Part shown: positions 1 through 64,000 of the stretch, one piece after another | Layout of the letters: the number at the start of each line of letters is the position of its first letter | How positions within the stretch are numbered: position 1 is the stretch's first letter | Assembly: GCA_965248445.1 (NCBI GenBank) | Contig: CBDFJG010000003.1 | Location: 1,504,001-1,568,000, forward strand | Length of the DNA stretch: 64,000 bases | Origin: Planctomycetota bacterium | Lineage (GTDB): Bacteria; Planctomycetota; JAJSAM01; JAJVHW01 | Direction of reading: 5' to 3' | Translations under genes and position numbers: made by a program | Notes under the pieces: model-generated | Database searches by the model: none | Told to the model about the DNA's origin: nothing | What the model saw: only the letters and a program-made list of their open reading frames with translations

Positions 1-192
1 CCGGGACTCTGCCTGGCTGCGCGCCTCGGAGAGCATCTCGGTGTAGCCGCCGATCTCGCCTCCGACGATCGACTTCAACCCCGCCATGAAGTCACGGCCC
101 ACGTGCTTTGCGCGCACCGTGCTGCCCTTGACGATGCCCAGGACCTCGGTGATGCGGTGTCCGGGGACACCCTCTGTCGTGCACACGATCAT
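1..192 (-). CDS. YbjQ/UPF0145 (heavy-metal-binding domain) family protein, runs off the window start
   Basis: Manual translation from ATG at 192: MIVCTTEGVPGHRITEVLGIVKGSTVRAKHVGRDFMAGLKSIVGGEIGGYTEMLSEAR, the typical YbjQ pattern. Confidence 0.85.
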   Translation of the reverse strand, partial: MIVCTTEGVPGHRITEVLGIVKGSTVRAKHVGRDFMAGLKSIVGGEIGGYTEMLSEARSQAESR

Positions 193-202
193 CTCGTCCC
201 TC

Positions 203-652
203 CTAGCTGAACTGTTCGACGATGGACATGATGAACGCGGCGGCGAGGATCGAGTACGCGATCGCCACCGGGACCCACAGAATCTTGATCCCCAGGAGCA
301 TGAAGCCGGTCGGGACGGTCGCCGCGTTCCTCCGCCCCGCCGCGATCTCCGTCGCCACGTTGGTCGCGTCCACGACGCCCCAGATCCACGGGACCACCAG
401 AGCCGCCAGCAGGAAGATCGCGACACCCTTGACCCACTGGCCGTTGTAGACCTGGCCGGTCCCCGGGAGGACCAGAGAGAAGACCGCGGCGAGCCAGGGC
501 TTCTGTGTGACCCGTCCCACACCGCAGCCGCTGCAGAACGAGCACGAGTTGACGGTCGTTGTGCAGATCGCGCAGACGTCCTTGCGGCACGCGATGCACC
601 GCGCGGTGGCCGGCGTGGCGTGGTGGAAGGCGCAGTTCGCGCTCTCGCTCAC
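203..652 (-). CDS. Small membrane protein with an N-terminal B-box-like Cys/His zinc-binding region and TM2/DUF5683-like hydrophobic segments
   Basis: GTG at 652 overlaps the upstream stop; CAFHH..CIAC..VCAIC..CSFCSGC followed by AAVFSLVLPGTGQVYNGQWVKG and TM helices. Confidence 0.65.
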   Translation of the reverse strand: MSESANCAFHHATPATARCIACRKDVCAICTTTVNSCSFCSGCGVGRVTQKPWLAAVFSLVLPGTGQVYNGQWVKGVAIFLLAALVVPWIWGVVDATNVATEIAAGRRNAATVPTGFMLLGIKILWVPVAIAYSILAAAFIMSIVEQFS

Positions 653-1098
653 CGCGGCCGCACCTGGAAGCGCGCGCGGACGAGCGGGTCTTCGCGCCAG
701 ACGCTGGCGCTCTGCGGCACGTACTCGAGATCGATCCGGTCCGCTCCGGGTGCAACGGTCTCTCCGCGCAGCATGGCCGTCAATCCAGCGGTTTCGGCGT
801 CGTCCTCGCTCGGCGCGCTGTCGCAGGATGCGCGCACGACCGGTGTTGCCAGGCCCATCGCAGCGAACGTCGCCACGAGTCCCGCGAGATCCTTCGAGCG
901 GCCCGCGAACGACTGGAGCGCGCGGACCGTCGAGCGTTCCACACCGCCGCCGGCCTGTGACGCGGCTTCGAGCACGCGGGGGAGCAACTCGGAGATGTCG
1001 GCGCCCCAAACGTCGACCCAGCACGCGCCGCCGTCGTCCTCGGGCGGCTCGATCCGGAAACCCCCTTTGAAGGGTGTCTCCCCGGCGTCGCCGCTCAC
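649..1098 (-). CDS. Divergent archease-like (SHS2) protein
   Basis: 149 aa; VDVWGAD...L, LTAMLRGE and C-terminal RARFQV follow the archease layout, but the HTAD and KAVTYH motifs are not recognisable. Confidence 0.4.
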   Translation of the reverse strand: MSGDAGETPFKGGFRIEPPEDDGGACWVDVWGADISELLPRVLEAASQAGGGVERSTVRALQSFAGRSKDLAGLVATFAAMGLATPVVRASCDSAPSEDDAETAGLTAMLRGETVAPGADRIDLEYVPQSASVWREDPLVRARFQVRPR

Positions 1099-1102
1099 GG
1101 AG

Positions 1103-2266
1103 TCAGAGTCCGGTGCCGCCGCTGAGGAGCGCGCGGCTGATGATCATTCGCTGGATCTCGCTCGTGCCCTCGCCGATCTCGTTCAGCTTGGCGTCGCGAT
1201 AGATGCGCTCGACCTCGTACTCGCGCACGTAGCCGTAGCCGCCCATGATCTGGATCGCGGCGTCGGCCGCGCGGGTGCCGGCTTCGCTGGCGAACAGCTT
1301 CGCTATCGACGCCTCTTTCCCGAACGGCAGACCGGCGTCCTTCAGCATCGCGGCGTGATAGACGAGGTGCCGCGCGGCCTCGACGTCTGCGGCGATGTTC
1401 GCGAGCTTGTGCCCGATCTCCTGGTGACCCGAGATCGGCTTGCCGAACGCCTCGCGCTCCTTGGAGTACGCGAGCGCACGCTCCAGGGCGCCGATCGCGC
1501 ATCCCAGTCCGAGTGCACCGATGCTGATGCGTCCGCCTTCGAGCGTTCTCATGAAGCTCGAGAAGCCGTCGCCGATCCGGTCCGGACCGCCGAGCACGGC
1601 GCTCTCCGGAATGCGCATGTCCTCGAAGTGCATCATGCGCGTGTCGGACGCTCGCATGCCGAGCTTCTTCTCGGCCTTCCCGACGACGAGGCCGGGCGTG
1701 CCCTGCTCGACGACGAACGCCGTGATCTCGTTGCGGCCGTTGTCCTGCTTCCCCGTGATCGCTGTGAACACGATCGTGGATGCGTACGAGCCGTTCGTGC
1801 AGTACATCTTCGAACCGTTGACGACGAAGTCCTCGCCATCGCGGTCGGCGACCGACTTGATGCCCTGCGCATCGCTCCCCGCATCCGGCTCCGTGAGGCC
1901 GAACGCGCCGATCGTCTCGCCCGTGGCGAGCGACGGGAGGTACTTCTGCTTCTGCTCCTCGGTGCCGAACGCCATGATCGGCGAGATCGCGAGGCCGACG
2001 TGCGCAGCAACGCCGAGCGCTGTGCTCGCGCAGTGCCGCGAGATCTCCTCCATCAGGATCGCGTTGCTGACGGTGTCGAGGGCGAGGCCGCCGTACTCCT
2101 CGGGAACCGTGATCCCGAGGAAGCCGAGTTCGCCCATCGCTTTCATGTTGTCGAGCGGGAACTCACCCGATGCGTCGATCTCGATCGCCCGCGGCTTGAT
2201 GCGCTCCTCGACGAACTCGCGGATTCCCTCTCGGAGCATCTGGTGGTCTTCGGTCAGGTAGAGCAT
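1103..2266 (-). CDS. Acyl-CoA dehydrogenase (short/branched-chain type)
   Basis: [55 protein letters not shown]. Confidence 0.95.
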
Positions 2267-2278
2267 GTCTTCGGTTCC

Positions 2279-3421
2279 CTACCCGAGCATGTGCCTGGAG
2301 ATGACGAGACGCTGGATCTCGGTGGTGCCCTCGTAGATCTCGGTGATGCGCGCATCGCGCATGTACCGCTCCACGGGGAAGTCCTCGAGATAGCCGGCGC
2401 CGCCGTGGATCTGTACCGCCTCGCGAGCGACCCAGTTCGAGCTCTGCGATGCGATCAGCTTCGCTTCGGACGCGGCCAGAGAGTGCTCCTCGCCCGCGTC
2501 CTTCAGAAAGGCCGCACGGAGCGTCATCAGTTCCGCGGCGTCGGTGCGCGCCTGCATCTCCGCGAGTTTCGCGCGGATCGCCCCGAAGTGGCCGATGGGC
2601 TTGCCGAACGCGTGGCGCTCCTTCGCGTACTTCACCGATGCCTCGATGGCCGCGCGCGAGATCCCCACCGCCTGCGACGCGATCCCGATCCGGCCGCCAT
2701 CCAGGATCTTCATGGCGATCGGGAACCCGCGCCCCACTTCGCCGAGCAGGTTGGCGCGGGGAACGCGAACGTCGTCGAACACGATTTCGCAGGTCGACGA
2801 CGCGCGGATGCCGAGCTTCTGCTCCTTCTTGGAGACGCGGAACCCGGGCATCCCCTTCTCGACGACGAGACACGAGATCCCGTGATGCTTCTTCGCCTCG
2901 CGCGACGTGCGGACGAATGCGATCAGGATGTCAGCGTGCGTCGCGCTCGTGACCCAGAGCTTCGTGCCGCTGATCACGAAGTCGTCGCCGTCTTCGCGCG
3001 CGGCGCAGGTGAGCGCCGCGGCGTCCGAACCCGAGCCCGCCTCGGACAGCGAGTACGCACCGAGGTGCTCACCGGACGCGAGTCGCGGCAGGAAGCGCTG
3101 CTTCTGCTCCTCGGTGCCCGCGATCATGATCGCGGCGCAACAGAGTGAGTTGTGCACCGACAGCGTCACGCCGGTCGATGCGCAGGCTCCGTTGACCTCG
3201 ATCAGCGCGAGTGACAGCTCGAGGTTGCCGAGTCCGGCGCCTCCGTACTGCTCCGGCACGACGACCCCGGTGAAGCCGTACTCGGCCGCCTTTTTGAACT
3301 GGTCGATCGGGAAGGTCTCGGTGCGATCCCGTTCGGCGGCGCCCGGCGCGACGTGCGTCTCCGCGAAGTCGCGGGCGGCGTCGCGCACCATCTGCTGCTC
3401 TTCGGTCAGGCGAAAGTCCAT
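2279..3421 (-). CDS. Acyl-CoA dehydrogenase (butyryl-CoA dehydrogenase-like)
   Basis: AYSLSEAGSGSDA, KLGIRASST, QIHGGAGY..RDARITEIYEGTTEIQR. Confidence 0.95.
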   Translation of the reverse strand: MDFRLTEEQQMVRDAARDFAETHVAPGAAERDRTETFPIDQFKKAAEYGFTGVVVPEQYGGAGLGNLELSLALIEVNGACASTGVTLSVHNSLCCAAIMIAGTEEQKQRFLPRLASGEHLGAYSLSEAGSGSDAAALTCAAREDGDDFVISGTKLWVTSATHADILIAFVRTSREAKKHHGISCLVVEKGMPGFRVSKKEQKLGIRASSTCEIVFDDVRVPRANLLGEVGRGFPIAMKILDGGRIGIASQAVGISRAAIEASVKYAKERHAFGKPIGHFGAIRAKLAEMQARTDAAELMTLRAAFLKDAGEEHSLAASEAKLIASQSSNWVAREAVQIHGGAGYLEDFPVERYMRDARITEIYEGTTEIQRLVISRHMLG

Positions 3422-3436
3422 CGAGTCCCCGGCGCG

Positions 3437-4294
3437 TCAGCCGCTGTAATCGTAGAAACCGCGGCCGCTCTTGCGGCCCAGCAATCCCGCGGCCACCATA
3501 CGGCGCAGCAGCGGGCACGGGCGGTACTTCGGGTCGCCCAGCTCGCTGTGCAGCACGTTCAGGATCGACAGGCACACGTCGAGGCCGATGAAGTCCGCGA
3601 GCTGAAGCGGACCCATCGGGTGGTTGCAGCCGAGCTTCATCACGTCGTCGATGGCCCGCTCGTTCGCAACGCCCTCCATGAGCGTGAAGCACGCCTCGTT
3701 GATCATGGGCATCAGGATGCGGTTCGCCACGAAGCCCGGATAGTCGTTCGCCTCGACGGCCGTCTTGCCGAGCGAGTCGACTGCGTCCGTAATCGTCTTC
3801 ATCGTCGCGTCGTTGGTGAGGTGGCCGCGGATGACCTCGACGAGCCGCATGAGCGGGACCGGGTTCATGAAGTGCATGCCGATGACCTGGCCGGGCCGCA
3901 AGGTGGCAGCGCCGATGGTGGTGATCGAGATCGACGACGTGTTCGACGCGAGGATCGTCTCCGTCGCGCAGATCTGATCGAGCTGGCCGAACACGGCGCG
4001 CTTGACGTTCTCGCTCTCGACGATCGCCTCGACCACGAGGTCCATGTCGGCCACCGCATCGATCGAAGTGCTCGTGCTGAGCAGTCCCTTGGCCTGCGCG
4101 ACCGCCTCGTCGGCGTCGCCGCCCTTCTTCGTCGCGATCTTGTGAATCGACTTCTCGATGCGCGCCGTCGCCTTGCCGAGGATCGCGTCGTCCTGATCGA
4201 CGAGGACGACGCTCCGGCCCGTCATCGCGAACACCTGCGCGATGCCGTTGCCCATCGTCCCGGCGCCGATCACGCCCACCTTGTCGATGCTCAT
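3437..4294 (-). CDS. hbd: 3-hydroxybutyryl-CoA dehydrogenase
   Basis: Start trimmed to [54 protein letters not shown]. Confidence 0.95.
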
Positions 4295-4361
4295 CTGTTC
4301 TCGTCTCCCCTGACTCGACAGCTGACGCTGTCGATGTGTTTGCTGCTCAGTCTTCCGCGTG

Positions 4362-5543
4362 TCAGGCCATCTCGACGGACAGCGCCACGGCGTTGCCGCC
4401 GCCGAGGCAGAGGCCGGCGACGCCGCTCTTGCCACCCGTATCCGAGAGTGCGGAGAGGAGCGTGCAGATGATGCGTGCTCCCGTCGCGCCGATCGGGTGG
4501 CCGAGCGCAACTGCCCCGCCCCAGATGTTCGTCTTCTCGGCAGGGATCGCCAGCTCGCGGCCGACGGCGATCGACGCGGCGGAGAACGGCTCGTTCAGTT
4601 CGTACAGGTCGTACGAGGACTCCTGCGTGCCGGTCTGCTGCCACAGCTTGTTGACCGCGACCACCGGGGCCATCATCACCCACTCCGGCGCCGTACCAGC
4701 CGTCGCGTAGCTCGTGATCCGCGCGATCGGGTCGATGCCGAGTTCCTTGGCCTTGTCGGCCGAGGCGACAACGACCGCGGCGGCGCCGTCGTTGATCGAC
4801 GAGGCGTTCGCAGCGGTGACCGTGCCTTCCTTGTCGAAGGCCGGGCGCAGCTTCGCGAGCCCGTCCGCGCTGGTGCCGGCGCGCGGGCCCTCGTCCCGGT
4901 CGACGACCGTGACGTTGCCCTTGCGGTCCTTCACCTCGACGGAGACGACTTCCTTGCCGAGTTTCCCGGCATCCCACGCGGCGAGTGCGCGGCGGTGGCT
5001 CTCGGCAGCGAACTCGTCCTGCGCGCGGCGGGTGATCTCGTACTTCTTCGCGACGAGTTCGCCGGTGTTGCCCATGTGGAAGTCGTTGTAGACGTCCCAC
5101 AGACCGTCATGGACCATCGCGTCGACGAGCTGCCCGTGGCCCAGACGCAGTCCGGTGCGCGCCTTGGGGATCATGTAGGGCGCGTTGCTCATCGACTCCA
5201 TGCCGCCCGCGACGATGAGGTCGGCGTCGCCCGCCTTGATGGCCTGCGCGGCGAGCATCACGGACTTCATGCCCGATCCACACACCTTGTTCACCGTGAA
5301 CGAGCCGACGGTCTCGGGGATGCCTGCGCCCATCGCGGACTGTCGCGCCGGGTTCTGACCGACACCTGCCTGCAGCACGTTGCCGAGGATGACCTCTTCG
5401 ACGAGCGCGGGATCGATCTCGCGGCGGCGCAGCGCCTCGGCCACGGCGAACGCGCCCAGCTCCGGTGCGCGGAACTTGGACAGGCCGCCCTGGAACTTGC
5501 CGATCGGCGTCCGGGCGTAGGACAGGATCACGACGTCGCGCAT
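4362..5543 (-). CDS. Acetyl-CoA C-acetyltransferase (thiolase)
   Basis: [30 protein letters not shown] motifs. Confidence 0.95.
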
Positions 5544-5687
5544 GGTGGTCTCCAAAGGGGTCGAACGGACACGTCCAGAGACGCTATCCGCGAACCCCTG
5601 ATCCTATTCCGCCCCAGGCTCGCCCGCGCACGAAACGGCGAGAGGAGGGGCGTGGTGGGCTCGGTCGGTGTCTCGCCGCGGACGCCA

Positions 5688-5716
5688 GCTGTAGGGGCGG
5701 GGTTCCACCCCCCTAC
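5688..5716 (+). repeat. REP-like GTAG repeat, copy 1
   Basis: gctgtaggggcgggg is identical at 5688 and 14376; here it folds back on cccctac. Confidence 0.45.
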
Positions 5717-6258
5717 TCGAGCTGCGTGTGTTGCTTCCGCATGTCCTTTTCGGAGACATCGAGCTTCTTCATCGCCAGGAGCGTGAGGGCGTCGCAGTAG
5801 AGCAAGAGGCTCTGCTCGAAGATCGTGCCCATGGGCTGGCGGCTCTTGCCGCCCTCCTCGACCGCGATCGTGAAGACGTGGTCCGCCTGCTTGGCCAGGG
5901 GCGTCTTGCCGCTCATCGTGATGAGCGCCGCCAGTGCGCCGTGCTCGTGCGCCTTCTCGATGTAGGTGCGCAGCGACCGGGACCGGCCGTAGCGGGAGCA
6001 GCAGATCAGGAGGTCGCCGCGTCCGATCGACGGCGTCGTCGTTTCCCCTACCACGAACACGTTCAGGTTCAGGTGCATCAGGCGCATCGTGAACGCGCGG
6101 GCCATCAGCCCGCTGCGGCCCATGCCGGCGACGAAGACGCGCTTCGCGCGGGCCATGAGCTCGACGAGTGCGTCCATCTCGTCGAGGTCCACCGCGGCCG
6201 CGACGACGGAGAGCTCGGCCAGGACGGCGTCTAGTGGATGGAGCGGATCAGATCCCAA
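5713..6258 (-). CDS. hxlB: 6-phospho-3-hexuloisomerase (SIS domain); start uncertain
   Basis: VFVAGMGRSGLMARAFTMRLMHL..VVGETTTPSI, QPMGTIFEQ, C-terminal HTQLE. Confidence 0.85.
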   Translation of the reverse strand: MGSDPLHPLDAVLAELSVVAAAVDLDEMDALVELMARAKRVFVAGMGRSGLMARAFTMRLMHLNLNVFVVGETTTPSIGRGDLLICCSRYGRSRSLRTYIEKAHEHGALAALITMSGKTPLAKQADHVFTIAVEEGGKSRQPMGTIFEQSLLLYCDALTLLAMKKLDVSEKDMRKQHTQLE

Positions 6259-7106
6259 CGGATCGCCTCGATCGGGAAGACCGGACCCTCCACACACGTC
6301 TTGCCGTAGCGGTACCCGTCCTCATGGCGGTCGGAGCGTAGCGGCACCACACAGCCTGCGCACGCGCCGTATCCGCAGGGCATGCTCTCCTCCGTCGAGA
6401 CCTGGCAGGGGAACTCGAGCCCGTCTTCGCGGGCGCTCTCGACGACCTTTGCCAGGCTCTTGAACATCGGGTTGGGGCCGCAGGCGAGGACCCGGACGCC
6501 CGGAGCGAGCAGCGGCTTCAACAGGTCGGTCACGTACCCGTGGTGCCCGCGACTCCCGTCATCGGTCGCCACCTGGACCTCGCACCCGAGCGCCTCGATG
6601 TCGTCGGCCAGGTAGACGTAGTCCGCGTTGCGGCCGCCGACCAGGTACGTCACCCGCTGCTCCGCGGACCGTTCGCGCAGTACCCGCGCCGTGATGAGAA
6701 AGGGGGCGGCCCCGACCCCGCCGGCAAGCATCACCATGTGCTCCGCGGGGGTGCCAAGGTCGTAGGGATGGCCGAGCGGTCCGAGCACCCCGATCGGCTC
6801 GCCGACCCGGCGCTCGGCCAGCGCCTGCGTGCCCACGCCGATCACGAGCTGTAGGATCACGATGCCGACGGGCTCTCCGCCCTCCCGCACGACGTCGCAG
6901 ACCGAGAAGGCGCGGGACAGCAACGGGTCGTCGGACTGACGGCAGCGCAGCATCACGAACTGACCGGCCTTGGTCCGCCGGGCGACCGCCGGAACGCGGA
7001 TTTCGAGCCTCCAGCAGTCGGGGGCGACGAGGTCGTTGCCCGTCACCACGCCGGTGTGGGCCAGGTCCCCCTCGTTCGGGTACTCGTGCGCGTCGCCGTG
7101 GCCCAT
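6231..7106 (-). CDS. pyrK: Dihydroorotate dehydrogenase electron transfer subunit (FAD/NAD/2Fe-2S)
   Basis: AGQFVML, RAFSV, GPLGHPY, AGGVGAAP, TDDGSRG, ACGPNPM, MPCGYGACAGC..C. Confidence 0.9.
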   Translation of the reverse strand: MGHGDAHEYPNEGDLAHTGVVTGNDLVAPDCWRLEIRVPAVARRTKAGQFVMLRCRQSDDPLLSRAFSVCDVVREGGEPVGIVILQLVIGVGTQALAERRVGEPIGVLGPLGHPYDLGTPAEHMVMLAGGVGAAPFLITARVLRERSAEQRVTYLVGGRNADYVYLADDIEALGCEVQVATDDGSRGHHGYVTDLLKPLLAPGVRVLACGPNPMFKSLAKVVESAREDGLEFPCQVSTEESMPCGYGACAGCVVPLRSDRHEDGYRYGKTCVEGPVFPIEAIRWDLIRSIH

Positions 7107-7120
7107 CGCGGCAATGTAAT

Positions 7121-8173
7121 ATGGACCCTGCGCAGCCGCCGCGGACTCCCCGTCCCGGGTCCCGGGAGGGGGGCGCGGCGGCCAGGGACGGGATCGTGTA
7201 CGAGCGAGCACGCTTCGACCAACAGATCGGTGAGTCCCTCCTGAAGGAGGTTCCCGAGGAGTGGTGCGCCGCCGTGCTCGTCCTGCGCATCGAGGAGGAC
7301 GGCACCGGCACGCTACGTTGCCGGCAAGCCGTGCGCGGTCCGGGCGGCAGCACCTTCCGCCCCGGCCCCGGTACACGCGCGGCCGTGGGTGAGCTGATCG
7401 AACACCTCGCTCTGCGTGACGACGTCTTTCGCGGCGCGAACTACGCGGTTGCTCAACAGGACGGCGAGTCGTCGCTGACGGCGGACTTCACTTACGACGA
7501 CAAGCCGCCGCGCGCATGGAGCCTTCCGTCGCTCGCAGAGAAGTACGCGCTCGTGTCCTGCGCCCGACAGCTCCGCCTCAAGCGGCGGGTGAAGCACGCA
7601 CATCGCGACCTCGACCTGCGCCTCGGCGAGCTGCGCTACCCCGAGATCCAACTCATGCTCCCTGTCCTGCTCATGGGGACGACGTTCGAGAAGGACGCGA
7701 CGTGGCACTGGGGCTGGGTGTCGCGCGACCACCCGCTCGAGCGCTGCATCGACAGCACGGGCGTGCACGAGACCGGTCTGCGCCACGGCGTTCCGGAGTT
7801 GATGTCCGACGTTGTCCCCCTCGACGCGTCGAAGGGTCACATCATGGCGGCCATCACCTCGTCGCTGACGAAGGCCGCCGCGTACGTGCGCGTGTCGGAA
7901 GGAGCGTGCGCGCAGTTCGTGGCGGTGTACGACGACGAACTCGCCGCGGAGCCGCTGTGCACGGCGGAGACCGTCGAGGACGTCCTCCGCGCCACCTTCG
8001 ACACCGGCTGGGTCACCAAGCCGCTGCGCGGCCTCAAGCACGGGATCGCCATGGTGGGCGGCAAGTTCGCGGGCAGTCAGGACGGCGCGTACGTCGGCGA
8101 ACTGGTCGACGGCACGCCGTTCCGCTGCGAGCTCGACGAGCACGGCAAGCTCGCCAAGGTCGTCACGACCTAG
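7121..8173 (+). CDS. Hypothetical protein: immunity-protein-like N-terminus plus DUF6882-like C-terminus
   Basis: 350 aa with good codon bias; DLDLRLGELRY..LMGT..TWHWGW..G.RHGVPEL resembles DUF6882. Confidence 0.55.
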   Translation: MDPAQPPRTPRPGSREGGAAARDGIVYERARFDQQIGESLLKEVPEEWCAAVLVLRIEEDGTGTLRCRQAVRGPGGSTFRPGPGTRAAVGELIEHLALRDDVFRGANYAVAQQDGESSLTADFTYDDKPPRAWSLPSLAEKYALVSCARQLRLKRRVKHAHRDLDLRLGELRYPEIQLMLPVLLMGTTFEKDATWHWGWVSRDHPLERCIDSTGVHETGLRHGVPELMSDVVPLDASKGHIMAAITSSLTKAAAYVRVSEGACAQFVAVYDDELAAEPLCTAETVEDVLRATFDTGWVTKPLRGLKHGIAMVGGKFAGSQDGAYVGELVDGTPFRCELDEHGKLAKVVTT

Positions 8174-8379
8174 AGCGAGGCAGGCGCCGGCGAAGCGGAG
8201 CCCAGCCAGGCTCTAACGGTCCGCTCAGGAGGCGCGCCTGTACCATGGTCAGGGTCCGGCGTGGATCGCCGGGGCATAACGGCTCATCTCGCGCGTCCAA
8301 AGACCCGGGGAGCCGTGGGGCTCCGGTGCACCCGGGGCGAAGCGCGTCCCGGTCGTCGTCGCGACAGGGAGGGAACGCC

Positions 8380-10026
8380 ATGCAGCGCAGCCTGATCAGG
8401 CGCGGAAACTGGATTGGGACGGCCGCCGTGCTGGTGTTTGCGGGGGTTCTCCTCGCGACGCCGTCGACGGCGCGTGCCGAGAAGCACAAGGACGAGCGGC
8501 TCGGCTTCTCGCTCACGTACCCCAAGAAGTGGAAGAAGATGCCGGTCTCGCCGGACGCGAGGTGGCTCGTCGCCGAGTTCCAGTCGCCGCGACCCTACGA
8601 GTCGGTGAATCCCAAGACCGGCGGTTGGGGGGGGTACCACACCCCGAAGATCCAGGTCGTCATCATCCCGAAGTCGGCCGCGGAGAGCCGCGGCGCGACC
8701 GTCAAGGAGACCGATGACGGGGTCGAGGTCGAAAACGAGACGGCATACCGGGACCTCAAGGAGTACCTGGATGCCGCGCTGCGCAGGCAGCGCGGCGGCT
8801 TCCACTTCTCGGACGAGAGCGAGACCGAGATCGACGGTCGAAAGGTGATCAAGTACGAGGTCACGTTCGACAAGCTCGTTGAGGTGCCCCGCCGCGTGAT
8901 CGCCTGGGCGTACGACTACGACGACGCGATCTACGGCGTGATCGGCGACACACTCGTGCCGCACGAGAAGAAGCTGCGACCAAAACTCGAGAAGGCCTTC
9001 AAGTCACTCAAGCTCTTCACACGCACCGGCACGCTGCCGGGCGACGCCACCACGGGTGAAGACATCGCCATAGACGAGGGCCCCGACGACGACCTGACCG
9101 AAGAGGAGCTGAAGGAGCGCCGCGACCGCAAGTTCCTGCGGCAGCTCGACCGCATCACGTCAACCATGGAGGATGATTGGGACGTCAAGGAGATGAAGCA
9201 CTTCACGCTCATCTCCCATGCGGACAAGAAGTACACCAAGACCGTCGGCGAGCACTGCGAAGCGCTCCAGGCGTGGCTGGGGAAGACGTTCGGGTATGTC
9301 GGCAGCGGCTACGTCGGCCCCGTGATCATCCGGATCTGCGCGGATCGGGATGAACACTCCGCGTACATCACCAGCCGCAACTGGCGGACGGACTCGTACG
9401 AGGTGGTGACCTACAAGGACCGGGACGGCTGGTCGGACTGGGCAATGGAGTCGCTCAACCGCGGCGTGTTCGACATCTGGTTGCGCGACAAGAACCAGAG
9501 CTTCAGATTCGGCGCGCCGCGGTGGATCTCCTGGGGGCTCTCGAACTTCGTCGAGCAAGTCCGCACCAAGCGCAGGAAGATCGAATTCCGGGCGGACACG
9601 TGGGACTCCGTCAGGATGAAGAAGCTCCGCCGCGACGACGGACTTCTCACACCGATGTCGTTCTTCACAATGACCAGTGAAGACCTATGGTCGAACTTCG
9701 AGAACTACCAGCAGGCCGAGTTCTTCCTGAACTTCCTCGTGTTGGGACCGGGCTCGAAGGGCGCCTACAAGACGGTGTTCAGTGACTACATCAAGAACCT
9801 CATCGTCTACCTGGATGAAGCTGAAGACGACGAGGCGTTGACGGAGCTCCTCGGGACCGAGGCGAAAACGGAGGAGGAGGAGACCGATCTCTTCCGCAAG
9901 CGCTCCGAGTTCTTCGCCAACCGCGAGGCTGAAATGCTCCAGACGCTGCTGGAGCGCACGTTCCCAGGCTGGACGGACCGCAACTGGAACAAGATGAACT
10001 CCTCTTACGTGAAGAGCCTGAAGTGA
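8380..10026 (+). CDS. Secreted hypothetical protein, degenerate DUF1570/zincin-like
   Basis: RBS ggaggg, signal peptide ending ARA; HFTLISHAD, IRICADRDEH, APRWISWGLSNF; no HEXXH. Confidence 0.7.
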   Translation: MQRSLIRRGNWIGTAAVLVFAGVLLATPSTARAEKHKDERLGFSLTYPKKWKKMPVSPDARWLVAEFQSPRPYESVNPKTGGWGGYHTPKIQVVIIPKSAAESRGATVKETDDGVEVENETAYRDLKEYLDAALRRQRGGFHFSDESETEIDGRKVIKYEVTFDKLVEVPRRVIAWAYDYDDAIYGVIGDTLVPHEKKLRPKLEKAFKSLKLFTRTGTLPGDATTGEDIAIDEGPDDDLTEEELKERRDRKFLRQLDRITSTMEDDWDVKEMKHFTLISHADKKYTKTVGEHCEALQAWLGKTFGYVGSGYVGPVIIRICADRDEHSAYITSRNWRTDSYEVVTYKDRDGWSDWAMESLNRGVFDIWLRDKNQSFRFGAPRWISWGLSNFVEQVRTKRRKIEFRADTWDSVRMKKLRRDDGLLTPMSFFTMTSEDLWSNFENYQQAEFFLNFLVLGPGSKGAYKTVFSDYIKNLIVYLDEAEDDEALTELLGTEAKTEEEETDLFRKRSEFFANREAEMLQTLLERTFPGWTDRNWNKMNSSYVKSLK

Positions 10027-11556
10027 AGCGGGCGGCCGCCGTTGCAGCGACGCTCGTCGCACTCCTCGCTGCGCATGCCGGCGCAGCCGACATCGTCCAG
10101 CTGAAGGACGGTCGCATCATCGACACCGTGCCGATGCGCGTGGACGGCGACGACGTCATCCTCGAGTACGAGAACGGTGAAGTCCGCGTGGCAGCCGCCC
10201 GCATCGAGGACTACGTCATCGACGGCAAACCCCCGCCGGCGGTCGACGACTCGGAGGTCGCCCGCGCCAAGCGCGCGAAGGGCCTCGTTCCGTACAAGGG
10301 CAAGTGGATCACGCCCGCGCGCCGCCAGAAGTTCATCGAGAAGGACGTTGCCGAGAAGCGCAAGGAGATCGAGGACATCCGCGCGCACGCCGAGTGGCGC
10401 AATCGCTACCAGTTCGACACCAAGAACTTCGACTACGAGTCGACTCTCGCGCCCTCCCTCAACGACCTGCACGCGGAGATGCTCGAGGCGTACTTCGCGA
10501 CGTTCAAGAAGGAGTGGGGCATCAAGGTGCCGAAGGATTGGGGAAGCCTGAAGGTCTGTTTCTACTCCAGCCAGGACGAGTTCCATCGCACCGGAGGCGT
10601 CGGCGGAGGAACGCTGGCGTACTACCGCTTCGTCGCCCCGCGCGAACTCAATTGCTACTACGACCGCAACGACCCGGAGGCGTCGCTGTCGTACATGTTC
10701 CACGAGGCGAACCACTACCTGACCGATCTCATGCACGAGAAGTTCCAGTACCCGCACTGGGTCAACGAGGCGATGGCCGAGTACTGGGGCGCCAGCGTGT
10801 GGGACGCCAAGAAGAAGGTGTGGAAGATCGGAGAGATCCAGCAGGGTCGCCTGGTCGAGTTGCAGAACGATCTCGCTGCTGGCAAGCGGCTCGGTCTCGC
10901 CGACCTCATCGACAGTGAACGGGACTACCGCCACTACTACTGGGGCTGGTCGTTCGTGCACTTCATGCTCGAGACGCCGAAGTACGCGAAGGGCTTCAAG
11001 AAGTTCTTCGTGGATCTCGCCCGCGCGAAGGACGTCAAGCGCGTGCCGTACGGGAACGAGTTCAAGACGGTCACGGGAGAGGAGTGCCTGCGAGTCTTCG
11101 AGAAGCGGCTCAAGGTCAAGGATCTGCACGCGCTGCAGGAGGAGTGGTACGCGTACATCGAAGGCCCTCGAGACCACCGGAACGCGGGGTCTCGAGCGAG
11201 CCGGACTCGACTCGTACTACCGCGGCCGGCGCCTGCGCGCGACGCGCCTGCTGAAGGAGGCGATCGACGGCGGCAGTCAGAACGTGCTGGTGTACCTGCG
11301 TTACGCCGCCTTGCTGCGACTCGATCCCGAGACGCATGAAGACGCCGTCGCGATGAACCGCAAGGCCTGCGAACTCGATCCGCTCGATGCCAACACGTGG
11401 GCGGAATTGGGCTTCACGCTGTACGCACTCGGTCTCGTGGGGGACGGCAAGAAGAACATCGCCCTCGCCCGCGAGATGAATCCCGACGACCCGTACCTCT
11501 CGATCGAGATCGCAGAGGCGCTCAAGCGGCACGCGAAGAAGAAGCAGAAGCAGTGA
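10023..11556 (+). CDS. Secreted DUF1570-like HEXXH zinc peptidase with C-terminal TPR; frameshift near 11165
   Basis: FHEANHY..PHWVNEAMAEY..YYWGWSFVHFML; removing one C from gaaggCcctcgag joins it to the TPR frame (EGLETTGTRGLER...ACELDPLDANTWAELG). Confidence 0.75.
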
Positions 11557-13109
11557 TGGCGCGATCCTCCGGGCTGTTTCTCGTCGCGGCCCTGGCGGTC
11601 GCGACGTTCGCGCACACGTCGGGCAGCCCGTTCTTGCCCGCCGCTTACGCAGCCGCTGATCCGGACGCCGCGAAGAAGGCGAAGGACCTCGCCGACGAGG
11701 CGGAGAAGTTCTTCAACACTGCCGGCGACACGGACCTCCCCCACAAGGAGCGTGCGCGAAATCGCAAGGAGGCGTACGTCCGGCTGAAGGAAGCGCGCAA
11801 GCTGCTCGACGATTGGCTCGACGAGAACCCGGAGGACACCGAGAAGTTCGACTCACTCTACGTGCGCATCGCCGCAATGATGTACTGGACCAAGAAGGAA
11901 GCCGCGATCGGCGAGTTGACCGGGACCAAGCCGCCCGTCGAGCAGGGTCCGGCCGACTCCGGCGGCGCGAAGGACAGCGGCGGCATCGGCGGGACGAGCG
12001 GCGGAGGGATCGGCGGCACGAGCAGTGGAGGCACGTCCAAGCCGCCTCCGTCCTCGGGCGGCGCTGGCGAGAACGGTGGCGACACGACCGCGCCTGCCAA
12101 ACCCCCGGAGCCCGTCGTCCCCGCGGGACCGACCGCCGCCGACGGTCTGGCGGAGGTGCAGGACTACGAGAGTGAGCATCCGAGCGACGTGCCCGGTCTG
12201 CACGAACGGTACACAGAGTTCCTCGCGACGCACTCCGACACCGGCGCGCCCGAGTACGCGACCGCTCTGGAGCGGCTGGAGGTGCTCGGTCGCAAGTTGA
12301 AGGACGTGTACCGGCAGGTACGCGACGACGACCCCGACGCTCTCGAGGACATGGACAACGCGCAGGTCCGCAAGTTGGTCGGCCAGCTGACGCAGGATCT
12401 CGACAGCGACGACGAGACCGTCCGGGTGCGCGCCGCCAAGTTCATGGGGAGCCTGGGCTCGTCACTGGCGGCCGATCCGCTGCTCGCGATCCTCAAGCAC
12501 GAACCGCCGAGCGACGTCCATGACGCGGCAGCCGACGCGCTCGAGCGAATTGGCGGGCGCCGCATCTGCAACCGCCTGACGCGCATGAAGGCCGACGATG
12601 AACTGGCGGACACGATCGCCAAGATCCTCGGCGGGATCGCGGGGCGCGGCGGGGCCGAGGGCCGGATCGCGGGGGAATCCCTCGCGACATACGTCGCCGA
12701 CGCCTCCGAGGATCTCCAGGCCACGGCGATCGCCAAGCTGGCCGAAGCCGGGAAGTCCGGCGCGCTGGGGCTCGCCATGCTCTTGCCGTACGCGCAGAGC
12801 GCCGACAAGCTAGACTACATCGAGCAGATCGGAGCCCACGGGGAGCCACGTGCAGCGAGCTACCTTGCCGACTTCCTCGTCGTCAATGTCCGCGGCGTGC
12901 GCAAGAAGCAAGCGAAGGCCGCGCGCGAGGCCATCGAGGCGATGGGCAAGCCGGCAGTGCGCTACCTGATCCCCGCGCTCGACAACGACGAAGTCAACGT
13001 GTGGACGGCCGAGCTGCTCCGCCGCATCACGGGTGCCAAGCTGAAGAACGACAAGCGAAAGACGTGGGAGAAGTGGTTCCGCAAGAACCGCCGGACTCTC
13101 GAAGAGTAG
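11556..13109 (+). CDS. Secreted HEAT-repeat protein with a Gly/Pro-rich linker
   Basis: ATG overlaps the upstream TGA; signal peptide; VRVRAAKFMGSLG, AAADALERIGG, LRRITG..WEKWF. Confidence 0.75.
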   Translation: MARSSGLFLVAALAVATFAHTSGSPFLPAAYAAADPDAAKKAKDLADEAEKFFNTAGDTDLPHKERARNRKEAYVRLKEARKLLDDWLDENPEDTEKFDSLYVRIAAMMYWTKKEAAIGELTGTKPPVEQGPADSGGAKDSGGIGGTSGGGIGGTSSGGTSKPPPSSGGAGENGGDTTAPAKPPEPVVPAGPTAADGLAEVQDYESEHPSDVPGLHERYTEFLATHSDTGAPEYATALERLEVLGRKLKDVYRQVRDDDPDALEDMDNAQVRKLVGQLTQDLDSDDETVRVRAAKFMGSLGSSLAADPLLAILKHEPPSDVHDAAADALERIGGRRICNRLTRMKADDELADTIAKILGGIAGRGGAEGRIAGESLATYVADASEDLQATAIAKLAEAGKSGALGLAMLLPYAQSADKLDYIEQIGAHGEPRAASYLADFLVVNVRGVRKKQAKAAREAIEAMGKPAVRYLIPALDNDEVNVWTAELLRRITGAKLKNDKRKTWEKWFRKNRRTLEE

Positions 13110-13125
13110 CGAACAGAAACGCGCG

Positions 13126-13932
13126 TCAGCTGCCGAACGAGCGATAGAGGTCGTCCCGCCGGTCAGCCAGGAACGGGAAGCTCGCGCGCACGTCCGCTAC
13201 GACCGACGGATCGACGATCCCTGCGATCACACCCTCGCCCCCGGGGTCGGAGTCGGCCAGCACCTCGCCCAGCGGCGAGACCAAGAGCGAGTCGCCGCTG
13301 TACTCGAGCCCCCCGCCGCGGCCGACGCGGTTCACTCCGAGCAGGTACGCCTGCGTCTCGATAGCCCGCGCAACCAGGAGCGCCCGCCAGTGCTCGCGGC
13401 GCGGCGTCGGCCAGTTGGCGACGACCACGAACAGGTCGGTGCGCGGCGCGGCGGCGGTGAACAGTTCGGCGAAGCGGAGGTCGTAGCAGACGAGCGGCGT
13501 GATGCGGACGCCCGCGTGCTCGACGACGATCAGTTCGTCGCCGCCTTCGTAGTGCTGGCCTTCCTGCCCGTGATTGAACGGGTGGATCTTGGCGTAGTGG
13601 TGAACGGCGCCGTCCGGTTGCGCCAGGGTCAGCACGTTGCGGGGCCGGCTCCAGTCGGGATCGGTCCGTGGAATGCTCCCGCAGACCGCCGCGCCGGTCT
13701 CCGCGGCGAGTTCGGACAGCAGCCGCTCGGACGGCCCGCCCGGGCCTTCGGCCAGTTCATCGGGCCGCATCGTGAACCCCGTCGGCCACATCTCCGGCAG
13801 CGCGAGAAGGCATGGGCCGGGGTTGAAGTCGGACGCCTTCTTGGCTGCCTCGCGAACGCACGCTGCGACCTTCGCGCGGTTCGCCGCGGGGTCCTCCCAC
13901 GTGATGTCCATCTGCAGACCGACGACGTTCAT
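13126..13932 (-). CDS. Carbon-nitrogen hydrolase (nitrilase/omega-amidase family)
   Basis: LPEMWPTGF, YAKIHPF, LVCYDLRFAE, ARAIETQAY..VNRVG (E-K-C triad). Confidence 0.9.
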   Translation of the reverse strand: MNVVGLQMDITWEDPAANRAKVAACVREAAKKASDFNPGPCLLALPEMWPTGFTMRPDELAEGPGGPSERLLSELAAETGAAVCGSIPRTDPDWSRPRNVLTLAQPDGAVHHYAKIHPFNHGQEGQHYEGGDELIVVEHAGVRITPLVCYDLRFAELFTAAAPRTDLFVVVANWPTPRREHWRALLVARAIETQAYLLGVNRVGRGGGLEYSGDSLLVSPLGEVLADSDPGGEGVIAGIVDPSVVADVRASFPFLADRRDDLYRSFGS

Positions 13933-13979
13933 GCTGTGCCCACCCGTTCCGAGACTATGCTCCCCCACCGGAGGCAGTG

Positions 13980-14273
13980 ATGAGTGGAAAGTCCAAAGAC
14001 TTCCTGGTCAGGCGACAGGAGAAGGAAGCACCCGCGGAGGAGGCGAAGTTCGCGTACTTCGGCCCACCTCACGCCGAGGACCGATTCCGCTTCGTCATCG
14101 CGAAGGAGGACGGCGACACGATCTCGATCGTCCCCGGCGAGGGCCGCTTCAAGCGCGGGCTGATCGCCTGGCGCTGGGAAGAGGCCGAGGGTGGAGAGTC
14201 CACGCCCTACGTCACCGAGAAGACGAACGCCCGCCGGATCGATCTGCGGCGCCTGACGCGCGGCGACGCGTGA
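13980..14273 (+). CDS. Small hypothetical protein
   Basis: RBS gagg; 97 aa with coding-like codon usage. Confidence 0.55.
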   Translation: MSGKSKDFLVRRQEKEAPAEEAKFAYFGPPHAEDRFRFVIAKEDGDTISIVPGEGRFKRGLIAWRWEEAEGGESTPYVTEKTNARRIDLRRLTRGDA

Positions 14274-14375
14274 CGCGCTTCCGCGCTCGTCACGCGGCTT
14301 GCTGAGCAACCCGCGCGCCGCACCCACCTCCGAGTGTCTCCCTCCTACGCACCCGCCGGGCGCTACGGAGGGGCT

Positions 14376-14405
14376 GCTGTAGGGGCGGGGCGCTGCCCGG
14401 CCCGC
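14376..14405 (+). repeat. REP-like GTAG repeat, copy 2
   Basis: gctgtaggggcgggg identical to 5688; lies between convergent genes. Confidence 0.45.
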
Positions 14406-14427
14406 GAACTGACGCAAGGCGTCCCCG

Positions 14428-14976
14428 TCACTCCCAGTCGATCGTGAGCACCGTCCACTCTTCGTAGGACCCCATCGTCCCGGGCGGGTGCGTCAGGACG
14501 ACCGTCGCGCGCACAACGCCGTCGCCGGCGCGCACGCCGACCTCGCAGCGGGCGCGGGCGGCACCATCGCGCCCCATGTCGAGGGCGCTTCGGACAACGG
14601 TCGCTTCCACGGGCCCGGGATCCTCGACGAGACGTTCGCGGGCGCCGCTGATCCAACTCTCCAGCGTGGCGTCGTCGACATCCCTGCCGGCGAACGCCCG
14701 CGCCTCCTTGATCGCAACGGCGTCGCCGTCGTGCACACCCATCAGGAGGAACGAGACCGCGTCCGCCGCGACCTCGTCCGCCGCCGCGAGCGTGGACGGG
14801 TCGCCTCGCATCACTACACTGTCGTCGGGGGTCCCCGTGTCGACCAACGACCACTCGGCCAGCGGGCCGGAGCCGAAGAGCCAGAACGCCGCGAGGACCG
14901 CGATCGCAAGAACCATGATCACGCCGATGGCGCCGGCAATCAGCGCGCCGCGTGACACGCGGGCGGAGCGCGGCAC
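14428..14976 (-). CDS. Hypothetical membrane-anchored protein
   Basis: GTG at 14976 overlaps the true stop of the upstream gene; N-terminal TM helix ALIAGAIGVIMVLAIAVLAAFWLF. Confidence 0.6.
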   Translation of the reverse strand: MPRSARVSRGALIAGAIGVIMVLAIAVLAAFWLFGSGPLAEWSLVDTGTPDDSVVMRGDPSTLAAADEVAADAVSFLLMGVHDGDAVAIKEARAFAGRDVDDATLESWISGARERLVEDPGPVEATVVRSALDMGRDGAARARCEVGVRAGDGVVRATVVLTHPPGTMGSYEEWTVLTIDWE

Positions 14977-16446
14977 TAGTAGGCCCTGAGCGCGTAGGCC
15001 CGCCACTCGTCGTCGAGCTTCTCGACCCCCCATCTTGAAGATCTTCTGAAGCGCGGCTTCCTGGTCGAGCTCCCGGTCTTCCTTCACGAGCTTCAGGAAC
15101 GAGATGAACTCGTCACGGTGGTGGTCCATCAGCCAGCTCACGACCGCCCACGCCTTCACGCCGTCGGGGAGCTCGAGCGTCGCGAGCGGTGTCTTGATCA
15201 GCTTGCGCAGCGGTGTGTCCGCCTTGGACGAAACCATCTGCACCAGGTACTCGCGCCAGCGCTCGGAGACCGTCCACTCGATGGTGCCCCCCGCGTCCTC
15301 GATGCCGTACTCGTGTGTCGGGCGGGCGAGGCAGCTCGTGCGCGTCGTGTTCTGGACCTTCACGGTGTAGTAGTACGTCAGGCCCTCGTCGAGCCAGGCG
15401 TGCGGGCGGGCGTTCCACACGGCGTGCGACAGGAAGTGCCCCGCGTGGTGCAGCAGCGGGTCGCGTGTGTCGACGTCCTCAGCGGTCGCGACTCGGAAGA
15501 CGCCGCCGCGCATCAGGATGTACGACCGCGACGTGGTCGACCCCTTGGTCCACTCCGGATCGGACGAGTTCGAGAACTTGTCCACCCAGACGTCCCACGT
15601 TCCCTTCTTGCTGACGACGACGAGATCGACCTTCTTCCCGTCGAACACGTCGGTCGTCGGATCCGTCCCGACGTCGGCCAGGAAGTAGACGTACAGCGTC
15701 TCGAGCGCCTTCATGGACTCGCCGAGCGCCTCCTTGCGGGCGTCGTCGAACAGCCGGAAGTGCGGCGACTCCACGCCGTTGAGCGCGACGCCGATGCCCT
15801 TCTCGTACTCGCCCGTCTCGGTAATCGGCTCGCCGCCGATCGAGCGCTTGATCGCGTCGATCTGCTTCTCGGTGAGCCACCGCTTGCCGACCTTGCGGTG
15901 GCCGAGCCCCTTGCGCGCGGACTCCTGGTTCGGGTCGATCAAGATCGCCCGCTCGTACGCCTTCTGCGCCTGGTCGTCGTGGCCCTGGTCGCGGCAGGCG
16001 TTACCGAGCTGCGCGTAGCGCGCTGCGATGTACTCATTGACCTTCGCGAGCTTCTCGTTCCAGCGTTCGATCTTCTTGTTGAAGGACGTCTGGCCTTCCT
16101 TGCCACCCTTCGTGTTCTGGATGCCGAGGCGCTTGGCCTTGCCCTCGTCGAGCACCCACTCCTTGCGCTTCTTGACGAAGCCGAGCATGTCGCGCGCCTT
16201 CTTCTGGTCCGGATCGAACTGGAGGGCGCGGTTGGCTTCGCGGCGGGCGAACGCGAACAGGTTGCCCTTGCGAGCTTGCTCGGCGATGTCGAACAGCTTG
16301 TCCGCCACACCTTTGGACATCTTCTCGAGCTCGGCCTCGAAGAAGCGGACTCCGGCGTCCGACGCCAGCGCGGGGGCCGGACGAACAGTGGCCGCAGGCG
16401 CGGCCAGCAGGAGTGCGAGGGCCAGGGCAGTCGCGAGGCGCCGCAT
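14976..16446 (-). CDS. Secreted TPR + DUF1570-like protein with altered zinc motif; frameshift in G-run near 15026-15031
   Basis: Signal peptide, TPRs, ESPHFRL, LLHHAGHF..HAWLDEGLTYY, AWAVVSWLM; removing one G gives KMGVEKLDDEWRAYALRAY*. Confidence 0.7.
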
Positions 16447-16537
16447 GTGTGCATCCTACCGCGCGGCCGGAGGCCTCCGCACGCAGTGGAATCGGAACCT
16501 CTCTCGGCCCAAGCCCCGAAGTGCCGATGTCAGGATC

Positions 16538-17875
16538 ATGGGGGTCCAGGATCCCGCTGCCCGATTCGACCTCGATCCGACCGATCCGGGGAACGAGCCG
16601 GCATTGGTCGCGCTGCTCACGTCGCCCCAGGCGATCACCCCGGCTGCACGGCCGCTCGCGGAGTCCGCGTCGAAGATCGGGTGCACCAAACGGATCCGCG
16701 CCCACGCCGACATCGTCCTCGGCTATCACCTCTACGCCGAGCGCAAGGTCGAGCAGGGCAGCACCGCGTATCGCCGCGGGCTGCAGGTGCTCTGGGACAC
16801 GGGCTCCCCCGCCGAGCGCAACGCATGCGTCAACCTCGCCTCCGCGTGCGCGTACCAGGGCCGGCTGCTCGAGTCGCTCGTCCTCGCGCGGCGCGGACGC
16901 CACCTCGCGGCGCTCGAGCAGCACCAGCCCGCGTACTTCGTCGCGTCGCAAGCGCTTCTGCGCGCGCTCGCCGGACTCGGCGACTGGGAGCGTTTCGATG
17001 CACTCCGCGACGCCACGGCGGCGTTCGTCGCGGAGTCGGACGACGCGAACAAGCGGTTCCAGTTCGACACCGTCTGCGTCGATGCCGCCGTCGAGCGCGA
17101 GCACGCGGACGAAGCGGCGCGCCACCTCGAGTCCGCGGCGACCGCTCCGCGAGCGATGGACGACACGCGCCTGTTCGTCGAGGCGTGGGCGCACGTGCAC
17201 CTCTTGCGCGGACAGTACGACCTGGCGCTTGACCGCGCGGCCACGGCGCGCAAGGAACATCCGCGTGAAGACGAGCTCGATCGCCGGCTTCGCTTCCTGG
17301 AGATCCTCGCGGCGGCCGCAAAGGGCAACCCCGGTGCGGCGCAGGCGGCGCGGACGTTCCTCGATTCGCTGGCCGACGACACCGCAGAGACCCTGCCGCC
17401 GGGGCGCCGCATGCGCATGGCGTCCCGCATCGCACGCGACGTCGGCGAGAGCATGGACGACCGCCTGCTCGCAGCGCGCGCATACGAGGTCGCGGGCGCC
17501 GCCGCGCTCGAGCGCATGGCGGAGCTCGAGGTGTTCCGCCTGGAGTTTCCGCAAGCCCAGTCGCTCTCCGACGAGGACGCGATGCTGCTGGACGAGTACC
17601 GCCAGCGGTTCCTCGGTGAGCACGGGAGCATCCTCGACGCCGTGCGGCGGCTCTTCCGCGGCGACGCCGAAGCAGTGCGCGTGTTCCGCGAGGCGGTTCC
17701 CGGCGAGGACCCCCTTCTGCGCGCCTGCGCCTGGTGCGGAATGGTGCGGGGTCCCGAGGGGCTATGGGTCGATCTCGGCGAGTCCTCGGTGCCGGAGGGC
17801 GGATCGATGCAGGTCTCGCACGGCGTCTGCCTGACCTGCCGGACGAGCCTCGTCGGCCCCGATTCAACGGCCTGA
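16538..17875 (+). CDS. Helical-repeat protein with C-terminal CxxC...SHGxCxxC zinc-binding module
   Basis: Ala/Leu-rich helices; [25 protein letters not shown]. Confidence 0.65.
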
Positions 17876-17928
17876 CCGGGTCGTCCTCCCTCGCGCGCGC
17901 GAAAGGGATGGGGCAGACTCAGGCAGCC

Positions 17929-20900
17929 ATGACCACGGAAGTCCATCGTTCCGACACCGCTGAGCCGCATCCCCAGCTCCCAACCGAGCCGGGTCCGGCG
18001 GCCCCGGATTCGGAGCCCGAGCGCTTCTCGCTGACCCACAAGGTCCGGCTGGTCACGGCGACCTCGCTGTTCGACGGCCACGACGCCTCGATCAACATCA
18101 TGCGCCGGATCGCGCAGAGTTGCGGCGCCGAGGTCATTCACCTCGGCCACAACCGCTCGGTGCTCGAGATCGTGGACGCGGCGATCGACGAGGATGCGCA
18201 GGGCATCGCGGTGACCTCCTACCAGGGCGGTCACAACGAGTACTTCCGCTACCTCCACGACCTGCTCGCGGAACGCGGCGGCGGACACGTGCGGATCTTC
18301 GGCGGCGGCGGCGGCGTGATCCTGCCCGAGGAGATCGAGGAGCTGCAGGCGTACGGGATCGAACGCATCTACTCGCCGGACGACGGCCGTTCGCTGGGTC
18401 TCAAGGGCATGGTTCAGGACATGCTCTCGCGCTGTGACTTCGCGACCGGCGGTGACGTGGACCTCGACGCGCTCTCTGCGGAGAACGCGCGCGACGTCGC
18501 CGTCGCGATCACCGAGGCGGAGCGGGACCCGAGCGCCATGCGGCAGAAGCTCGACGCCAAGCTGGCGGACGCGACCCGCGCGCCCGTCGTCGGCATCACA
18601 GGAACAGGCGGCGCGGGCAAATCGTCACTCATCGACGAACTGGTCCGGCGGTTCCTGCGCGACTTCGACGACAAGTCGCTCGCGATCCTGTCGGTGGATC
18701 CCTCACGCCGCAAGACCGGCGGCGCGCTGCTCGGCGACCGCATCCGCATGAACTCGGTGAGCGGAAACCCGCGCATCTACATGCGCTCGCTCGCGACACG
18801 GCAGGCCAACCTCGCGCTTGCCGGCTGCATCCTCGAAGCGCTCGACGTGCTGCAGGTCGCGGGCTTCGACCTGATCATCCTCGAGACCTCGGGCATCGGG
18901 CAGTCCGACACCGAGATCGTCGACTTCAGCTCTGTCGCCCTGTACGTGATGACGCCCGAGTACGGCGCCGCGACACAGCTCGAGAAGATCGACATGCTCG
19001 ACTTCGCCGACGTCGTCGCGATCAACAAGTTCGACCGCCGCGGCGCGCTGGACGCCCTGCGCGACGTCAAGAAGCAGTGGAAGCGTAATCACGAGCAGTT
19101 CCACATGGACGACGACGACGTGCCGGTGTTCGGCACGATGGCGTCGCAGTTCAACGACGCCGGCGCCAATGCGCTCTACCTGGCGCTGATGGCGTGCATC
19201 GTCGAGAAGACGGGCGCCGCGCTCGCCTCGACCCTCGACATCCGCACCGGGCTGCCGGATCTGCACCACGTCATCCCGCCGAGGCGCAACCGGTACCTCG
19301 CCGAGATCGCGGAGAACAACCGCGAGTACGACGCGTGGGCGCGCGAGCAAGCATCCATCGCGAGGCGGCTGTTCCAGCTCGACGGCGCGATCCGAGAGCT
19401 GGCCGACGGCGACACGACAGCCCTCGTCAGCGCGCGTGACGCTCTCGAGAAGAAGCTCGATCCGGCGTGCCGCGCGGCGCTCGACGGCTGGGACGACCTG
19501 GTGGCCAGGTACTCCGCTGCGCACTTCGCGTTCAAGGTGCGCGGCCGCGACGTGAAGGTGAAGCAGCGCTACGAGACTCTCAGTCATCTGGAGATTCCGA
19601 AGGTCGCCCTGCCGCGCTTCGAAGACTGGGGCGAGCGCCTGCGCTGGCTGCTCACCGAGAATGTCCCCGGCGCGTTCCCGTTCGCCGCGGGCGTGTTCCC
19701 ATTCAAGCGCGAGGGCGAGGACCCGACACGCATGTTCGCGGGCGAGGGCGGGCCCGAACGCACCAACCGGCGCTTCCACTACGTGTCGCTCGGGCAGCCG
19801 GCCGCGCGCCTCTCGACGGCGTTCGACTCGGTGACGCTCTACGGCGAGGACCCGGCTCGGCGTCCCGACATCTACGGCAAGGTCGGTAACGCAGGTGTGT
19901 CGATCTGCTCCCTCGACGACGCGAAGAAGCTCTACAGCGGGTTCGACCTATGCAGCGCGAAGACGTCCGTCTCGATGACCATCAACGGCCCGGCGCCGAT
20001 GCTCCTCGCGTTCTTCCTGAACGCCGCGATCGACCAACAGTGCGAGGTGTACATCCGCGAGAAGGGCCTGGCGGAGGAGATCGACGGCAAGATCGACGCG
20101 CTCTACCGCGAAAAGGGCGTGCCCCGTCCGCACTACACCGGCGAACTGCCCGAGGGCAACGACGGCCTCGGCCTTCTGCTCCTCGGAGTCACCGGCGACC
20201 AGGTGCTGTCGGCCAAGAACTACGCGGCGTGCAAGGAGCGCGCGCTCCAGTCGGTGCGCGGCACGGTGCAGGCGGACATCCTGAAGGAAGACCAGGCCCA
20301 GAATACCTGCATCTTCTCGACCGAGTTCGCACTACGGATGATGGGCGACATCCAGCAGCACTTCGTCGACCACGGAGTGCGCAACTTCTACTCCGTGTCG
20401 ATCAGCGGCTACCACATCGCCGAAGCCGGCGCGAACCCGATCACGCAGCTCGCACTGACGCTCAGCAACGGGTTCACGTTCGTCGAGTACTACCTCGCAC
20501 GCGGGATGGAGGTCGACGCGTTCGCACGGAACCTGTCGTTCTTCTTCAGCAACGGACTCGACCCCGAGTACGCGGTCATCGGCCGCGTGGCCCGCCGCAT
20601 CTGGGCCAAGGCAATGAAGCTCAAGTACGGCGCGAACGAGCGCAGCCAGAAGCTCAAGTACCACATCCAGACGAGCGGCCGCTCCCTGCACGCGCAGGAG
20701 ATCTCGTTCAACGACATCCGCACGACGCTGCAGGCGCTCTACGCGATCTATGACAACTGCAACAGCCTGCACACGAACGCGTACGACGAGGCGATCACGA
20801 CGCCCACCGAGGAGTCCGTTCGCCGTGCCATCGCGATCCAGCTGATCATCAATCGCGAACTCGGACTGGCGAAGAACGAGAACCCGCTGCAGGGCAGCTT

Positions 20901-21357
20901 CATCGCCGAGGAACTGACCGACCTCGTCGAAGAGGCGGTCTACGCGGAGTTCGAGCGCATCAGCGAGCGCGGCGGCGTCCTCGGCGCAATGGAGACGATG
21001 TACCAGCGCGGCAAGATCCAGGAGGAGTCGCTCTATTACGAGCAGCAGAAGATGAGCGGCGAGCTCCCGATCATCGGCGTGAACACGTACATCGGTCCCG
21101 ACGGCTCCCCTATCGAGAAGCCGAAGGAGGTCATGCGTTCCACCGACGAAGAGAAGGAGCAGCAGATCGCGAGCCTTGCAGCGCTGCAGAAGCGCAACGA
21201 GGCCGACCGTCCCGCCGCCCTCACTCGCCTCCAGGAAGTCGCCGAAGCCGGCGGCAACGTGTTCGAGCAGTTGATGGAGACTGTCAAGGTCGCGAGCCTC
21301 GGCCAGATCAGCGCAGCCCTCTACGACGTCGGCGGCCAGTACCGCCGGAACATGTAG
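17929..21357 (+). CDS. icmF: Fused isobutyryl-CoA mutase / G-protein chaperone IcmF
   Basis: N-terminal B12 domain FDGHDAS, GTPase GTGGAGKSS and NKFD, mutase [30 protein letters not shown]-terminus GGQYRRNM. Confidence 0.95.
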
Positions 21358-21365
21358 GAGCCGCC

Positions 21366-23075
21366 TTGGCGGACTCCGCTCTGCCGGACTTCCCCACGCC
21401 GTCCTACGACGACTGGCGCCGCGCCGCCGAGAAGGCGCTGCGCGGCAAGCCGTTCGAATCGCTGACATGGAAGACCGACGATGGGTTCGAGATCGCCGCC
21501 TTCGAGGGACCCGTGGAGTCGGACGTCCCCACACCGGCCGGCGGCACACCGCTCACGTGCTACTCCGTGTACGCGCTCGGCGACACGAACGATGTCGCGG
21601 ACAGGATTGAACACACCCTCGGACACGGGTTCGACCTCGTGCTCCTGGGTGCGCACGGAGCATCGATCGAGATTCGCGATCGCGCTCAGACGAGTTCCGT
21701 GCTCATCGAAGCGCCCTACTCGGGGGAGAACGATGCTGCGTGGGCCGCGTCCGCCGTTCGAGGCGGGGTCGCAGGACTCGTCTTCGGTGGCGCCCTCGAC
21801 TGCAACAGTGCCGCCATCCAGCTTGCGGACACGTTCTGCCACGTAGTCTGGTTCCTCCGGGGGCGGGAGCGTGGCGCCCACGGCCTGTCACCCGACGACC
21901 TGGCGCGTGCACTGGTGCTCCCGGTTTCCCTTGGCCCCGACGTCGTCGCGGCGACGTCGAAGCTCCGTGCCGCGAGGGCGCTCTGGCCGCGTGTCGCGGC
22001 GTCCGCGGGCGTCTCCCCCGCGGCGGCGGCAGCCACGCGCCTGCTGGCGTGCCGATCCAGCTACTGCGACACACGGTTCGAGCCGGAGAACAACCTGATT
22101 CGCGCCACGCTCAGCCTGTTCACCGGCCTGTGCGCCGGGGCCGACATCGTCCTTCTCGATTCGTACGGCGGCGGAGACGACGACTGCGCCACCGCGCAAC
22201 TTGCCCTCCATCAGGCGCATCTGATGATCGAGGAATCGCTTCTTACGGCGGTGTCGGATCCGTTCGCCGGGGCACCCGCGATCGGCGCGCTGACGAATCG
22301 GCTCTTCGATCTCAGTGTCGCGCATCTCCGAACCCTCGAGGAAGGCGGCTGGAACCGGGAGCGGGACGACGGTCCTTCATTCCGCGACCTGCTTCCGGTG
22401 ATGCAGCAAGCGGAACGGCACTACGACGACATCGTCACTCGGCGCCGCGTGATCGTCGGAGTGAACCGCTTCGCCGCCCCCGGGCGTGACACCGAGATCG
22501 AGTCGATGCATCCCGAGGAGTTCGAGTGGCACTACGCGGAGGATGGTCAAGACGAGGCCGGTTGCCATCTCGGAGTCCTGCTCGTCGCATCGGACTGCTT
22601 CGACCTGCTGCGTGACCGCGTGCTCGGACACGTCGCCGCCGGCGAGCGGCGGCCCGTCGCGCTGGTCGTCGCGGCCGGCAACCCGAAGGCCGTGCGGCCA
22701 CAGGCGGCCTTCGCCGCCGACTTCCTCCGCTGCGGCGGATTCGACGTCGAGGTCCCGGACCCGGGGGCTACTCCGAGTGACGCCACGGCACTGCTGCGCG
22801 GCCGCGTGTTCGACGCGCTTGTGATCTGCGGCGACGACGACGTCACCACCGCGATCGAAGCGGCCACCGACATGCCGTTCTACCGCGTTGGCAAGAGCGG
22901 GTCCGACTCGGACCGCGTCATCACGCGCCTCCACGAGGGTGTTGACGCCGTGGCAATCCTCGCCGACGCCCTGGACCGGGCCTGCGTGCCGCGCGTCCCG
23001 CTTCCCGTCCACGAGGACGACGTGGACGGCGAGGAGTTCCTCGCCGACGTCGCGAACCTGGGGGAGTGGGACTGA
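21366..23075 (+). CDS. mutA: Methylmalonyl-CoA mutase small (non-catalytic) subunit, divergent
   Basis: [63 protein letters not shown]; no DxHxxG. Confidence 0.8.
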
Positions 23076-25156
23076 TGCCGTCGGTCTGGCGCACCCCCGA
23101 GGGCATCGACGTCAAGCGGAGGTATACCGCGGACGACATCGCGGACGTCCCCCATCTCGGCGGCTACCCGGGCATCGCGCCGTTCGTGCGCGGACCGTAC
23201 GCCACGATGTACACGACGCGGCCGTGGACCATCCGGCAGTACGCGGGATTCTCGACAGCCGCTGAGTCGAACGCCTTCTACCGGCGCAACCTGGCGGCGG
23301 GTCAGAAGGGCCTCAGCGTCGCGTTCGACCTGCCGACGCACCGCGGATACGACAGCGATCACGAGCGCGTGAGCGGCGACGTCGGCATGGCGGGCGTCGC
23401 GATCGACTCGATCATCGACATGCGCGCGTTGTTCGACGGCATCCCGCTCGGGACGACCTCCGTGTCGATGACCATGAACGGCGCGGTGATTCCGATCATG
23501 GCGCTCTACGTCGTCGCCGCCGAGGAGCAGGGCGTCACGCCCGAACAGCTCGCGGGCACGATCCAGAACGACGTGCTCAAGGAGTTCATGGTCCGGAACA
23601 CGTACATCTACCCGCCCGGTCCGAGCATGCGGATCGTCGGAGACGTCTTCTCGTACTGCTCCGAGCACATGCCGAAGTTCAACGCGATCTCGGTGTCCGG
23701 CTACCACATGCAAGAGGCCGGCGCGACGGCCGACATCGAGCTCGCCTACACGCTGGCCGACGGCCTCGAGTACCTGCGCACCGGACTCGACGCAGGCCTC
23801 GCGATCGACGACTTCGCCCCGCGCGTGTCGTTCTTCTTCGGCATCGGCATGAACGTGTTCATGGAGGTCGCGAAGCTCCGTGCGGCGCGGCTGCTCTGGG
23901 CGCGGATCGTCAAGCAGTTCGAGCCCGAGAACCCGAAGTCGATGATGCTGCGGACGCACTGCCAAACGTCCGGCTGGTCGCTCACGGCGCAGCAGCCCTG
24001 GAACAACGTCACGCGCACGTGCCTCGAAGCGCTCGCAGCCGTGCTCGGCGGCACGCAATCGCTGCACACCAACGCGTTGGACGAAGCGATCGCACTGCCG
24101 ACCGATTTCACGGCGCGCATCGCCCGCAACACGCAACTCGTTCTGCAGCACGAGACCGACCTCTGCAAGACGATCGATCCGCTCGGCGGCTCGTACTTCA
24201 TCGAGAAGCTCACGCACGATCTGGCTGAGCGCGCGTGGAGCCACATCCAGGAGGTCGAGGAACTCGGCGGCATGCGCCGGGCCATCGAAGCCGGTCTCCC
24301 CCAGCGCCGCATCGAGGAGGCCGCCGCTCGCAAGCAGGCGCGCATCGACACCGGCAAGGACGTCATCGTGGGCGTCAATCGCTACGTGGAGGAGGACGAG
24401 GGCGAGCCCCTCGAGACCCTCGTGGTCGACAACACCGCCGTCCGCACCGCACAGATCGAGCAACTACAGTCATTGCGCGCCTCGCGGGACAGCGCGGCCT
24501 GCCGGGCCGCGGTCGCAGCCCTGACCGAGGGTGCCCGCGGCGGCGGCAACCTGCTCGCTCTGGCCATCGATTGCGCGCGCGCGGGCGCTACTGTCGGGGA
24601 GATGAGCGATGCGATGGAAGCCGTGTTCGGCCGCCATCGCGCGGAGCCCCGCACCATCGCCGGCGTGTATGCCGCGGAGGCCGAGGACATGAGCACGATG
24701 AAGGACGTGCAGGAGCGCGTCACCGACTTCGCCCGGCGCGAGGGCCGCCGGCCGCGGCTGCTCGTCGCCAAGATCGGGCAGGACGGACACGACCGTGGCG
24801 CCAAGGTCGTCGCCACCGCGTTCGCCGACATGGGATTCGACGTGGACATGGGACCGCTGTTCCAGACGCCGGCCGAGGTCGCCCGCCAGGCCGTCGAGAA
24901 CGACGTACACGTGGCGGGCGTGTCGTCGCTCGCGGGCGGACACCGCACGCTCGTTCCGGAGTTGATCGCGGAACTGGCTCAGCTCGGCCGAGCGGACATC
25001 CTGGTCGTTGCAGGCGGCGTGATCCCGGACCAGGACAAGGAACCACTGCTCGCGGCGGGAGCCGTCGCGATCTTCGGCCCCGGCACCGTGATCCCCGACG
25101 CCGCGAACAGCGTGCTGGACCTGCTGTTCGAACGCCTCGAGGCCCGGGGGCGATAG
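23075..25156 (+). CDS. mutB: Methylmalonyl-CoA mutase large subunit
   Basis: [38 protein letters not shown]12 motif GQDGHDRG. Confidence 0.97.
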
Positions 25157-25167
25157 AACAGGGGACG

Positions 25168-26559
25168 ATGAAGAGCAGCGATCTCGACAGACTGGCAGAG
25201 GAGGTGCGCGCGGGTCAGCGCGCGTCGCTCGCCCGCGCCATCACGCTGGTCGAGAGTACACAGGCAGACGACGCGGAGGACGCGCTCGCCCTCCTCGAGC
25301 GTCTGCTCGACCACACCGGAAAGTCGATCCGCGTCGGCATCTCCGGCGTTCCGGGCGTCGGCAAGAGCACGTTCATCGAGGCACTCGGCATGAAGCTGGT
25401 CGAGCGCGGCCACTCGGTGTCGGTGCTCGCCGTCGATCCGTCGAGCGCCGTCTCCGGAGGCAGCTTGCTCGGCGACAAGACGCGAATGGCCGACCTGTCG
25501 CGCGCGGACACCGCGTACGTGCGGCCCAGTCCTGGCGGTCGCACACTCGGCGGCGTCGCGCGGCGCACCCGCGAAGCGATGCTGGTCTGCGAAGCGGCCG
25601 GCCACGACGTCATCCTGGTCGAGACGATCGGCGTCGGACAGTCCGAGATCGCGGTGGCCGGCATGGTCGACGTGTTCCTGCTGCTGTCGCTGGCGGGAGC
25701 GGGCGACGAACTGCAGGGCATCAAGCGCGGAATCACGGAGATGGCGGACGTCGTGGTCGTCAACAAGGCGGACGGCGACAACGAGGAGCGCGCCAAGCAA
25801 GCCGCCGCGGAGCTGAACGCCGCCGTCGCCATGCTGCGCCCCTCGCCGCTCGCAGAGGGCGAGACGCACCGGCCCGTGCTCACGTGCTCATCGCGCAGCG
25901 GCGACGGCATCGACGCAGTGTGGGACGCCGTCGCCGCGCTGCACGCGGGTGCGAAGAGCGACGGCCGCCTCGACGAGCGCCGCCGCCGCCAGCGTGTGCA
26001 CTGGCTCGACGACGCGGTCGACGACCTGCTTCGCACACGCCTCGACTCGGACCCGGACACGCGCGGGGCCCGAGAGTCGCTCGCCCGCGCCGTCCGCGAG
26101 GGCGCTCTCTCCCCGCTCGCCGCCGCGCACCAGATCGTCGACGTGTTCCAGGGCGAGGACGCCGTGGACACCACGTCACTCGGCGAGACCTTTCCCTTCC
26201 ACGACACCGACGCCGCCCGCGAGTGGCTGACGCGCGCGGTGGCCACCGGTGCGGGGAACGTGCTCGCGACGGCTCGCGCCATCGCGACCGGGCCGGGGGA
26301 TCCTGCTCCGACGAACGAGCAGCGCCTCACGCACCTGGCCGAGCTCTCGGAGATGTCGCCGCATGACGCCCTTGCAGGAGCCGTGGGCGTGCACCGTCAG
26401 TTCGTGACGGGCGACGTGCCTCCGGACGACGTCCGCTCCGCGCTCGACCGGCTGTCTGATGCCGCTCCCGAGCTGGCCAAGCGCGACCGCGCCGCACCGG
26501 ACTCGCTCGACGTTCTCGAGTCGCTCATGCAGCTGGAAGAGGATCTGCTCGACCGCTGA
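25168..26559 (+). CDS. meaB: Methylmalonyl-CoA mutase-associated GTPase MeaB with C-terminal extension
   Basis: LARAITLVES, GVPGVGKST, GGSLLGDKTRM, VETIGVGQSE, GDELQGIKRG, NKAD. Confidence 0.92.
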   Translation: MKSSDLDRLAEEVRAGQRASLARAITLVESTQADDAEDALALLERLLDHTGKSIRVGISGVPGVGKSTFIEALGMKLVERGHSVSVLAVDPSSAVSGGSLLGDKTRMADLSRADTAYVRPSPGGRTLGGVARRTREAMLVCEAAGHDVILVETIGVGQSEIAVAGMVDVFLLLSLAGAGDELQGIKRGITEMADVVVVNKADGDNEERAKQAAAELNAAVAMLRPSPLAEGETHRPVLTCSSRSGDGIDAVWDAVAALHAGAKSDGRLDERRRRQRVHWLDDAVDDLLRTRLDSDPDTRGARESLARAVREGALSPLAAAHQIVDVFQGEDAVDTTSLGETFPFHDTDAAREWLTRAVATGAGNVLATARAIATGPGDPAPTNEQRLTHLAELSEMSPHDALAGAVGVHRQFVTGDVPPDDVRSALDRLSDAAPELAKRDRAAPDSLDVLESLMQLEEDLLDR

Positions 26560-26584
26560 CCCGTGGGCTCGTAGCGTGCGCTGC

Positions 26585-27061
26585 ATGACCCGCATCACGA
26601 CTCTGCTCGCTCTGACATGTGTCCTCGGCGCGCTCCTCGCGTGCTCCCCCGACGCTCCCGCGCCGGTCACACCCGCCCCGATCGCTCCAGCACCGGCACC
26701 GGCCCCGGATGAGGCGGCGCCGGAGCCCGACCCCGCGCCCGCCGCGCTGCCCGAGATCGTCTACTACCAGATCGGTCCGCAATGACCCTTCTGCCAGCGC
26801 ATTGCCACCGCCGTGAGCGAGTTGGCGACGGACTACGAGGGCAAGATCACGACGCGCATCGAGCCCGCCGGCAGCGAAGAGGGCCAGGCCGCGAAGGTGA
26901 CGTACGGCTGGGATCGGAAGCTGCACGGTCTCGTGGCGCTGCTGCCTGACGGCACCCTGGTCGCGAACCTGCCCGGCCACAGCTATGCGCAAGATGTCGC
27001 GAGCGCCAAGGTCGAGGTGAAGAAGGCGGTCGAGGAACTGCTCGCCGCGAACGCGCGCTGA
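26585..27061 (+). CDS. Thioredoxin-like lipoprotein, probable selenoprotein (UxxC; TGA 26783-26785)
   Basis: Lipobox LLAC and Pro/Ala linker; IVYYQIGPQ-TGA-PFCQRIATAVSELATDYEGKI reads in frame into ORF 26813-27061. Confidence 0.8.
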
Positions 27062-27139
27062 CGTCGCGGGTTCGACGGGCGGGGTGTGGAGCCCCCGACC
27101 GTTCCTGGGCATCGATCACCCTAGGCGTTCTACCCGCCC

Positions 27140-28390
27140 CTATCTGAAGACGCGGCAGTTCGGATGACGGCCGCGGAATGCCGCGACTGCGTCGGCGGTC
27201 GTCTTGGTCCCGCGCAGGTCGAGGCTGCGCAGCGCCGACAACTCGTCGAGCACCTCGAGCGAACGATCCGTCACCCCGGTGAACTGGAGCATCAGCACCT
27301 CCAGCTTCTGCAGGTTGCGCAGGTTCTCGACGCCCGTGTCCGTCACGTTCGGGCAGCTGTAGATTCCGAGCCGCTCGAGATTGACGAGATCGCGCAGGTG
27401 CACCATTCCGGCGTCCGTCATCGTGGTGCTCGCGTTCAGGTCGCGCAGCCCCTTCATCTCGGCGAGGAACTGCAGCCCGGACTCGGTCACCTTGACCCCA
27501 CGCAGCCCGAGCTTCTCGATCGACGTCTGCGTCCGCAGGTGCGCCATCCCGGCGTCGGTGATGTTCTTGTTGTGCAGCAGGCTCAGCTCTCGCAGTTCGA
27601 ACGACTCGAGCCGTGCCAGGCCGGCATCCGAGACCCCGCTGAAGCCGACGCCGATGCTCTCGATCGGCAGGCCCTCGAGGTGCTTCAGACCTTCGTCCGT
27701 GATCTTGGTGCCGTCGAGGCGGATGTCGCGCAGCGTCGCGAGGTCCGCAACGGCCTCGAGCCCCGTGTCGGTCACCTGCGTGTTCATCATGCCGAGGCTC
27801 TCGATCGTCTTCGACTGCGAGAGCGCCGCGAGTCCTGCGTCCCCCACGATGGTCCCCTGCAGTTCGAGGTTGCGTAGCGACGGGTGATCCGCGAGCAGCG
27901 CGAGAGAGGCGTCCGTCACACCCGTGCCGCGGAGATTCAGATACGTCAGCGACGGGAGCTGCGCGATGTGCTTCAGATCGTCGGATGAGACGTTCGTGCG
28001 CGAGAGGTCGAGCGCACGCAGGTGGCGCAGCTGTTCCGCCGTCATCCCCGCGAACTTCGCGGGCGCCAGATTGCTCAGCCAGGCGATCGCAGCGAGTTGG
28101 TCGGGGTTGCTCGGTGACGTCGCCGGCTCGAGCGGCAGCGCTGCACCGGGCGGAGGCGGTGCCGACATCAACCGGTTGATCTCGCCGCGCGCGGCGCTGA
28201 GCTCGACTTCGAGCCGCGTGATCCGCCGCCAGGTCGGCAGATCGTCTATGGGAGCACCCGCCGGAAGTTCGCCGCCGTCGTCCTCCGAATCGGTCCCGGC
28301 GACGCTCGCCGCGAACAGCCCGGCGACGAACCCAACGGCAGCCGCGATCAACACCACGAGAAAGAAGGGCGCCGCATTCGGTCTGGCCAT
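27140..28390 (-). CDS. Membrane-anchored leucine-rich repeat protein
   Basis: N-terminal TM helix; about 11 repeats of LxxLxLxxTxVTDxGLxxL. Confidence 0.9.
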   Translation of the reverse strand: MARPNAAPFFLVVLIAAAVGFVAGLFAASVAGTDSEDDGGELPAGAPIDDLPTWRRITRLEVELSAARGEINRLMSAPPPPGAALPLEPATSPSNPDQLAAIAWLSNLAPAKFAGMTAEQLRHLRALDLSRTNVSSDDLKHIAQLPSLTYLNLRGTGVTDASLALLADHPSLRNLELQGTIVGDAGLAALSQSKTIESLGMMNTQVTDTGLEAVADLATLRDIRLDGTKITDEGLKHLEGLPIESIGVGFSGVSDAGLARLESFELRELSLLHNKNITDAGMAHLRTQTSIEKLGLRGVKVTESGLQFLAEMKGLRDLNASTTMTDAGMVHLRDLVNLERLGIYSCPNVTDTGVENLRNLQKLEVLMLQFTGVTDRSLEVLDELSALRSLDLRGTKTTADAVAAFRGRHPNCRVFR

Positions 28391-28473
28391 TGCGATCGCA
28401 ATCGTAGACTCCCGGCCGCGGGCGCGGGCCTCCGGCCCCCTGTACCGTGCGTGCTGAGACAGGAGGGCCGGTC

Positions 28474-30519
28474 ATGACGAAAGCGATGCGTGGAGCGGTA
28501 TGGACGGCGGCGGCGATCCTGGTCGCGTCCGGGATCGGCAGAGGTCCGCACGGCCTCGCCGTCGGCGCCGAGGTCCTGAGCGAGCAGATCGACGCCCCCG
28601 ACGGCGAGGGCGGGGACATCTTCGGCCTGCACATCGATCTCGACTTCGACACGCTCGTGGTGGGCGCCCAGGGCGAGGACAACGGCAGCGGCGCGGTCTA
28701 CGTATTCGTCGAGTCCGGCGGGACGTGGAACTTCCAGCAGAAGCTCACTTCCGACGTCCGCTCGAACGACGAGGCATTCGGCTGGTCGGTGGACGTCCAC
28801 GGCGATCTGCTCGTCGTCGGCGCACCGGACAACACCGACAACGGGAACGACGCCGGCGCGATCTACATTTTCACCCGCATCGACGACACGTGGACCCTCA
28901 CCGAGAAGGTCTACGCGTCGAACGCGGGCATCAGCGACCGCTTCGGCCAGGCCGTCGGCGTGCGGGGCACGACCGTGGTCGCGGTCGCGCCGAACGAGGA
29001 CACGACGATCGGCAACAGCGGTGCTCTGTACGTGATCGGACCCGATGGGGTCGGCGGGTACGAGGAGAAGCAGATGGTGAAGGCGGCGACGCCCGAGCCG
29101 CTGGCCGGCTTCACAAGCGTGGAGATCACGGACGGCTACGTGGCCGTTGCGTCGATCCGCAGCGACGACGCCGGGACCGATACAGGATCGGTGCATGTGT
29201 TCACGGAGGACCTGGGCGTCTGGTCGCAGACCGATCTGCTCAGAACCGATGGCGACGACGAGACGACGCGGCTCGGCACGTTCATGTCCGCGGACGCCGA
29301 CACCGTCGTCGCCGCCGACGCAACGGGCAAGCTGCTGGTGTGGCGGGACGACGGCGGATGGTCGCTCGAAGCGTTCCTCGAGCCCGACCAACCAGACCGC
29401 TTCGACAGCGCGCCGCGTGTGGGTGTCTACGGGGACACGGTCGTGGCCGGCCCGACCGACACGGGCGGCAATGCACTCCTGTTCGCACGCGCGAACGGGA
29501 CGTGGTCGGCTGCCGGGCAGGTGCCGCTTCCGGATCCGGACATCAACATCGCGGACGTCGACATCTACGACGACAAGCTCGCGACCGGCGACAACGGGTT
29601 CGAGGGTGCGACCGTGAACTCGGGGGCCGCGTGGGTTCAGATTCCGATCATCGCCGCCGAACCGGTCGCCGGCGCGTTCATCCCGAAGAAGGTCACGTTC
29701 GTCGCGGACGCGGGCGGCGGCGGCGCGAAGAAGCGCACGGACCCCGGCGTATCGGCGAGCGGAACGCTCGATCTCGGTCCGAACGAGGTCGATCTCACGC
29801 TGCCCGCGATGCTCACGGTCGGTGGCGGGATGTACGACCTGCCGTCGGGCCTCACCGAGTCGAGCGACGGCAAGAAGTTCACCGCGGAACTGGATCTCGG
29901 TGGTGACGAGTCGCTGTTCTTCGAGATCAAGCCGGACAAGAAGGGCAAGTCGAGCGCGGACTTCGAGATCGAACTCGATGACGCGCTCCCGATCGCGGTC
30001 GGAGGCTTCCTCGACCTCGTGTTCGAGAACGACGACGTGACGGCGGTCGGCCGCGTGGTGATGACCGACTTCGAGTACAAGCGCGAGAAGATCCGCGGCA
30101 CCGTCGTCATGCCCGTGGCCAGCATCAAGAAGTTGAAGACGAAGATCAAGACAGAGAGTCAGAGCGACGATCCGAAGGACTCGGTCACCGTGACGTTCCG
30201 CTTCGCGACCGACGGCACGACGCCCGCAACGGCGCCCGATCTCAAGTTCCAGTACGGCGGCTTCGAGCAGATCCTGCCCGGCGGCGAGTTCACGCTGAAG
30301 AAGGACAAGTTCACGTGGAAGGGCGACGCGCCCGGCGTGACGAAGGCGACCATCGACTACAAGAAGGAGCAGATCAAGGTCACGGCGAAGGAGCTCTTCT
30401 TCGACCTCGAGGACGACTTGGACCAAAACGTCTCCGCGACGGTGACGATCTCACTCGACGACGACGGCCGCGCCGTGTCGGTCCGCGCCCACCAGAAGAA
30501 CAAGAACGTCAAGTACTGA
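28474..30519 (+). CDS. Secreted FG-GAP repeat protein with Lys-rich beta-type C-terminal domain
   Basis: RBS aggagg; FGxxVD..LVVGA..GAVYVF repeats. Confidence 0.85.
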   Translation: MTKAMRGAVWTAAAILVASGIGRGPHGLAVGAEVLSEQIDAPDGEGGDIFGLHIDLDFDTLVVGAQGEDNGSGAVYVFVESGGTWNFQQKLTSDVRSNDEAFGWSVDVHGDLLVVGAPDNTDNGNDAGAIYIFTRIDDTWTLTEKVYASNAGISDRFGQAVGVRGTTVVAVAPNEDTTIGNSGALYVIGPDGVGGYEEKQMVKAATPEPLAGFTSVEITDGYVAVASIRSDDAGTDTGSVHVFTEDLGVWSQTDLLRTDGDDETTRLGTFMSADADTVVAADATGKLLVWRDDGGWSLEAFLEPDQPDRFDSAPRVGVYGDTVVAGPTDTGGNALLFARANGTWSAAGQVPLPDPDINIADVDIYDDKLATGDNGFEGATVNSGAAWVQIPIIAAEPVAGAFIPKKVTFVADAGGGGAKKRTDPGVSASGTLDLGPNEVDLTLPAMLTVGGGMYDLPSGLTESSDGKKFTAELDLGGDESLFFEIKPDKKGKSSADFEIELDDALPIAVGGFLDLVFENDDVTAVGRVVMTDFEYKREKIRGTVVMPVASIKKLKTKIKTESQSDDPKDSVTVTFRFATDGTTPATAPDLKFQYGGFEQILPGGEFTLKKDKFTWKGDAPGVTKATIDYKKEQIKVTAKELFFDLEDDLDQNVSATVTISLDDDGRAVSVRAHQKNKNVKY

Positions 30520-30550
30520 CCTCAGCCTGGCCGCGCCAGCCCGGTACTCG

Positions 30551-31846
30551 CTACCGCGGCGCCGACGCGGCGCGCCCGCCACTCGGTCGCCCGCGGAGTG
30601 CACGAACGGGCGCGCTGCCCGGACGCTTAGCGATCTGAAAACCGGCGTCGTAGAGGGCACGCTCGACGGCGTCGGCATTCCGCGGTCCGCGGGTCTCGAG
30701 AAACAGCTCGACTTCGACGATTCCGATGGGCAGCCCGGGGACATCGCGACGGTCCGTGATGTGAAGCACGTTGACCTCGTGCTGGCCCAGCAGCTCGAAG
30801 AGCCCGGCCATCTGCCGCGGCCGCGCGCCCCGCACGTCCGGAAGCCGGACTGCAATCCGCAGATGACGCCGGTCCTCCGCCAGCGCCCGTCGCACGTAGC
30901 GCGACTTCGCGAACGTGTCGATGTTGCCGCCCGAGACGATCGCGACCGCGGGTCCGAGCGGCAGACCGACCTCTGCTGCGAGAAGCGCGGCAATCGGGGC
31001 GGCCCCCGCCGGCTCGGCACAGACGTGAGCATGTTCGTCCATGTAGAGGACGGCACGGCACAGATCCACCTCGGACACCGTGACCATGTCGTCCACACAC
31101 TTCTGGATCACGTCGTAGGTCCGCTCGCCGACGAGTTGGACATTGATGCCGTCGGCGATCGTCGCCGACTGTTCGCACGGCAGACGCCGACCGGCATGAA
31201 ACGACCGAACGGCCGAGTCGGCACCGGCAGCCTGCACGCCGATCACGCGGACTTCCGGTCGCAGTGACTTGACCGCGACGGCGATACCTGAGATCAGACC
31301 GCCTCCGCCGACGGGCACGATGATCGAACGCACGTCCGGCAGCTGTCGCAGCACTTCGAGCGCGATCGTCCCCTGCCCGGCCATGACGCGATCGTCATCG
31401 AACGCGTGCACGAGCGTTCCACCCTCCTCCTCGTGCAACTCACGGGCGTACGCTGCGGCGTCGTCGTATGTCGCGCCGTGCAGCACGATCTCGGCGCCGT
31501 ATCCGGCGGTCGCCTCCTGCTTGGTGATCGGCGCGTACTCCGGCATCACGATGCGCGCGCGGACGCCGAGCGACCCAGCCGCGAGCGCGACGCCCTGAGC
31601 GTGATTACCTGCCGAGGCCGCGATGATCCCGCGTGCTCGCTCCTGTTCCGTCATCGCGAAGATGCGCGAGACCGCCCCGCGCACCTTGAAGCTGCCAGTG
31701 CGCTGCAGCATCTCGAGTTTGAGGTGCACCTTCGCGTGCGTCGGCAGCCGGGCGTTCAGACTGGACGGATAGTGGAGCGGCGTCTCCCGGAACCGCCCCA
31801 CGCCGCGCAGACGGTCAGCCTCGCGGATCTGCTCGAGCGTGACCAT
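30551..31846 (-). CDS. ilvA: Threonine ammonia-lyase with ACT-like C-terminus
   Basis: KLEMLQRTGSFKVRGA, ASAGNHAQG, PVGGGGLISG, SGGNID. Confidence 0.9.
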   Translation of the reverse strand: MVTLEQIREADRLRGVGRFRETPLHYPSSLNARLPTHAKVHLKLEMLQRTGSFKVRGAVSRIFAMTEQERARGIIAASAGNHAQGVALAAGSLGVRARIVMPEYAPITKQEATAGYGAEIVLHGATYDDAAAYARELHEEEGGTLVHAFDDDRVMAGQGTIALEVLRQLPDVRSIIVPVGGGGLISGIAVAVKSLRPEVRVIGVQAAGADSAVRSFHAGRRLPCEQSATIADGINVQLVGERTYDVIQKCVDDMVTVSEVDLCRAVLYMDEHAHVCAEPAGAAPIAALLAAEVGLPLGPAVAIVSGGNIDTFAKSRYVRRALAEDRRHLRIAVRLPDVRGARPRQMAGLFELLGQHEVNVLHITDRRDVPGLPIGIVEVELFLETRGPRNADAVERALYDAGFQIAKRPGSAPVRALRGRPSGGRAASAPR

Positions 31847-31950
31847 CTACTGAACCCTCCATCAATGGATGGAGTCTGGGGCCTCCAGCTTTCGGCTCGT
31901 CCCGGTCCGCGAGCCTGACAGGCTGCGGCCGAAACGCTACGTAGGCGGCG

Positions 31951-34017
31951 TCACGGCTGCTCGAGACCCTGCACGAACTGCGTGATCACCGCGCGCTGAC
32001 CGAGCGCGATGCCGGTGAGCGAGAGCAGCTTGCGGCGCGCGGCCGCGGGGTCGTCCGGCGTCTCCGCCAGGTAGTGCTCCTCTGCCGCGACCAGCACTGC
32101 CACGCAGAGCGCGTCGTCGAGGTCCCGCAGCAGCGCGCGCGTCTTGCTGAGGTCGCCGGCACAACCCGCGAACAACGCCGCACCCTGCGCGCGCGGGCTC
32201 GTGTACTGCCCGTCGCCGTCGGCATCGAGGTAGACGGGGTTCGTCGCGGCGATCGAGTACCCGAAGATCGTGCGCCACGACGGATCATCGACGCTGTCGC
32301 CGATCGCGACGCAGATCAGATGTGCGTCACCCGCCGGGCGCGGGATGTCGAACGTCAACGTCACGTCGGTCGCCGCCCCCGCCACGGCGTCGATCGACCG
32401 GTGCGCCACCTGCACACCATTCAGGAGCACCGCCGCGCGACGCGGGGCGATCCAGCTCGGTCCGGCCACGCGAAGTCGGACCCGTACTGTCGGCTCCGTC
32501 GCCGTCACCGTGTCGCCCATCGACTTCCCGCCGACGTCCACCGTGGCGAACAAGCCCAGGCTGATCGAACTCCGCCCCGCGACGAGCGCGTCGATCACGC
32601 CGTCCGTGTCGATACGCGACGGGTCGTCCGTCTTGCTTGCGAGATACGTGCGGCCCTGCCCCACCGGGTCGCCGACGGTGTGCGAGTCAGAGGTCCCGAC
32701 TGCCGCGACGCGGTGCCCGTTGTTCAGCAGCGCAATCCAGTCGCGCAGCACGAACACCGGATCGCCCGTCGGGGATCCGGAGTTGATGACCTCGAGCGCG
32801 TCGAACGGGAACGGCCCGTCGTTGCGGAATCGGCCCGTGACCCGGCTGAACCCCTGCCGCGCGAACTCGCTGCGGGTGACCGCGGGGTAGTTCGGGTGAT
32901 TGAGGACGATGGCCTTCGCACCCCTCGCACGGATGTCCGCGACCAGCTTGACCCAGTCGCTCTCCCGGTGGTTCGGTAGGTCGCCGGGCTTCATCGGAAA
33001 CGCATTCACGTGGCCGACCCCAGTCGTCACCTCGTTCCCCGGCACCGGCGTGTAGTGCTTGCGCAGCTTCAGCTCACGCTGCGTCGGCTCGTAGTCGGTG
33101 ACGTGGTTGTGGTCGGTCGTGATGGCAAGTTCGACACCCTCAGCAGCCAGTGTCACCGCGCGCTCCTTCAGCGTCGCATCACCGTGGTTGCTCGCGGGGA
33201 CGGAGTGGATGTGCGAGTCGCACACGACGAAACCCGTCGTATCGACCTCCCGCTCGATTGTCAGGGCGACCTCGGCGCTCTTCCCGGCCTGCAACTGCAG
33301 CGTCGTCTGCGGCCGGCTCCACTCCATGCCGCGGGTCGCGTAGAGCGTGTACGTCCCGGGTGGCAGTTCGAACACTGTCTTCTCGCGGGCCGAGTAGACG
33401 ATGCCCTCGCGCGTCGCCTGATGGTCGTCGGCCGCGTAGTACACCGGCGCCGCCGCGCCCGCGGCATCCAGAATCGTGAGCTTCGCGGGCACGGCCTCGC
33501 GCGCCACGTCGGCGACCAATACGGTCACCTTCGACAGCTTCAAGACGCTGCGCAACGAGTCGCGATGCAGGCGAATCTCGCCGACCAGGATGTCGTCGCT
33601 GCGCCTCGTCGAGACGATCTTCAGGATGTTCCTGCCATTGGTGACCGCACGCGCGGGAACCACGACATGCCGCCGCTTCCACGGCTTGTGGGGCTTCAGC
33701 GTCGCAATCCGAGTGTCGTTCAGGACGACGCGCCATGAGTTCTCGACGTGGTATGTGCGGAGCGCGAGGACGTACTCCTTCGAGTTCGCAGGACTCTTGA
33801 ACTCCAGGGTGAGGGTCGTGCCCTCGGGTGCCGCGGGACCCTCCGGCCAGTCGGTGACGTGCGAGTCGCCCAGATGGTGGTAGGCGTCCTCGATGACGAG
33901 AACGCCCCGATCGGCCGCGTCGCCGACGAACGGGATGGCAGCCGCGACAAGGCACGTGGCGGCAACGATCGCGACGTGGCGCCGAGCCCTCGTCCTCGTC
34001 GTTACACGTCGCCGCAT
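31951..34017 (-). CDS. CehA/McbA-like PHP-family metallohydrolase, secreted
   Basis: DSHIHS, TDHNH, GNEVTTGVGHVNAFP, LNHP, GTSDSH, TNPVYLDADGDG. Confidence 0.85.
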   Translation of the reverse strand: MRRRVTTRTRARRHVAIVAATCLVAAAIPFVGDAADRGVLVIEDAYHHLGDSHVTDWPEGPAAPEGTTLTLEFKSPANSKEYVLALRTYHVENSWRVVLNDTRIATLKPHKPWKRRHVVVPARAVTNGRNILKIVSTRRSDDILVGEIRLHRDSLRSVLKLSKVTVLVADVAREAVPAKLTILDAAGAAAPVYYAADDHQATREGIVYSAREKTVFELPPGTYTLYATRGMEWSRPQTTLQLQAGKSAEVALTIEREVDTTGFVVCDSHIHSVPASNHGDATLKERAVTLAAEGVELAITTDHNHVTDYEPTQRELKLRKHYTPVPGNEVTTGVGHVNAFPMKPGDLPNHRESDWVKLVADIRARGAKAIVLNHPNYPAVTRSEFARQGFSRVTGRFRNDGPFPFDALEVINSGSPTGDPVFVLRDWIALLNNGHRVAAVGTSDSHTVGDPVGQGRTYLASKTDDPSRIDTDGVIDALVAGRSSISLGLFATVDVGGKSMGDTVTATEPTVRVRLRVAGPSWIAPRRAAVLLNGVQVAHRSIDAVAGAATDVTLTFDIPRPAGDAHLICVAIGDSVDDPSWRTIFGYSIAATNPVYLDADGDGQYTSPRAQGAALFAGCAGDLSKTRALLRDLDDALCVAVLVAAEEHYLAETPDDPAAARRKLLSLTGIALGQRAVITQFVQGLEQP

Positions 34018-34084
34018 GGGCCCTCCGGGGACGGAGCGTACACGACGTCGTGTCGCAGATCGCACCCGTTGGTACTCTCTGTGC

Positions 34085-35233
34085 ATGGCCACCACACACT
34101 ACGCCGCTGCTCTTCTCGTCTTCGCCGCCGCCGGCTCCGCCTTCGCGGACGGAGCGGTCACGGCCGCGATCCAAGGGGAGGACCTGATCATCCGAGGTGA
34201 CGGGAGTGACAACCACATCACCTTCATCAGCGATGAGTTGTTCCAGTTCACGATCATCCCGGCCAACAACACGACGCTCAACGGCGCGATGCAGCCCGTG
34301 GTCTTCGACGTGCCGGCGGGCACCGTGGACATCCGTCTGGACGGCGGCAACGACTTCATCTCGATGGCTGGCGGCGTGGAAGGGAACAAGCTGCAGGTCA
34401 CGTTCGGCAGCGGCACGAACGACCTGTCCGCGACCGGCATCCGCTTCAACGACGTGACGGTTGAGGGCGGAGCAGGCCGCGACCACATCGTGTTCCTCGA
34501 CTCCGCCATCGACGGCAAACTGGTCTTCGACGCGGACGACGGTGACGACCGGCTCGACATCCGGGACTCGGCCGTGGGCAGCAAGACCACCGTGAAGGCC
34601 GGGGCGGGCGACGACGTCATCACGTTCGACGGAGTCAACTTCGGCAAGACGGTGAAGTTCGATCTGGGGACCGGCATCGATACCGTGAATTCGGAAGGCG
34701 CCACGTTCCAGGGCGCGCTGAAGGTCACGTTCGGCGCCGGCGGCGACGACTCGACCAATCTCGACAACCTCATCTGCCTCAAGAAGGTGAAGATCACCGG
34801 CAGCAGCGACACGCTCGCCCTCGGCCTGTTCGACTCCGACCTGCAGAAGGGCGGCAAGCTCAAGACCGGCGCCTCGAACGACCCGGTTCTGTTCGGGGGG
34901 ACCTCGTCGGGCAAGACGCTTTCGATTTCGAGCGGAGGCGGCGACGACGTGATCACCGGCGGTACCGACGCCGCGGTCTTCGGCGGCGCGCTCAAGATCA
35001 ACGCGGGTGACGGCAACGACTCGATCAGCGTCCGCGACGCCGAGCACGCCAAGAAGCCGAAGCTGAGCGGCGGCGACGGCGGCGACGCGTTCACGTTCGT
35101 AGGGAACACGCTCGCCAAGGGGGCCGTCCTGAACGGGGGCGCCGGAGACGACATCCAGGTCAACGACTTCGAGGCCGACAACACGGTCAATGGCGGGAAG
35201 CTCAAGGTGAAGAGCATCGAGCTCATCCCCTAG
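34085..35233 (+). CDS. Secreted beta-roll/beta-helix repeat protein
   Basis: Signal peptide ending AFA; repeated xGxGxDxIx units. Confidence 0.75.
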   Translation: MATTHYAAALLVFAAAGSAFADGAVTAAIQGEDLIIRGDGSDNHITFISDELFQFTIIPANNTTLNGAMQPVVFDVPAGTVDIRLDGGNDFISMAGGVEGNKLQVTFGSGTNDLSATGIRFNDVTVEGGAGRDHIVFLDSAIDGKLVFDADDGDDRLDIRDSAVGSKTTVKAGAGDDVITFDGVNFGKTVKFDLGTGIDTVNSEGATFQGALKVTFGAGGDDSTNLDNLICLKKVKITGSSDTLALGLFDSDLQKGGKLKTGASNDPVLFGGTSSGKTLSISSGGGDDVITGGTDAAVFGGALKINAGDGNDSISVRDAEHAKKPKLSGGDGGDAFTFVGNTLAKGAVLNGGAGDDIQVNDFEADNTVNGGKLKVKSIELIP

Positions 35234-35255
35234 CGGGCAGATACGGAGGGGACGG

Positions 35256-36611
35256 ATGAACGCAACCGGCAAGTGGCTCGGCTCCGCGCTGGGTAGCGCG
35301 GCAGCACTCGGTCTGATCTGGTGCGGCGCGATCCTCGCGCAGGACGAGGGCGCCATGCCGTTCGACCGGGCGAGCGCCGTCGGAGACTGGATACACGAGG
35401 ACATCGAAGCCGGCTACGCCGCAGCGCTGGAGTCGGGCAAGCCGCTCCTCGTCGCGTTCAGATGAGTCCCGTGAGCTGGCTGCGCCAGCATTGACGACCA
35501 GTTGGTCGTCCCCACCGACGAGGAACTCGCCAAGCTCAAGGACCAGTTCGTCTGCGTGCGTCTCATCCAGATGGGCGGGGTCGACCTCGCCACGTTCCAG
35601 TTCGATCCGCACCTCTCGTGGTCGCTGTTCTTCATGAACGGCGACAAGACCATCTACGGGCGCTACGGCCGTGCGCACCCCGACAGCAAGCGCGCCAAGA
35701 AGGACTCGAACACCAACCTGAACGTTCCCGGCATGAAGTCCGCGCTCGCCAAGGCGCTCGAGGTGCACGGCAACTACACCGCTGACAAGGAGACGTGGGC
35801 GCCACGACTCGCCGGCAAGACCGGACCCGAGCCGGCGTGGCGCTTCGCGGAGAAGACGCCGTCCGCCAAGAAGTACAAGCGCCAGAAGCGCGTGGAGAAG
35901 GAAGGCGAGCACGGTTGCGTGCACTGCCACGAGGTGCATCGCCACAACGTCGACTCGCACTTCATGACGAAGAAGGAGGTGCCGGACGACCTCCTGTGGC
36001 TGTATCCGCGACCACACGTGCTCGGACTCACGATGGTCGAGTCGGAGTGCGCGCGCGTCGAAGCGGTCTCAGAGGGTTCTCCCGCCGCCGCGGCCGGCAT
36101 CGCCGTCGGTGACGACATCGTGTCGCTCGGTGGCCAGCCACTCGTCTCGATCGCCGACCTGCAGTGGGTGCTGCACACGTTCCCCGACGAGGGCGGCAAG
36201 CTCGCGGCCGAGTTGCAGCGGGGCGAGAAGACCGTGAAGGTCGAGATCCCCCTCGCGCCGATGTGGCGACGCACCGAGGACTTCGCGTGGCGCTACCGCA
36301 CGTTCGGGTACGCGCAATGGCTGTGGGCAGGCGTCAGCTTCGAGGACTCGGCCGGAGGCGTGCGCGTCGCGGCCCGTGCGCCGTCGTGGTTCAAGCGCGT
36401 CCACCGAAGGGCCAAGCGCGAGTTCGAGGTCGGTGACGTGATCATCGACGTCGACGGTCGCGGCGACTTCGATCGCAGCGGCCTGATCGCGTACCTGATG
36501 CGCGACAAGAAGCTCGGCTCACGCGTGAAGATCAACGTCTTGCGTGACGGGAAGAAGGAGAAGGTCCAGTTCGACCTGCCCAAGAAGCAGCCCGAGGTCA
36601 TGGGCTACTGA
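35256..36611 (+). CDS. Thioredoxin-like/PDZ-domain selenoprotein with two in-frame TGA codons (UxxUxxC) and a CxxCH motif
   Basis: SGKPLLVAFR-TGA-VP-TGA-AGCASIDDQLVV continues in frame into ORF 35502-36611; IYGRYG, CVHCH, PDZ GSPAAAAGIAVGDDIV. Confidence 0.85.
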
Positions 36612-36629
36612 CCGGCCAGTGCGGCGCCG

Positions 36630-37165
36630 CTACTTCTTGTTGACGACTGCGTCCTCGAGGTCCTTCAGACCCTGCTCGAATTTCGGGCCGAGCATCGGTT
36701 CCATCATCTTGGCGAACGCCTTGCCCATGAGGCCCTCGTTGACGCCGCGGTCCGTCCACGTGACGAGCGTCGTCCCTTCGCGGCTGCCGTCCGCGTAGAG
36801 GATCTCCCCCTCGAACGACGGGAAGCCCTCCATCGTCAGGTCGAACGTCATGCCCTTCTCGGGGTCGCTCATGGTGATGACCATCGAGCCGTTGCCCTGC
36901 GACTCGCTGATCCACGAGCGCGACGCGCCGACGCCCGTGGACTCCCCGTCGATGGTGATGACCATGTTTGGGTCCTCCTTCTCGAAGGGGCTCCACGTGG
37001 GCCACTTGTCCCAGTCCGCGGTGTACGCATGGATCTCGGCGCGCGTCGCGTTCATCTCCATCGTGCGCGTGACTTCCCACTCGCCCGACGAGAGCATGAT
37101 GCCGCCGCAGCAAAGCACGATCAGTGCGACCAACACGATTGCCACCCACTTGAGACCTTCTTCAT
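36630..37165 (-). CDS. SRPBCC (START/polyketide cyclase) family protein; probable single-base deletion near 37153
   Basis: WPTWSPF, GVGASRSW, TLVTW, FEQGLKDL; RBS gaaggag + ATG at 37165 gives MKKVLKWVAIV if one C is restored. Confidence 0.85.
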
Positions 37166-37278
37166 CGCTGCGTCTCCTTCACGTCTCGGGCGCTCCTCGC
37201 CCGGCGGCCGGTAGGGTAGGCACTCCCGGCCGCGCGAGTCCCGCCGAAACCGGAGCGCCGCCGACGGTTTGGAAACAC

Positions 37279-38544
37279 ATGCACGCGCGAATGACCCTGC
37301 TCTGCCTCGTGCTCGCCGTGGCCGCGCCCGTGGCGGACGGGCAGGACGCACCGACAGCCGCCCCGCCCGCGGCCCCCGCCAAGCCGAAGACCGGCCCCGC
37401 GAGCCCGGCCAACCAGCGACTCGCCGCCGAGTACAACGCGGCGCAGGCGGGCGTCTCGATGCTGGTCATGATCGGCGGGGAGGTCGTGTTCGAGGACTAC
37501 CCCACGAAACAGGGCGCCGACGCCGCGCACAGGCTGGCGAGCGGCACCAAGAGCTTCTCGGGCGCGATGGCAGTGGCTGCGCAGATGGACGGCCTTCTAA
37601 CCCTCGACGAGAAGCTCTCGAAGACGCTGACCGAGTGGGAGAAGGACGATCCCCGCTCGAAGATCACGATCCGCCAGTTGCTCTCGCTCTGCAGCGGCCT
37701 CGACCCGGGTGACAACTTCCGGCCGCCGACGTACGCCGACGCCGTGAAGGCGAAGCGCGTCGCCCCGCCGGGCAAGCGCTTCGCATACGGCCCCGGGCCG
37801 TTCCAGCTGTTCGGAGAGATCATGCGGCGCAAGCTCGCGGCGCAGTCCGCGGAGAAGACGCCCGACGTGCTTCGGTACCTGACCGAGAAGGTGCTGACTC
37901 CGATCGGACTCGACGTCGCGGAGTGGAGCCGCGGCAACGACGGGAACCCGTTCCTCCCCCACGGCGCGCGGCTCACAGCGCGCGAGTGGGCGAAGTACGG
38001 CGAGCTGATCCGGCGGCGCGGCAAGTGGGGCGAGAAGCAGGTGCTCGACGCCAAGCTGCTCGAGCAGCTGTTCCAGCGCAGCGAGGCGTTCCGGTGGTAC
38101 GGCGTGACGTGGTGGCTTCCGCAGGCGAAGCGCGGCGTGCGCGTCGACCTGCCCGAGGACCTGGTACTTGCCGCCGGACTCGGGGGACAGAAGCTGTGGG
38201 TCAGCCGCGACAACAAGATGGTCGTCGTCCGCCAGGCGCCGATGTTCAACAAGGCCGACTTCGACGACGACGAGTTCCTCGCACGTCTCCTGCACGGCAC
38301 GAACCGCGTCGGCAAGCCGCTGACGCCGGCGGGCGGCACAGGAGGCGGCGACGACGGGACCAAGCCGAAGCCAAGCGCCGCCGCCGAGCGCTTCCTTTCG
38401 CGGCACGACAAGAACGACGACGACATCCTGACCGCGGACGAGCTACCCCCCCGGCTCGTCGCGAAGTTCGACGATGCCGACGAGGACGGAGACGGCCGTC
38501 TCACACTCGCTGAGATCGCCGCCGCGTTCCCCGGCGCGCGCTGA
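37279..38544 (+). CDS. Serine hydrolase (beta-lactamase class C/AmpC-like) with C-terminal EF-hand pair
   Basis: SxxK (ASGTKS), ITIRQLLS, PGKRFAYG, AAGLGGQ; DKNDDDILTADE and DEDGDGRLTLAE. Confidence 0.85.
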   Translation: MHARMTLLCLVLAVAAPVADGQDAPTAAPPAAPAKPKTGPASPANQRLAAEYNAAQAGVSMLVMIGGEVVFEDYPTKQGADAAHRLASGTKSFSGAMAVAAQMDGLLTLDEKLSKTLTEWEKDDPRSKITIRQLLSLCSGLDPGDNFRPPTYADAVKAKRVAPPGKRFAYGPGPFQLFGEIMRRKLAAQSAEKTPDVLRYLTEKVLTPIGLDVAEWSRGNDGNPFLPHGARLTAREWAKYGELIRRRGKWGEKQVLDAKLLEQLFQRSEAFRWYGVTWWLPQAKRGVRVDLPEDLVLAAGLGGQKLWVSRDNKMVVVRQAPMFNKADFDDDEFLARLLHGTNRVGKPLTPAGGTGGGDDGTKPKPSAAAERFLSRHDKNDDDILTADELPPRLVAKFDDADEDGDGRLTLAEIAAAFPGAR

Positions 38545-38596
38545 CGGGAGCGCGTGGCGTGCGACAATCGTCCAGATGAGGGCACGAGGACAGCCG

Positions 38597-39634
38597 ATGG
38601 CACGCTGGGCGCTCGTCGCTCTTCTCGCGTCGGCCGCCGCATTCGCCGGTGAAGAGCGCACCTACCCGAAGGGCGCGTCGCAGCAAGTCTGGGAAGGACG
38701 CAGCTTCGATCTACGCGTCCCCGACGACTACGACGCAGCGAAGGAGTACTCGCTCATCGTCACGCTGTCGTCCAGCCTCGAGGACCTGGCGCCGCTCCTC
38801 GCGGACGGCTACATCCTCTGTCGCACATACCCGCGCATCGACCCGGTCGGCGGCATGTGGTCGGGTGGCGAGATCCAGGAGGTTCTCGACCTGACGGCGC
38901 ACCTTGAGAAGGCGCTTTCGATCGGCGAGGGACGGGTGCACACAACAGCGCGCTCGGAGAGCCGGCATTCGATCGGACCGCTCATGGTGTTCGGCAAAAA
39001 GAGCCCGTTCGTGAGCGCCTGCTTCGACAACTCCGGAGTCGGTCAGGGATCGGTGGCCAAGCGCGCCAAGAAGGAGCTCGGCGTGCTGGCGTTCGGGCGC
39101 GAGGTAGAACCGGGCTCCAAAGGCGACCTGCTCGGGAGGCTGCGCGGCAGGGTCCGCGTGGCGGTGGTTCGCGACGACCCGAAGGGGGTCACGTCCGCCT
39201 ACTACCGGTTCTTCGTCGGCGCGATGGAGGGACGCTTCAAGCCGGGCGAAACGCTGGTCTTCGACTGGGCCGAGGATCCCGCGGATGCGAAGCAACTCGC
39301 GGTGCTCGAGGAGCGCGCGAAGTCCGAGAGTCTCGCCACGATCCTCTACTTCTGGTCGGCCGACGATGCAGAGAACGCCGATGCCAAGGCGCTGCAGAAC
39401 GGCGTGTTCTTCGAGCAGTCCGTGCGCTCGCCGGTGGGCACGATGCTCGCCGTCAAGCTGGACGTTTCGAAGCACGGCGCGCGCTTCGAGACGCTCGCAC
39501 TGGACGAGACTCCGGCCGTCGTCGTGCTGGACCATGAGGGTGGCGTCGCCCGCTCGTTCACCGGCGTGATCAAGGCCAAGAGCCTCGCCAAGACGCCGCA
39601 GTCCGCCGCCAAGAAGGCCGCCAAGGCGCGCTGA
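38597..39634 (+). CDS. Secreted hypothetical protein: esterase-like N-terminus plus Cys-less thioredoxin-like C-terminus
   Basis: Signal peptide; LRVPDDYDAAKEYSLIV; ILYFWS..VKLDV..PAVVVLD. Confidence 0.6.
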   Translation: MARWALVALLASAAAFAGEERTYPKGASQQVWEGRSFDLRVPDDYDAAKEYSLIVTLSSSLEDLAPLLADGYILCRTYPRIDPVGGMWSGGEIQEVLDLTAHLEKALSIGEGRVHTTARSESRHSIGPLMVFGKKSPFVSACFDNSGVGQGSVAKRAKKELGVLAFGREVEPGSKGDLLGRLRGRVRVAVVRDDPKGVTSAYYRFFVGAMEGRFKPGETLVFDWAEDPADAKQLAVLEERAKSESLATILYFWSADDAENADAKALQNGVFFEQSVRSPVGTMLAVKLDVSKHGARFETLALDETPAVVVLDHEGGVARSFTGVIKAKSLAKTPQSAAKKAAKAR

Positions 39635-39842
39635 TTCCGCGCGGCTACGCGCGCCGCAAGCCTGCGTCGTGCCTGGCGTTGTCAGAGTGAGAATCCGCCC
39701 AGAGAGGGAATCTCCCGGAATGATCCCGGGGGGACTACCCTCCTGTCAGTTTAGTGACACACTTCGCGCGGTCAGATAGGCGGAAGCGACCAGGTGACAT
39801 CGACGGCACGTGCATTACGCAAGCGCCGGGGCGAGGCAAGTC

Positions 39843-40124
39843 ATGGTCATTTACGAAGCACTGAGACGGAAGTACGAGAGAGAGCAGCGCGCTCAGCAGA
39901 TCGGGCACTCGCTCTCCCCCACACCGACTCCTCTCAGCACGCAGAACCGTTTCTGTTCGAACTGCCTCCGCACCCAGCGCTTCCTCGATCACGGCACGTC
40001 CCTCGACTGCCCGAATTGCGACAAGCGCCTGTATCCGGTGACGGTCGCCGGACCATCTCCTTCATCCAGTTCCAGTCCCAGTTCCCTCAGAGAGACAGGA
40101 GTTCTTCAGCGCGGCGTCGCGTAG
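39843..40124 (+). CDS. Small zinc-ribbon protein
   Basis: CSNC...CPNC; RBS gagg. Confidence 0.55.
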   Translation: MVIYEALRRKYEREQRAQQIGHSLSPTPTPLSTQNRFCSNCLRTQRFLDHGTSLDCPNCDKRLYPVTVAGPSPSSSSSPSSLRETGVLQRGVA

Positions 40125-40211
40125 TCGGGCGCATCCTTCCCCTCCTTACCCCCCAACGCACTCCACACACGCCACGACAGCGACGACGCGCACGCATCTC
40201 CTTCGGTAAGC

Positions 40212-40237
40212 GGCGGTCCCGGAAGCCCGGGGCCGCC
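40212..40237. terminator. GC-rich hairpin between convergent genes
   Basis: ggcggtcccgg-aagc-ccggggccgcc, 11-bp stem with one G-U; no U-tract. Confidence 0.45.
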
Positions 40238-40270
40238 TGCTTCGATTCCGGGGGCGGTCACGCTGGCGCG

Positions 40271-40440
40271 CTACAGGAACACGACCGGATCGGCCTTGTT
40301 GTTCTCGTAGGTGTTGGTCTGACCGCCTGAGTCGTCAACCAAGTCGTCGCTGTCACTCTTCGAGATCTTGCAGTTCTTGACGGTGTTGTTGGCGGGCACG
40401 ACGACTTGCTCGCGCCTCCTCCCGCTGCCGGAGCCGTTGT
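40271..40440 (-). pseudogene. 3' remnant of a parallel beta-helix repeat protein gene
   Basis: ANNTVKNCKISKSDSDDLVDDSGGQTNTYENNKADPVVFL* with no own start. Confidence 0.5.
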
Positions 40441-41567
40441 TTACGGCTCCAGCACGGTCACCGTCACGCGCTTCGGCCCCTTGTGCTCGCCGGGCCCGAC
40501 GTCCGACCCCTCGAGCGTCACCGTCGCGCGGTCTCTGAACGTCCACCCGTTCACAACCGCCATGCGCGTGTACCCGGCGACGTAGATGTTGTTCCCGTCG
40601 AAAAGGTCCATCTTCCCGCTGATGCCGCCCATCACGCGCAGGTTGGCGTAGCTCGTGGACTTGAACGCACCACTGAGCGACTCGCGCACGAAGACCGTCA
40701 CGTAGCTGTTGGCAGCGATGCTCCCCGTCACGGACCCTTCGACGATCACGGTCGTGTAGCTGTCCATGACCAGCTTCCCGGCGAGGTCGCCCTTGCAGAG
40801 CACCGCCCCACCGCCCCACCGCCCTGCAGCGTCACCACGGCATCCGTCCCGATGCCCTGCTCGAAGACCAGTGACACGGCGTGCTCCGTCGCAACGTTGC
40901 GACCGAGCCGCTCGGTGAACACCCACGCCCCTTCCTCGCGCGTCGGATCAAACCCCTCGGCCCCCGCGCCCAGAATCTCGTAGCGCTCGGCATCCCGCTC
41001 GATGAAGCCCAAGTTGTTGCTGGGCCAGACGCGCTCGTCTCCCAGCAGGTCCACGAGCGATGGATCCGGCCGCCGCAGCCGCGCCGCTTCCCCGAACCCC
41101 ATCTTGTACTTCATGCTGTTGGCGACGACGACGTGCCTCAGCCCGAGCACCGCCTCCTTGACCGCCGCCCGCCGCTGCGCATCCGCGTTGAGCTCCGGAT
41201 CCGCCGGGTCCGGCGGCGGCGGCCGCCCCGCGCCCTCCCGATCGAACCGCGCGAGTTCCTCGGCAACGATGCGCCGTACCTGCTCGGCGGTCAGTCCATC
41301 GTCGCCAATGCGCGGCCGCCGTTCCGGTCTCGTTCGGGGCGGCTCAGCAGCAGCAGCAGCAGGAGAGGCAGGAAGAGGAGCAACGAAGTCGCGGCCCGGG
41401 TGCGGGACCTGCGACACCGTCACGGGGACAAGCGTCTCGTCAGTTCGCTCGATCACCTTCGGATCGGAGCTGATCATCGGTGCGACGACGACTCCGATCC
41501 CGACACCGAGCGCCAACAGCGCCAGTGCACCGACGACAACGGCGACGGTGTTCTGCGTACCCGACAT
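40441..41567 (-). CDS. Membrane-anchored hypothetical protein with beta-solenoid C-terminus; frame broken at an 8-bp tandem repeat (40801-40824)
   Basis: ORFs 40746-41627 and 40441-40926 join (LQGGGAVLCKGDLAGK) if one caccgccc unit is removed. Confidence 0.6.
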
Positions 41568-41681
41568 GACGAGCGTCCCTCCGACCGCTTGAGTGACCGA
41601 CGATACCGGAACCGGGGCTCGTCGCACCCCGGCGGCAGGAGAAAGCAGGCATGGAAGCTCACGGTCACGCCAATCCAGTCG

Positions 41682-43688
41682 CTACCGCCCGTCACGCCGC
41701 CGGATCACCACGACCGAGCCCTTGATCTCCCAGTCCAAGCCCCCACCGGCCGCGTCGCAGAGTGCGCGCAGGGCGCCCTCGATCGTGTCGTCCTTCACCG
41801 TGAGCGAGATCGGAACGTGCGCGACGCTGACCGCGGAGGCATCGAAGACGACGTTGAGTCGCCGCGTGGACCGGATGTAGTCGACGACATCCACAAGCCG
41901 CGCCTCGTCGAACACGAACGAGATGCGCTCGTCTCGCAGGCGCTCGAGGATGGTGGCGGCGCGCAACCGCACGGTGATCTCGGTCGTCTCACCGGCAACA
42001 ACGGTCACGGTTCGCCGTTCCGGCACATGACCCTTGGCGGACACGTCGACGACCACGTCGCCGGGCGCGACGCACTCGTGCAGCGCAACGCCATCATCGC
42101 CCACGCGAACTCTCTCGCCCACGCGGCGCGGCACCTCGCGTCCGTTGACCGCCCGTACCTGGTCGTGCTCTGCGACCCACGACAGGGTCACTCTCGCGAC
42201 CGCGGACTCCGCGGCGGCGTCGGTCGCGACGGTCACGCGGACGCCGCCCGCGGCAGGTCCCAGCACGAGCTCCGCCGTGAGTTCGTCACCGTACGCACCC
42301 GTCACACGGAAGCGCGGCGAGTCCTGCATCCCCGGCACGCGTGCGGTCAGCCACTGGAACGACTTCTTCAGCGCGACCTCGAACGCGCCGTCCGACCGTG
42401 ACGTCCCCACATCGCGCGTCCCGTGACGCAGCCGCGAATCCGCAACGGGGCTGCCCGCCGCATCCAGCACGCGCCCGCGCACGATCAGCGCGGTGGGCGC
42501 GTCCGGGTCCAGGCTCTTCGGCTCGATAACCACGGTCGCGCCACCTGTCTCCCAGGTCTCCGCCGCACGGTGAATGACGACGCGCTCTTCCTCGACGACC
42601 GCGCCGAATCCCTGGAGGCGCAAGATGAGTTGCAGAGCGTCCCGTGCCAGCACGGCCTCCGACAGCCGCAGATGGATGCTGCTGCCCTTCAGCGCTTCCA
42701 TGGCACGTTCGTCAACGTGGACGGGTACGTCGGTCACTGCGGAGAAGTGCGCCAGCAAGTCCAGTCCGCCGACGCCTTCGACGTCCAGGTCCATCTTGCG
42801 CGAGTCGAGCAGCTCCGGCACCGAGAGCGTCTTCTCTTCGGTGGGATCGGGCGCGTCCGCCGCGTCGGCGCCATCGGCGGCTCGCGGCTGGACTCGATTT
42901 CGTACGCGCGGCGTGTCCGCCGTCTCCGTTGCTGGTTCGGCCGGCCCCACCTCGTCGGTTCCCGGCTGCGCAGCGGCGTCCGCGACGTCCTGACGCGCGC
43001 CGCCGTCGTCGTGGGTCGCTGCCCACCACCACGCCGCACCCCCACCGACCACAAGAACCACGGCTGCCATCGTCGCCTTCCCCATCAATGCCCCTCCTGT
43101 GGCGACGGCGGCCGCTGCCCCGCTTCCGGTCCGTGTGATCTCCTCACGCATCAGCGGCAGCAGCGTCACGGCGAGCGGCCGGCCATCCGTGTCCTCGCCT
43201 TCGAGCCGGGTCCGTAGCAGTGCACGTGCGCGGCGAAGACGCGCACGTACCGTTTCGAACGGCGCCTCCATCTGCGCTGCGACGTCTGCCATCGACAGTC
43301 CCTCGAAGTAGCGCAACAGGATTGTCTGACGGTAGGGCTCGCGCAGCGCGACGACCGCGGCGGCCACGCGGGCATGAAGCTCCGCGCGCGCCGCGAGCTC
43401 CGCCGGATCCCCGCCGAGCGGCTCCGGTCGCGCGACATGCAGCTCGCGGCGCCGCATCCGCTCACGCGAGCGCCGCCGACGGTACGTGGCGTTGCGCGCT
43501 ACCGTGCGGAACCAGCCCCGCGTCGCAGCGCGATCCACGGGCGGACGGCACAGGGCGGCGAGCCACGTCTGCTGCTCGACGTCGTCCGCCTCGTTCTCGT
43601 CGTCGCAGAGGGCGACGGCCAGGGCGCGGACCCACACACGGTGGACCAGCAGCTCTTCCAACGGGACCACAGCGCCATCTCGACTCAT
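41682..43688 (-). CDS. ECF sigma factor with TM helix and extracytoplasmic extension
   Basis: ADDVEQQTW, WFRTVARN, LREPYRQTILLRYFEGLS..ETVRARLRRAR, then TM, STN-like and carboxypeptidase-regulatory-like segments. Confidence 0.88.
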   Translation of the reverse strand: MSRDGAVVPLEELLVHRVWVRALAVALCDDENEADDVEQQTWLAALCRPPVDRAATRGWFRTVARNATYRRRRSRERMRRRELHVARPEPLGGDPAELAARAELHARVAAAVVALREPYRQTILLRYFEGLSMADVAAQMEAPFETVRARLRRARALLRTRLEGEDTDGRPLAVTLLPLMREEITRTGSGAAAAVATGGALMGKATMAAVVLVVGGGAAWWWAATHDDGGARQDVADAAAQPGTDEVGPAEPATETADTPRVRNRVQPRAADGADAADAPDPTEEKTLSVPELLDSRKMDLDVEGVGGLDLLAHFSAVTDVPVHVDERAMEALKGSSIHLRLSEAVLARDALQLILRLQGFGAVVEEERVVIHRAAETWETGGATVVIEPKSLDPDAPTALIVRGRVLDAAGSPVADSRLRHGTRDVGTSRSDGAFEVALKKSFQWLTARVPGMQDSPRFRVTGAYGDELTAELVLGPAAGGVRVTVATDAAAESAVARVTLSWVAEHDQVRAVNGREVPRRVGERVRVGDDGVALHECVAPGDVVVDVSAKGHVPERRTVTVVAGETTEITVRLRAATILERLRDERISFVFDEARLVDVVDYIRSTRRLNVVFDASAVSVAHVPISLTVKDDTIEGALRALCDAAGGGLDWEIKGSVVVIRRRDGR

Positions 43689-43739
43689 CGACTCCTAAGA
43701 TCCCGCAACCGGTCCCCACGGGTGCAGCGCAATTCTGAA

Positions 43740-43925
43740 CGCCAACGGCGCCTTGCGCAGCCGGCTCGTCGGTCGGCGGACCTCGCGGAGGGCTCGGGCA
43801 GACGAAGGCGCGGTTCAAGCCGCGGGTGCGGCGGCTCAAGAACCTCGGGCTGACGGAGAGTCTCGAGGTCGGGTACCGGCTGTCTCCGCGCGGGGAGGTG
43901 GTGTTGCGGGATTTGCGGGGCGGGG
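43740..43925 (+). pseudogene. Remnant of a winged-helix C-terminal domain (ASCH-associated hypothetical family)
   Basis: RSADLAE...FKPRVRRLKNLGLTESLEVGYRLSPRGEVVL; no start, frameshifted, no proper stop. Confidence 0.55.
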
Positions 43926-43983
43926 GAGGTCCGCCGAGCAGCCCCGCCTACTCCCGCTGCGAGTGTGGACGCGCGCCCGCGTC

Positions 43984-44415
43984 TCACGGCACCACGATCG
44001 CCACGGCGCACTCCCCGAACCGCTCGAAGTCCCCGGGGTTGAGCGTCAGCAGTTCGGTCGCCCCGGCCGCTTGCGCCGCGCGCAGGATGCGCAGGTCGTA
44101 CACCGCTCCGCCCGCGATGTCGTCGTGCGCCGCACGTTCGAGCAGCGCCCAGGTGGCGTTGGGATCCTCCGCAACGATCCGCGCGCGCCCGTGCAGCGCG
44201 GCGTGCAGCAGCGAGAGCGCGTCGCGCGGCGAGATGCGGTAGCCGGCCGGCAGGCGGGTGAAGACCGAGAAGGCCTCGACCAGCACGTGCGCGGGGACCA
44301 CGGGACCGTCCTCCGCCCGCAGCGCTGCCGCGACCGCCACGCGCGCGTCGGCGTGCCGCTCGTGCCATGAGGCCAGTGCGGCGACCAGCACGGATGAGTC
44401 GAGCGCCGTCGTCAC
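43984..44415 (-). CDS. vapC: PIN-domain toxin, VapC family
   Basis: ALDSSVLVA..HERH..VEAFSVFTRLP..GGAVYDLRI..LTLNPGDF. Confidence 0.9.
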   Translation of the reverse strand: MTTALDSSVLVAALASWHERHADARVAVAAALRAEDGPVVPAHVLVEAFSVFTRLPAGYRISPRDALSLLHAALHGRARIVAEDPNATWALLERAAHDDIAGGAVYDLRILRAAQAAGATELLTLNPGDFERFGECAVAIVVP

Positions 44416-44678
44416 TCCCCCCGCTCCCGCAGCCGTCGGCGAGCGCGCCGCACCTCGTCCTCGCCGAGCTCCGGCTGCGGCTCGACCAGCTCGGCCACCT
44501 GGAGCCCGTCGCGCTCGACGGTCCGGATCGCGGCATACACCGGTTCGATCTCGAGTCGCCCGTCCCGCACCCGCAGGCGCAGCGGCGTCCCGGGCACGAT
44601 CCCGAGCTCGTCGCGGAGTGCCTTGGGCACGACCAGCCGCCCCGATCGGTCAATGGCAGTTCGAATGGCAGAACTCAT
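44412..44678 (-). CDS. vapB: AbrB/MazE/SpoVT-type antitoxin
   Basis: IDRSGRLVVPKALRDELGIVPG..LEIEP; its stop overlaps the vapC start. Confidence 0.88.
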   Translation of the reverse strand: MSSAIRTAIDRSGRLVVPKALRDELGIVPGTPLRLRVRDGRLEIEPVYAAIRTVERDGLQVAELVEPQPELGEDEVRRARRRLRERGE

Positions 44679-44724
44679 GCCATTCATCCTACCACACGCG
44701 CCCTTCGGCACGCGTGGGGGTCGC

Positions 44725-45040
44725 TCACGCGTCGCGTGAGAGCACCTCCACCCGCGCCACGTGGGCGCCGCGGCGAGCGACGCGTCGAACGTCACGAGCG
44801 GCGCGTCGAGTGCCTCCGCCAGCACGACGTAGGCGGCTTCGTACGCGGTGAGGTTGTCGCGGTACGCAAACAGCCGGTCGAGCCAACGCCGGCTCGCGTG
44901 CCGGCGGATCTGCAGCGACCCAGTAGTAGTCGAGCCCGCGCGCGTGGGACGCGCGCCGCTCGGCGCCGCTCGGCGCCGGCGCGCCGCGCTCCCCCTTTAG
45001 CGCTTCGGGATGGCGCGGCGCGACGACCAGATCGTGAGCC
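44725..45040 (-). pseudogene. Degenerate second VapC/PIN gene
   Basis: RDNLTAYEAAYVVLAEALDAPLVTFDASLAAAP with frameshifts on both sides and no 5' end. Confidence 0.7.
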
Positions 45041-45046
45041 AGATCC

Positions 45047-47527
45047 CTATTGACACGTCCTGAATCCCACGTAGGTCGTGAACTCCGCGTTGGTGTCAAC
45101 GGGAATCGAAAGAACGGACCCCGTGCCAGTCAGCGTGCCCGTGTGGAGCGGAGTGCCGTAGATGGAACGCGGATCGAACAGATCGATCGAGTCGCCTGGT
45201 TCGAGGTAGCCCGCGAAGTCGATGTCCACGGGCGAACCCGGCGCGTTCATGATCACGAGGTGGAACCGGCGCGCGTCGTACCTGTTCTGGCGAAGGATGA
45301 CCTTCGGATTCCAACCGCTCGGCCACGCCGCCCCCGAGTCGAATCCCGCACACGTATCCCCGGCTGGGTTCACATTGACGTTCCCGTGTACGAGCGTGTT
45401 GTCTTGCTGCGTGACCCCGGCGGCGGGGAAGTTGAAGATACACAGAGCGCCGTACGCGACGATGTTGTCGTGCACGACGCAATCGACGTTCGGGACGGTG
45501 AGCCCCATCTGCGTGATCTGCATGCCGATCTGCATCCCCGCCCGGGCGCCCCAGCCGGTGGGAAGCGGCCCGGTCGTCGTCCCGGTCCCGTAGCGGCCAC
45601 CGTCCTTGTAGAAGATGCTGTTCTTCACGAGCACGTTCGTCACGGGCTGTGAACCGCCAATCAGGAAGCGGCCGAACCGCTCCACGTCTGGGTTGGTGTT
45701 CAGGTAGCTGATGTGTCCGTCGATGATGTAGTTCTCGATCGGCGGGGAGTCGGTGTGGATCAGCATGCTGTAGCCCTCGTTCGCCGTCACGATGCAATCG
45801 GCGATCGTCTGACCGCCGTCACCCCGGCTGTAGATCGGAGAGGCCTCGCCTTCCGTCAGTTCGCCCTTGCGCAACTCCCATCCGGAGTCGATCTGCTGCG
45901 GAAGGTCGGCCTGGATGCCGCCGGCTCCGACCGAGATGACACTCGTGACAAACCGCTCACCGGTCGCGCGGTTACGGACCACGATGAACTCGCCTGCGTT
46001 GAACGTCGGTGTTGTCGGCAGCGTGGCATGAGCAATGCCCACGCCGCTGCCGGCGCCGTACGGCCCCCCCACCACGTCGACACCGTTGATCGTCGGCGGG
46101 TCGTCCTCGATCGCCTGGACACTCGTGTGGCCGATGTCGTGGATGATGCAGCCGTAGACCATGGTGTCCGTCACCGGGTCGTTCGCCAGTGATTGGAATC
46201 CCTGGTAGCTGTCGTGGATGTGCGTGTTGATGCACCGGCAGCCGTGCGCCTCGAGGAAGTGGAATCCGCCCGGCGGACGGTTCATGGTCCGCACGTCCGC
46301 GACCCCCGGTGGCGGCCGTGGCGTGGTGGTCATGATCTCCAGGTCCCAGAACCACACGTATTGTGACGCCGACGTGAGACCAGTAGCCAGGCTCAGCGAG
46401 CCGTCGATGCGCGCCCGCAGCGGCCGCATGCCCGCATCTCGGAACGCGCGCACGTGGATCGGACTCCCCGCGGCCCCGACCAGTCCGACGAGGTAGCCCC
46501 CATCCCAGCGCGCGTAGCCCGTCGACTTGTAGGTCCTGTTGCTGGGCGAACCCGGGAGGAGCCACACCGTGTCTCCCGGTCCGACGCCCTGATCCCCGCG
46601 CATCGTCGATTTCAGGTCCCACGGGCGGCTTCGCGTGCGCCCGTTGTTCCCCGACACGCCGTCGGGCGACACGTACCACCACTGCCGCTTGACGATCAGG
46701 TCGCCGACGCGCAACTTGGTCGAGGAGGTGCCGAAGAACACGTGGCTGTTCGCACTGGTCAGGTACGGCGCGACCGTGGTCACATCGACGTCGACCGTGT
46801 GCGCTGGCGCGAAGGTCTCGTGCCAACTACCGCCCCACGCGCTGTCGAGGTCGAACCGGAGCGCATGTCCCTGCTTCCGCATCGAGAGCCAGTACCGACC
46901 GGGCGCGGCGGCCGCGATGACCGGAGACGTGGCCGAGTAGACGGACGCGCCCGTCGAGTCGCGGGACTCGATTTCCACGATGAACGCCTGGATGGTCTGC
47001 GCCAGCGGCGGGGGGATCACGAGCCGGAAGCAGTGCACGCGTACGAACACCGAAGAGGCGGGCTCGTTCGCGTACGCCGACCCTCCGGGCTCTCCCTTCC
47101 CGACACCGAAGTGCAGAAGGGCGTGCGGGTCGAGTATCGCCGACGTGTCGAACGTGAGCTGAGCGGTGAAGTCCTCGCCGTTGTAGTCCGCGTACGTCGT
47201 CCGCATGTAGTGCTTGTCGTCGACGCCCGTGGACGTCGCGAGCGCGACGGTCTCGCCGCCGACCACGAACGCTCCGTCCGGGTCCTCCACGTTCTCGTGC
47301 AGGTAGTCGCACTCGAACGGCTCCACGAAGTAACGCGTGCCCTCTCCAGGCGATGCAGCAGGCATCGTGAGCACACTGTCGCTGTCGAGTGTCCCCACGG
47401 TTCCTGCAGCACCACTCACAGGCGGTGCAGTCGTCGTGGTCGGCGGGCCGGAGGGGGCCGCAGCACACATCGGGGCCAGCAGCATTGCAACGACAACAAG
47501 GCCCCAACGAACGGATCGATTCAGCAT
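45047..47527 (-). CDS. Large secreted protein with right-handed beta-helix (pectate-lyase-like) domain
   Basis: Signal peptide; WYVSPDGVSGNNG..PW..PGDTVWL, IHDSYQG, GCIIHDIG, NSIFY. Confidence 0.75.
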   Translation of the reverse strand: MLNRSVRWGLVVVAMLLAPMCAAAPSGPPTTTTAPPVSGAAGTVGTLDSDSVLTMPAASPGEGTRYFVEPFECDYLHENVEDPDGAFVVGGETVALATSTGVDDKHYMRTTYADYNGEDFTAQLTFDTSAILDPHALLHFGVGKGEPGGSAYANEPASSVFVRVHCFRLVIPPPLAQTIQAFIVEIESRDSTGASVYSATSPVIAAAAPGRYWLSMRKQGHALRFDLDSAWGGSWHETFAPAHTVDVDVTTVAPYLTSANSHVFFGTSSTKLRVGDLIVKRQWWYVSPDGVSGNNGRTRSRPWDLKSTMRGDQGVGPGDTVWLLPGSPSNRTYKSTGYARWDGGYLVGLVGAAGSPIHVRAFRDAGMRPLRARIDGSLSLATGLTSASQYVWFWDLEIMTTTPRPPPGVADVRTMNRPPGGFHFLEAHGCRCINTHIHDSYQGFQSLANDPVTDTMVYGCIIHDIGHTSVQAIEDDPPTINGVDVVGGPYGAGSGVGIAHATLPTTPTFNAGEFIVVRNRATGERFVTSVISVGAGGIQADLPQQIDSGWELRKGELTEGEASPIYSRGDGGQTIADCIVTANEGYSMLIHTDSPPIENYIIDGHISYLNTNPDVERFGRFLIGGSQPVTNVLVKNSIFYKDGGRYGTGTTTGPLPTGWGARAGMQIGMQITQMGLTVPNVDCVVHDNIVAYGALCIFNFPAAGVTQQDNTLVHGNVNVNPAGDTCAGFDSGAAWPSGWNPKVILRQNRYDARRFHLVIMNAPGSPVDIDFAGYLEPGDSIDLFDPRSIYGTPLHTGTLTGTGSVLSIPVDTNAEFTTYVGFRTCQ

Positions 47528-47769
47528 CGCACCCTCCCCGCTGATATGTCTCACCCGGTGACATGTTCGCGGGTCAGTCAGTCGCGATGCAACACGCGCT
47601 TACTACGAGTGAGCGCTCCCCATATCGAGACGTTCGTCAGGTTCGAAGTGTGAGCAACTGCCACCGGAACGCGTTGCAGAGTGGTTCCCTTCGCATACGA
47701 GCAAGCACTTGCGACAGCGTCCGACGCGAGCCTCGCGCCAGTCTCCTGCACCACACCCACGCCGCAAGC

Positions 47770-48147
47770 GGAACATGGTGAAGGCGACGGGCTGAACGCA
47801 GGCGGCGACGGCAGCCCCATCGAGCGCTGCAACGTCTCTCGCGTGCATGGGAACGGGATTCAGAGCAACGGCGCCGGGAATGCCGTGCGCCGCTGCAAGA
47901 TCAACGGCACCGGTTCGCGCGGCATCCAGACAGCGGACGACGACAGCGGCGCTGAGCGCTGCGTGGTGATCGACGTGGGACAGCTCTCCGTCGCGGACTC
48001 GAACGTCGAGAACGGCATCGACGTGGTGCGGCCGGGAAGCCACGTCATCAGGTGCAAGATCATCACGCCCGCGAACCATGGGATCAACGTGCGCGGACCG
48101 GGCATCGACGTCGACCGCTGCAAGATCACGCGTCCCGGCGGACGCGG
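47770..48147 (+). pseudogene. Internal fragment of a parallel beta-helix gene, truncated at the IS66 end
   Basis: ERCNVSRVHGNGI..RRCKINGTGSRGI..RCKIITPANHGI..RCKITRPGGR, then the IS terminus. Confidence 0.65.
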
Positions 48148-49679
48148 GTACCCGTTCAGGGTATGACGATCCGCGGCCTCAGCGCGTGATCGGGAGCGCG
48201 ACGAGAGCCGGCGGCGAGCGGTTGTGCGCGAGTGCCGCGCTGACGTCTGCGAGGTAATCGAAGACGCTCTCGCCACGCTGGCGGAGCGTGGCGGTGACGG
48301 TCAGGATGCGCTCGACGAAGCGGAGTCCGCGCTCGCTCTGACTTCCGTGCGTTGCGCGTCTCCACAGGACCGGCTTGCGCACCGCGCGCTCAGCGGCGTT
48401 GTTCGTCGGGGAGACGCCAGGGACGTCGGCGAAGGTCCACAGAGCCTCCGCTCGGTCGAGCAGATGCCGAGTCGTTCCGCGTACTCGGCGGTGCTTGCTG
48501 TCTGCGCCGCGCACGAGCAGCGTCAGGAGTCGGTCCCATGTGAGACGCAGCTCACGCCGCATGCGGTCGCGGTCCCCGTGCTCGCCGAAGTGACGCTGAG
48601 CTCGCATGACAGCCTGGGCGAGACGCACGGCCTGCTTGCCGAAGCGCCGGCCGCCGCGCGAGCCCTCGGCCAGCGCTCGAAAGTCCCTCTCGAGATGCGC
48701 CCAGCAGATCTGGCGGCGCTCGGTGGGATGCTGGTCGTAAGCGCCCATACGGTCGGTCACGAGGACGCCCCTGAAGCGCTTGCCCACGAGTCGCCGCATG
48801 GCCTTGGCGCTCCTGCGCCGATCGATACGATGGACCGTGGCGTGCTCACAGACCGCGCTCCACAGCCAATGCAGCGTGCCACGACGCGACCACGGTGTCT
48901 CGTCTACATAGGCGACGCTGCTCGTGCGTACGGCCCCGAGGGCCTCGATGTGCGCTGAGGAGATGGCTCCCGACACCCGCTCCTCGATCGCACTGACCGT
49001 GCCCGGTGACATCGAGACGCCGATGACGTCACGCAACAGACGACTGGTCTCGCGCCGCGACAGGCGGAAGACGCCGACCAGAGCCGCGGTGAGCGCACAG
49101 AGTCGCGGGCCGAAGGGACTCGCCGTCACACCGCTTGGCAGCGAGGCAGTGGACGTGGCGCCACAGTCCGTGCACCGTGCCCGGTGCAACCGGTGCTCGG
49201 TCACCTGGATCAGCCGTGGCGGGACCTCGAAGACCTGCTGGCGTGTCGGGGCGCGATCGATCGGGACGAGCACGTCGCTCCCACACGCGCTGCACTCGCG
49301 CGGGCGGTGGTCCTCTACGCCATCGACCTCGGACTCGTCCACGAGCTTGCGCGTCGCCCCTTTGTGGCCGGGCTGCGCACCCTGGCGCTTGTCCGACGGC
49401 GGCTTGCGCCGCCGCCGCTTCTTGGACCACGACGGATCCGAGGACGGTGGGCGCGAGGAGGTGCGGGAGTCCCGGCGAAGACGGCTCTCGAGATCGTCGA
49501 TCCGTGCCGCCTGCCGCTCGATCACCTCCGCCTGCTCGGCAATCGTCTCGTCCCGAGCGTCCAGACGACGGGTCAGGCGCTCGACCAGATCACGCAGCTC
49601 ATCGGTGCCCACATCCGATTCATCGACCGAACGGAAAGCGATCTGGATCCGAGCTCAGAACCAAGGGCTGAACGGGTAC
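48148..49679 (-). mobile_element. IS66-family insertion sequence (single-ORF, ISBst12-like), copy 1
   Basis: Terminal inverted repeats gtacccgttcag...ctgaacgggtac; 1532 bp. Confidence 0.92.
48179..49612 (-). CDS. IS66 family transposase
   Basis: DSRTSSRPPSSD, GAQPGHKG, CxxC pairs, VDETPW, TDRMGAY, QICWAHL, PTNNAAERAVR. Confidence 0.95.
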   Translation of the reverse strand: MGTDELRDLVERLTRRLDARDETIAEQAEVIERQAARIDDLESRLRRDSRTSSRPPSSDPSWSKKRRRRKPPSDKRQGAQPGHKGATRKLVDESEVDGVEDHRPRECSACGSDVLVPIDRAPTRQQVFEVPPRLIQVTEHRLHRARCTDCGATSTASLPSGVTASPFGPRLCALTAALVGVFRLSRRETSRLLRDVIGVSMSPGTVSAIEERVSGAISSAHIEALGAVRTSSVAYVDETPWSRRGTLHWLWSAVCEHATVHRIDRRRSAKAMRRLVGKRFRGVLVTDRMGAYDQHPTERRQICWAHLERDFRALAEGSRGGRRFGKQAVRLAQAVMRAQRHFGEHGDRDRMRRELRLTWDRLLTLLVRGADSKHRRVRGTTRHLLDRAEALWTFADVPGVSPTNNAAERAVRKPVLWRRATHGSQSERGLRFVERILTVTATLRQRGESVFDYLADVSAALAHNRSPPALVALPITR

Positions 49680-49840
49680 GCGCGCCTGACGGGTGGTCCT
49701 TCGCTATTCGCGGCCCAAACTGTCGTCCGTGCCTGACGAAAGCGGTGGTTCGCTGCCGACGATCGTCTGTCGCGAGGGCCGGGAGCCCGCATCGTTCACG
49801 AGGCTTGCGCGGCAGGAGCGGACCCCGTGAACCATGCGGG

Positions 49841-50950
49841 CTAGCGGGCTGCGACGACGGTGCCGCGACGGACGCCCGGAGTGGCCCGGAACGCGAACCC
49901 GCGCGGGAAGTGCGCGCCCGGGCAGGCCGTCTCGCGGAACTCGTTGTGCAGGCGGAGGTTCTGAGGCGGAATGCCGCAGTAGGCCGCCAGGAACCCGCAC
50001 AGCCGCTCGAGTGCGCGCATCTGAGGAGCGGTCGGGCTGCTCTTCGAGAAGTCACCCACCAGGCAGATCCCGATGCCGTGCTGATTCATCAGGTCGTTGC
50101 CCGCGTGCGCCCCGTCGCGCTGCTGCGTCCACCGGAATCCGGTCTCCACGCGCCCATCCGGCGACCCCGACCCGTTGCCGATCACGAAGTCGTATCCGAG
50201 TCCGTCCCAGCCCTTCTTGCGATGCGCCTCGTCGAACGAGGCGGCGCTGCCGCGGGCGGTCGCGCTGTGATGAACCACGACGTACGTCCATCGGCGGCGA
50301 AGCGACGCGCTCCACTGCGCCCGTTCCACAGGCGTCGGGGAGTTCGCTGCCGCGGGCACCGGAGCCACCGGCGGCGGCCGCCGGCGTGTGACGACAGGAG
50401 GCGGTAGCCGGAAGTCGTGGTTCGGTGTCGTCGGCGTGTATCGCGGTGACGGGGCGTAGCCGGGAGTTGGCGTGTAGATGCGCGGAGCATGCACGACGGG
50501 CGTCGCTTGACCGGCGGTGGCGCCCCAGGCGCGTCGCACCCGCGACGCGTCGCTCGGATCGACCCACGCGGTGCCCTCGGCGACCATGACGGGGAACGTG
50601 GTCGAGAGCCGCGTGCCGCGGACGGTGACCTGAGTGCTCCCCGGGAACAGGGCGATCCGGCCACCGCGCGGCCCCTGGAGCACGATCCGCCCGGAGCTCT
50701 CTTGCGGCAGCTCGTGGAGCCCGAGCGGTCTCGAAATGTCCGCGACCGGGACATAGCCCCCGGGCACCGCTGTCGCCGTGTTGGTCGACGCGCACCCCGC
50801 TGTCAGCAGGAGCCCAGCTGTCAGCAGGAGCCCAGCTGTCAGCAGGAGCCCAGCTGTCAGCAGAGACCCGGCTGCCAGGGGAAGCCCCGCTCCCAGGGGA
50901 AGCCCGGATGCCTGACCGGCGTCGCGTGTTGCTCTCAACGCTCGGATCAC
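49841..50950 (-). CDS. N-acetylmuramoyl-L-alanine amidase (Amidase_2/PGRP family) lipoprotein; start uncertain
   Basis: WTYVVVHHSAT, GWDGLGYDFVIGNG, GAHAG, GIGICLVGDF, LH..TACPG; lipobox LTAGC. Confidence 0.88.
   Translation of the reverse strand: MIRALRATRDAGQASGLPLGAGLPLAAGSLLTAGLLLTAGLLLTAGLLLTAGCASTNTATAVPGGYVPVADISRPLGLHELPQESSGRIVLQGPRGGRIALFPGSTQVTVRGTRLSTTFPVMVAEGTAWVDPSDASRVRRAWGATAGQATPVVHAPRIYTPTPGYAPSPRYTPTTPNHDFRLPPPVVTRRRPPPVAPVPAAANSPTPVERAQWSASLRRRWTYVVVHHSATARGSAASFDEAHRKKGWDGLGYDFVIGNGSGSPDGRVETGFRWTQQRDGAHAGNDLMNQHGIGICLVGDFSKSSPTAPQMRALERLCGFLAAYCGIPPQNLRLHNEFRETACPGAHFPRGFAFRATPGVRRGTVVAAR
50799..50906. repeat. 18-bp in-frame tandem repeat in the amidase signal peptide
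   Basis: gctgtcagcaggagccca x3 exact plus 3 degenerate units (LLLTAG/LPLAAG). Confidence 0.9.
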
Positions 50951-51535
50951 GCGCGCTCCCCTCGAAGACCGGCCACGGCTTCCGGGGCCCACTTCATGGA
51001 TCGACCAACGGGCCGCGCGCATGCAACCACCCTGCAGAGGGCCAGACGGAGAACTGCGCGGAGAGGCGGCCGACGGGCGGTCCTCAAACACACCCGACCG
51101 TCGACCTGCCTGATCGTCACACCCTGCGTCCATCGGCGCACGGCTCCGTCAGATGCCGCGGAACGCGAGGCGACGACGACCGGCCGCGCGAGCGTCTCCG
51201 GACCACGACATCTTGTGGACCGATGGACAACGAGCGCCATTCTTGGTGGGTTCAGCCTCTCCGTCAAGGCAGTTCGTCGGATTCGCCGTCCGTGGGCAAT
51301 CGTGTTCTCCACGTCTGTGGAATGTCGATTTCCGCAGAAAGATTCACCGTCGCCCACGCGCTCGGCAGCGACGGGTCGCGGAGCGGGCGTCGCGCGGCTC
51401 GCCGACGTCTCCACCGCCGCGTCGCGGTCGCAACGACCGACCGCACCGATGCTTGCGTTCTCGCGCTGCCGACTCTCCACATTCCACCGTCTCTCCCGGG
51501 CTCCTGTGGAGGCCGATGTGGACGCATTTTCGCCG

Positions 51536-51564
51536 TTGAAACCCAACGCCGCCGGTCCTAGCTT
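51536..51564 (+). promoter_or_regulatory. Sigma70-like promoter for the candidate ncRNA
   Basis: TTGAAA (51536-41), 17-bp spacer, TAGCTT (51559-64); predicted start near 51570-71 coincides with the 5' strand of the closing helix. Confidence 0.6.
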
Positions 51565-51570
51565 CTCCCT

Positions 51571-52640
51571 CGGTCGGACGCGGTAGGCGACATCGTTGAC
51601 CTGCGCGCCGAATAGCTCTTTGAGATCTCGGTGGCAACGGAAGGAAGGGCACCAAGACGCGGTTCGCCGCGACGAGGTGTCGGTGGGGACTTCGGTCCTC
51701 GAACACTTCCGGAACCGCGTGGTGTGCCGGCATCGCGCGGAATGCATCGGGAGGCGCCTGAGGCGTCTCGGCGATGCGCAGAGAAACCCCAGGGGAGTCG
51801 CGGATCTCATCGAGAACCGCACGTCACCCTGTCGGACAGACCCTGTGACAACGGCCCGAGGGGCGCAGTTCGCTGCGTGACACGGGTGGAATTGTGCGAG
51901 GGGGATACGGCGGGTCCCGGCCCGTCTGCGACAGATGATGGACTTCGAAGGGGAACCCCGATACGGCGAGAAAGCTGCACTTAACGGGTGTGGCGGAACC
52001 GCTGGGCAATGTGAACGGAGGGCGCCGAAGCAAACGGCGATCGGCCTCGTGAAGCCTCAGACTTCGAGACTGGTCGCAACCAACACGGCGTACCGGAGCA
52101 ACGGTCGGCGAGAGCTGCCCGGACTGCAACGGACACACGGCCCCACAAGGTACGGGGCGAGGAAACCCCACGAGTGGCGATGGTCGTCGACGACCGTCAA
52201 GTGACAGGGGAGTAAACCGTCGAGGAGGGAAAGAACCTCGAGGACGGAACGTGCCGGGTGAGGCAAACCCGGGTTAAGCGGACCCTGCCGCCCACGCCGC
52301 TGGAGGGGCAATGAACCCCAGGAGGGGAAGTGAGGATCACCGTAATGATCCACACCGGCGGTAAGGCAAGACCCTGAGCGGGCAGCCAAGCCTGAGGGAG
52401 ACGTCCACGTGGCAACACGAGGACCGGTCGCCCGACTGAAGACCCCACGGTCGTGTCACTCGGCACGACGAAGCAGGTCGCCGCAAACCAATACGCGGCT
52501 AGGTTGAGCGAAGAGGAACTCCGAGAGGCGGCGAAACCCTGAGAGGTGTCGGTCCTGAGACGGCAACGTCCCAAGACACAATTCCCTACCGACCGCAAAC
52601 CCCTGAAGAGGCAAACACGAATAGCCACCGCGTTCGACCA
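51571..52640 (+). ncRNA. Candidate large structured non-coding RNA (~1070 nt), class unrecognised
   Basis: No credible ORF; 51572-51588 pairs with 52624-52639; UUCG/GNRA hairpins; recurring AACCCYGAGAGG-like motif; promoter upstream and strong hairpin downstream. Confidence 0.7.
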
Positions 52641-52648
52641 CCCGGCAG

Positions 52649-52682
52649 CACGGCCCGCGCACCAATCGGTGCGCGGGCCGTG
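52649..52682 (+). terminator. Terminator-like hairpin
   Basis: cacggcccgcgcacc-aatc-ggtgcgcgggccgtg, perfect 15-bp stem; no clear U-tract. Confidence 0.65.
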
Positions 52683-52690
52683 GTCGATTC

Positions 52691-52731
52691 GTAACCGTTC
52701 ACCCCTTGACAGCGTGTGAGCCTCAGCGTGC
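52691..52731 (-). mobile_element. 41-bp end remnant of a related IS66 element
   Basis: gtaaccgttca..tgac..gcctcagcg aligns with the IS end gtacccgttca..tgac..gcctcagcg. Confidence 0.6.
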
Positions 52732-54263
52732 GTACCCGTTCAGGGTATGACGATCCGCGGCCTCAGCGCGTGATCGGGAGCGCGACGAGAGCCGGCGGCG
52801 AGCGGTTGTGCGCGAGTGCCGCGCTGACGTCTGCGAGGTAATCGAAGACGCTCTCGCCACGCTGGCGGAGCGTGGCGGTGACGGTCAGGATGCGCTCGAC
52901 GAAGCGGAGTCCGCGCTCGCTCTGACTTCCGTGCGTTGCGCGTCTCCACAGGACCGGCTTGCGCACCGCGCGCTCAGCGGCGTTGTTCGTCGGGGAGACG
53001 CCAGGGACGTCGGCGAAGGTCCACAGAGCCTCCGCTCGGTCGAGCAGATGCCGAGTCGTTCCGCGTACTCGGCGGTGCTTGCTGTCTGCGCCGCGCACGA
53101 GCAGCGTCAGGAGTCGGTCCCATGTGAGACGCAGCTCACGCCGCATGCGGTCGCGGTCCCCGTGCTCGCCGAAGTGACGCTGAGCTCGCATGACAGCCTG
53201 GGCGAGACGCACGGCCTGCTTGCCGAAGCGCCGGCCGCCGCGCGAGCCCTCGGCCAGCGCTCGAAAGTCCCTCTCGAGATGCGCCCAGCAGATCTGGCGG
53301 CGCTCGGTGGGATGCTGGTCGTAAGCGCCCATACGGTCGGTCACGAGGACGCCCCTGAAGCGCTTGCCCACGAGTCGCCGCATGGCCTTGGCGCTCCTGC
53401 GCCGATCGATACGATGGACCGTGGCGTGCTCACAGACCGCGCTCCACAGCCAATGCAGCGTGCCACGACGCGACCACGGTGTCTCGTCTACATAGGCGAC
53501 GCTGCTCGTGCGTACGGCCCCGAGGGCCTCGATGTGCGCTGAGGAGATGGCTCCCGACACCCGCTCCTCGATCGCACTGACCGTGCCCGGTGACATCGAG
53601 ACGCCGATGACGTCACGCAACAGACGACTGGTCTCGCGCCGCGACAGGCGGAAGACGCCGACCAGAGCCGCGGTGAGCGCACAGAGTCGCGGGCCGAAGG
53701 GACTCGCCGTCACACCGCTTGGCAGCGAGGCAGTGGACGTGGCGCCACAGTCCGTGCACCGTGCCCGGTGCAACCGGTGCTCGGTCACCTGGATCAGCCG
53801 TGGCGGGACCTCGAAGACCTGCTGGCGTGTCGGGGCGCGATCGATCGGGACGAGCACGTCGCTCCCACACGCGCTGCACTCGCGCGGGCGGTGGTCCTCT
53901 ACGCCATCGACCTCGGACTCGTCCACGAGCTTGCGCGTCGCCCCTTTGTGGCCGGGCTGCGCACCCTGGCGCTTGTCCGACGGCGGCTTGCGCCGCCGCC
54001 GCTTCTTGGACCACGACGGATCCGAGGACGGTGGGCGCGAGGAGGTGCGGGAGTCCCGGCGAAGACGGCTCTCGAGATCGTCGATCCGTGCCGCCTGCCG
54101 CTCGATCACCTCCGCCTGCTCGGCAATCGTCTCGTCCCGAGCGTCCAGACGACGGGTCAGGCGCTCGACCAGATCACGCAGCTCATCGGTGCCCACATCC
54201 GATTCATCGACCGAACGGAAAGCGATCTGGATCCGAGCTCAGAACCAAGGGCTGAACGGGTAC
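52732..54263 (-). mobile_element. IS66-family insertion sequence, copy 2 (direct repeat of copy 1, offset 4584 bp)
   Basis: Same inverted repeats and identical transposase translation. Confidence 0.92.
52763..54196 (-). CDS. IS66 family transposase
   Basis: Identical protein to 48179-49612. Confidence 0.95.
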   Translation of the reverse strand: MGTDELRDLVERLTRRLDARDETIAEQAEVIERQAARIDDLESRLRRDSRTSSRPPSSDPSWSKKRRRRKPPSDKRQGAQPGHKGATRKLVDESEVDGVEDHRPRECSACGSDVLVPIDRAPTRQQVFEVPPRLIQVTEHRLHRARCTDCGATSTASLPSGVTASPFGPRLCALTAALVGVFRLSRRETSRLLRDVIGVSMSPGTVSAIEERVSGAISSAHIEALGAVRTSSVAYVDETPWSRRGTLHWLWSAVCEHATVHRIDRRRSAKAMRRLVGKRFRGVLVTDRMGAYDQHPTERRQICWAHLERDFRALAEGSRGGRRFGKQAVRLAQAVMRAQRHFGEHGDRDRMRRELRLTWDRLLTLLVRGADSKHRRVRGTTRHLLDRAEALWTFADVPGVSPTNNAAERAVRKPVLWRRATHGSQSERGLRFVERILTVTATLRQRGESVFDYLADVSAALAHNRSPPALVALPITR

Positions 54264-54303
54264 CCTGCAAGTGCCCCCGCGGGCCACCGGGATTCCCGGA
54301 CGG

Positions 54304-56148
54304 TCAATTCGCGTGGATCGCTCCCCACATGAACGGACGGAACAGCGAGTACGCGTCGAGGCCCGACAGCAGCGGCTCCGGCACGCCGGGGCGGCGCAGG
54401 CCGCTGCCGGCGACGTTCAGCAGGAAGACGTCCGGGAGTCCGTCGGGGAAGACCTCGTCGACGGACACCGCGAGCGTGAATCGGAACTCCGAGTCGTTGG
54501 CGTGCCCGCCGTACCGCAGCCCGCCGAGGCCGCCGCGAGGCGAACCTCCGTCCAGATGGACGCGGCGCGGGCGGATCTTGCCCTCTTCGGTGCCTGTGAG
54601 CGCGAGCTGGAAGTCGCCGTCGCCGACCCTCAGGTTCTGCTCCTCGCCGATGACGATGATCACCGCGGTCCCGAGTCCCCCGGTCGCCGACGACGGGAAG
54701 AACGAGTCCTCGAGGTAGAAACGGCCGTCGAAAAACAGCTGATCGTCCGAGACGCCGAAGCGCAGGAACTCACCGCTCTTGGCGTTCTTGATCGGCATCT
54801 CGGCAAGCAGCTCCATCGGCGGCATCTTGGCTTGCAGCGCCTCCTTCGTCAGCGGAACGCGCTTCAGGTTTGCGGACGTGCGCGGGGGCAGCCACCAGTA
54901 CTCCGCGACCCACATCACCTGCTCGATCTGATACACGTCGCGCTGCTCGTTCGTGAAGACCAGAGTCTCGCCGGCGAATGCGAGCGCCTCGTTCTGCCGC
55001 GCGTGTAGCGCGAAGCCGCCCATCGGTTCGCCGTCCAGGCGATCACTCGGGTAGAGCAGCAACTCCGCATAGGTCATGACGGCGATCGTCAGTCCGTCAG
55101 CACTGATGTCCGCAGCCGTCACCTGCTCGCGGTCGCCGATGGAGAGGTTGCCGACAAGCTGTCCCATGTTGCGCTCACCGACCGGCAGCACCGACGCGTC
55201 GACGAGGTCAGTAAACGCGAACACCGGAGAGCCGTCTTCGCCGCGGTTCTTCACGATCAGGTGGACGACGCCCCCGATCACCACGGCGGCCTCGACGTCG
55301 TGCGGACCGTCGGGGTATGCGATCGGGTACGTCGCCACCAGCTCGAGGCCGCTGACGGCCGCGCGCACGCGGTAGAGCGTCGGGTCGTTGCGTTGGCGCA
55401 GATTGTCGCCGACGTCGCAGATGAGCAGGTCGCCGTCGATTACGGCGAGGTCCTCCCAGTCGACGGCCTCGGCCCCGGGGACGGTCAGCTTCTGCGCACC
55501 CGCGAAAGACGGTACGCTGCTGCGATAGACGTACGGACCGTCACCGCTGTCGTTCACGGTCCAGTAGTCGCCATGCAAGTACGCGAGACCGCTGTTCTCT
55601 CGGATCTCCGGGTGCTCGATGCACGCGACCGGCGTGAGCCGTGCGGCGCCCGGGCCGAGTTGCGAGAGCGAGTCCTCGCCCGTCGAAGCGATCCCCGGCT
55701 GGTAGGACGGCTCCGGGGCGTACGTTCCCGCCGCCGGGTCGACCACCGGCTGCGCGGCGATCTCCGGCGTCCCCGCCGATCCACCCGATTCGAGTGGCAG
55801 ACGTGGCTCGAGCTCACCGGGGAGTTCGACAGCCGTGCCGGCCTCCGGCCAGTCCTCCTCGAGTCCGTACGCGCCGGCCGTCGCGTCGGCCGGTTCCGCA
55901 ACCTCGTACCCGACCGAAGCCGACGCGCCCGACGACGCTCCGCCGCGACCGCGCATCGACATCGCTTCTTCGACGGGGATCAGGTCGATGTCCGGCGAGT
56001 CGTAGAACGGGTGCGAGCTCGTGCCCGACGGTGTGCTCCGCGCCGGACCCGAGCGCGATGAACGGGGCGAGTCGCAACCCGAGAGCAGCGGCAAGCCGGC
56101 CAGCGCGGCGAGTGCGAGCAGAGTGATGCAGCAAGATGACGAGGGCAC
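54304..56148 (-). CDS. Lipoprotein with beta-propeller (phytase/SdiA-regulated-like) domain
   Basis: Lipobox LSGC, low-complexity linker, ENSGL..TVNDSGD..DWEDL..DVGDN..HDVEA..QNEA. Confidence 0.75.
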   Translation of the reverse strand: MPSSSCCITLLALAALAGLPLLSGCDSPRSSRSGPARSTPSGTSSHPFYDSPDIDLIPVEEAMSMRGRGGASSGASASVGYEVAEPADATAGAYGLEEDWPEAGTAVELPGELEPRLPLESGGSAGTPEIAAQPVVDPAAGTYAPEPSYQPGIASTGEDSLSQLGPGAARLTPVACIEHPEIRENSGLAYLHGDYWTVNDSGDGPYVYRSSVPSFAGAQKLTVPGAEAVDWEDLAVIDGDLLICDVGDNLRQRNDPTLYRVRAAVSGLELVATYPIAYPDGPHDVEAAVVIGGVVHLIVKNRGEDGSPVFAFTDLVDASVLPVGERNMGQLVGNLSIGDREQVTAADISADGLTIAVMTYAELLLYPSDRLDGEPMGGFALHARQNEALAFAGETLVFTNEQRDVYQIEQVMWVAEYWWLPPRTSANLKRVPLTKEALQAKMPPMELLAEMPIKNAKSGEFLRFGVSDDQLFFDGRFYLEDSFFPSSATGGLGTAVIIVIGEEQNLRVGDGDFQLALTGTEEGKIRPRRVHLDGGSPRGGLGGLRYGGHANDSEFRFTLAVSVDEVFPDGLPDVFLLNVAGSGLRRPGVPEPLLSGLDAYSLFRPFMWGAIHAN

Positions 56149-56331
56149 GGGCAGTCTCCAGGGATACCGGCCCGCCACTCCTTCGACTTCCTGGGGGGCG
56201 CCGGGACCCACGTTCTACCCGCCCCGCGGGGCGCCTGTCCCGTCCCGGCGCCCCGCGCATCCAGGGGCTCGGGGGAGGCTTCGCGTGCGCGGGCGGGCCG
56301 GCTCGCGAAGCCTGCGGGGTAGGTTGTGCCG

Positions 56332-57012
56332 ATGATCGAGCCCGAGTTCGTCCCCCACGCCGACCGCTACCTCCCTCCGGACCCGCCCGGGCGGGCCGCG
56401 CGCGCGTTCGCCGAGGCGATGAGCCGGCGGCGCAGCGTGCGCCAATTCTCCGACCGGCCGGTGGCCCGCGAGACGATCGAGGAGATCGTGCGCGCCGCGG
56501 CGTGGGCGCCCAGCGGTGCCAACAAGCAGCCGTGGCGGTTCGTCTGCGTCAGCGACCCTGGACAGAAGCACCGCATCCGGATGGCCGTCGAGCAGGCCGA
56601 GCGGGAGTTCTACGCCGAGCGCGCGAGTGAGGCGTGGCTGCGGGACCTCGCTCCACTCGGGACGGACGCCGACAAGCGCTACCTCGAGGTCGCGCCTTGG
56701 CTGATCGTCGTGTTTCGCATGACGAAGACCGACGCCGGCGGACAGGTGTACTACGGCGACGAGTCGGTGGGCATCGCCGTCGGCATGCTCCTCACCGCCG
56801 CGCACATGGCGGGGCTCGCGACGCTCACACACACGCCGGCGCCGATGAAGATCCTCGCCGAGGTTCTCGGACGGCCTGCTCACGAACGGGCCTACATGCT
56901 CATCCCGGTCGGACACGCCGCGGACGACTGCGCCGTCCCGAAACACGCGTTGACGCGCCGCCCGTTCGAAGACGTCGCCGTGTTCGTGGAACCGTCCTCG
57001 CGCAGCACCTGA
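56332..57012 (+). CDS. Nitroreductase family protein, iodotyrosine deiodinase-like
   Basis: RRRSVRQFS, APSGANKQPW, EREFY, DADKRYLE, YYGDESVGIA, TLTHTP. Confidence 0.85.
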   Translation: MIEPEFVPHADRYLPPDPPGRAARAFAEAMSRRRSVRQFSDRPVARETIEEIVRAAAWAPSGANKQPWRFVCVSDPGQKHRIRMAVEQAEREFYAERASEAWLRDLAPLGTDADKRYLEVAPWLIVVFRMTKTDAGGQVYYGDESVGIAVGMLLTAAHMAGLATLTHTPAPMKILAEVLGRPAHERAYMLIPVGHAADDCAVPKHALTRRPFEDVAVFVEPSSRST

Positions 57013-57014
57013 GA

Positions 57015-57110
57015 CTCGGCACCCGAGATTCGGGCCTGACAGCCGGCATCCGACAGAGTCGGCACCGCGTACTTGGCATCGGGTAGTCGGCACCGCGTAG
57101 TTGGCACCAC
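57015..57110. repeat. Imperfect 14-nt-period tandem repeat between convergent genes
   Basis: tcggcaccgcgtac-ttggcatcgggtag-tcggcaccgcgtag-ttggcaccac, with more degenerate cggca units upstream. Confidence 0.65.
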
Positions 57111-57117
57111 TGAGACG

Positions 57118-57852
57118 TCACCGGCAAGACAGGCCCAGCGCGTCGCAGAGGAACCGGAGGTAGGGCGCTCCCGACTCGAACGCCTCCACCGCCTGGTCGA
57201 CGAAATCGGGTCGGGCGACGTCCGCCAGGCGCACGCGAGCCTCTGCGCGGAAGTCCTTCCGCCGCAGGTCCGTCGCAAACGGGTGATCCGCGTCGTAGCC
57301 CGCGGGGACGCGGCGGAGCTCAGGCGGTCCCAGGACTCCCGAGGTCGCGGCGCCGAACGTGCTGACGAACTGCTCGTTCTCTGTCGCAGCGGCCCAGCGC
57401 CGCCGATGCTCGTCGATGTGACGGCGGATGCGGCGCAAGGTGACGGGACCGCGAGGGCGGACCCCGACTCCCAAGTGCACGGCGTCGGGACGCACGCGCA
57501 GCCAGAACCCCGGGGCGGTCGCCCGCTCCTCGTCCTCGTGCGGGAAGCTGAGGAACACGCGCGTGTGATACGGCCGGCGGTCGGCACTGAAGCGAATGTC
57601 GCGGTGCATTCGGAGCATGGAACCGCCGGTGCGGGATGCGTCGATGACCAGGCGCGGGCAGATCCTCAGGACATGCGGACGGATCGCACGAGTGAAGGCG
57701 AGCGCGGGCTCGCGCACCTCCGACTCGAAGCGGTCCTGCTGCGAGTGAAACCAATCCCTGTCGTTGTTCGCCTGCAACTCCTTCAGGAACTTGCGCAGGC
57801 CCGGCCGGAACCCCGTGAAGTCGGGCTCCGCCCTTGCTTGAGAGATTGGCAC
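57118..57852 (-). CDS. DUF2461 family protein
   Basis: FLKELQANNDRDWF, RMHRDIRFSADRRPY, LRRVPAGYDADHP..DLRRKDF. Confidence 0.88.
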   Translation of the reverse strand: MPISQARAEPDFTGFRPGLRKFLKELQANNDRDWFHSQQDRFESEVREPALAFTRAIRPHVLRICPRLVIDASRTGGSMLRMHRDIRFSADRRPYHTRVFLSFPHEDEERATAPGFWLRVRPDAVHLGVGVRPRGPVTLRRIRRHIDEHRRRWAAATENEQFVSTFGAATSGVLGPPELRRVPAGYDADHPFATDLRRKDFRAEARVRLADVARPDFVDQAVEAFESGAPYLRFLCDALGLSCR

Positions 57853-57971
57853 GAGAGGGTCCTCCGAATGACTGATTCGGAGAGAGAGGACGGTGCTCGG
57901 CAAGCGGCGGTCACATGCGGTTCGGCGTTTTTCGCGGCAGGCGTCGCCCACGCACCGCAGACTCTCTCTCG

Positions 57972-59291
57972 ATGTCCCGGTCGCGTCCCGCCACCGCCCT
58001 CCTCGTGATCGTCCTCGCGGCGGCGATGGCTCCCCTCGCGCGCGCGGAGCAGATCGTGGAGACGGACGACGACGGCAACGTCATCCTCAAGTACTCCGTC
58101 GACGACGACGGCCTGTCTCACGGCGCATACCACGAGTTCTTCCCCGGTGGGAAGCGCACGAAACAACGCACGATGTTCAAGCACGGCGTGCGCCACGGCG
58201 ACATGGTCACCTACCACCCGAACGGCAAACTGCGGGTGAAGACCCGCTACAAGGACGGCAAGCCGGACGGCCCCTTCGTCGAACGCGACGACGACGGCCG
58301 CGACACGTATCGCGCGAACTACGCCGCCGGGCTGCGCGACGGGGAGTTCGTCCGGCTGAAAGAGGGGCGCGTCGTCGAGACGCAGGTCTGGGACGAGGAC
58401 ATGATCGTGTCGATCAACGGCGCGGTCGTCCATCCCCGCACACGCGACGAGATCGCCCGCGAGATCGAAGACGCATTCTCGACGAACGATCCTCTCGAGA
58501 AGGTCGAGGGCGACGAGAAGGCGAAGGCCCGCGGGGAGAGTCTGCGGCGGCTCAAGGCGTTCCGCGCGGTCGTGGGCGTGCCGTGGCGGGAAATGCGGCT
58601 CGACGCGCGCATGAATGCGCACGGAGACGCGGGGGCAGCGCTCTGCGAGCGCATCGGCCGGCTGGACCACACGCCCGCGAACCCCGGGATGCCCGAGGAG
58701 AAGTACAAGTTCGGATACACCGGCACGAGCAACTCGAACCTGTACGTCGGCCCGCCGGAGACGCCGATGATCTCGTCCGTGCGGGCGTACATGGACGACT
58801 CCGATCCGTCGAACATCGCGAAGGTCGGCCACCGGCGCTGGTGCATCAATCCGCGCATGCTGAAGACCGGCTTCGGTTCGTCCGGCCGCTACTCCGCCAT
58901 GTGGTCGATGGATCAGTCGAACCGGACGGTCAGCGGCCACGACACCGTCTCGTACCCGCCGGGCGGATACGCGCCGACCGAGTACTTCGCCGCGACGTAC
59001 GCGTGGAGCGTGGGGTTCCGCGCACGGGACTTCGCAGCGCCGGGCTCCGGTGGCGTGAAGATCGAGGTCGTCGCCGTCGACGAGGAGTACCAGGCCACGG
59101 GTGAACCGCTCGGACTCGAGGCGGTCGTCGTCGCGAAGGGCGGCACCGGAGACCGGTTCTGCGTGATCTTTCGCCCCCTCGGTCTCGACGTGAGCGACGG
59201 CGCACGGTATCGGGCCACGATCGAGGGCGTGACGCGCGGAGGCGATCCCTACACGCACCGCTACTTCGTGCATTTCTTCGACCTCTTGTAG
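57972..59291 (+). CDS. Secreted protein: MORN-variant repeats plus CAP (SCP) domain
   Basis: HGxYxEFFPGG/YHPNGKL/YKDGKPDG repeats; LDHTP..SNL..YMDDSD..GHRRWCINP..GFG. Confidence 0.8.
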   Translation: MSRSRPATALLVIVLAAAMAPLARAEQIVETDDDGNVILKYSVDDDGLSHGAYHEFFPGGKRTKQRTMFKHGVRHGDMVTYHPNGKLRVKTRYKDGKPDGPFVERDDDGRDTYRANYAAGLRDGEFVRLKEGRVVETQVWDEDMIVSINGAVVHPRTRDEIAREIEDAFSTNDPLEKVEGDEKAKARGESLRRLKAFRAVVGVPWREMRLDARMNAHGDAGAALCERIGRLDHTPANPGMPEEKYKFGYTGTSNSNLYVGPPETPMISSVRAYMDDSDPSNIAKVGHRRWCINPRMLKTGFGSSGRYSAMWSMDQSNRTVSGHDTVSYPPGGYAPTEYFAATYAWSVGFRARDFAAPGSGGVKIEVVAVDEEYQATGEPLGLEAVVVAKGGTGDRFCVIFRPLGLDVSDGARYRATIEGVTRGGDPYTHRYFVHFFDLL

Positions 59292-59329
59292 CCGCGCCGC
59301 TCTTGTAGATTGCCTCCGGAGGCAACGCG

Positions 59330-60595
59330 ATGGCGATGGCAGCGGACGAGAGGACGGCGGTCGTTGCGTTCCTCTCCTCGTCCACCGCCATGGCCGGCCT
59401 GCCCGAGCCGGTGCTCGAAGTCGTTGCCGAGAACCTCCGCGTCGAGACGTTCGCCCCTGGCGAGTCGCTGATCGAACAGGGAGCGACCGGCGACTCCGTC
59501 ATGATCCTCGCCGAAGGAAACGCGCAGGTCTCGGTGCGCGACGACGACGGCATCGCGACCGTGCTCGCGATGACCGGACCCGGCACCGTTCTCGGCGAGA
59601 TGGCGCTTCTCACGCAGGAGCCCCGATCCGCCGACGTGATCGCGGTTGCCGACGTTCGAGCGCTGGTCCTCGACGCCGACGACTTCCGCCGCCTGGTCGC
59701 GGAGCACCCTGAGATCGCCGTCGTCCTGACCTATCTGATCGCGGACCGCCTCGGGCACGCGCGCAAGGACGGCCTGCGGGACAAGGTGCTCGGGGGCTAC
59801 CGCATCAAGCAGCGGCTCGGCCGTGGAGCCACCGCGGTCGTCTATCGCGCCGAGCGCGTCACCGACGACGAGACCGTGGCCCTCAAGATGCTCTCCCACC
59901 GGCTGGCATTCGACGACATCGCCATCGCGCGCTTCCACCGCGAGCTCGACATCGTGGAACGGCTGCGACATCCGAACGTGGCACGTGTGCACGGCCGCTT
60001 CGAGGGGTTCGCAACGTACTTCCTCGCGATGGAGTTCGTGAAGGGCCAGGACCTCGACGACGTCCTGAACGAGTACGGCGGCCTCGCCTCCGACATGGTG
60101 CGCGCGCTCGTCGGCCAGGTGGCCGCGGCCCTCTCCCACGTTCACCAGCACGGCGTCGTGCACAAGGACCTGAAGCCCGCGAACGTGATGCTGCACGAGA
60201 ACGGCACAGCGAAGCTGATGGACTTCGGCATCGCGGAACCGCCGCCCAGCGAACGCGCCGCCCTCCAGGGCAGGCAGCTGTTCACGGGCACTCCGCTCTA
60301 CATGGCGCCGGAGCAGTTTCGCGAGCCGGAGGTCGGCCCCACGGTCGACGTGTACGCGCTCGGCTGCTTGACGTTCGAACTGCTGACCGGCACGGCGCCG
60401 TTCGCGGCCGAGGGTTTGGGCGCGCTGGTCATGCAGAAGTCCCGCGGCGAGACTCTCGACCTCGCGGCGCTCTGCCCCAACGTCGATCCGGATCTGCTGG
60501 AGGTGGTGAACACCAGCCTGCTGCCGAACGCCGCCGACCGCACGCTGGATCTCGACGCGATCACGTCGTGGGGTTCGCCGGTCGTCTTCGGCTAG
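59330..60595 (+). CDS. cNMP-binding domain / Ser-Thr protein kinase fusion
   Basis: LIEQG..GEMALL..PRSADV, then LGRGATAVVY, VALK, HKDLKPAN, DFG, GTPLYMAPE, DVYALG. Confidence 0.92.
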   Translation: MAMAADERTAVVAFLSSSTAMAGLPEPVLEVVAENLRVETFAPGESLIEQGATGDSVMILAEGNAQVSVRDDDGIATVLAMTGPGTVLGEMALLTQEPRSADVIAVADVRALVLDADDFRRLVAEHPEIAVVLTYLIADRLGHARKDGLRDKVLGGYRIKQRLGRGATAVVYRAERVTDDETVALKMLSHRLAFDDIAIARFHRELDIVERLRHPNVARVHGRFEGFATYFLAMEFVKGQDLDDVLNEYGGLASDMVRALVGQVAAALSHVHQHGVVHKDLKPANVMLHENGTAKLMDFGIAEPPPSERAALQGRQLFTGTPLYMAPEQFREPEVGPTVDVYALGCLTFELLTGTAPFAAEGLGALVMQKSRGETLDLAALCPNVDPDLLEVVNTSLLPNAADRTLDLDAITSWGSPVVFG

Positions 60596-60952
60596 CCGCG
60601 ACTCAGCCAGACGACCACCGCGATCGCAGCAGCAGCGAACAGTCGAAGGGCGAGTCGACGAGCTTTCATGGTGGCGCACCCGCGAGCGAGGAGCGGCGCA
60701 AGGTTCGAATCGCTGCGCGATCTGCGGGCCGCGAGATTGCGAGTTGCACGGATGGCGCCGGTGTTGCAGCGGAGACCGACGCTCTTGCGTCCAGGTGTGT
60801 GTTGCGTATGGGCGCGACTCCCGAAGCGCGACGCGACAGCCACCCGTGCAAGAGACGGATCGGGATCGGAGCCCTCCCCACTTGAGCCGTCAGTTCTGTC
60901 CGGTCGTCCCCCCGGCGCGGCAGTACTCTTGTGGGGCAGCCAGGAGAGACGC

Positions 60953-63352
60953 ATGTCACCCCACGCGAAGATCAGCCCCCGTCCGGCCGCCCTGCTCGTC
61001 GCTACGCTCCTGGCCGCGTTGGGCCCCGCCTCACTCGCTCACGGCGACGTCGACGTCTCGGTCGGGAACGGCCAGAAGATCACAGGCACGCTCGACCCCG
61101 GCGACGAGACAGAGACCTTCCGCGTAAACATCCCGGCCAGGGCGCGGCTGTCCGTCACCGCGAAGGGGAAGAAGCAGAAGGGCTCGAAGGATGTGCCGCG
61201 GGTCGGCATCGAGGTCTTCGACGAGGAGGGCACAGACGTCGCTGCCGGGGAGATCGCCTCGTCCGGCAGCGGATCGAAGCTGCGAGGACTGACGATCGTG
61301 GTCAGTGGCGAGTACCGGGTGGTGATCGCGGGGAATGGCACGCCGGGCGCCTACAAGGCGAAGATCAAGTGGAAGGCGGCGCGCACCTTCCAGGACACCC
61401 TGCAGCTCGCCCCGGGCGAGCCGCAGGGTGTGACGTTGGACATCGACGCGGGGGCCGTCGTCTCGTTCAAGGCGGCTCCAAGCAAGGGCTCGCCCGTCCA
61501 GGCGCGCCTCGACCGCGCCGACCACGACGGAGGGACCGTCCACACGTTCACGCCGCCGACCGGCGGGGCGTCCTCCCACACCGAGAAGAAGGTCCCGTTC
61601 GACACCTTCGGCCGCCACACGGTGTTCCTGTCCGACGAAACCGGCGCGGGCGGCGGCACGACGTACAAGTTCAAGGTCAAGGCACCGAAGGGCGTCAAGA
61701 CGCCGGTGGACGTGACTGCGAAGTCAATTGCGGTGTCCGATGCGCGAGGCGGCGTCATCGGTCCTATGGGCGGAAGCGTCTCCCTGGACGACGCACCGCC
61801 CGGCTCGTCCCTCGAGCAGCTCGTCGGCGCGGGAATCGAGGTCGAGCCCGGCGCGGTCGGCAAGCCGACGACGTTCGTGTACGGCCGCGGCGCGGACATC
61901 ATCGAGATCCCGGGCGGGGACACGCGCCCAGCGGGACCGGCCGTCGCGTTCGGTCCGGCGGGCCTCTCGTTCGACGCGGACGTGCGCGTGATCCTGCCGT
62001 TCGACGCCTCGCGCTTCGACGATCCCGCCGACGTTCGCGTCGCGGTCCGCGACTCCCGCGGGCGGGTCTCCCTGGTCCCGGCCGCGAACATCACCGTCGA
62101 CCTCGTCTCGGGCATCGTCACCGTGATCGTGGCCCATTTCAGCGAGTACCAGGTTGTGCAGGACCGCGTGCCGCCAGTGCCCGGTGACCTCAACGCCGAC
62201 GGCGTGGGCGACGTGATCTGGAACATCGAGGGCGACAGCGTCCGGGTGTGGTTCGGTGGGAGCGCGAACCTGACGGGGGCGCGCCTCGACGCACCGGAGG
62301 CCCTCTTCACGCTGGCCGGACTCCTCACGCAGTTCGGGGACACCGTGGACACCGGAGACCTGAACGACGACGGCGTCGAGGACCTGGTGGTCGGCGCCTG
62401 GCAGGGCAACGGCTCCGGGCAGGTCTTCGTGTTCTTCGGCGGGCCGTCCTTCGGTGGCACGGGCGACGCGGCGGGCCTGGCCGATGTCGTCCTGACGACG
62501 GCGGACGGCTTCAACTACGGGCGCACGGTCGCCGTCGGCGACATCATCGGCGGCCCAGCCCCGGACCTGCTCGTGAACACCGGCGTGTTCTCGGAATTGC
62601 CACGCATCGTGATCTACGAGGGCGGCGCGAGCTTCGCGCCCGCGAACGCCGAGGACACCGACGTGGAGATCATCGCCAAGGACGTGTTCCAGCCCTTCGC
62701 CGAGTCGTTCCGTGTCGGCGACGTCAGCGGCGACGGCAAGGCCGATCTCGTCATCGGCTCCGCCGTCTCCGGCAGCCCGCCGCTGGACAACAGAGGCGGA
62801 CTGCGTGTGTTCCTCGGCCGAGTGGACTTCACCTCCCGGAGCGAGTCCCAGGCCGACATCAGCATCGACGGCAATGCGAACGACAGCATGGGATCGATCT
62901 CCGCTCTCGCCGACTTCGACAACGACGGTGTGCTCGACATCCTGACGACGGCGCGGCTGGAGGTCTCCGGCCCGCTCGTCAGGGTATACCGCGGCGGCGC
63001 CGCGCTGACGCCGGGCGCCGCACCGTTCGCGCAGATAACGGGCAGCGGGTCCTTTGGGCAGCGCATCGCGTTCGCGGACCTGAACAACGGCGGCCTGGCC
63101 GACGTCCTGGTGGGTGACTTCGGCAGCGTGTTCGCACTTGCCGGAAGCCCCACGCCCGTGTCGACCACGTCCGGTTCCGTCCCGTCACGCGGCACGGGCG
63201 GCGGCTTCATCAGCATCCGTGATGTCACCGGCGACGGCAACCTCGACCTGATCCTGGTCGAGAACTCCGGCATCTCGATCTTCGCCGGCCCGGTCCTCTT
63301 GACCGCGCTCAGCGGGCTGGGCGCCACGTTCCGCATCACGTCGAGCCCGTAG
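60953..63352 (+). CDS. Secreted multidomain protein: beta-sandwich N-terminus, ZU5-like domain, FG-GAP repeats
   Basis: RBS aggag; GPAVAFGPAGLSF..VAHFSEY; GDLNxDGVxDLVVGA repeats. Confidence 0.85.
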   Translation: MSPHAKISPRPAALLVATLLAALGPASLAHGDVDVSVGNGQKITGTLDPGDETETFRVNIPARARLSVTAKGKKQKGSKDVPRVGIEVFDEEGTDVAAGEIASSGSGSKLRGLTIVVSGEYRVVIAGNGTPGAYKAKIKWKAARTFQDTLQLAPGEPQGVTLDIDAGAVVSFKAAPSKGSPVQARLDRADHDGGTVHTFTPPTGGASSHTEKKVPFDTFGRHTVFLSDETGAGGGTTYKFKVKAPKGVKTPVDVTAKSIAVSDARGGVIGPMGGSVSLDDAPPGSSLEQLVGAGIEVEPGAVGKPTTFVYGRGADIIEIPGGDTRPAGPAVAFGPAGLSFDADVRVILPFDASRFDDPADVRVAVRDSRGRVSLVPAANITVDLVSGIVTVIVAHFSEYQVVQDRVPPVPGDLNADGVGDVIWNIEGDSVRVWFGGSANLTGARLDAPEALFTLAGLLTQFGDTVDTGDLNDDGVEDLVVGAWQGNGSGQVFVFFGGPSFGGTGDAAGLADVVLTTADGFNYGRTVAVGDIIGGPAPDLLVNTGVFSELPRIVIYEGGASFAPANAEDTDVEIIAKDVFQPFAESFRVGDVSGDGKADLVIGSAVSGSPPLDNRGGLRVFLGRVDFTSRSESQADISIDGNANDSMGSISALADFDNDGVLDILTTARLEVSGPLVRVYRGGAALTPGAAPFAQITGSGSFGQRIAFADLNNGGLADVLVGDFGSVFALAGSPTPVSTTSGSVPSRGTGGGFISIRDVTGDGNLDLILVENSGISIFAGPVLLTALSGLGATFRITSSP

Positions 63353-63361
63353 CCGACGACG

Positions 63362-64000
63362 CTACGGCTCGAGGACGTCGACGTCCTCGACCCGCACGGT
63401 CTTCAACGCGTCGAGTTCACCGTCGGTGCGCCAGCTGTCCTGGCCAACGGAGCCGTCGTACTTGCTGTTGTGGCCCAACGTGCAGTTCGTCGTCACGAGC
63501 GCATCGTCGTCCTTGCCCAACAGGACCGTGAGCTTCCCGAACGTCGAGTTGGAAATGGTGACCGTGTCGTCCTTGTTGCCGAGGCCGATGGCCGCCTTCC
63601 CAGTGACATCGAGATCGTCGATCATCAGCTCCTGCTCGTGAGAGTTCGACTTCGCAGAGAAATTGCCGGTGACGTCGACGTCGTCGAGGAACAGGTCTAT
63701 GTCGGCACGGAGACTCACGTTCCCGTTGACGGCACAGCGCTCGAACATCACGTTCGAGCTGTTGATCTTCACCCCCAGCGAGAGCGCGCCCAGCGTGCAG
63801 TCGAGTACGGAGTACGTGGTATTGCGCCCGACAGTTCCGGCCTGCGCCCGGACGCTGATCTTCAGGGCCTTCGTGACGGTCGTGTTCGACACGATGACAT
63901 CATTCACCTCGTCCTTCACGCCGACCTTGGCTTTGATCGACTTCGCGACGGTGCAGTCGTCAACGACGAGGCTCGCGAACTGCCGCGCGCGGCCGAGGTC
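63362..64000 (-). CDS. Beta-solenoid repeat protein, 5' end outside the window
   Basis: LGNKDDTVTI..LGKDDDALV..DGSVGQD; same style as 34085-35233. Confidence 0.6.
   Translation of the reverse strand, partial: DLGRARQFASLVVDDCTVAKSIKAKVGVKDEVNDVIVSNTTVTKALKISVRAQAGTVGRNTTYSVLDCTLGALSLGVKINSSNVMFERCAVNGNVSLRADIDLFLDDVDVTGNFSAKSNSHEQELMIDDLDVTGKAAIGLGNKDDTVTISNSTFGKLTVLLGKDDDALVTTNCTLGHNSKYDGSVGQDSWRTDGELDALKTVRVEDVDVLEP

What the first reader, a model, noticed from the sequence alone, without database searches (positions are those of the whole stretch)
51536..52682. Candidate ~1.07-kb structured non-coding RNA of unrecognised class
Seen: (1) TTGAAA-17-TAGCTT promoter. (2) The predicted 5' end ggtcggacgcggt-a-ggc (51572-51588) pairs with gcc-accgcgttcgacc (52624-52639), closing the whole molecule with 16 bp. 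(3) A perfect 15-bp hairpin follows. (4) Internal helices include acgcggttc/gaaccgcgt (51657-51720) enclosing ggggac-UUCG-gtcctc, gcatcg..gaggcgcc/ggcgtctc..cgatgc (51744-51777), ccgggt/acccgg near 52255-52272, cgtg-GCAA-cacg (52408-52419) and gacg-GCAA-cgtc (52559-52570). (5) Purine-rich linkers and no ORF with host codon bias. Known: closing helices and GNRA/UUCG loops typify large bacterial RNAs (RNase P, OLE, GOLLD, ROOL, MISL). Inference: an independently transcribed large RNA, possibly a ribozyme or RNP scaffold. This is my best candidate for an undescribed system here.
Basis: partly seen in the sequence, partly recalled or inferred. Interest (0 to 1): 0.92.

Follow-up and report, generated by a model that had tools for sequence, protein, structure and literature searches.

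The report
Giant three-domain noncoding RNA, Planctomycetota
This is a real, abundantly expressed, highly structured non-coding RNA of about 1,070 bases, built from three related domains; it is conserved in several families of Planctomycetota, matches no described RNA family, and so looks like one of the largest orphan bacterial RNAs.

Summary
The finding holds. Window 51572 to about 52645 (+) is a single-copy, non-coding, structured RNA gene.

- **Known families:** it matches none of the 4,227 Rfam 15 families. RNase P RNA, tmRNA, 6S and SRP RNA lie elsewhere in the genome.
- **Distribution:** a covariance model of its core finds one copy in 16 of 17 genomes of its class. A broader model finds it in 23 of 151 sampled Planctomycetota genomes, in about ten families.
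- **Structure:** on 26 sequences, 158 predicted pairs are 84.8% paired, against 39-47% when partners are slid. 133 pairs change on both sides.
- **Coding:** there is no coding signal.
- **Expression:** contigs from four sediment metatranscriptomes of four studies cover only 51570-52649, at very high summed depth.
- **New here:** the RNA consists of three tandem paralogous domains of about 160-195 nt inside a 16-bp closing helix.
- **Function:** not shown. My best guess is a multi-site RNP scaffold. A CsrA sponge, a Ro/Y-RNA partner, the neighbouring ATPase and a cis-leader role are rejected.
- **Literature:** five searches found no description.

The parts
51536..51564 (+). Promoter-like -35 TTGAAA (51536-51541), 17-nt spacer, -10 TAGCTT (51559-51564)
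   Evidence: Sequence. TTGAC/TTGAA and TAnnnT are conserved at this spacing in homologues. The simple consensus scan does not call it.
51572..52645 (+). The stable RNA (about 1,070 nt); ends are approximate
   Evidence: Contigs of 4 RNA libraries cover only bins 51570-52649. Homology of an RNA-derived chimeric contig stops 5-6 nt past the closing helix. Single copy in the genome.
51572..51588 (+). 5' strand of the closing helix
   Evidence: 16 pairs with 52624-52639. Helices of different sequence sit at the same place in other families.
51657..51720 (+). Variable 5' hairpin (acgcggttc/gaaccgcgt enclosing a UUCG hairpin)
   Evidence: Perfect in the window, but only 60-76% paired in the family and length-variable.
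51744..51777 (+). Conserved 14-bp hairpin with internal loop
   Evidence: 96-98% paired across 7 family members.
51782..51969 (+). Domain D1, a paralogue of the core domain
   Evidence: Model R2 full-length match, 21.6 bits, E 6.9e-4. Helices 51787-90/51950-53, 51794-98/51942-46 and 51841-44/51899-902 covary.
51970..52160 (+). Linker between D1 and D2, with a conserved CCUCAGA element
   Evidence: CCTCAGAG is conserved in many rows of the 26-sequence alignment. The helices here have weaker support (73-79% paired, helices 10-12).
52161..52329 (+). Domain D2, the most conserved core: closing stem, hairpin, inner stem and two hairpins
   Evidence: R1 168 bits, R2 152.6 bits. Helices 13-20 are 88-99% paired, except helix 16 (68%), each with 2-5 pairs changed on both sides. 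The single-sequence MFE fold gives the same fold, z = -3.45.
52316..52327 (+). 5' strands of two long-range helices that pair with 52600-52611 and enclose D3
   Evidence: Helices 21 and 22: 94% and 92% paired, 4 pairs each changed on both sides. This replaces the local CCCC-AGGA-GGGG hairpin that I had put into model R1.
52366..52550 (+). Domain D3, a paralogue of the core; bounds approximate
   Evidence: In the window itself only a weak R1 match (52438-52549, E 0.093). Clear in relatives at the same offset, e.g. L055 43 bits E 6.2e-11, and in family members L008, L010, L007, L009. Window helices 52372-75/52544-48 through 52480-85/52494-99 covary (helices 24-33).
52552..52577 (+). Hairpin with GCAA/GCGA tetraloop
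   Evidence: Helix 34: 10 of 10 pairs changed on both sides, 79% paired. 93% paired in the family.
52600..52611 (+). 3' strands of the long-range helices pairing with 52316-52327
   Evidence: helices 21 and 22.
52624..52639 (+). 3' strand of the closing helix
52649..52690 (+). 15-bp hairpin (52649-52682) followed by the conserved TCGATTC (52684-52690): a terminator or processing signal, apparently not part of the stable RNA
   Evidence: 89.5% paired, 9 of 15 pairs compensatory. No U-tract. Not covered by RNA contigs. TCGATTC is conserved in the family.

Best explanation
Window 51572 to about 52645 (+) encodes a stand-alone, very abundant, stable non-coding RNA of about 1.07 kb. It belongs to a family not in Rfam 15 and not found in the literature searched.

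Shown:
- It has its own conserved promoter-like hexamers.
- A 16-bp helix joins its two ends.
- Inside are three tandem paralogous domains of about 160-195 nt (D1, D2, D3). Each is a closing stem with purine-rich internal loops, a hairpin, an inner stem and two further hairpins.
- It is single-copy and near-universal in its class of Planctomycetota, and present in about ten families of the phylum.

Inferred mechanism: the RNA acts in trans as a multi-site scaffold. Its three like domains would each present the same conserved junction and loop surfaces to several copies of one partner, most likely a protein. That would make an abundant ribonucleoprotein which holds or sequesters the partner. 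The partner is unknown. It is not CsrA, not a Ro/TROVE protein and not the neighbouring MoxR-type ATPase.

The confidence of 0.4 is for the whole statement. That it is a real structured, expressed ncRNA of an undescribed family I put at about 0.9. The scaffold mechanism alone I put at about 0.35.
For: - **Not a known family.** 0 Rfam matches at gathering score in the 64-kb window and in 6 homologous loci. At E<=10, 12 weak matches, none near its gathering score.
- **Separate from the housekeeping RNAs.** RNase P, tmRNA, 6S and SRP RNAs are found elsewhere in the genome.
- **Conservation.** 7 of 7 family genomes by BLAST. 16 of 17 class genomes, one copy each, and 8 of 8 high-quality ones. 23 of 151 phylum genomes.
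- **Structure.** 158 pairs on 26 sequences are 84.8% paired, against 69.0% in shuffles (0 of 500 reach it) and 39-47% when slid. 133 pairs change on both sides, against 76-85 when slid.
- **No coding signal.** Only 3 of 26 to 11 of 40 indel runs are multiples of 3, and substitution rates are flat across the three phases.
- **Expression.** 17 of 24 listed runs holding it are RNA libraries, from 15 studies. In 4 metatranscriptomes from 4 studies the cover is confined to 51570-52649, with zero in both flanks. Summed word depth reaches 1.06 million in one bin of X5.
- **Domain triplication.** Besides 26 core matches, model R2 gives 28 further matches on the same strand inside the same RNAs, either about 55 nt downstream or about 190-380 nt upstream of the core. 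One of them is aligned helix for helix at E 6.2e-11.
- **Acts in trans.** The downstream genes differ outside the class.
Against: - No partner was identified and nothing shows binding.
- The repeated boundary motif varies (CAGGAG, CAUGAG or CACGAG), so it may be purely structural.
- In the window itself D3 is not detected by the models at E<=0.01. D1 is only marginal (E 6.9e-4).
- The expression evidence comes from assembled contigs, which cannot give strand, exact ends or true level. Many of those contigs come from relatives.
- Repeated domains would fit an RNA-only pseudo-symmetric fold, or a tandem-aptamer sensor, equally well.
- The literature library lacks most subscription journals, so the RNA may be described somewhere I could not see.
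Confidence: 0.4

Rival explanations
1. An RNA-only architecture. The three paralogous domains would pack into a pseudo-threefold tertiary structure, or the RNA would self-assemble into a higher-order complex as reported for GOLLD, ROOL and OLE, without a stoichiometric protein partner.
For: - Size and ornateness: 35 helices and 158 pairs.
- Many GNRA-type loops (GCAA, GCGA, GAGA).
- Strongly conserved unpaired junction nucleotides in D2.
- Internal triplication.
- The abstract of PMC12286853 (search listing only) says GOLLD, ROOL and OLE form homo-oligomers.
Against: - No tertiary contact or pseudoknot was tested here.
- GOLLD and ROOL are described as often prophage- or tRNA-linked (PMC5737381, passages). 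This RNA is a single-copy chromosomal gene with stable synteny in its class.
Confidence: 0.22
2. A large ribozyme. The conserved junctions of the core domain would form an active site.
For: - Large, complex-folded bacterial RNAs are said to be especially likely to be catalytic (PMC5737381, passage).
- D2 has invariant unpaired nucleotides.
- High abundance.
Against: - No resemblance to any ribozyme family in Rfam.
- No substrate, cleavage site or splice junction is evident.
- Triplication of a whole domain is unusual for known ribozymes (from my own knowledge).
Confidence: 0.1
3. A tandem sensor. Each domain would be an aptamer for a metabolite or ion, and the RNA would buffer or report it.
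For: - Three copies of one compact multi-helix domain with conserved junctions.
- Tandem aptamers are known from riboswitches (from my own knowledge).
Against: - The domain occurs nowhere else in the genome, for example not in 5' leaders (1 match at E<=1).
- No conserved regulated gene downstream outside the class.
- No Rfam riboswitch match.
Confidence: 0.08
4. A cis-acting leader or processed 5' part of the mRNA of the PTS-EIIA-like (PtsN-like) gene that follows it in relatives.
For: A PTS_EIIA_2 gene lies directly downstream on the same strand in 7 of the class genomes checked: G005, G006, G007, G002, G012, G016 and G010. The hairpin between the two has no U-tract.
Against: - In this genome the RNA is separated from that gene, which now lies on contig C1, yet the RNA is intact.
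- Outside the class the downstream genes are unrelated: an aminotransferase, a Ser/Thr kinase, a trypsin-like peptidase.
- RNA contigs stop before the hairpin.
Confidence: 0.04
5. Not an RNA gene. It would be a protein-coding or pseudogenised region, a mobile-element part bound to the flanking IS66 copies, or a divergent housekeeping RNA.
For: - Long stop-free frames exist, mainly on the minus strand.
- Two identical IS66-family copies flank the amidase gene and the RNA.
Against: - Indels break every frame and there is no codon periodicity.
- Homologues in the other genomes examined are not flanked by this element: BLAST of L002 and of the IS against the window shows the IS only at 48148-49679 and 52732-54263, and the flanks of homologues carry other genes.
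- RNase P, tmRNA, 6S and SRP RNAs are all found elsewhere.
Confidence: 0.02

Closest known systems
[quoted passage not shown]
   Same: A very large, ornate, orphan bacterial ncRNA with many multistem junctions, found through conservation and abundant in environmental data.
   Different: - No match to its Rfam model.
- GOLLD is described as often near tRNAs and in prophages (PMC5737381, passage). This RNA is a single-copy chromosomal gene restricted to Planctomycetota lineages.
- It is built of three paralogous domains.
- It is longer, at about 1,070 nt. GOLLD's size of about 800 nt is recalled, not from a call.
ROOL RNA
   Same: A large structured orphan RNA with multistem junctions and few invariant nucleotides.
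   Different: - ROOL averages 581 nt and is found in three phyla, often with prophages (PMC5737381, passages).
- No model match here.
- Different taxa, nearly twice the length, and internal triplication.
OLE RNA
   Same: A large, highly expressed, chromosomally encoded orphan RNA confined to one bacterial lineage. It acts with protein partners (recalled from memory).
   Different: - No model match.
- OLE is about 600 nt, occurs in Firmicutes and has partner genes next to it (recalled). Here no partner gene is co-distributed with the RNA.
CsrB/RsmZ-type protein-sponge RNAs and 6S RNA
   Same: Abundant trans-acting RNAs that present repeated or mimic sites to hold a protein. This is the working model I favour.
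   Different: - CsrA was not found in 22 of the 23 RNA-bearing genomes of the sample. It was found in 61 of 151 overall, and G030 is the only RNA-bearing genome among them.
- The recurring motif is not a conserved GGA.
- A normal 6S RNA is present elsewhere.
- The repeat unit here is a domain of about 165 nt with several helices, not a short hairpin.
Tandem-domain RNAs such as tandem glycine riboswitch aptamers (recalled)
   Same: Internal duplication of a whole folded domain within one transcript.
   Different: Three copies, each much larger. There is no expression platform or regulated gene, and no Rfam riboswitch match.

Membership tests
Any Rfam 15 family (including OLE, GOLLD, ROOL, raiA, HEARO, group II intron domains) | A match to the family's covariance model at or above its gathering score | tested here: not met
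   0 matches in the window and 0 in 6 homologous loci. With E<=10 on 51000-53000 there are 12 weak matches. The best inside the element are microRNA models on the 15-bp hairpin, at 16.6-21.8 bits against gathering scores of 61-268.
Bacterial RNase P RNA | Being the genome's RNase P RNA, i.e. the match to RF00010 | tested here: not met
   RF00010 matches G000:C4:1443622-1444029 at 259 bits, not this locus.
tmRNA | A match to RF00023, or an ARAGORN tmRNA call | tested here: not met
   RF00023 matches C3:734517-734879 at 169.5 bits. ARAGORN finds nothing in 45000-58000.
6S RNA and SRP RNA | A match to RF00013 or RF00169 | tested here: not met
   6S is at C3:111833-112012 (50.4 bits). SRP RNA is at C3:956959-957056 (46.3 bits).
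CsrB/Rsm-type CsrA sponge | CsrA encoded in the genomes that carry the RNA | tested here: not met
   PF02599 is found in 61 of 151 sampled genomes, but in only 1 (G030) of the 23 with the RNA. By family: f1 0/4, f2 0/2, f3 0/2, f24 0/4, f28 0/4.
CsrB/Rsm-type CsrA sponge | Many conserved GGA motifs in hairpin loops | tested here: not met
   The recurring motif reads CAGGAG, CAUGAG, CACGAG or CAAGAG in different rows. Its CCCC and GGGG flanks pair long-range rather than as a local hairpin (helices 13 and 21).
Y RNA / Ro60 system | A TROVE-domain protein in carrier genomes | tested here: not met
   PF05731 is found in 8 of 151 genomes, with only one weak match (G201) among the 23 carriers.
cis-regulatory leader or riboswitch | The same gene or pathway downstream across lineages | tested here: not met
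   PTS_EIIA_2 follows only within the class, and other families have unrelated genes there. The domain occurs only once in the genome.
Large orphan structured bacterial ncRNAs (a descriptive kind, not a homologous family) | More than 500 nt, non-coding, many covarying helices and junctions, own transcription unit, function unknown | tested here: met
   About 1,070 nt; 158 pairs, of which 133 change on both sides; no coding signal; conserved promoter-like hexamers; RNA-library cover confined to the element.
Prophage- or mobile-element-borne large RNAs (the context described for GOLLD and ROOL) | Location in prophages or near tRNAs; variable copy number | tested here: not met
   One copy per genome in 16 of 17 class genomes. 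No tRNA within 45000-58000. The one IMG/VR hit is a fusion with an ssRNA-phage genome that looks like a chimera.

The most novel reading that the evidence does not exclude
This is an undescribed class of bacterial RNA, and at about 1.07-1.3 kb the largest structured non-ribosomal, non-intron RNA of bacteria so far. Its three paralogous domains would form a pseudo-threefold RNA machine, either an RNP core or an RNA-only assembly, possibly catalytic. That machine would be a core and extremely abundant cell component of several sediment-dwelling Planctomycetota lineages.
Probability: 0.5. Interest if true: 0.92.

Novelty: categorically new. Interest (0 to 1): 0.88.

Why it matters
Large, complex-folded bacterial RNAs are rare, and the few known ones have repeatedly revealed unexpected biochemistry or architecture. 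According to passages of PMC5737381, only ribosomal RNAs, GOLLD and group II introns exceed the 581-nt ROOL in length and complexity. An RNA of about 1,070 nt would sit at the top of that list.

Several properties make it stand out:
- It is near-universal and single-copy in one class of Planctomycetota.
- It is present in about ten families of the phylum.
- Its summed depth in sediment metatranscriptomes is very high.
- Its three-fold domain repeat offers a built-in handle for structure work and for finding what each domain binds.

It also matters for practice. Contigs like this RNA are numerous in public sediment metatranscriptomes (1,363 were laid in one run). They are unannotated, and one is even fused to an RNA-phage genome in a public viral collection.

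Tried and rejected
- **Known RNA family.** Rejected by Rfam scans and by finding RNase P, tmRNA, 6S and SRP RNAs elsewhere.
- **Coding region.** Rejected.
- **tRNA-like 3' end.** The conserved TCGATTC after the hairpin made me look, but ARAGORN finds nothing.
- **Neighbouring genes as partners.** The bpMoxR/AAA ATPase orthologue at E<=1e-60 is in only 6 of 151 genomes: the own genome, f1 4/4 and one other family. It is not co-distributed with the RNA. PTS_EIIA_2 synteny holds only inside the class.
- **CsrA sponge.** Rejected. CsrA is close to anti-distributed, in 1 of 23 carriers against 60 of 128 non-carriers. Relatives are not independent, so I draw nothing more from this.
- **Ro/TROVE partner.** Rejected.
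- **Stand-alone copies of the domain in the genome.** None at E<=1.
- **My local CCCC-AGGA-GGGG hairpin (52316-52327) in model R1.** Superseded by long-range pairing with 52600-52611.
- **duplexfold on long flanks to find closing helices of distant homologues.** It gave meaningless giant duplexes. The shorter version works for the class, but it relies on alignment columns that are poor for distant rows (G128a, G097).
- **Simple promoter and terminator scans.** Neither element is called.
- **Earlier notes of this scan.** Nothing at this place or by sequence. The word look-up gave two unrelated large-RNA notes.
- **Literature.** Five full-text searches and term look-ups in two 2026 preprints (0 occurrences of Planctomycet or Phycisphaer) and two Breaker-lab surveys. 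These found only 'Rhodopirellula-1', a candidate motif listed without an Rfam accession, and no description of this RNA. Supplements were not read and might list candidates.
- **Parts of the laid stretch without cover.** The flanks and the hairpin had no cover. I use this only together with the chimeric contig's junction.
- **Metagenome-contig scan.** Not used.
Full report
**What is there.** The stretch 51536-52690 of the window lies between a divergently oriented N-acetylmuramoyl-L-alanine amidase gene (49841-51133, minus strand; Amidase_2) and one of two identical 1,532-bp IS66-family elements (48148-49679 and 52732-54263). The plus strand is purine-rich: AT skew reaches +0.47 and GC skew +0.14. 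The organism is a member of the Planctomycetota, according to the record titles of the homologous contigs.

**Not a known RNA.**
- cmscan of the whole window against the 4,227 families of Rfam 15 gives 0 matches at gathering score.
- A permissive scan (E<=10) of 51000-53000 gives 12 weak matches. Those inside the element are microRNA models that merely fit the 15-bp hairpin, at 16.6-21.8 bits against gathering scores of 61-268.
- Six homologous loci also give 0 matches.
- The genome has ordinary RNase P RNA, tmRNA, 6S RNA and SRP RNA elsewhere. ARAGORN finds no tRNA or tmRNA nearby.

**Conservation.**
- The element is single-copy in its genome.
- BLAST finds full-length homologues at 62-66% identity in 7 of 7 other genomes of the family, and partial ones in the order.
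- A covariance model of the most conserved 168 positions (R1) finds exactly one copy in 16 of the 17 species genomes of the class, and in 8 of 8 high-quality ones. The single miss is a 780-contig genome with 7% contamination.
- In an even sample of the phylum, R1 finds it in 19 of 151 genomes.
- A second model built from 28 diverse cores (R2) finds it in 23 of 151 genomes of at least 90% completeness. Whole families are positive (f24 4/4, f28 3/4, four f53 genomes). Others have no match in those searched (f6 0/8, f15 0/8, f35 0/8, f25 0/5).
- Some large genomes have two copies.

**It is a structured RNA, not a gene for a protein.**
- In the 7-sequence family alignment, only 3 of 26 to 11 of 40 indel runs relative to the window are multiples of three. 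Substitution rates are flat over the three phases, for example 0.374/0.377/0.368.
- The long stop-free frames sit mostly on the pyrimidine-rich minus strand and are not conserved.
- On a 26-sequence alignment spanning at least nine families, an RNAalifold consensus computed in a script gave 35 helices with 158 pairs.
- Counted independently, those pairs are 84.8% paired, against 69.0% in shuffles (0 of 500 reach it) and 39-47% when the 3' partners are slid by 1-3 columns. 133 of 158 pairs change on both sides, against 76-85 when slid. The covariation score is 0.473, against 0.10-0.13. One caveat: the structure was derived from this same alignment, which favours it over the slid versions. The margin is nevertheless very large.
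Only the 51657-51720 region is weak (60-76% paired).
- Single-sequence folding of D2 reproduces the covariation-supported fold (z = -3.45). The 3' third gives z = -2.93.
- The full plus strand folds to -487.4 kcal/mol and the minus strand to -445.9 kcal/mol.

**Architecture.** The two ends pair in a 16-bp helix, 51572-51588 with 52624-52639. In the other families the helix sits at the same place but has a different sequence.

The new observation is that the body is a triplication.
- R1 unexpectedly matched a second region in several RNAs.
- The alignment of one such match (L055 1730-1888, 43 bits, E 6.2e-11) follows the core helix for helix.
- With R2, the 26 loci give 54 matches: 26 cores plus 28 further matches. 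All 28 are on the same strand as the core and inside the same RNA. They lie either about 55 nt downstream (D3) or about 190-380 nt upstream (D1).
- In the window, D1 is 51782-51969 (E 6.9e-4) and D2 is 52161-52329.
- D3 (about 52366-52550) is not detected by the models at E<=0.01 in the window itself. It is detected in four family members, and its helices covary (helices 24-33).
- Each domain has a CCCC/GGGG closing stem interrupted by purine-rich internal loops, then a hairpin, an inner stem and two more hairpins.
- Two long-range helices, 52316-52327 with 52600-52611, wrap D3 (helices 21 and 22).

**Expression and ends.**
- Of 24 listed public runs that hold 31-mers of the element, 17 are RNA libraries, from 15 studies. 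Most are marine or other sediment metatranscriptomes, some of only 8-30 million letters.
- I laid contigs of four of them, from four studies, on 51300-52900 at 85% identity or more. They cover only the bins 51570-52649 in all four runs, with nothing in either flank and nothing on the 15-bp hairpin.
- Summed word depth reaches 1.06 million in one bin of X5 (1,363 contigs laid) and 10,448 in X6.
- These are contigs, many from relatives. They show presence in RNA libraries and the extent of what is assembled, not strand, exact ends or level.
- An independent hint comes from the one IMG/VR hit. That 5,294-nt contig is this RNA (positions about 1-1045, 91% identical to G004's copy, GC 0.63-0.67) joined to a complete levivirus-like genome (GC 0.46-0.49) with a maturation protein, a small ORF and an RNA replicase beta chain.
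- Its similarity to the RNA ends 5-6 nt after the closing helix and before the hairpin. The contig starts about 10 nt inside the RNA.
- Two RNAs joined end to end is what a chimera of abundant RNAs would look like. It places the stable 3' end near window 52645.

**Promoter and terminator.** The simple consensus scans call neither. The hexamers are nevertheless conserved in position among homologues. The hairpin keeps its pairing through 9 compensatory pairs. In one other family (f53) the RNA is followed by a canonical GC hairpin with a U-run, seen in the sequences printed.

**Function.**
- Synteny says little. A PTS_EIIA_2 (PtsN-like) gene follows on the same strand within the class, and a bpMoxR ATPase follows it in the family. 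Other families have unrelated neighbours.
- The ATPase orthologue is in only 6 of 151 genomes.
- In this genome an IS-linked rearrangement has moved those two genes to contig C1, next to a duplicate of window 52645-52732. The RNA gene has stayed intact.
- CsrA is not found in 22 of the 23 carrier genomes. TROVE proteins are not co-distributed either.
- The domain occurs nowhere else in the genome.
- What remains is inference. An abundant, trans-acting RNA with three copies of one folded domain and conserved junction nucleotides most simply presents three equivalent binding surfaces. I therefore favour a multi-site RNP scaffold or sequestering RNA (about 0.35). Next come an RNA-only pseudo-symmetric or self-assembling architecture (about 0.2), a ribozyme (about 0.1) and a tandem sensor (about 0.08).

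**Novelty.**
- Five full-text searches and term look-ups in four papers found no description.
- Passages of PMC5737381 state that only rRNAs, GOLLD and group II introns exceed the 581-nt ROOL.
- The library lacks most subscription journals, and I did not read supplements, so prior description cannot be excluded.
- As a sequence and structure family, the RNA is unrelated to anything in Rfam 15. As a descriptive kind, it joins the small group of large orphan bacterial RNAs.

Noticed in passing
L077 (IMGVR_UViG_3300043814_000185) 1-5294: A public 'viral' contig is this large RNA (about 1-1045) fused head-to-tail to a complete levivirus-like ssRNA phage genome: Phage_mat-A at 1412-2701, a small ORF at 2745-3218, RNA_replicase_B at 3424-5247. 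GC jumps from about 0.65 to about 0.48 at the joint. It is probably a chimera of two abundant RNAs. A real recombinant, which would hint at the phage's host, is not excluded.
   Followed up: partly
window 48148-49679 and 52732-54263: Two 100% identical 1,532-bp IS66-family elements (DDE_Tnp_IS66, zf-IS66, DUF6444) in the same orientation bracket the amidase gene and the RNA gene, like a composite element.
   Followed up: partly
G000:C1:235338-238739 (L002, L042): The genes that follow the RNA in relatives (PTS_EIIA_2 and a bpMoxR/AAA_5 ATPase) lie on another contig. Beside them is a second copy of window 52645-52732 (the hairpin plus 42 nt), split by a 1,458-bp insert that I did not examine. 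This is an IS-linked rearrangement with an 88-bp duplication that simple IS recombination does not explain.
   Followed up: partly
phylum sample: CsrA and the RNA are almost mutually exclusive among 151 genomes: CsrA is in 1 of 23 carriers and in 60 of 128 non-carriers. Some families have 7-17 CsrA copies per genome (f6, f88). Relatedness confounds this, and I did not test it with independent contrasts.
   Followed up: no
window 52684-52690 and homologues (A1 columns about 1527-1535): TCGATTC is conserved directly after the variable-sequence 15-bp hairpin in the family, in place of a U-tract. It is T-loop-like in sequence, but no tRNA-like fold was found.
   Followed up: partly
L057, L058, L059, L062 (family f53), 3' of the RNA: A conserved element, CCCUCACUGUCCGACGCGG...CCGCGUCA followed by a U-run in most of these loci, follows the RNA in the f53 genomes. 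It is a canonical terminator with a conserved upstream box, unlike the hairpin of the window's family.
   Followed up: no
window 50750-50915 (minus-strand amidase ORF 49841-51133): The N-terminal part of the amidase-like protein holds a tandem peptide repeat (LLTAG repeated about five times) ahead of a lipobox-like Cys.
   Followed up: no
window 54304-56211 (-): A 635-aa ORF with no Pfam match.
   Followed up: no
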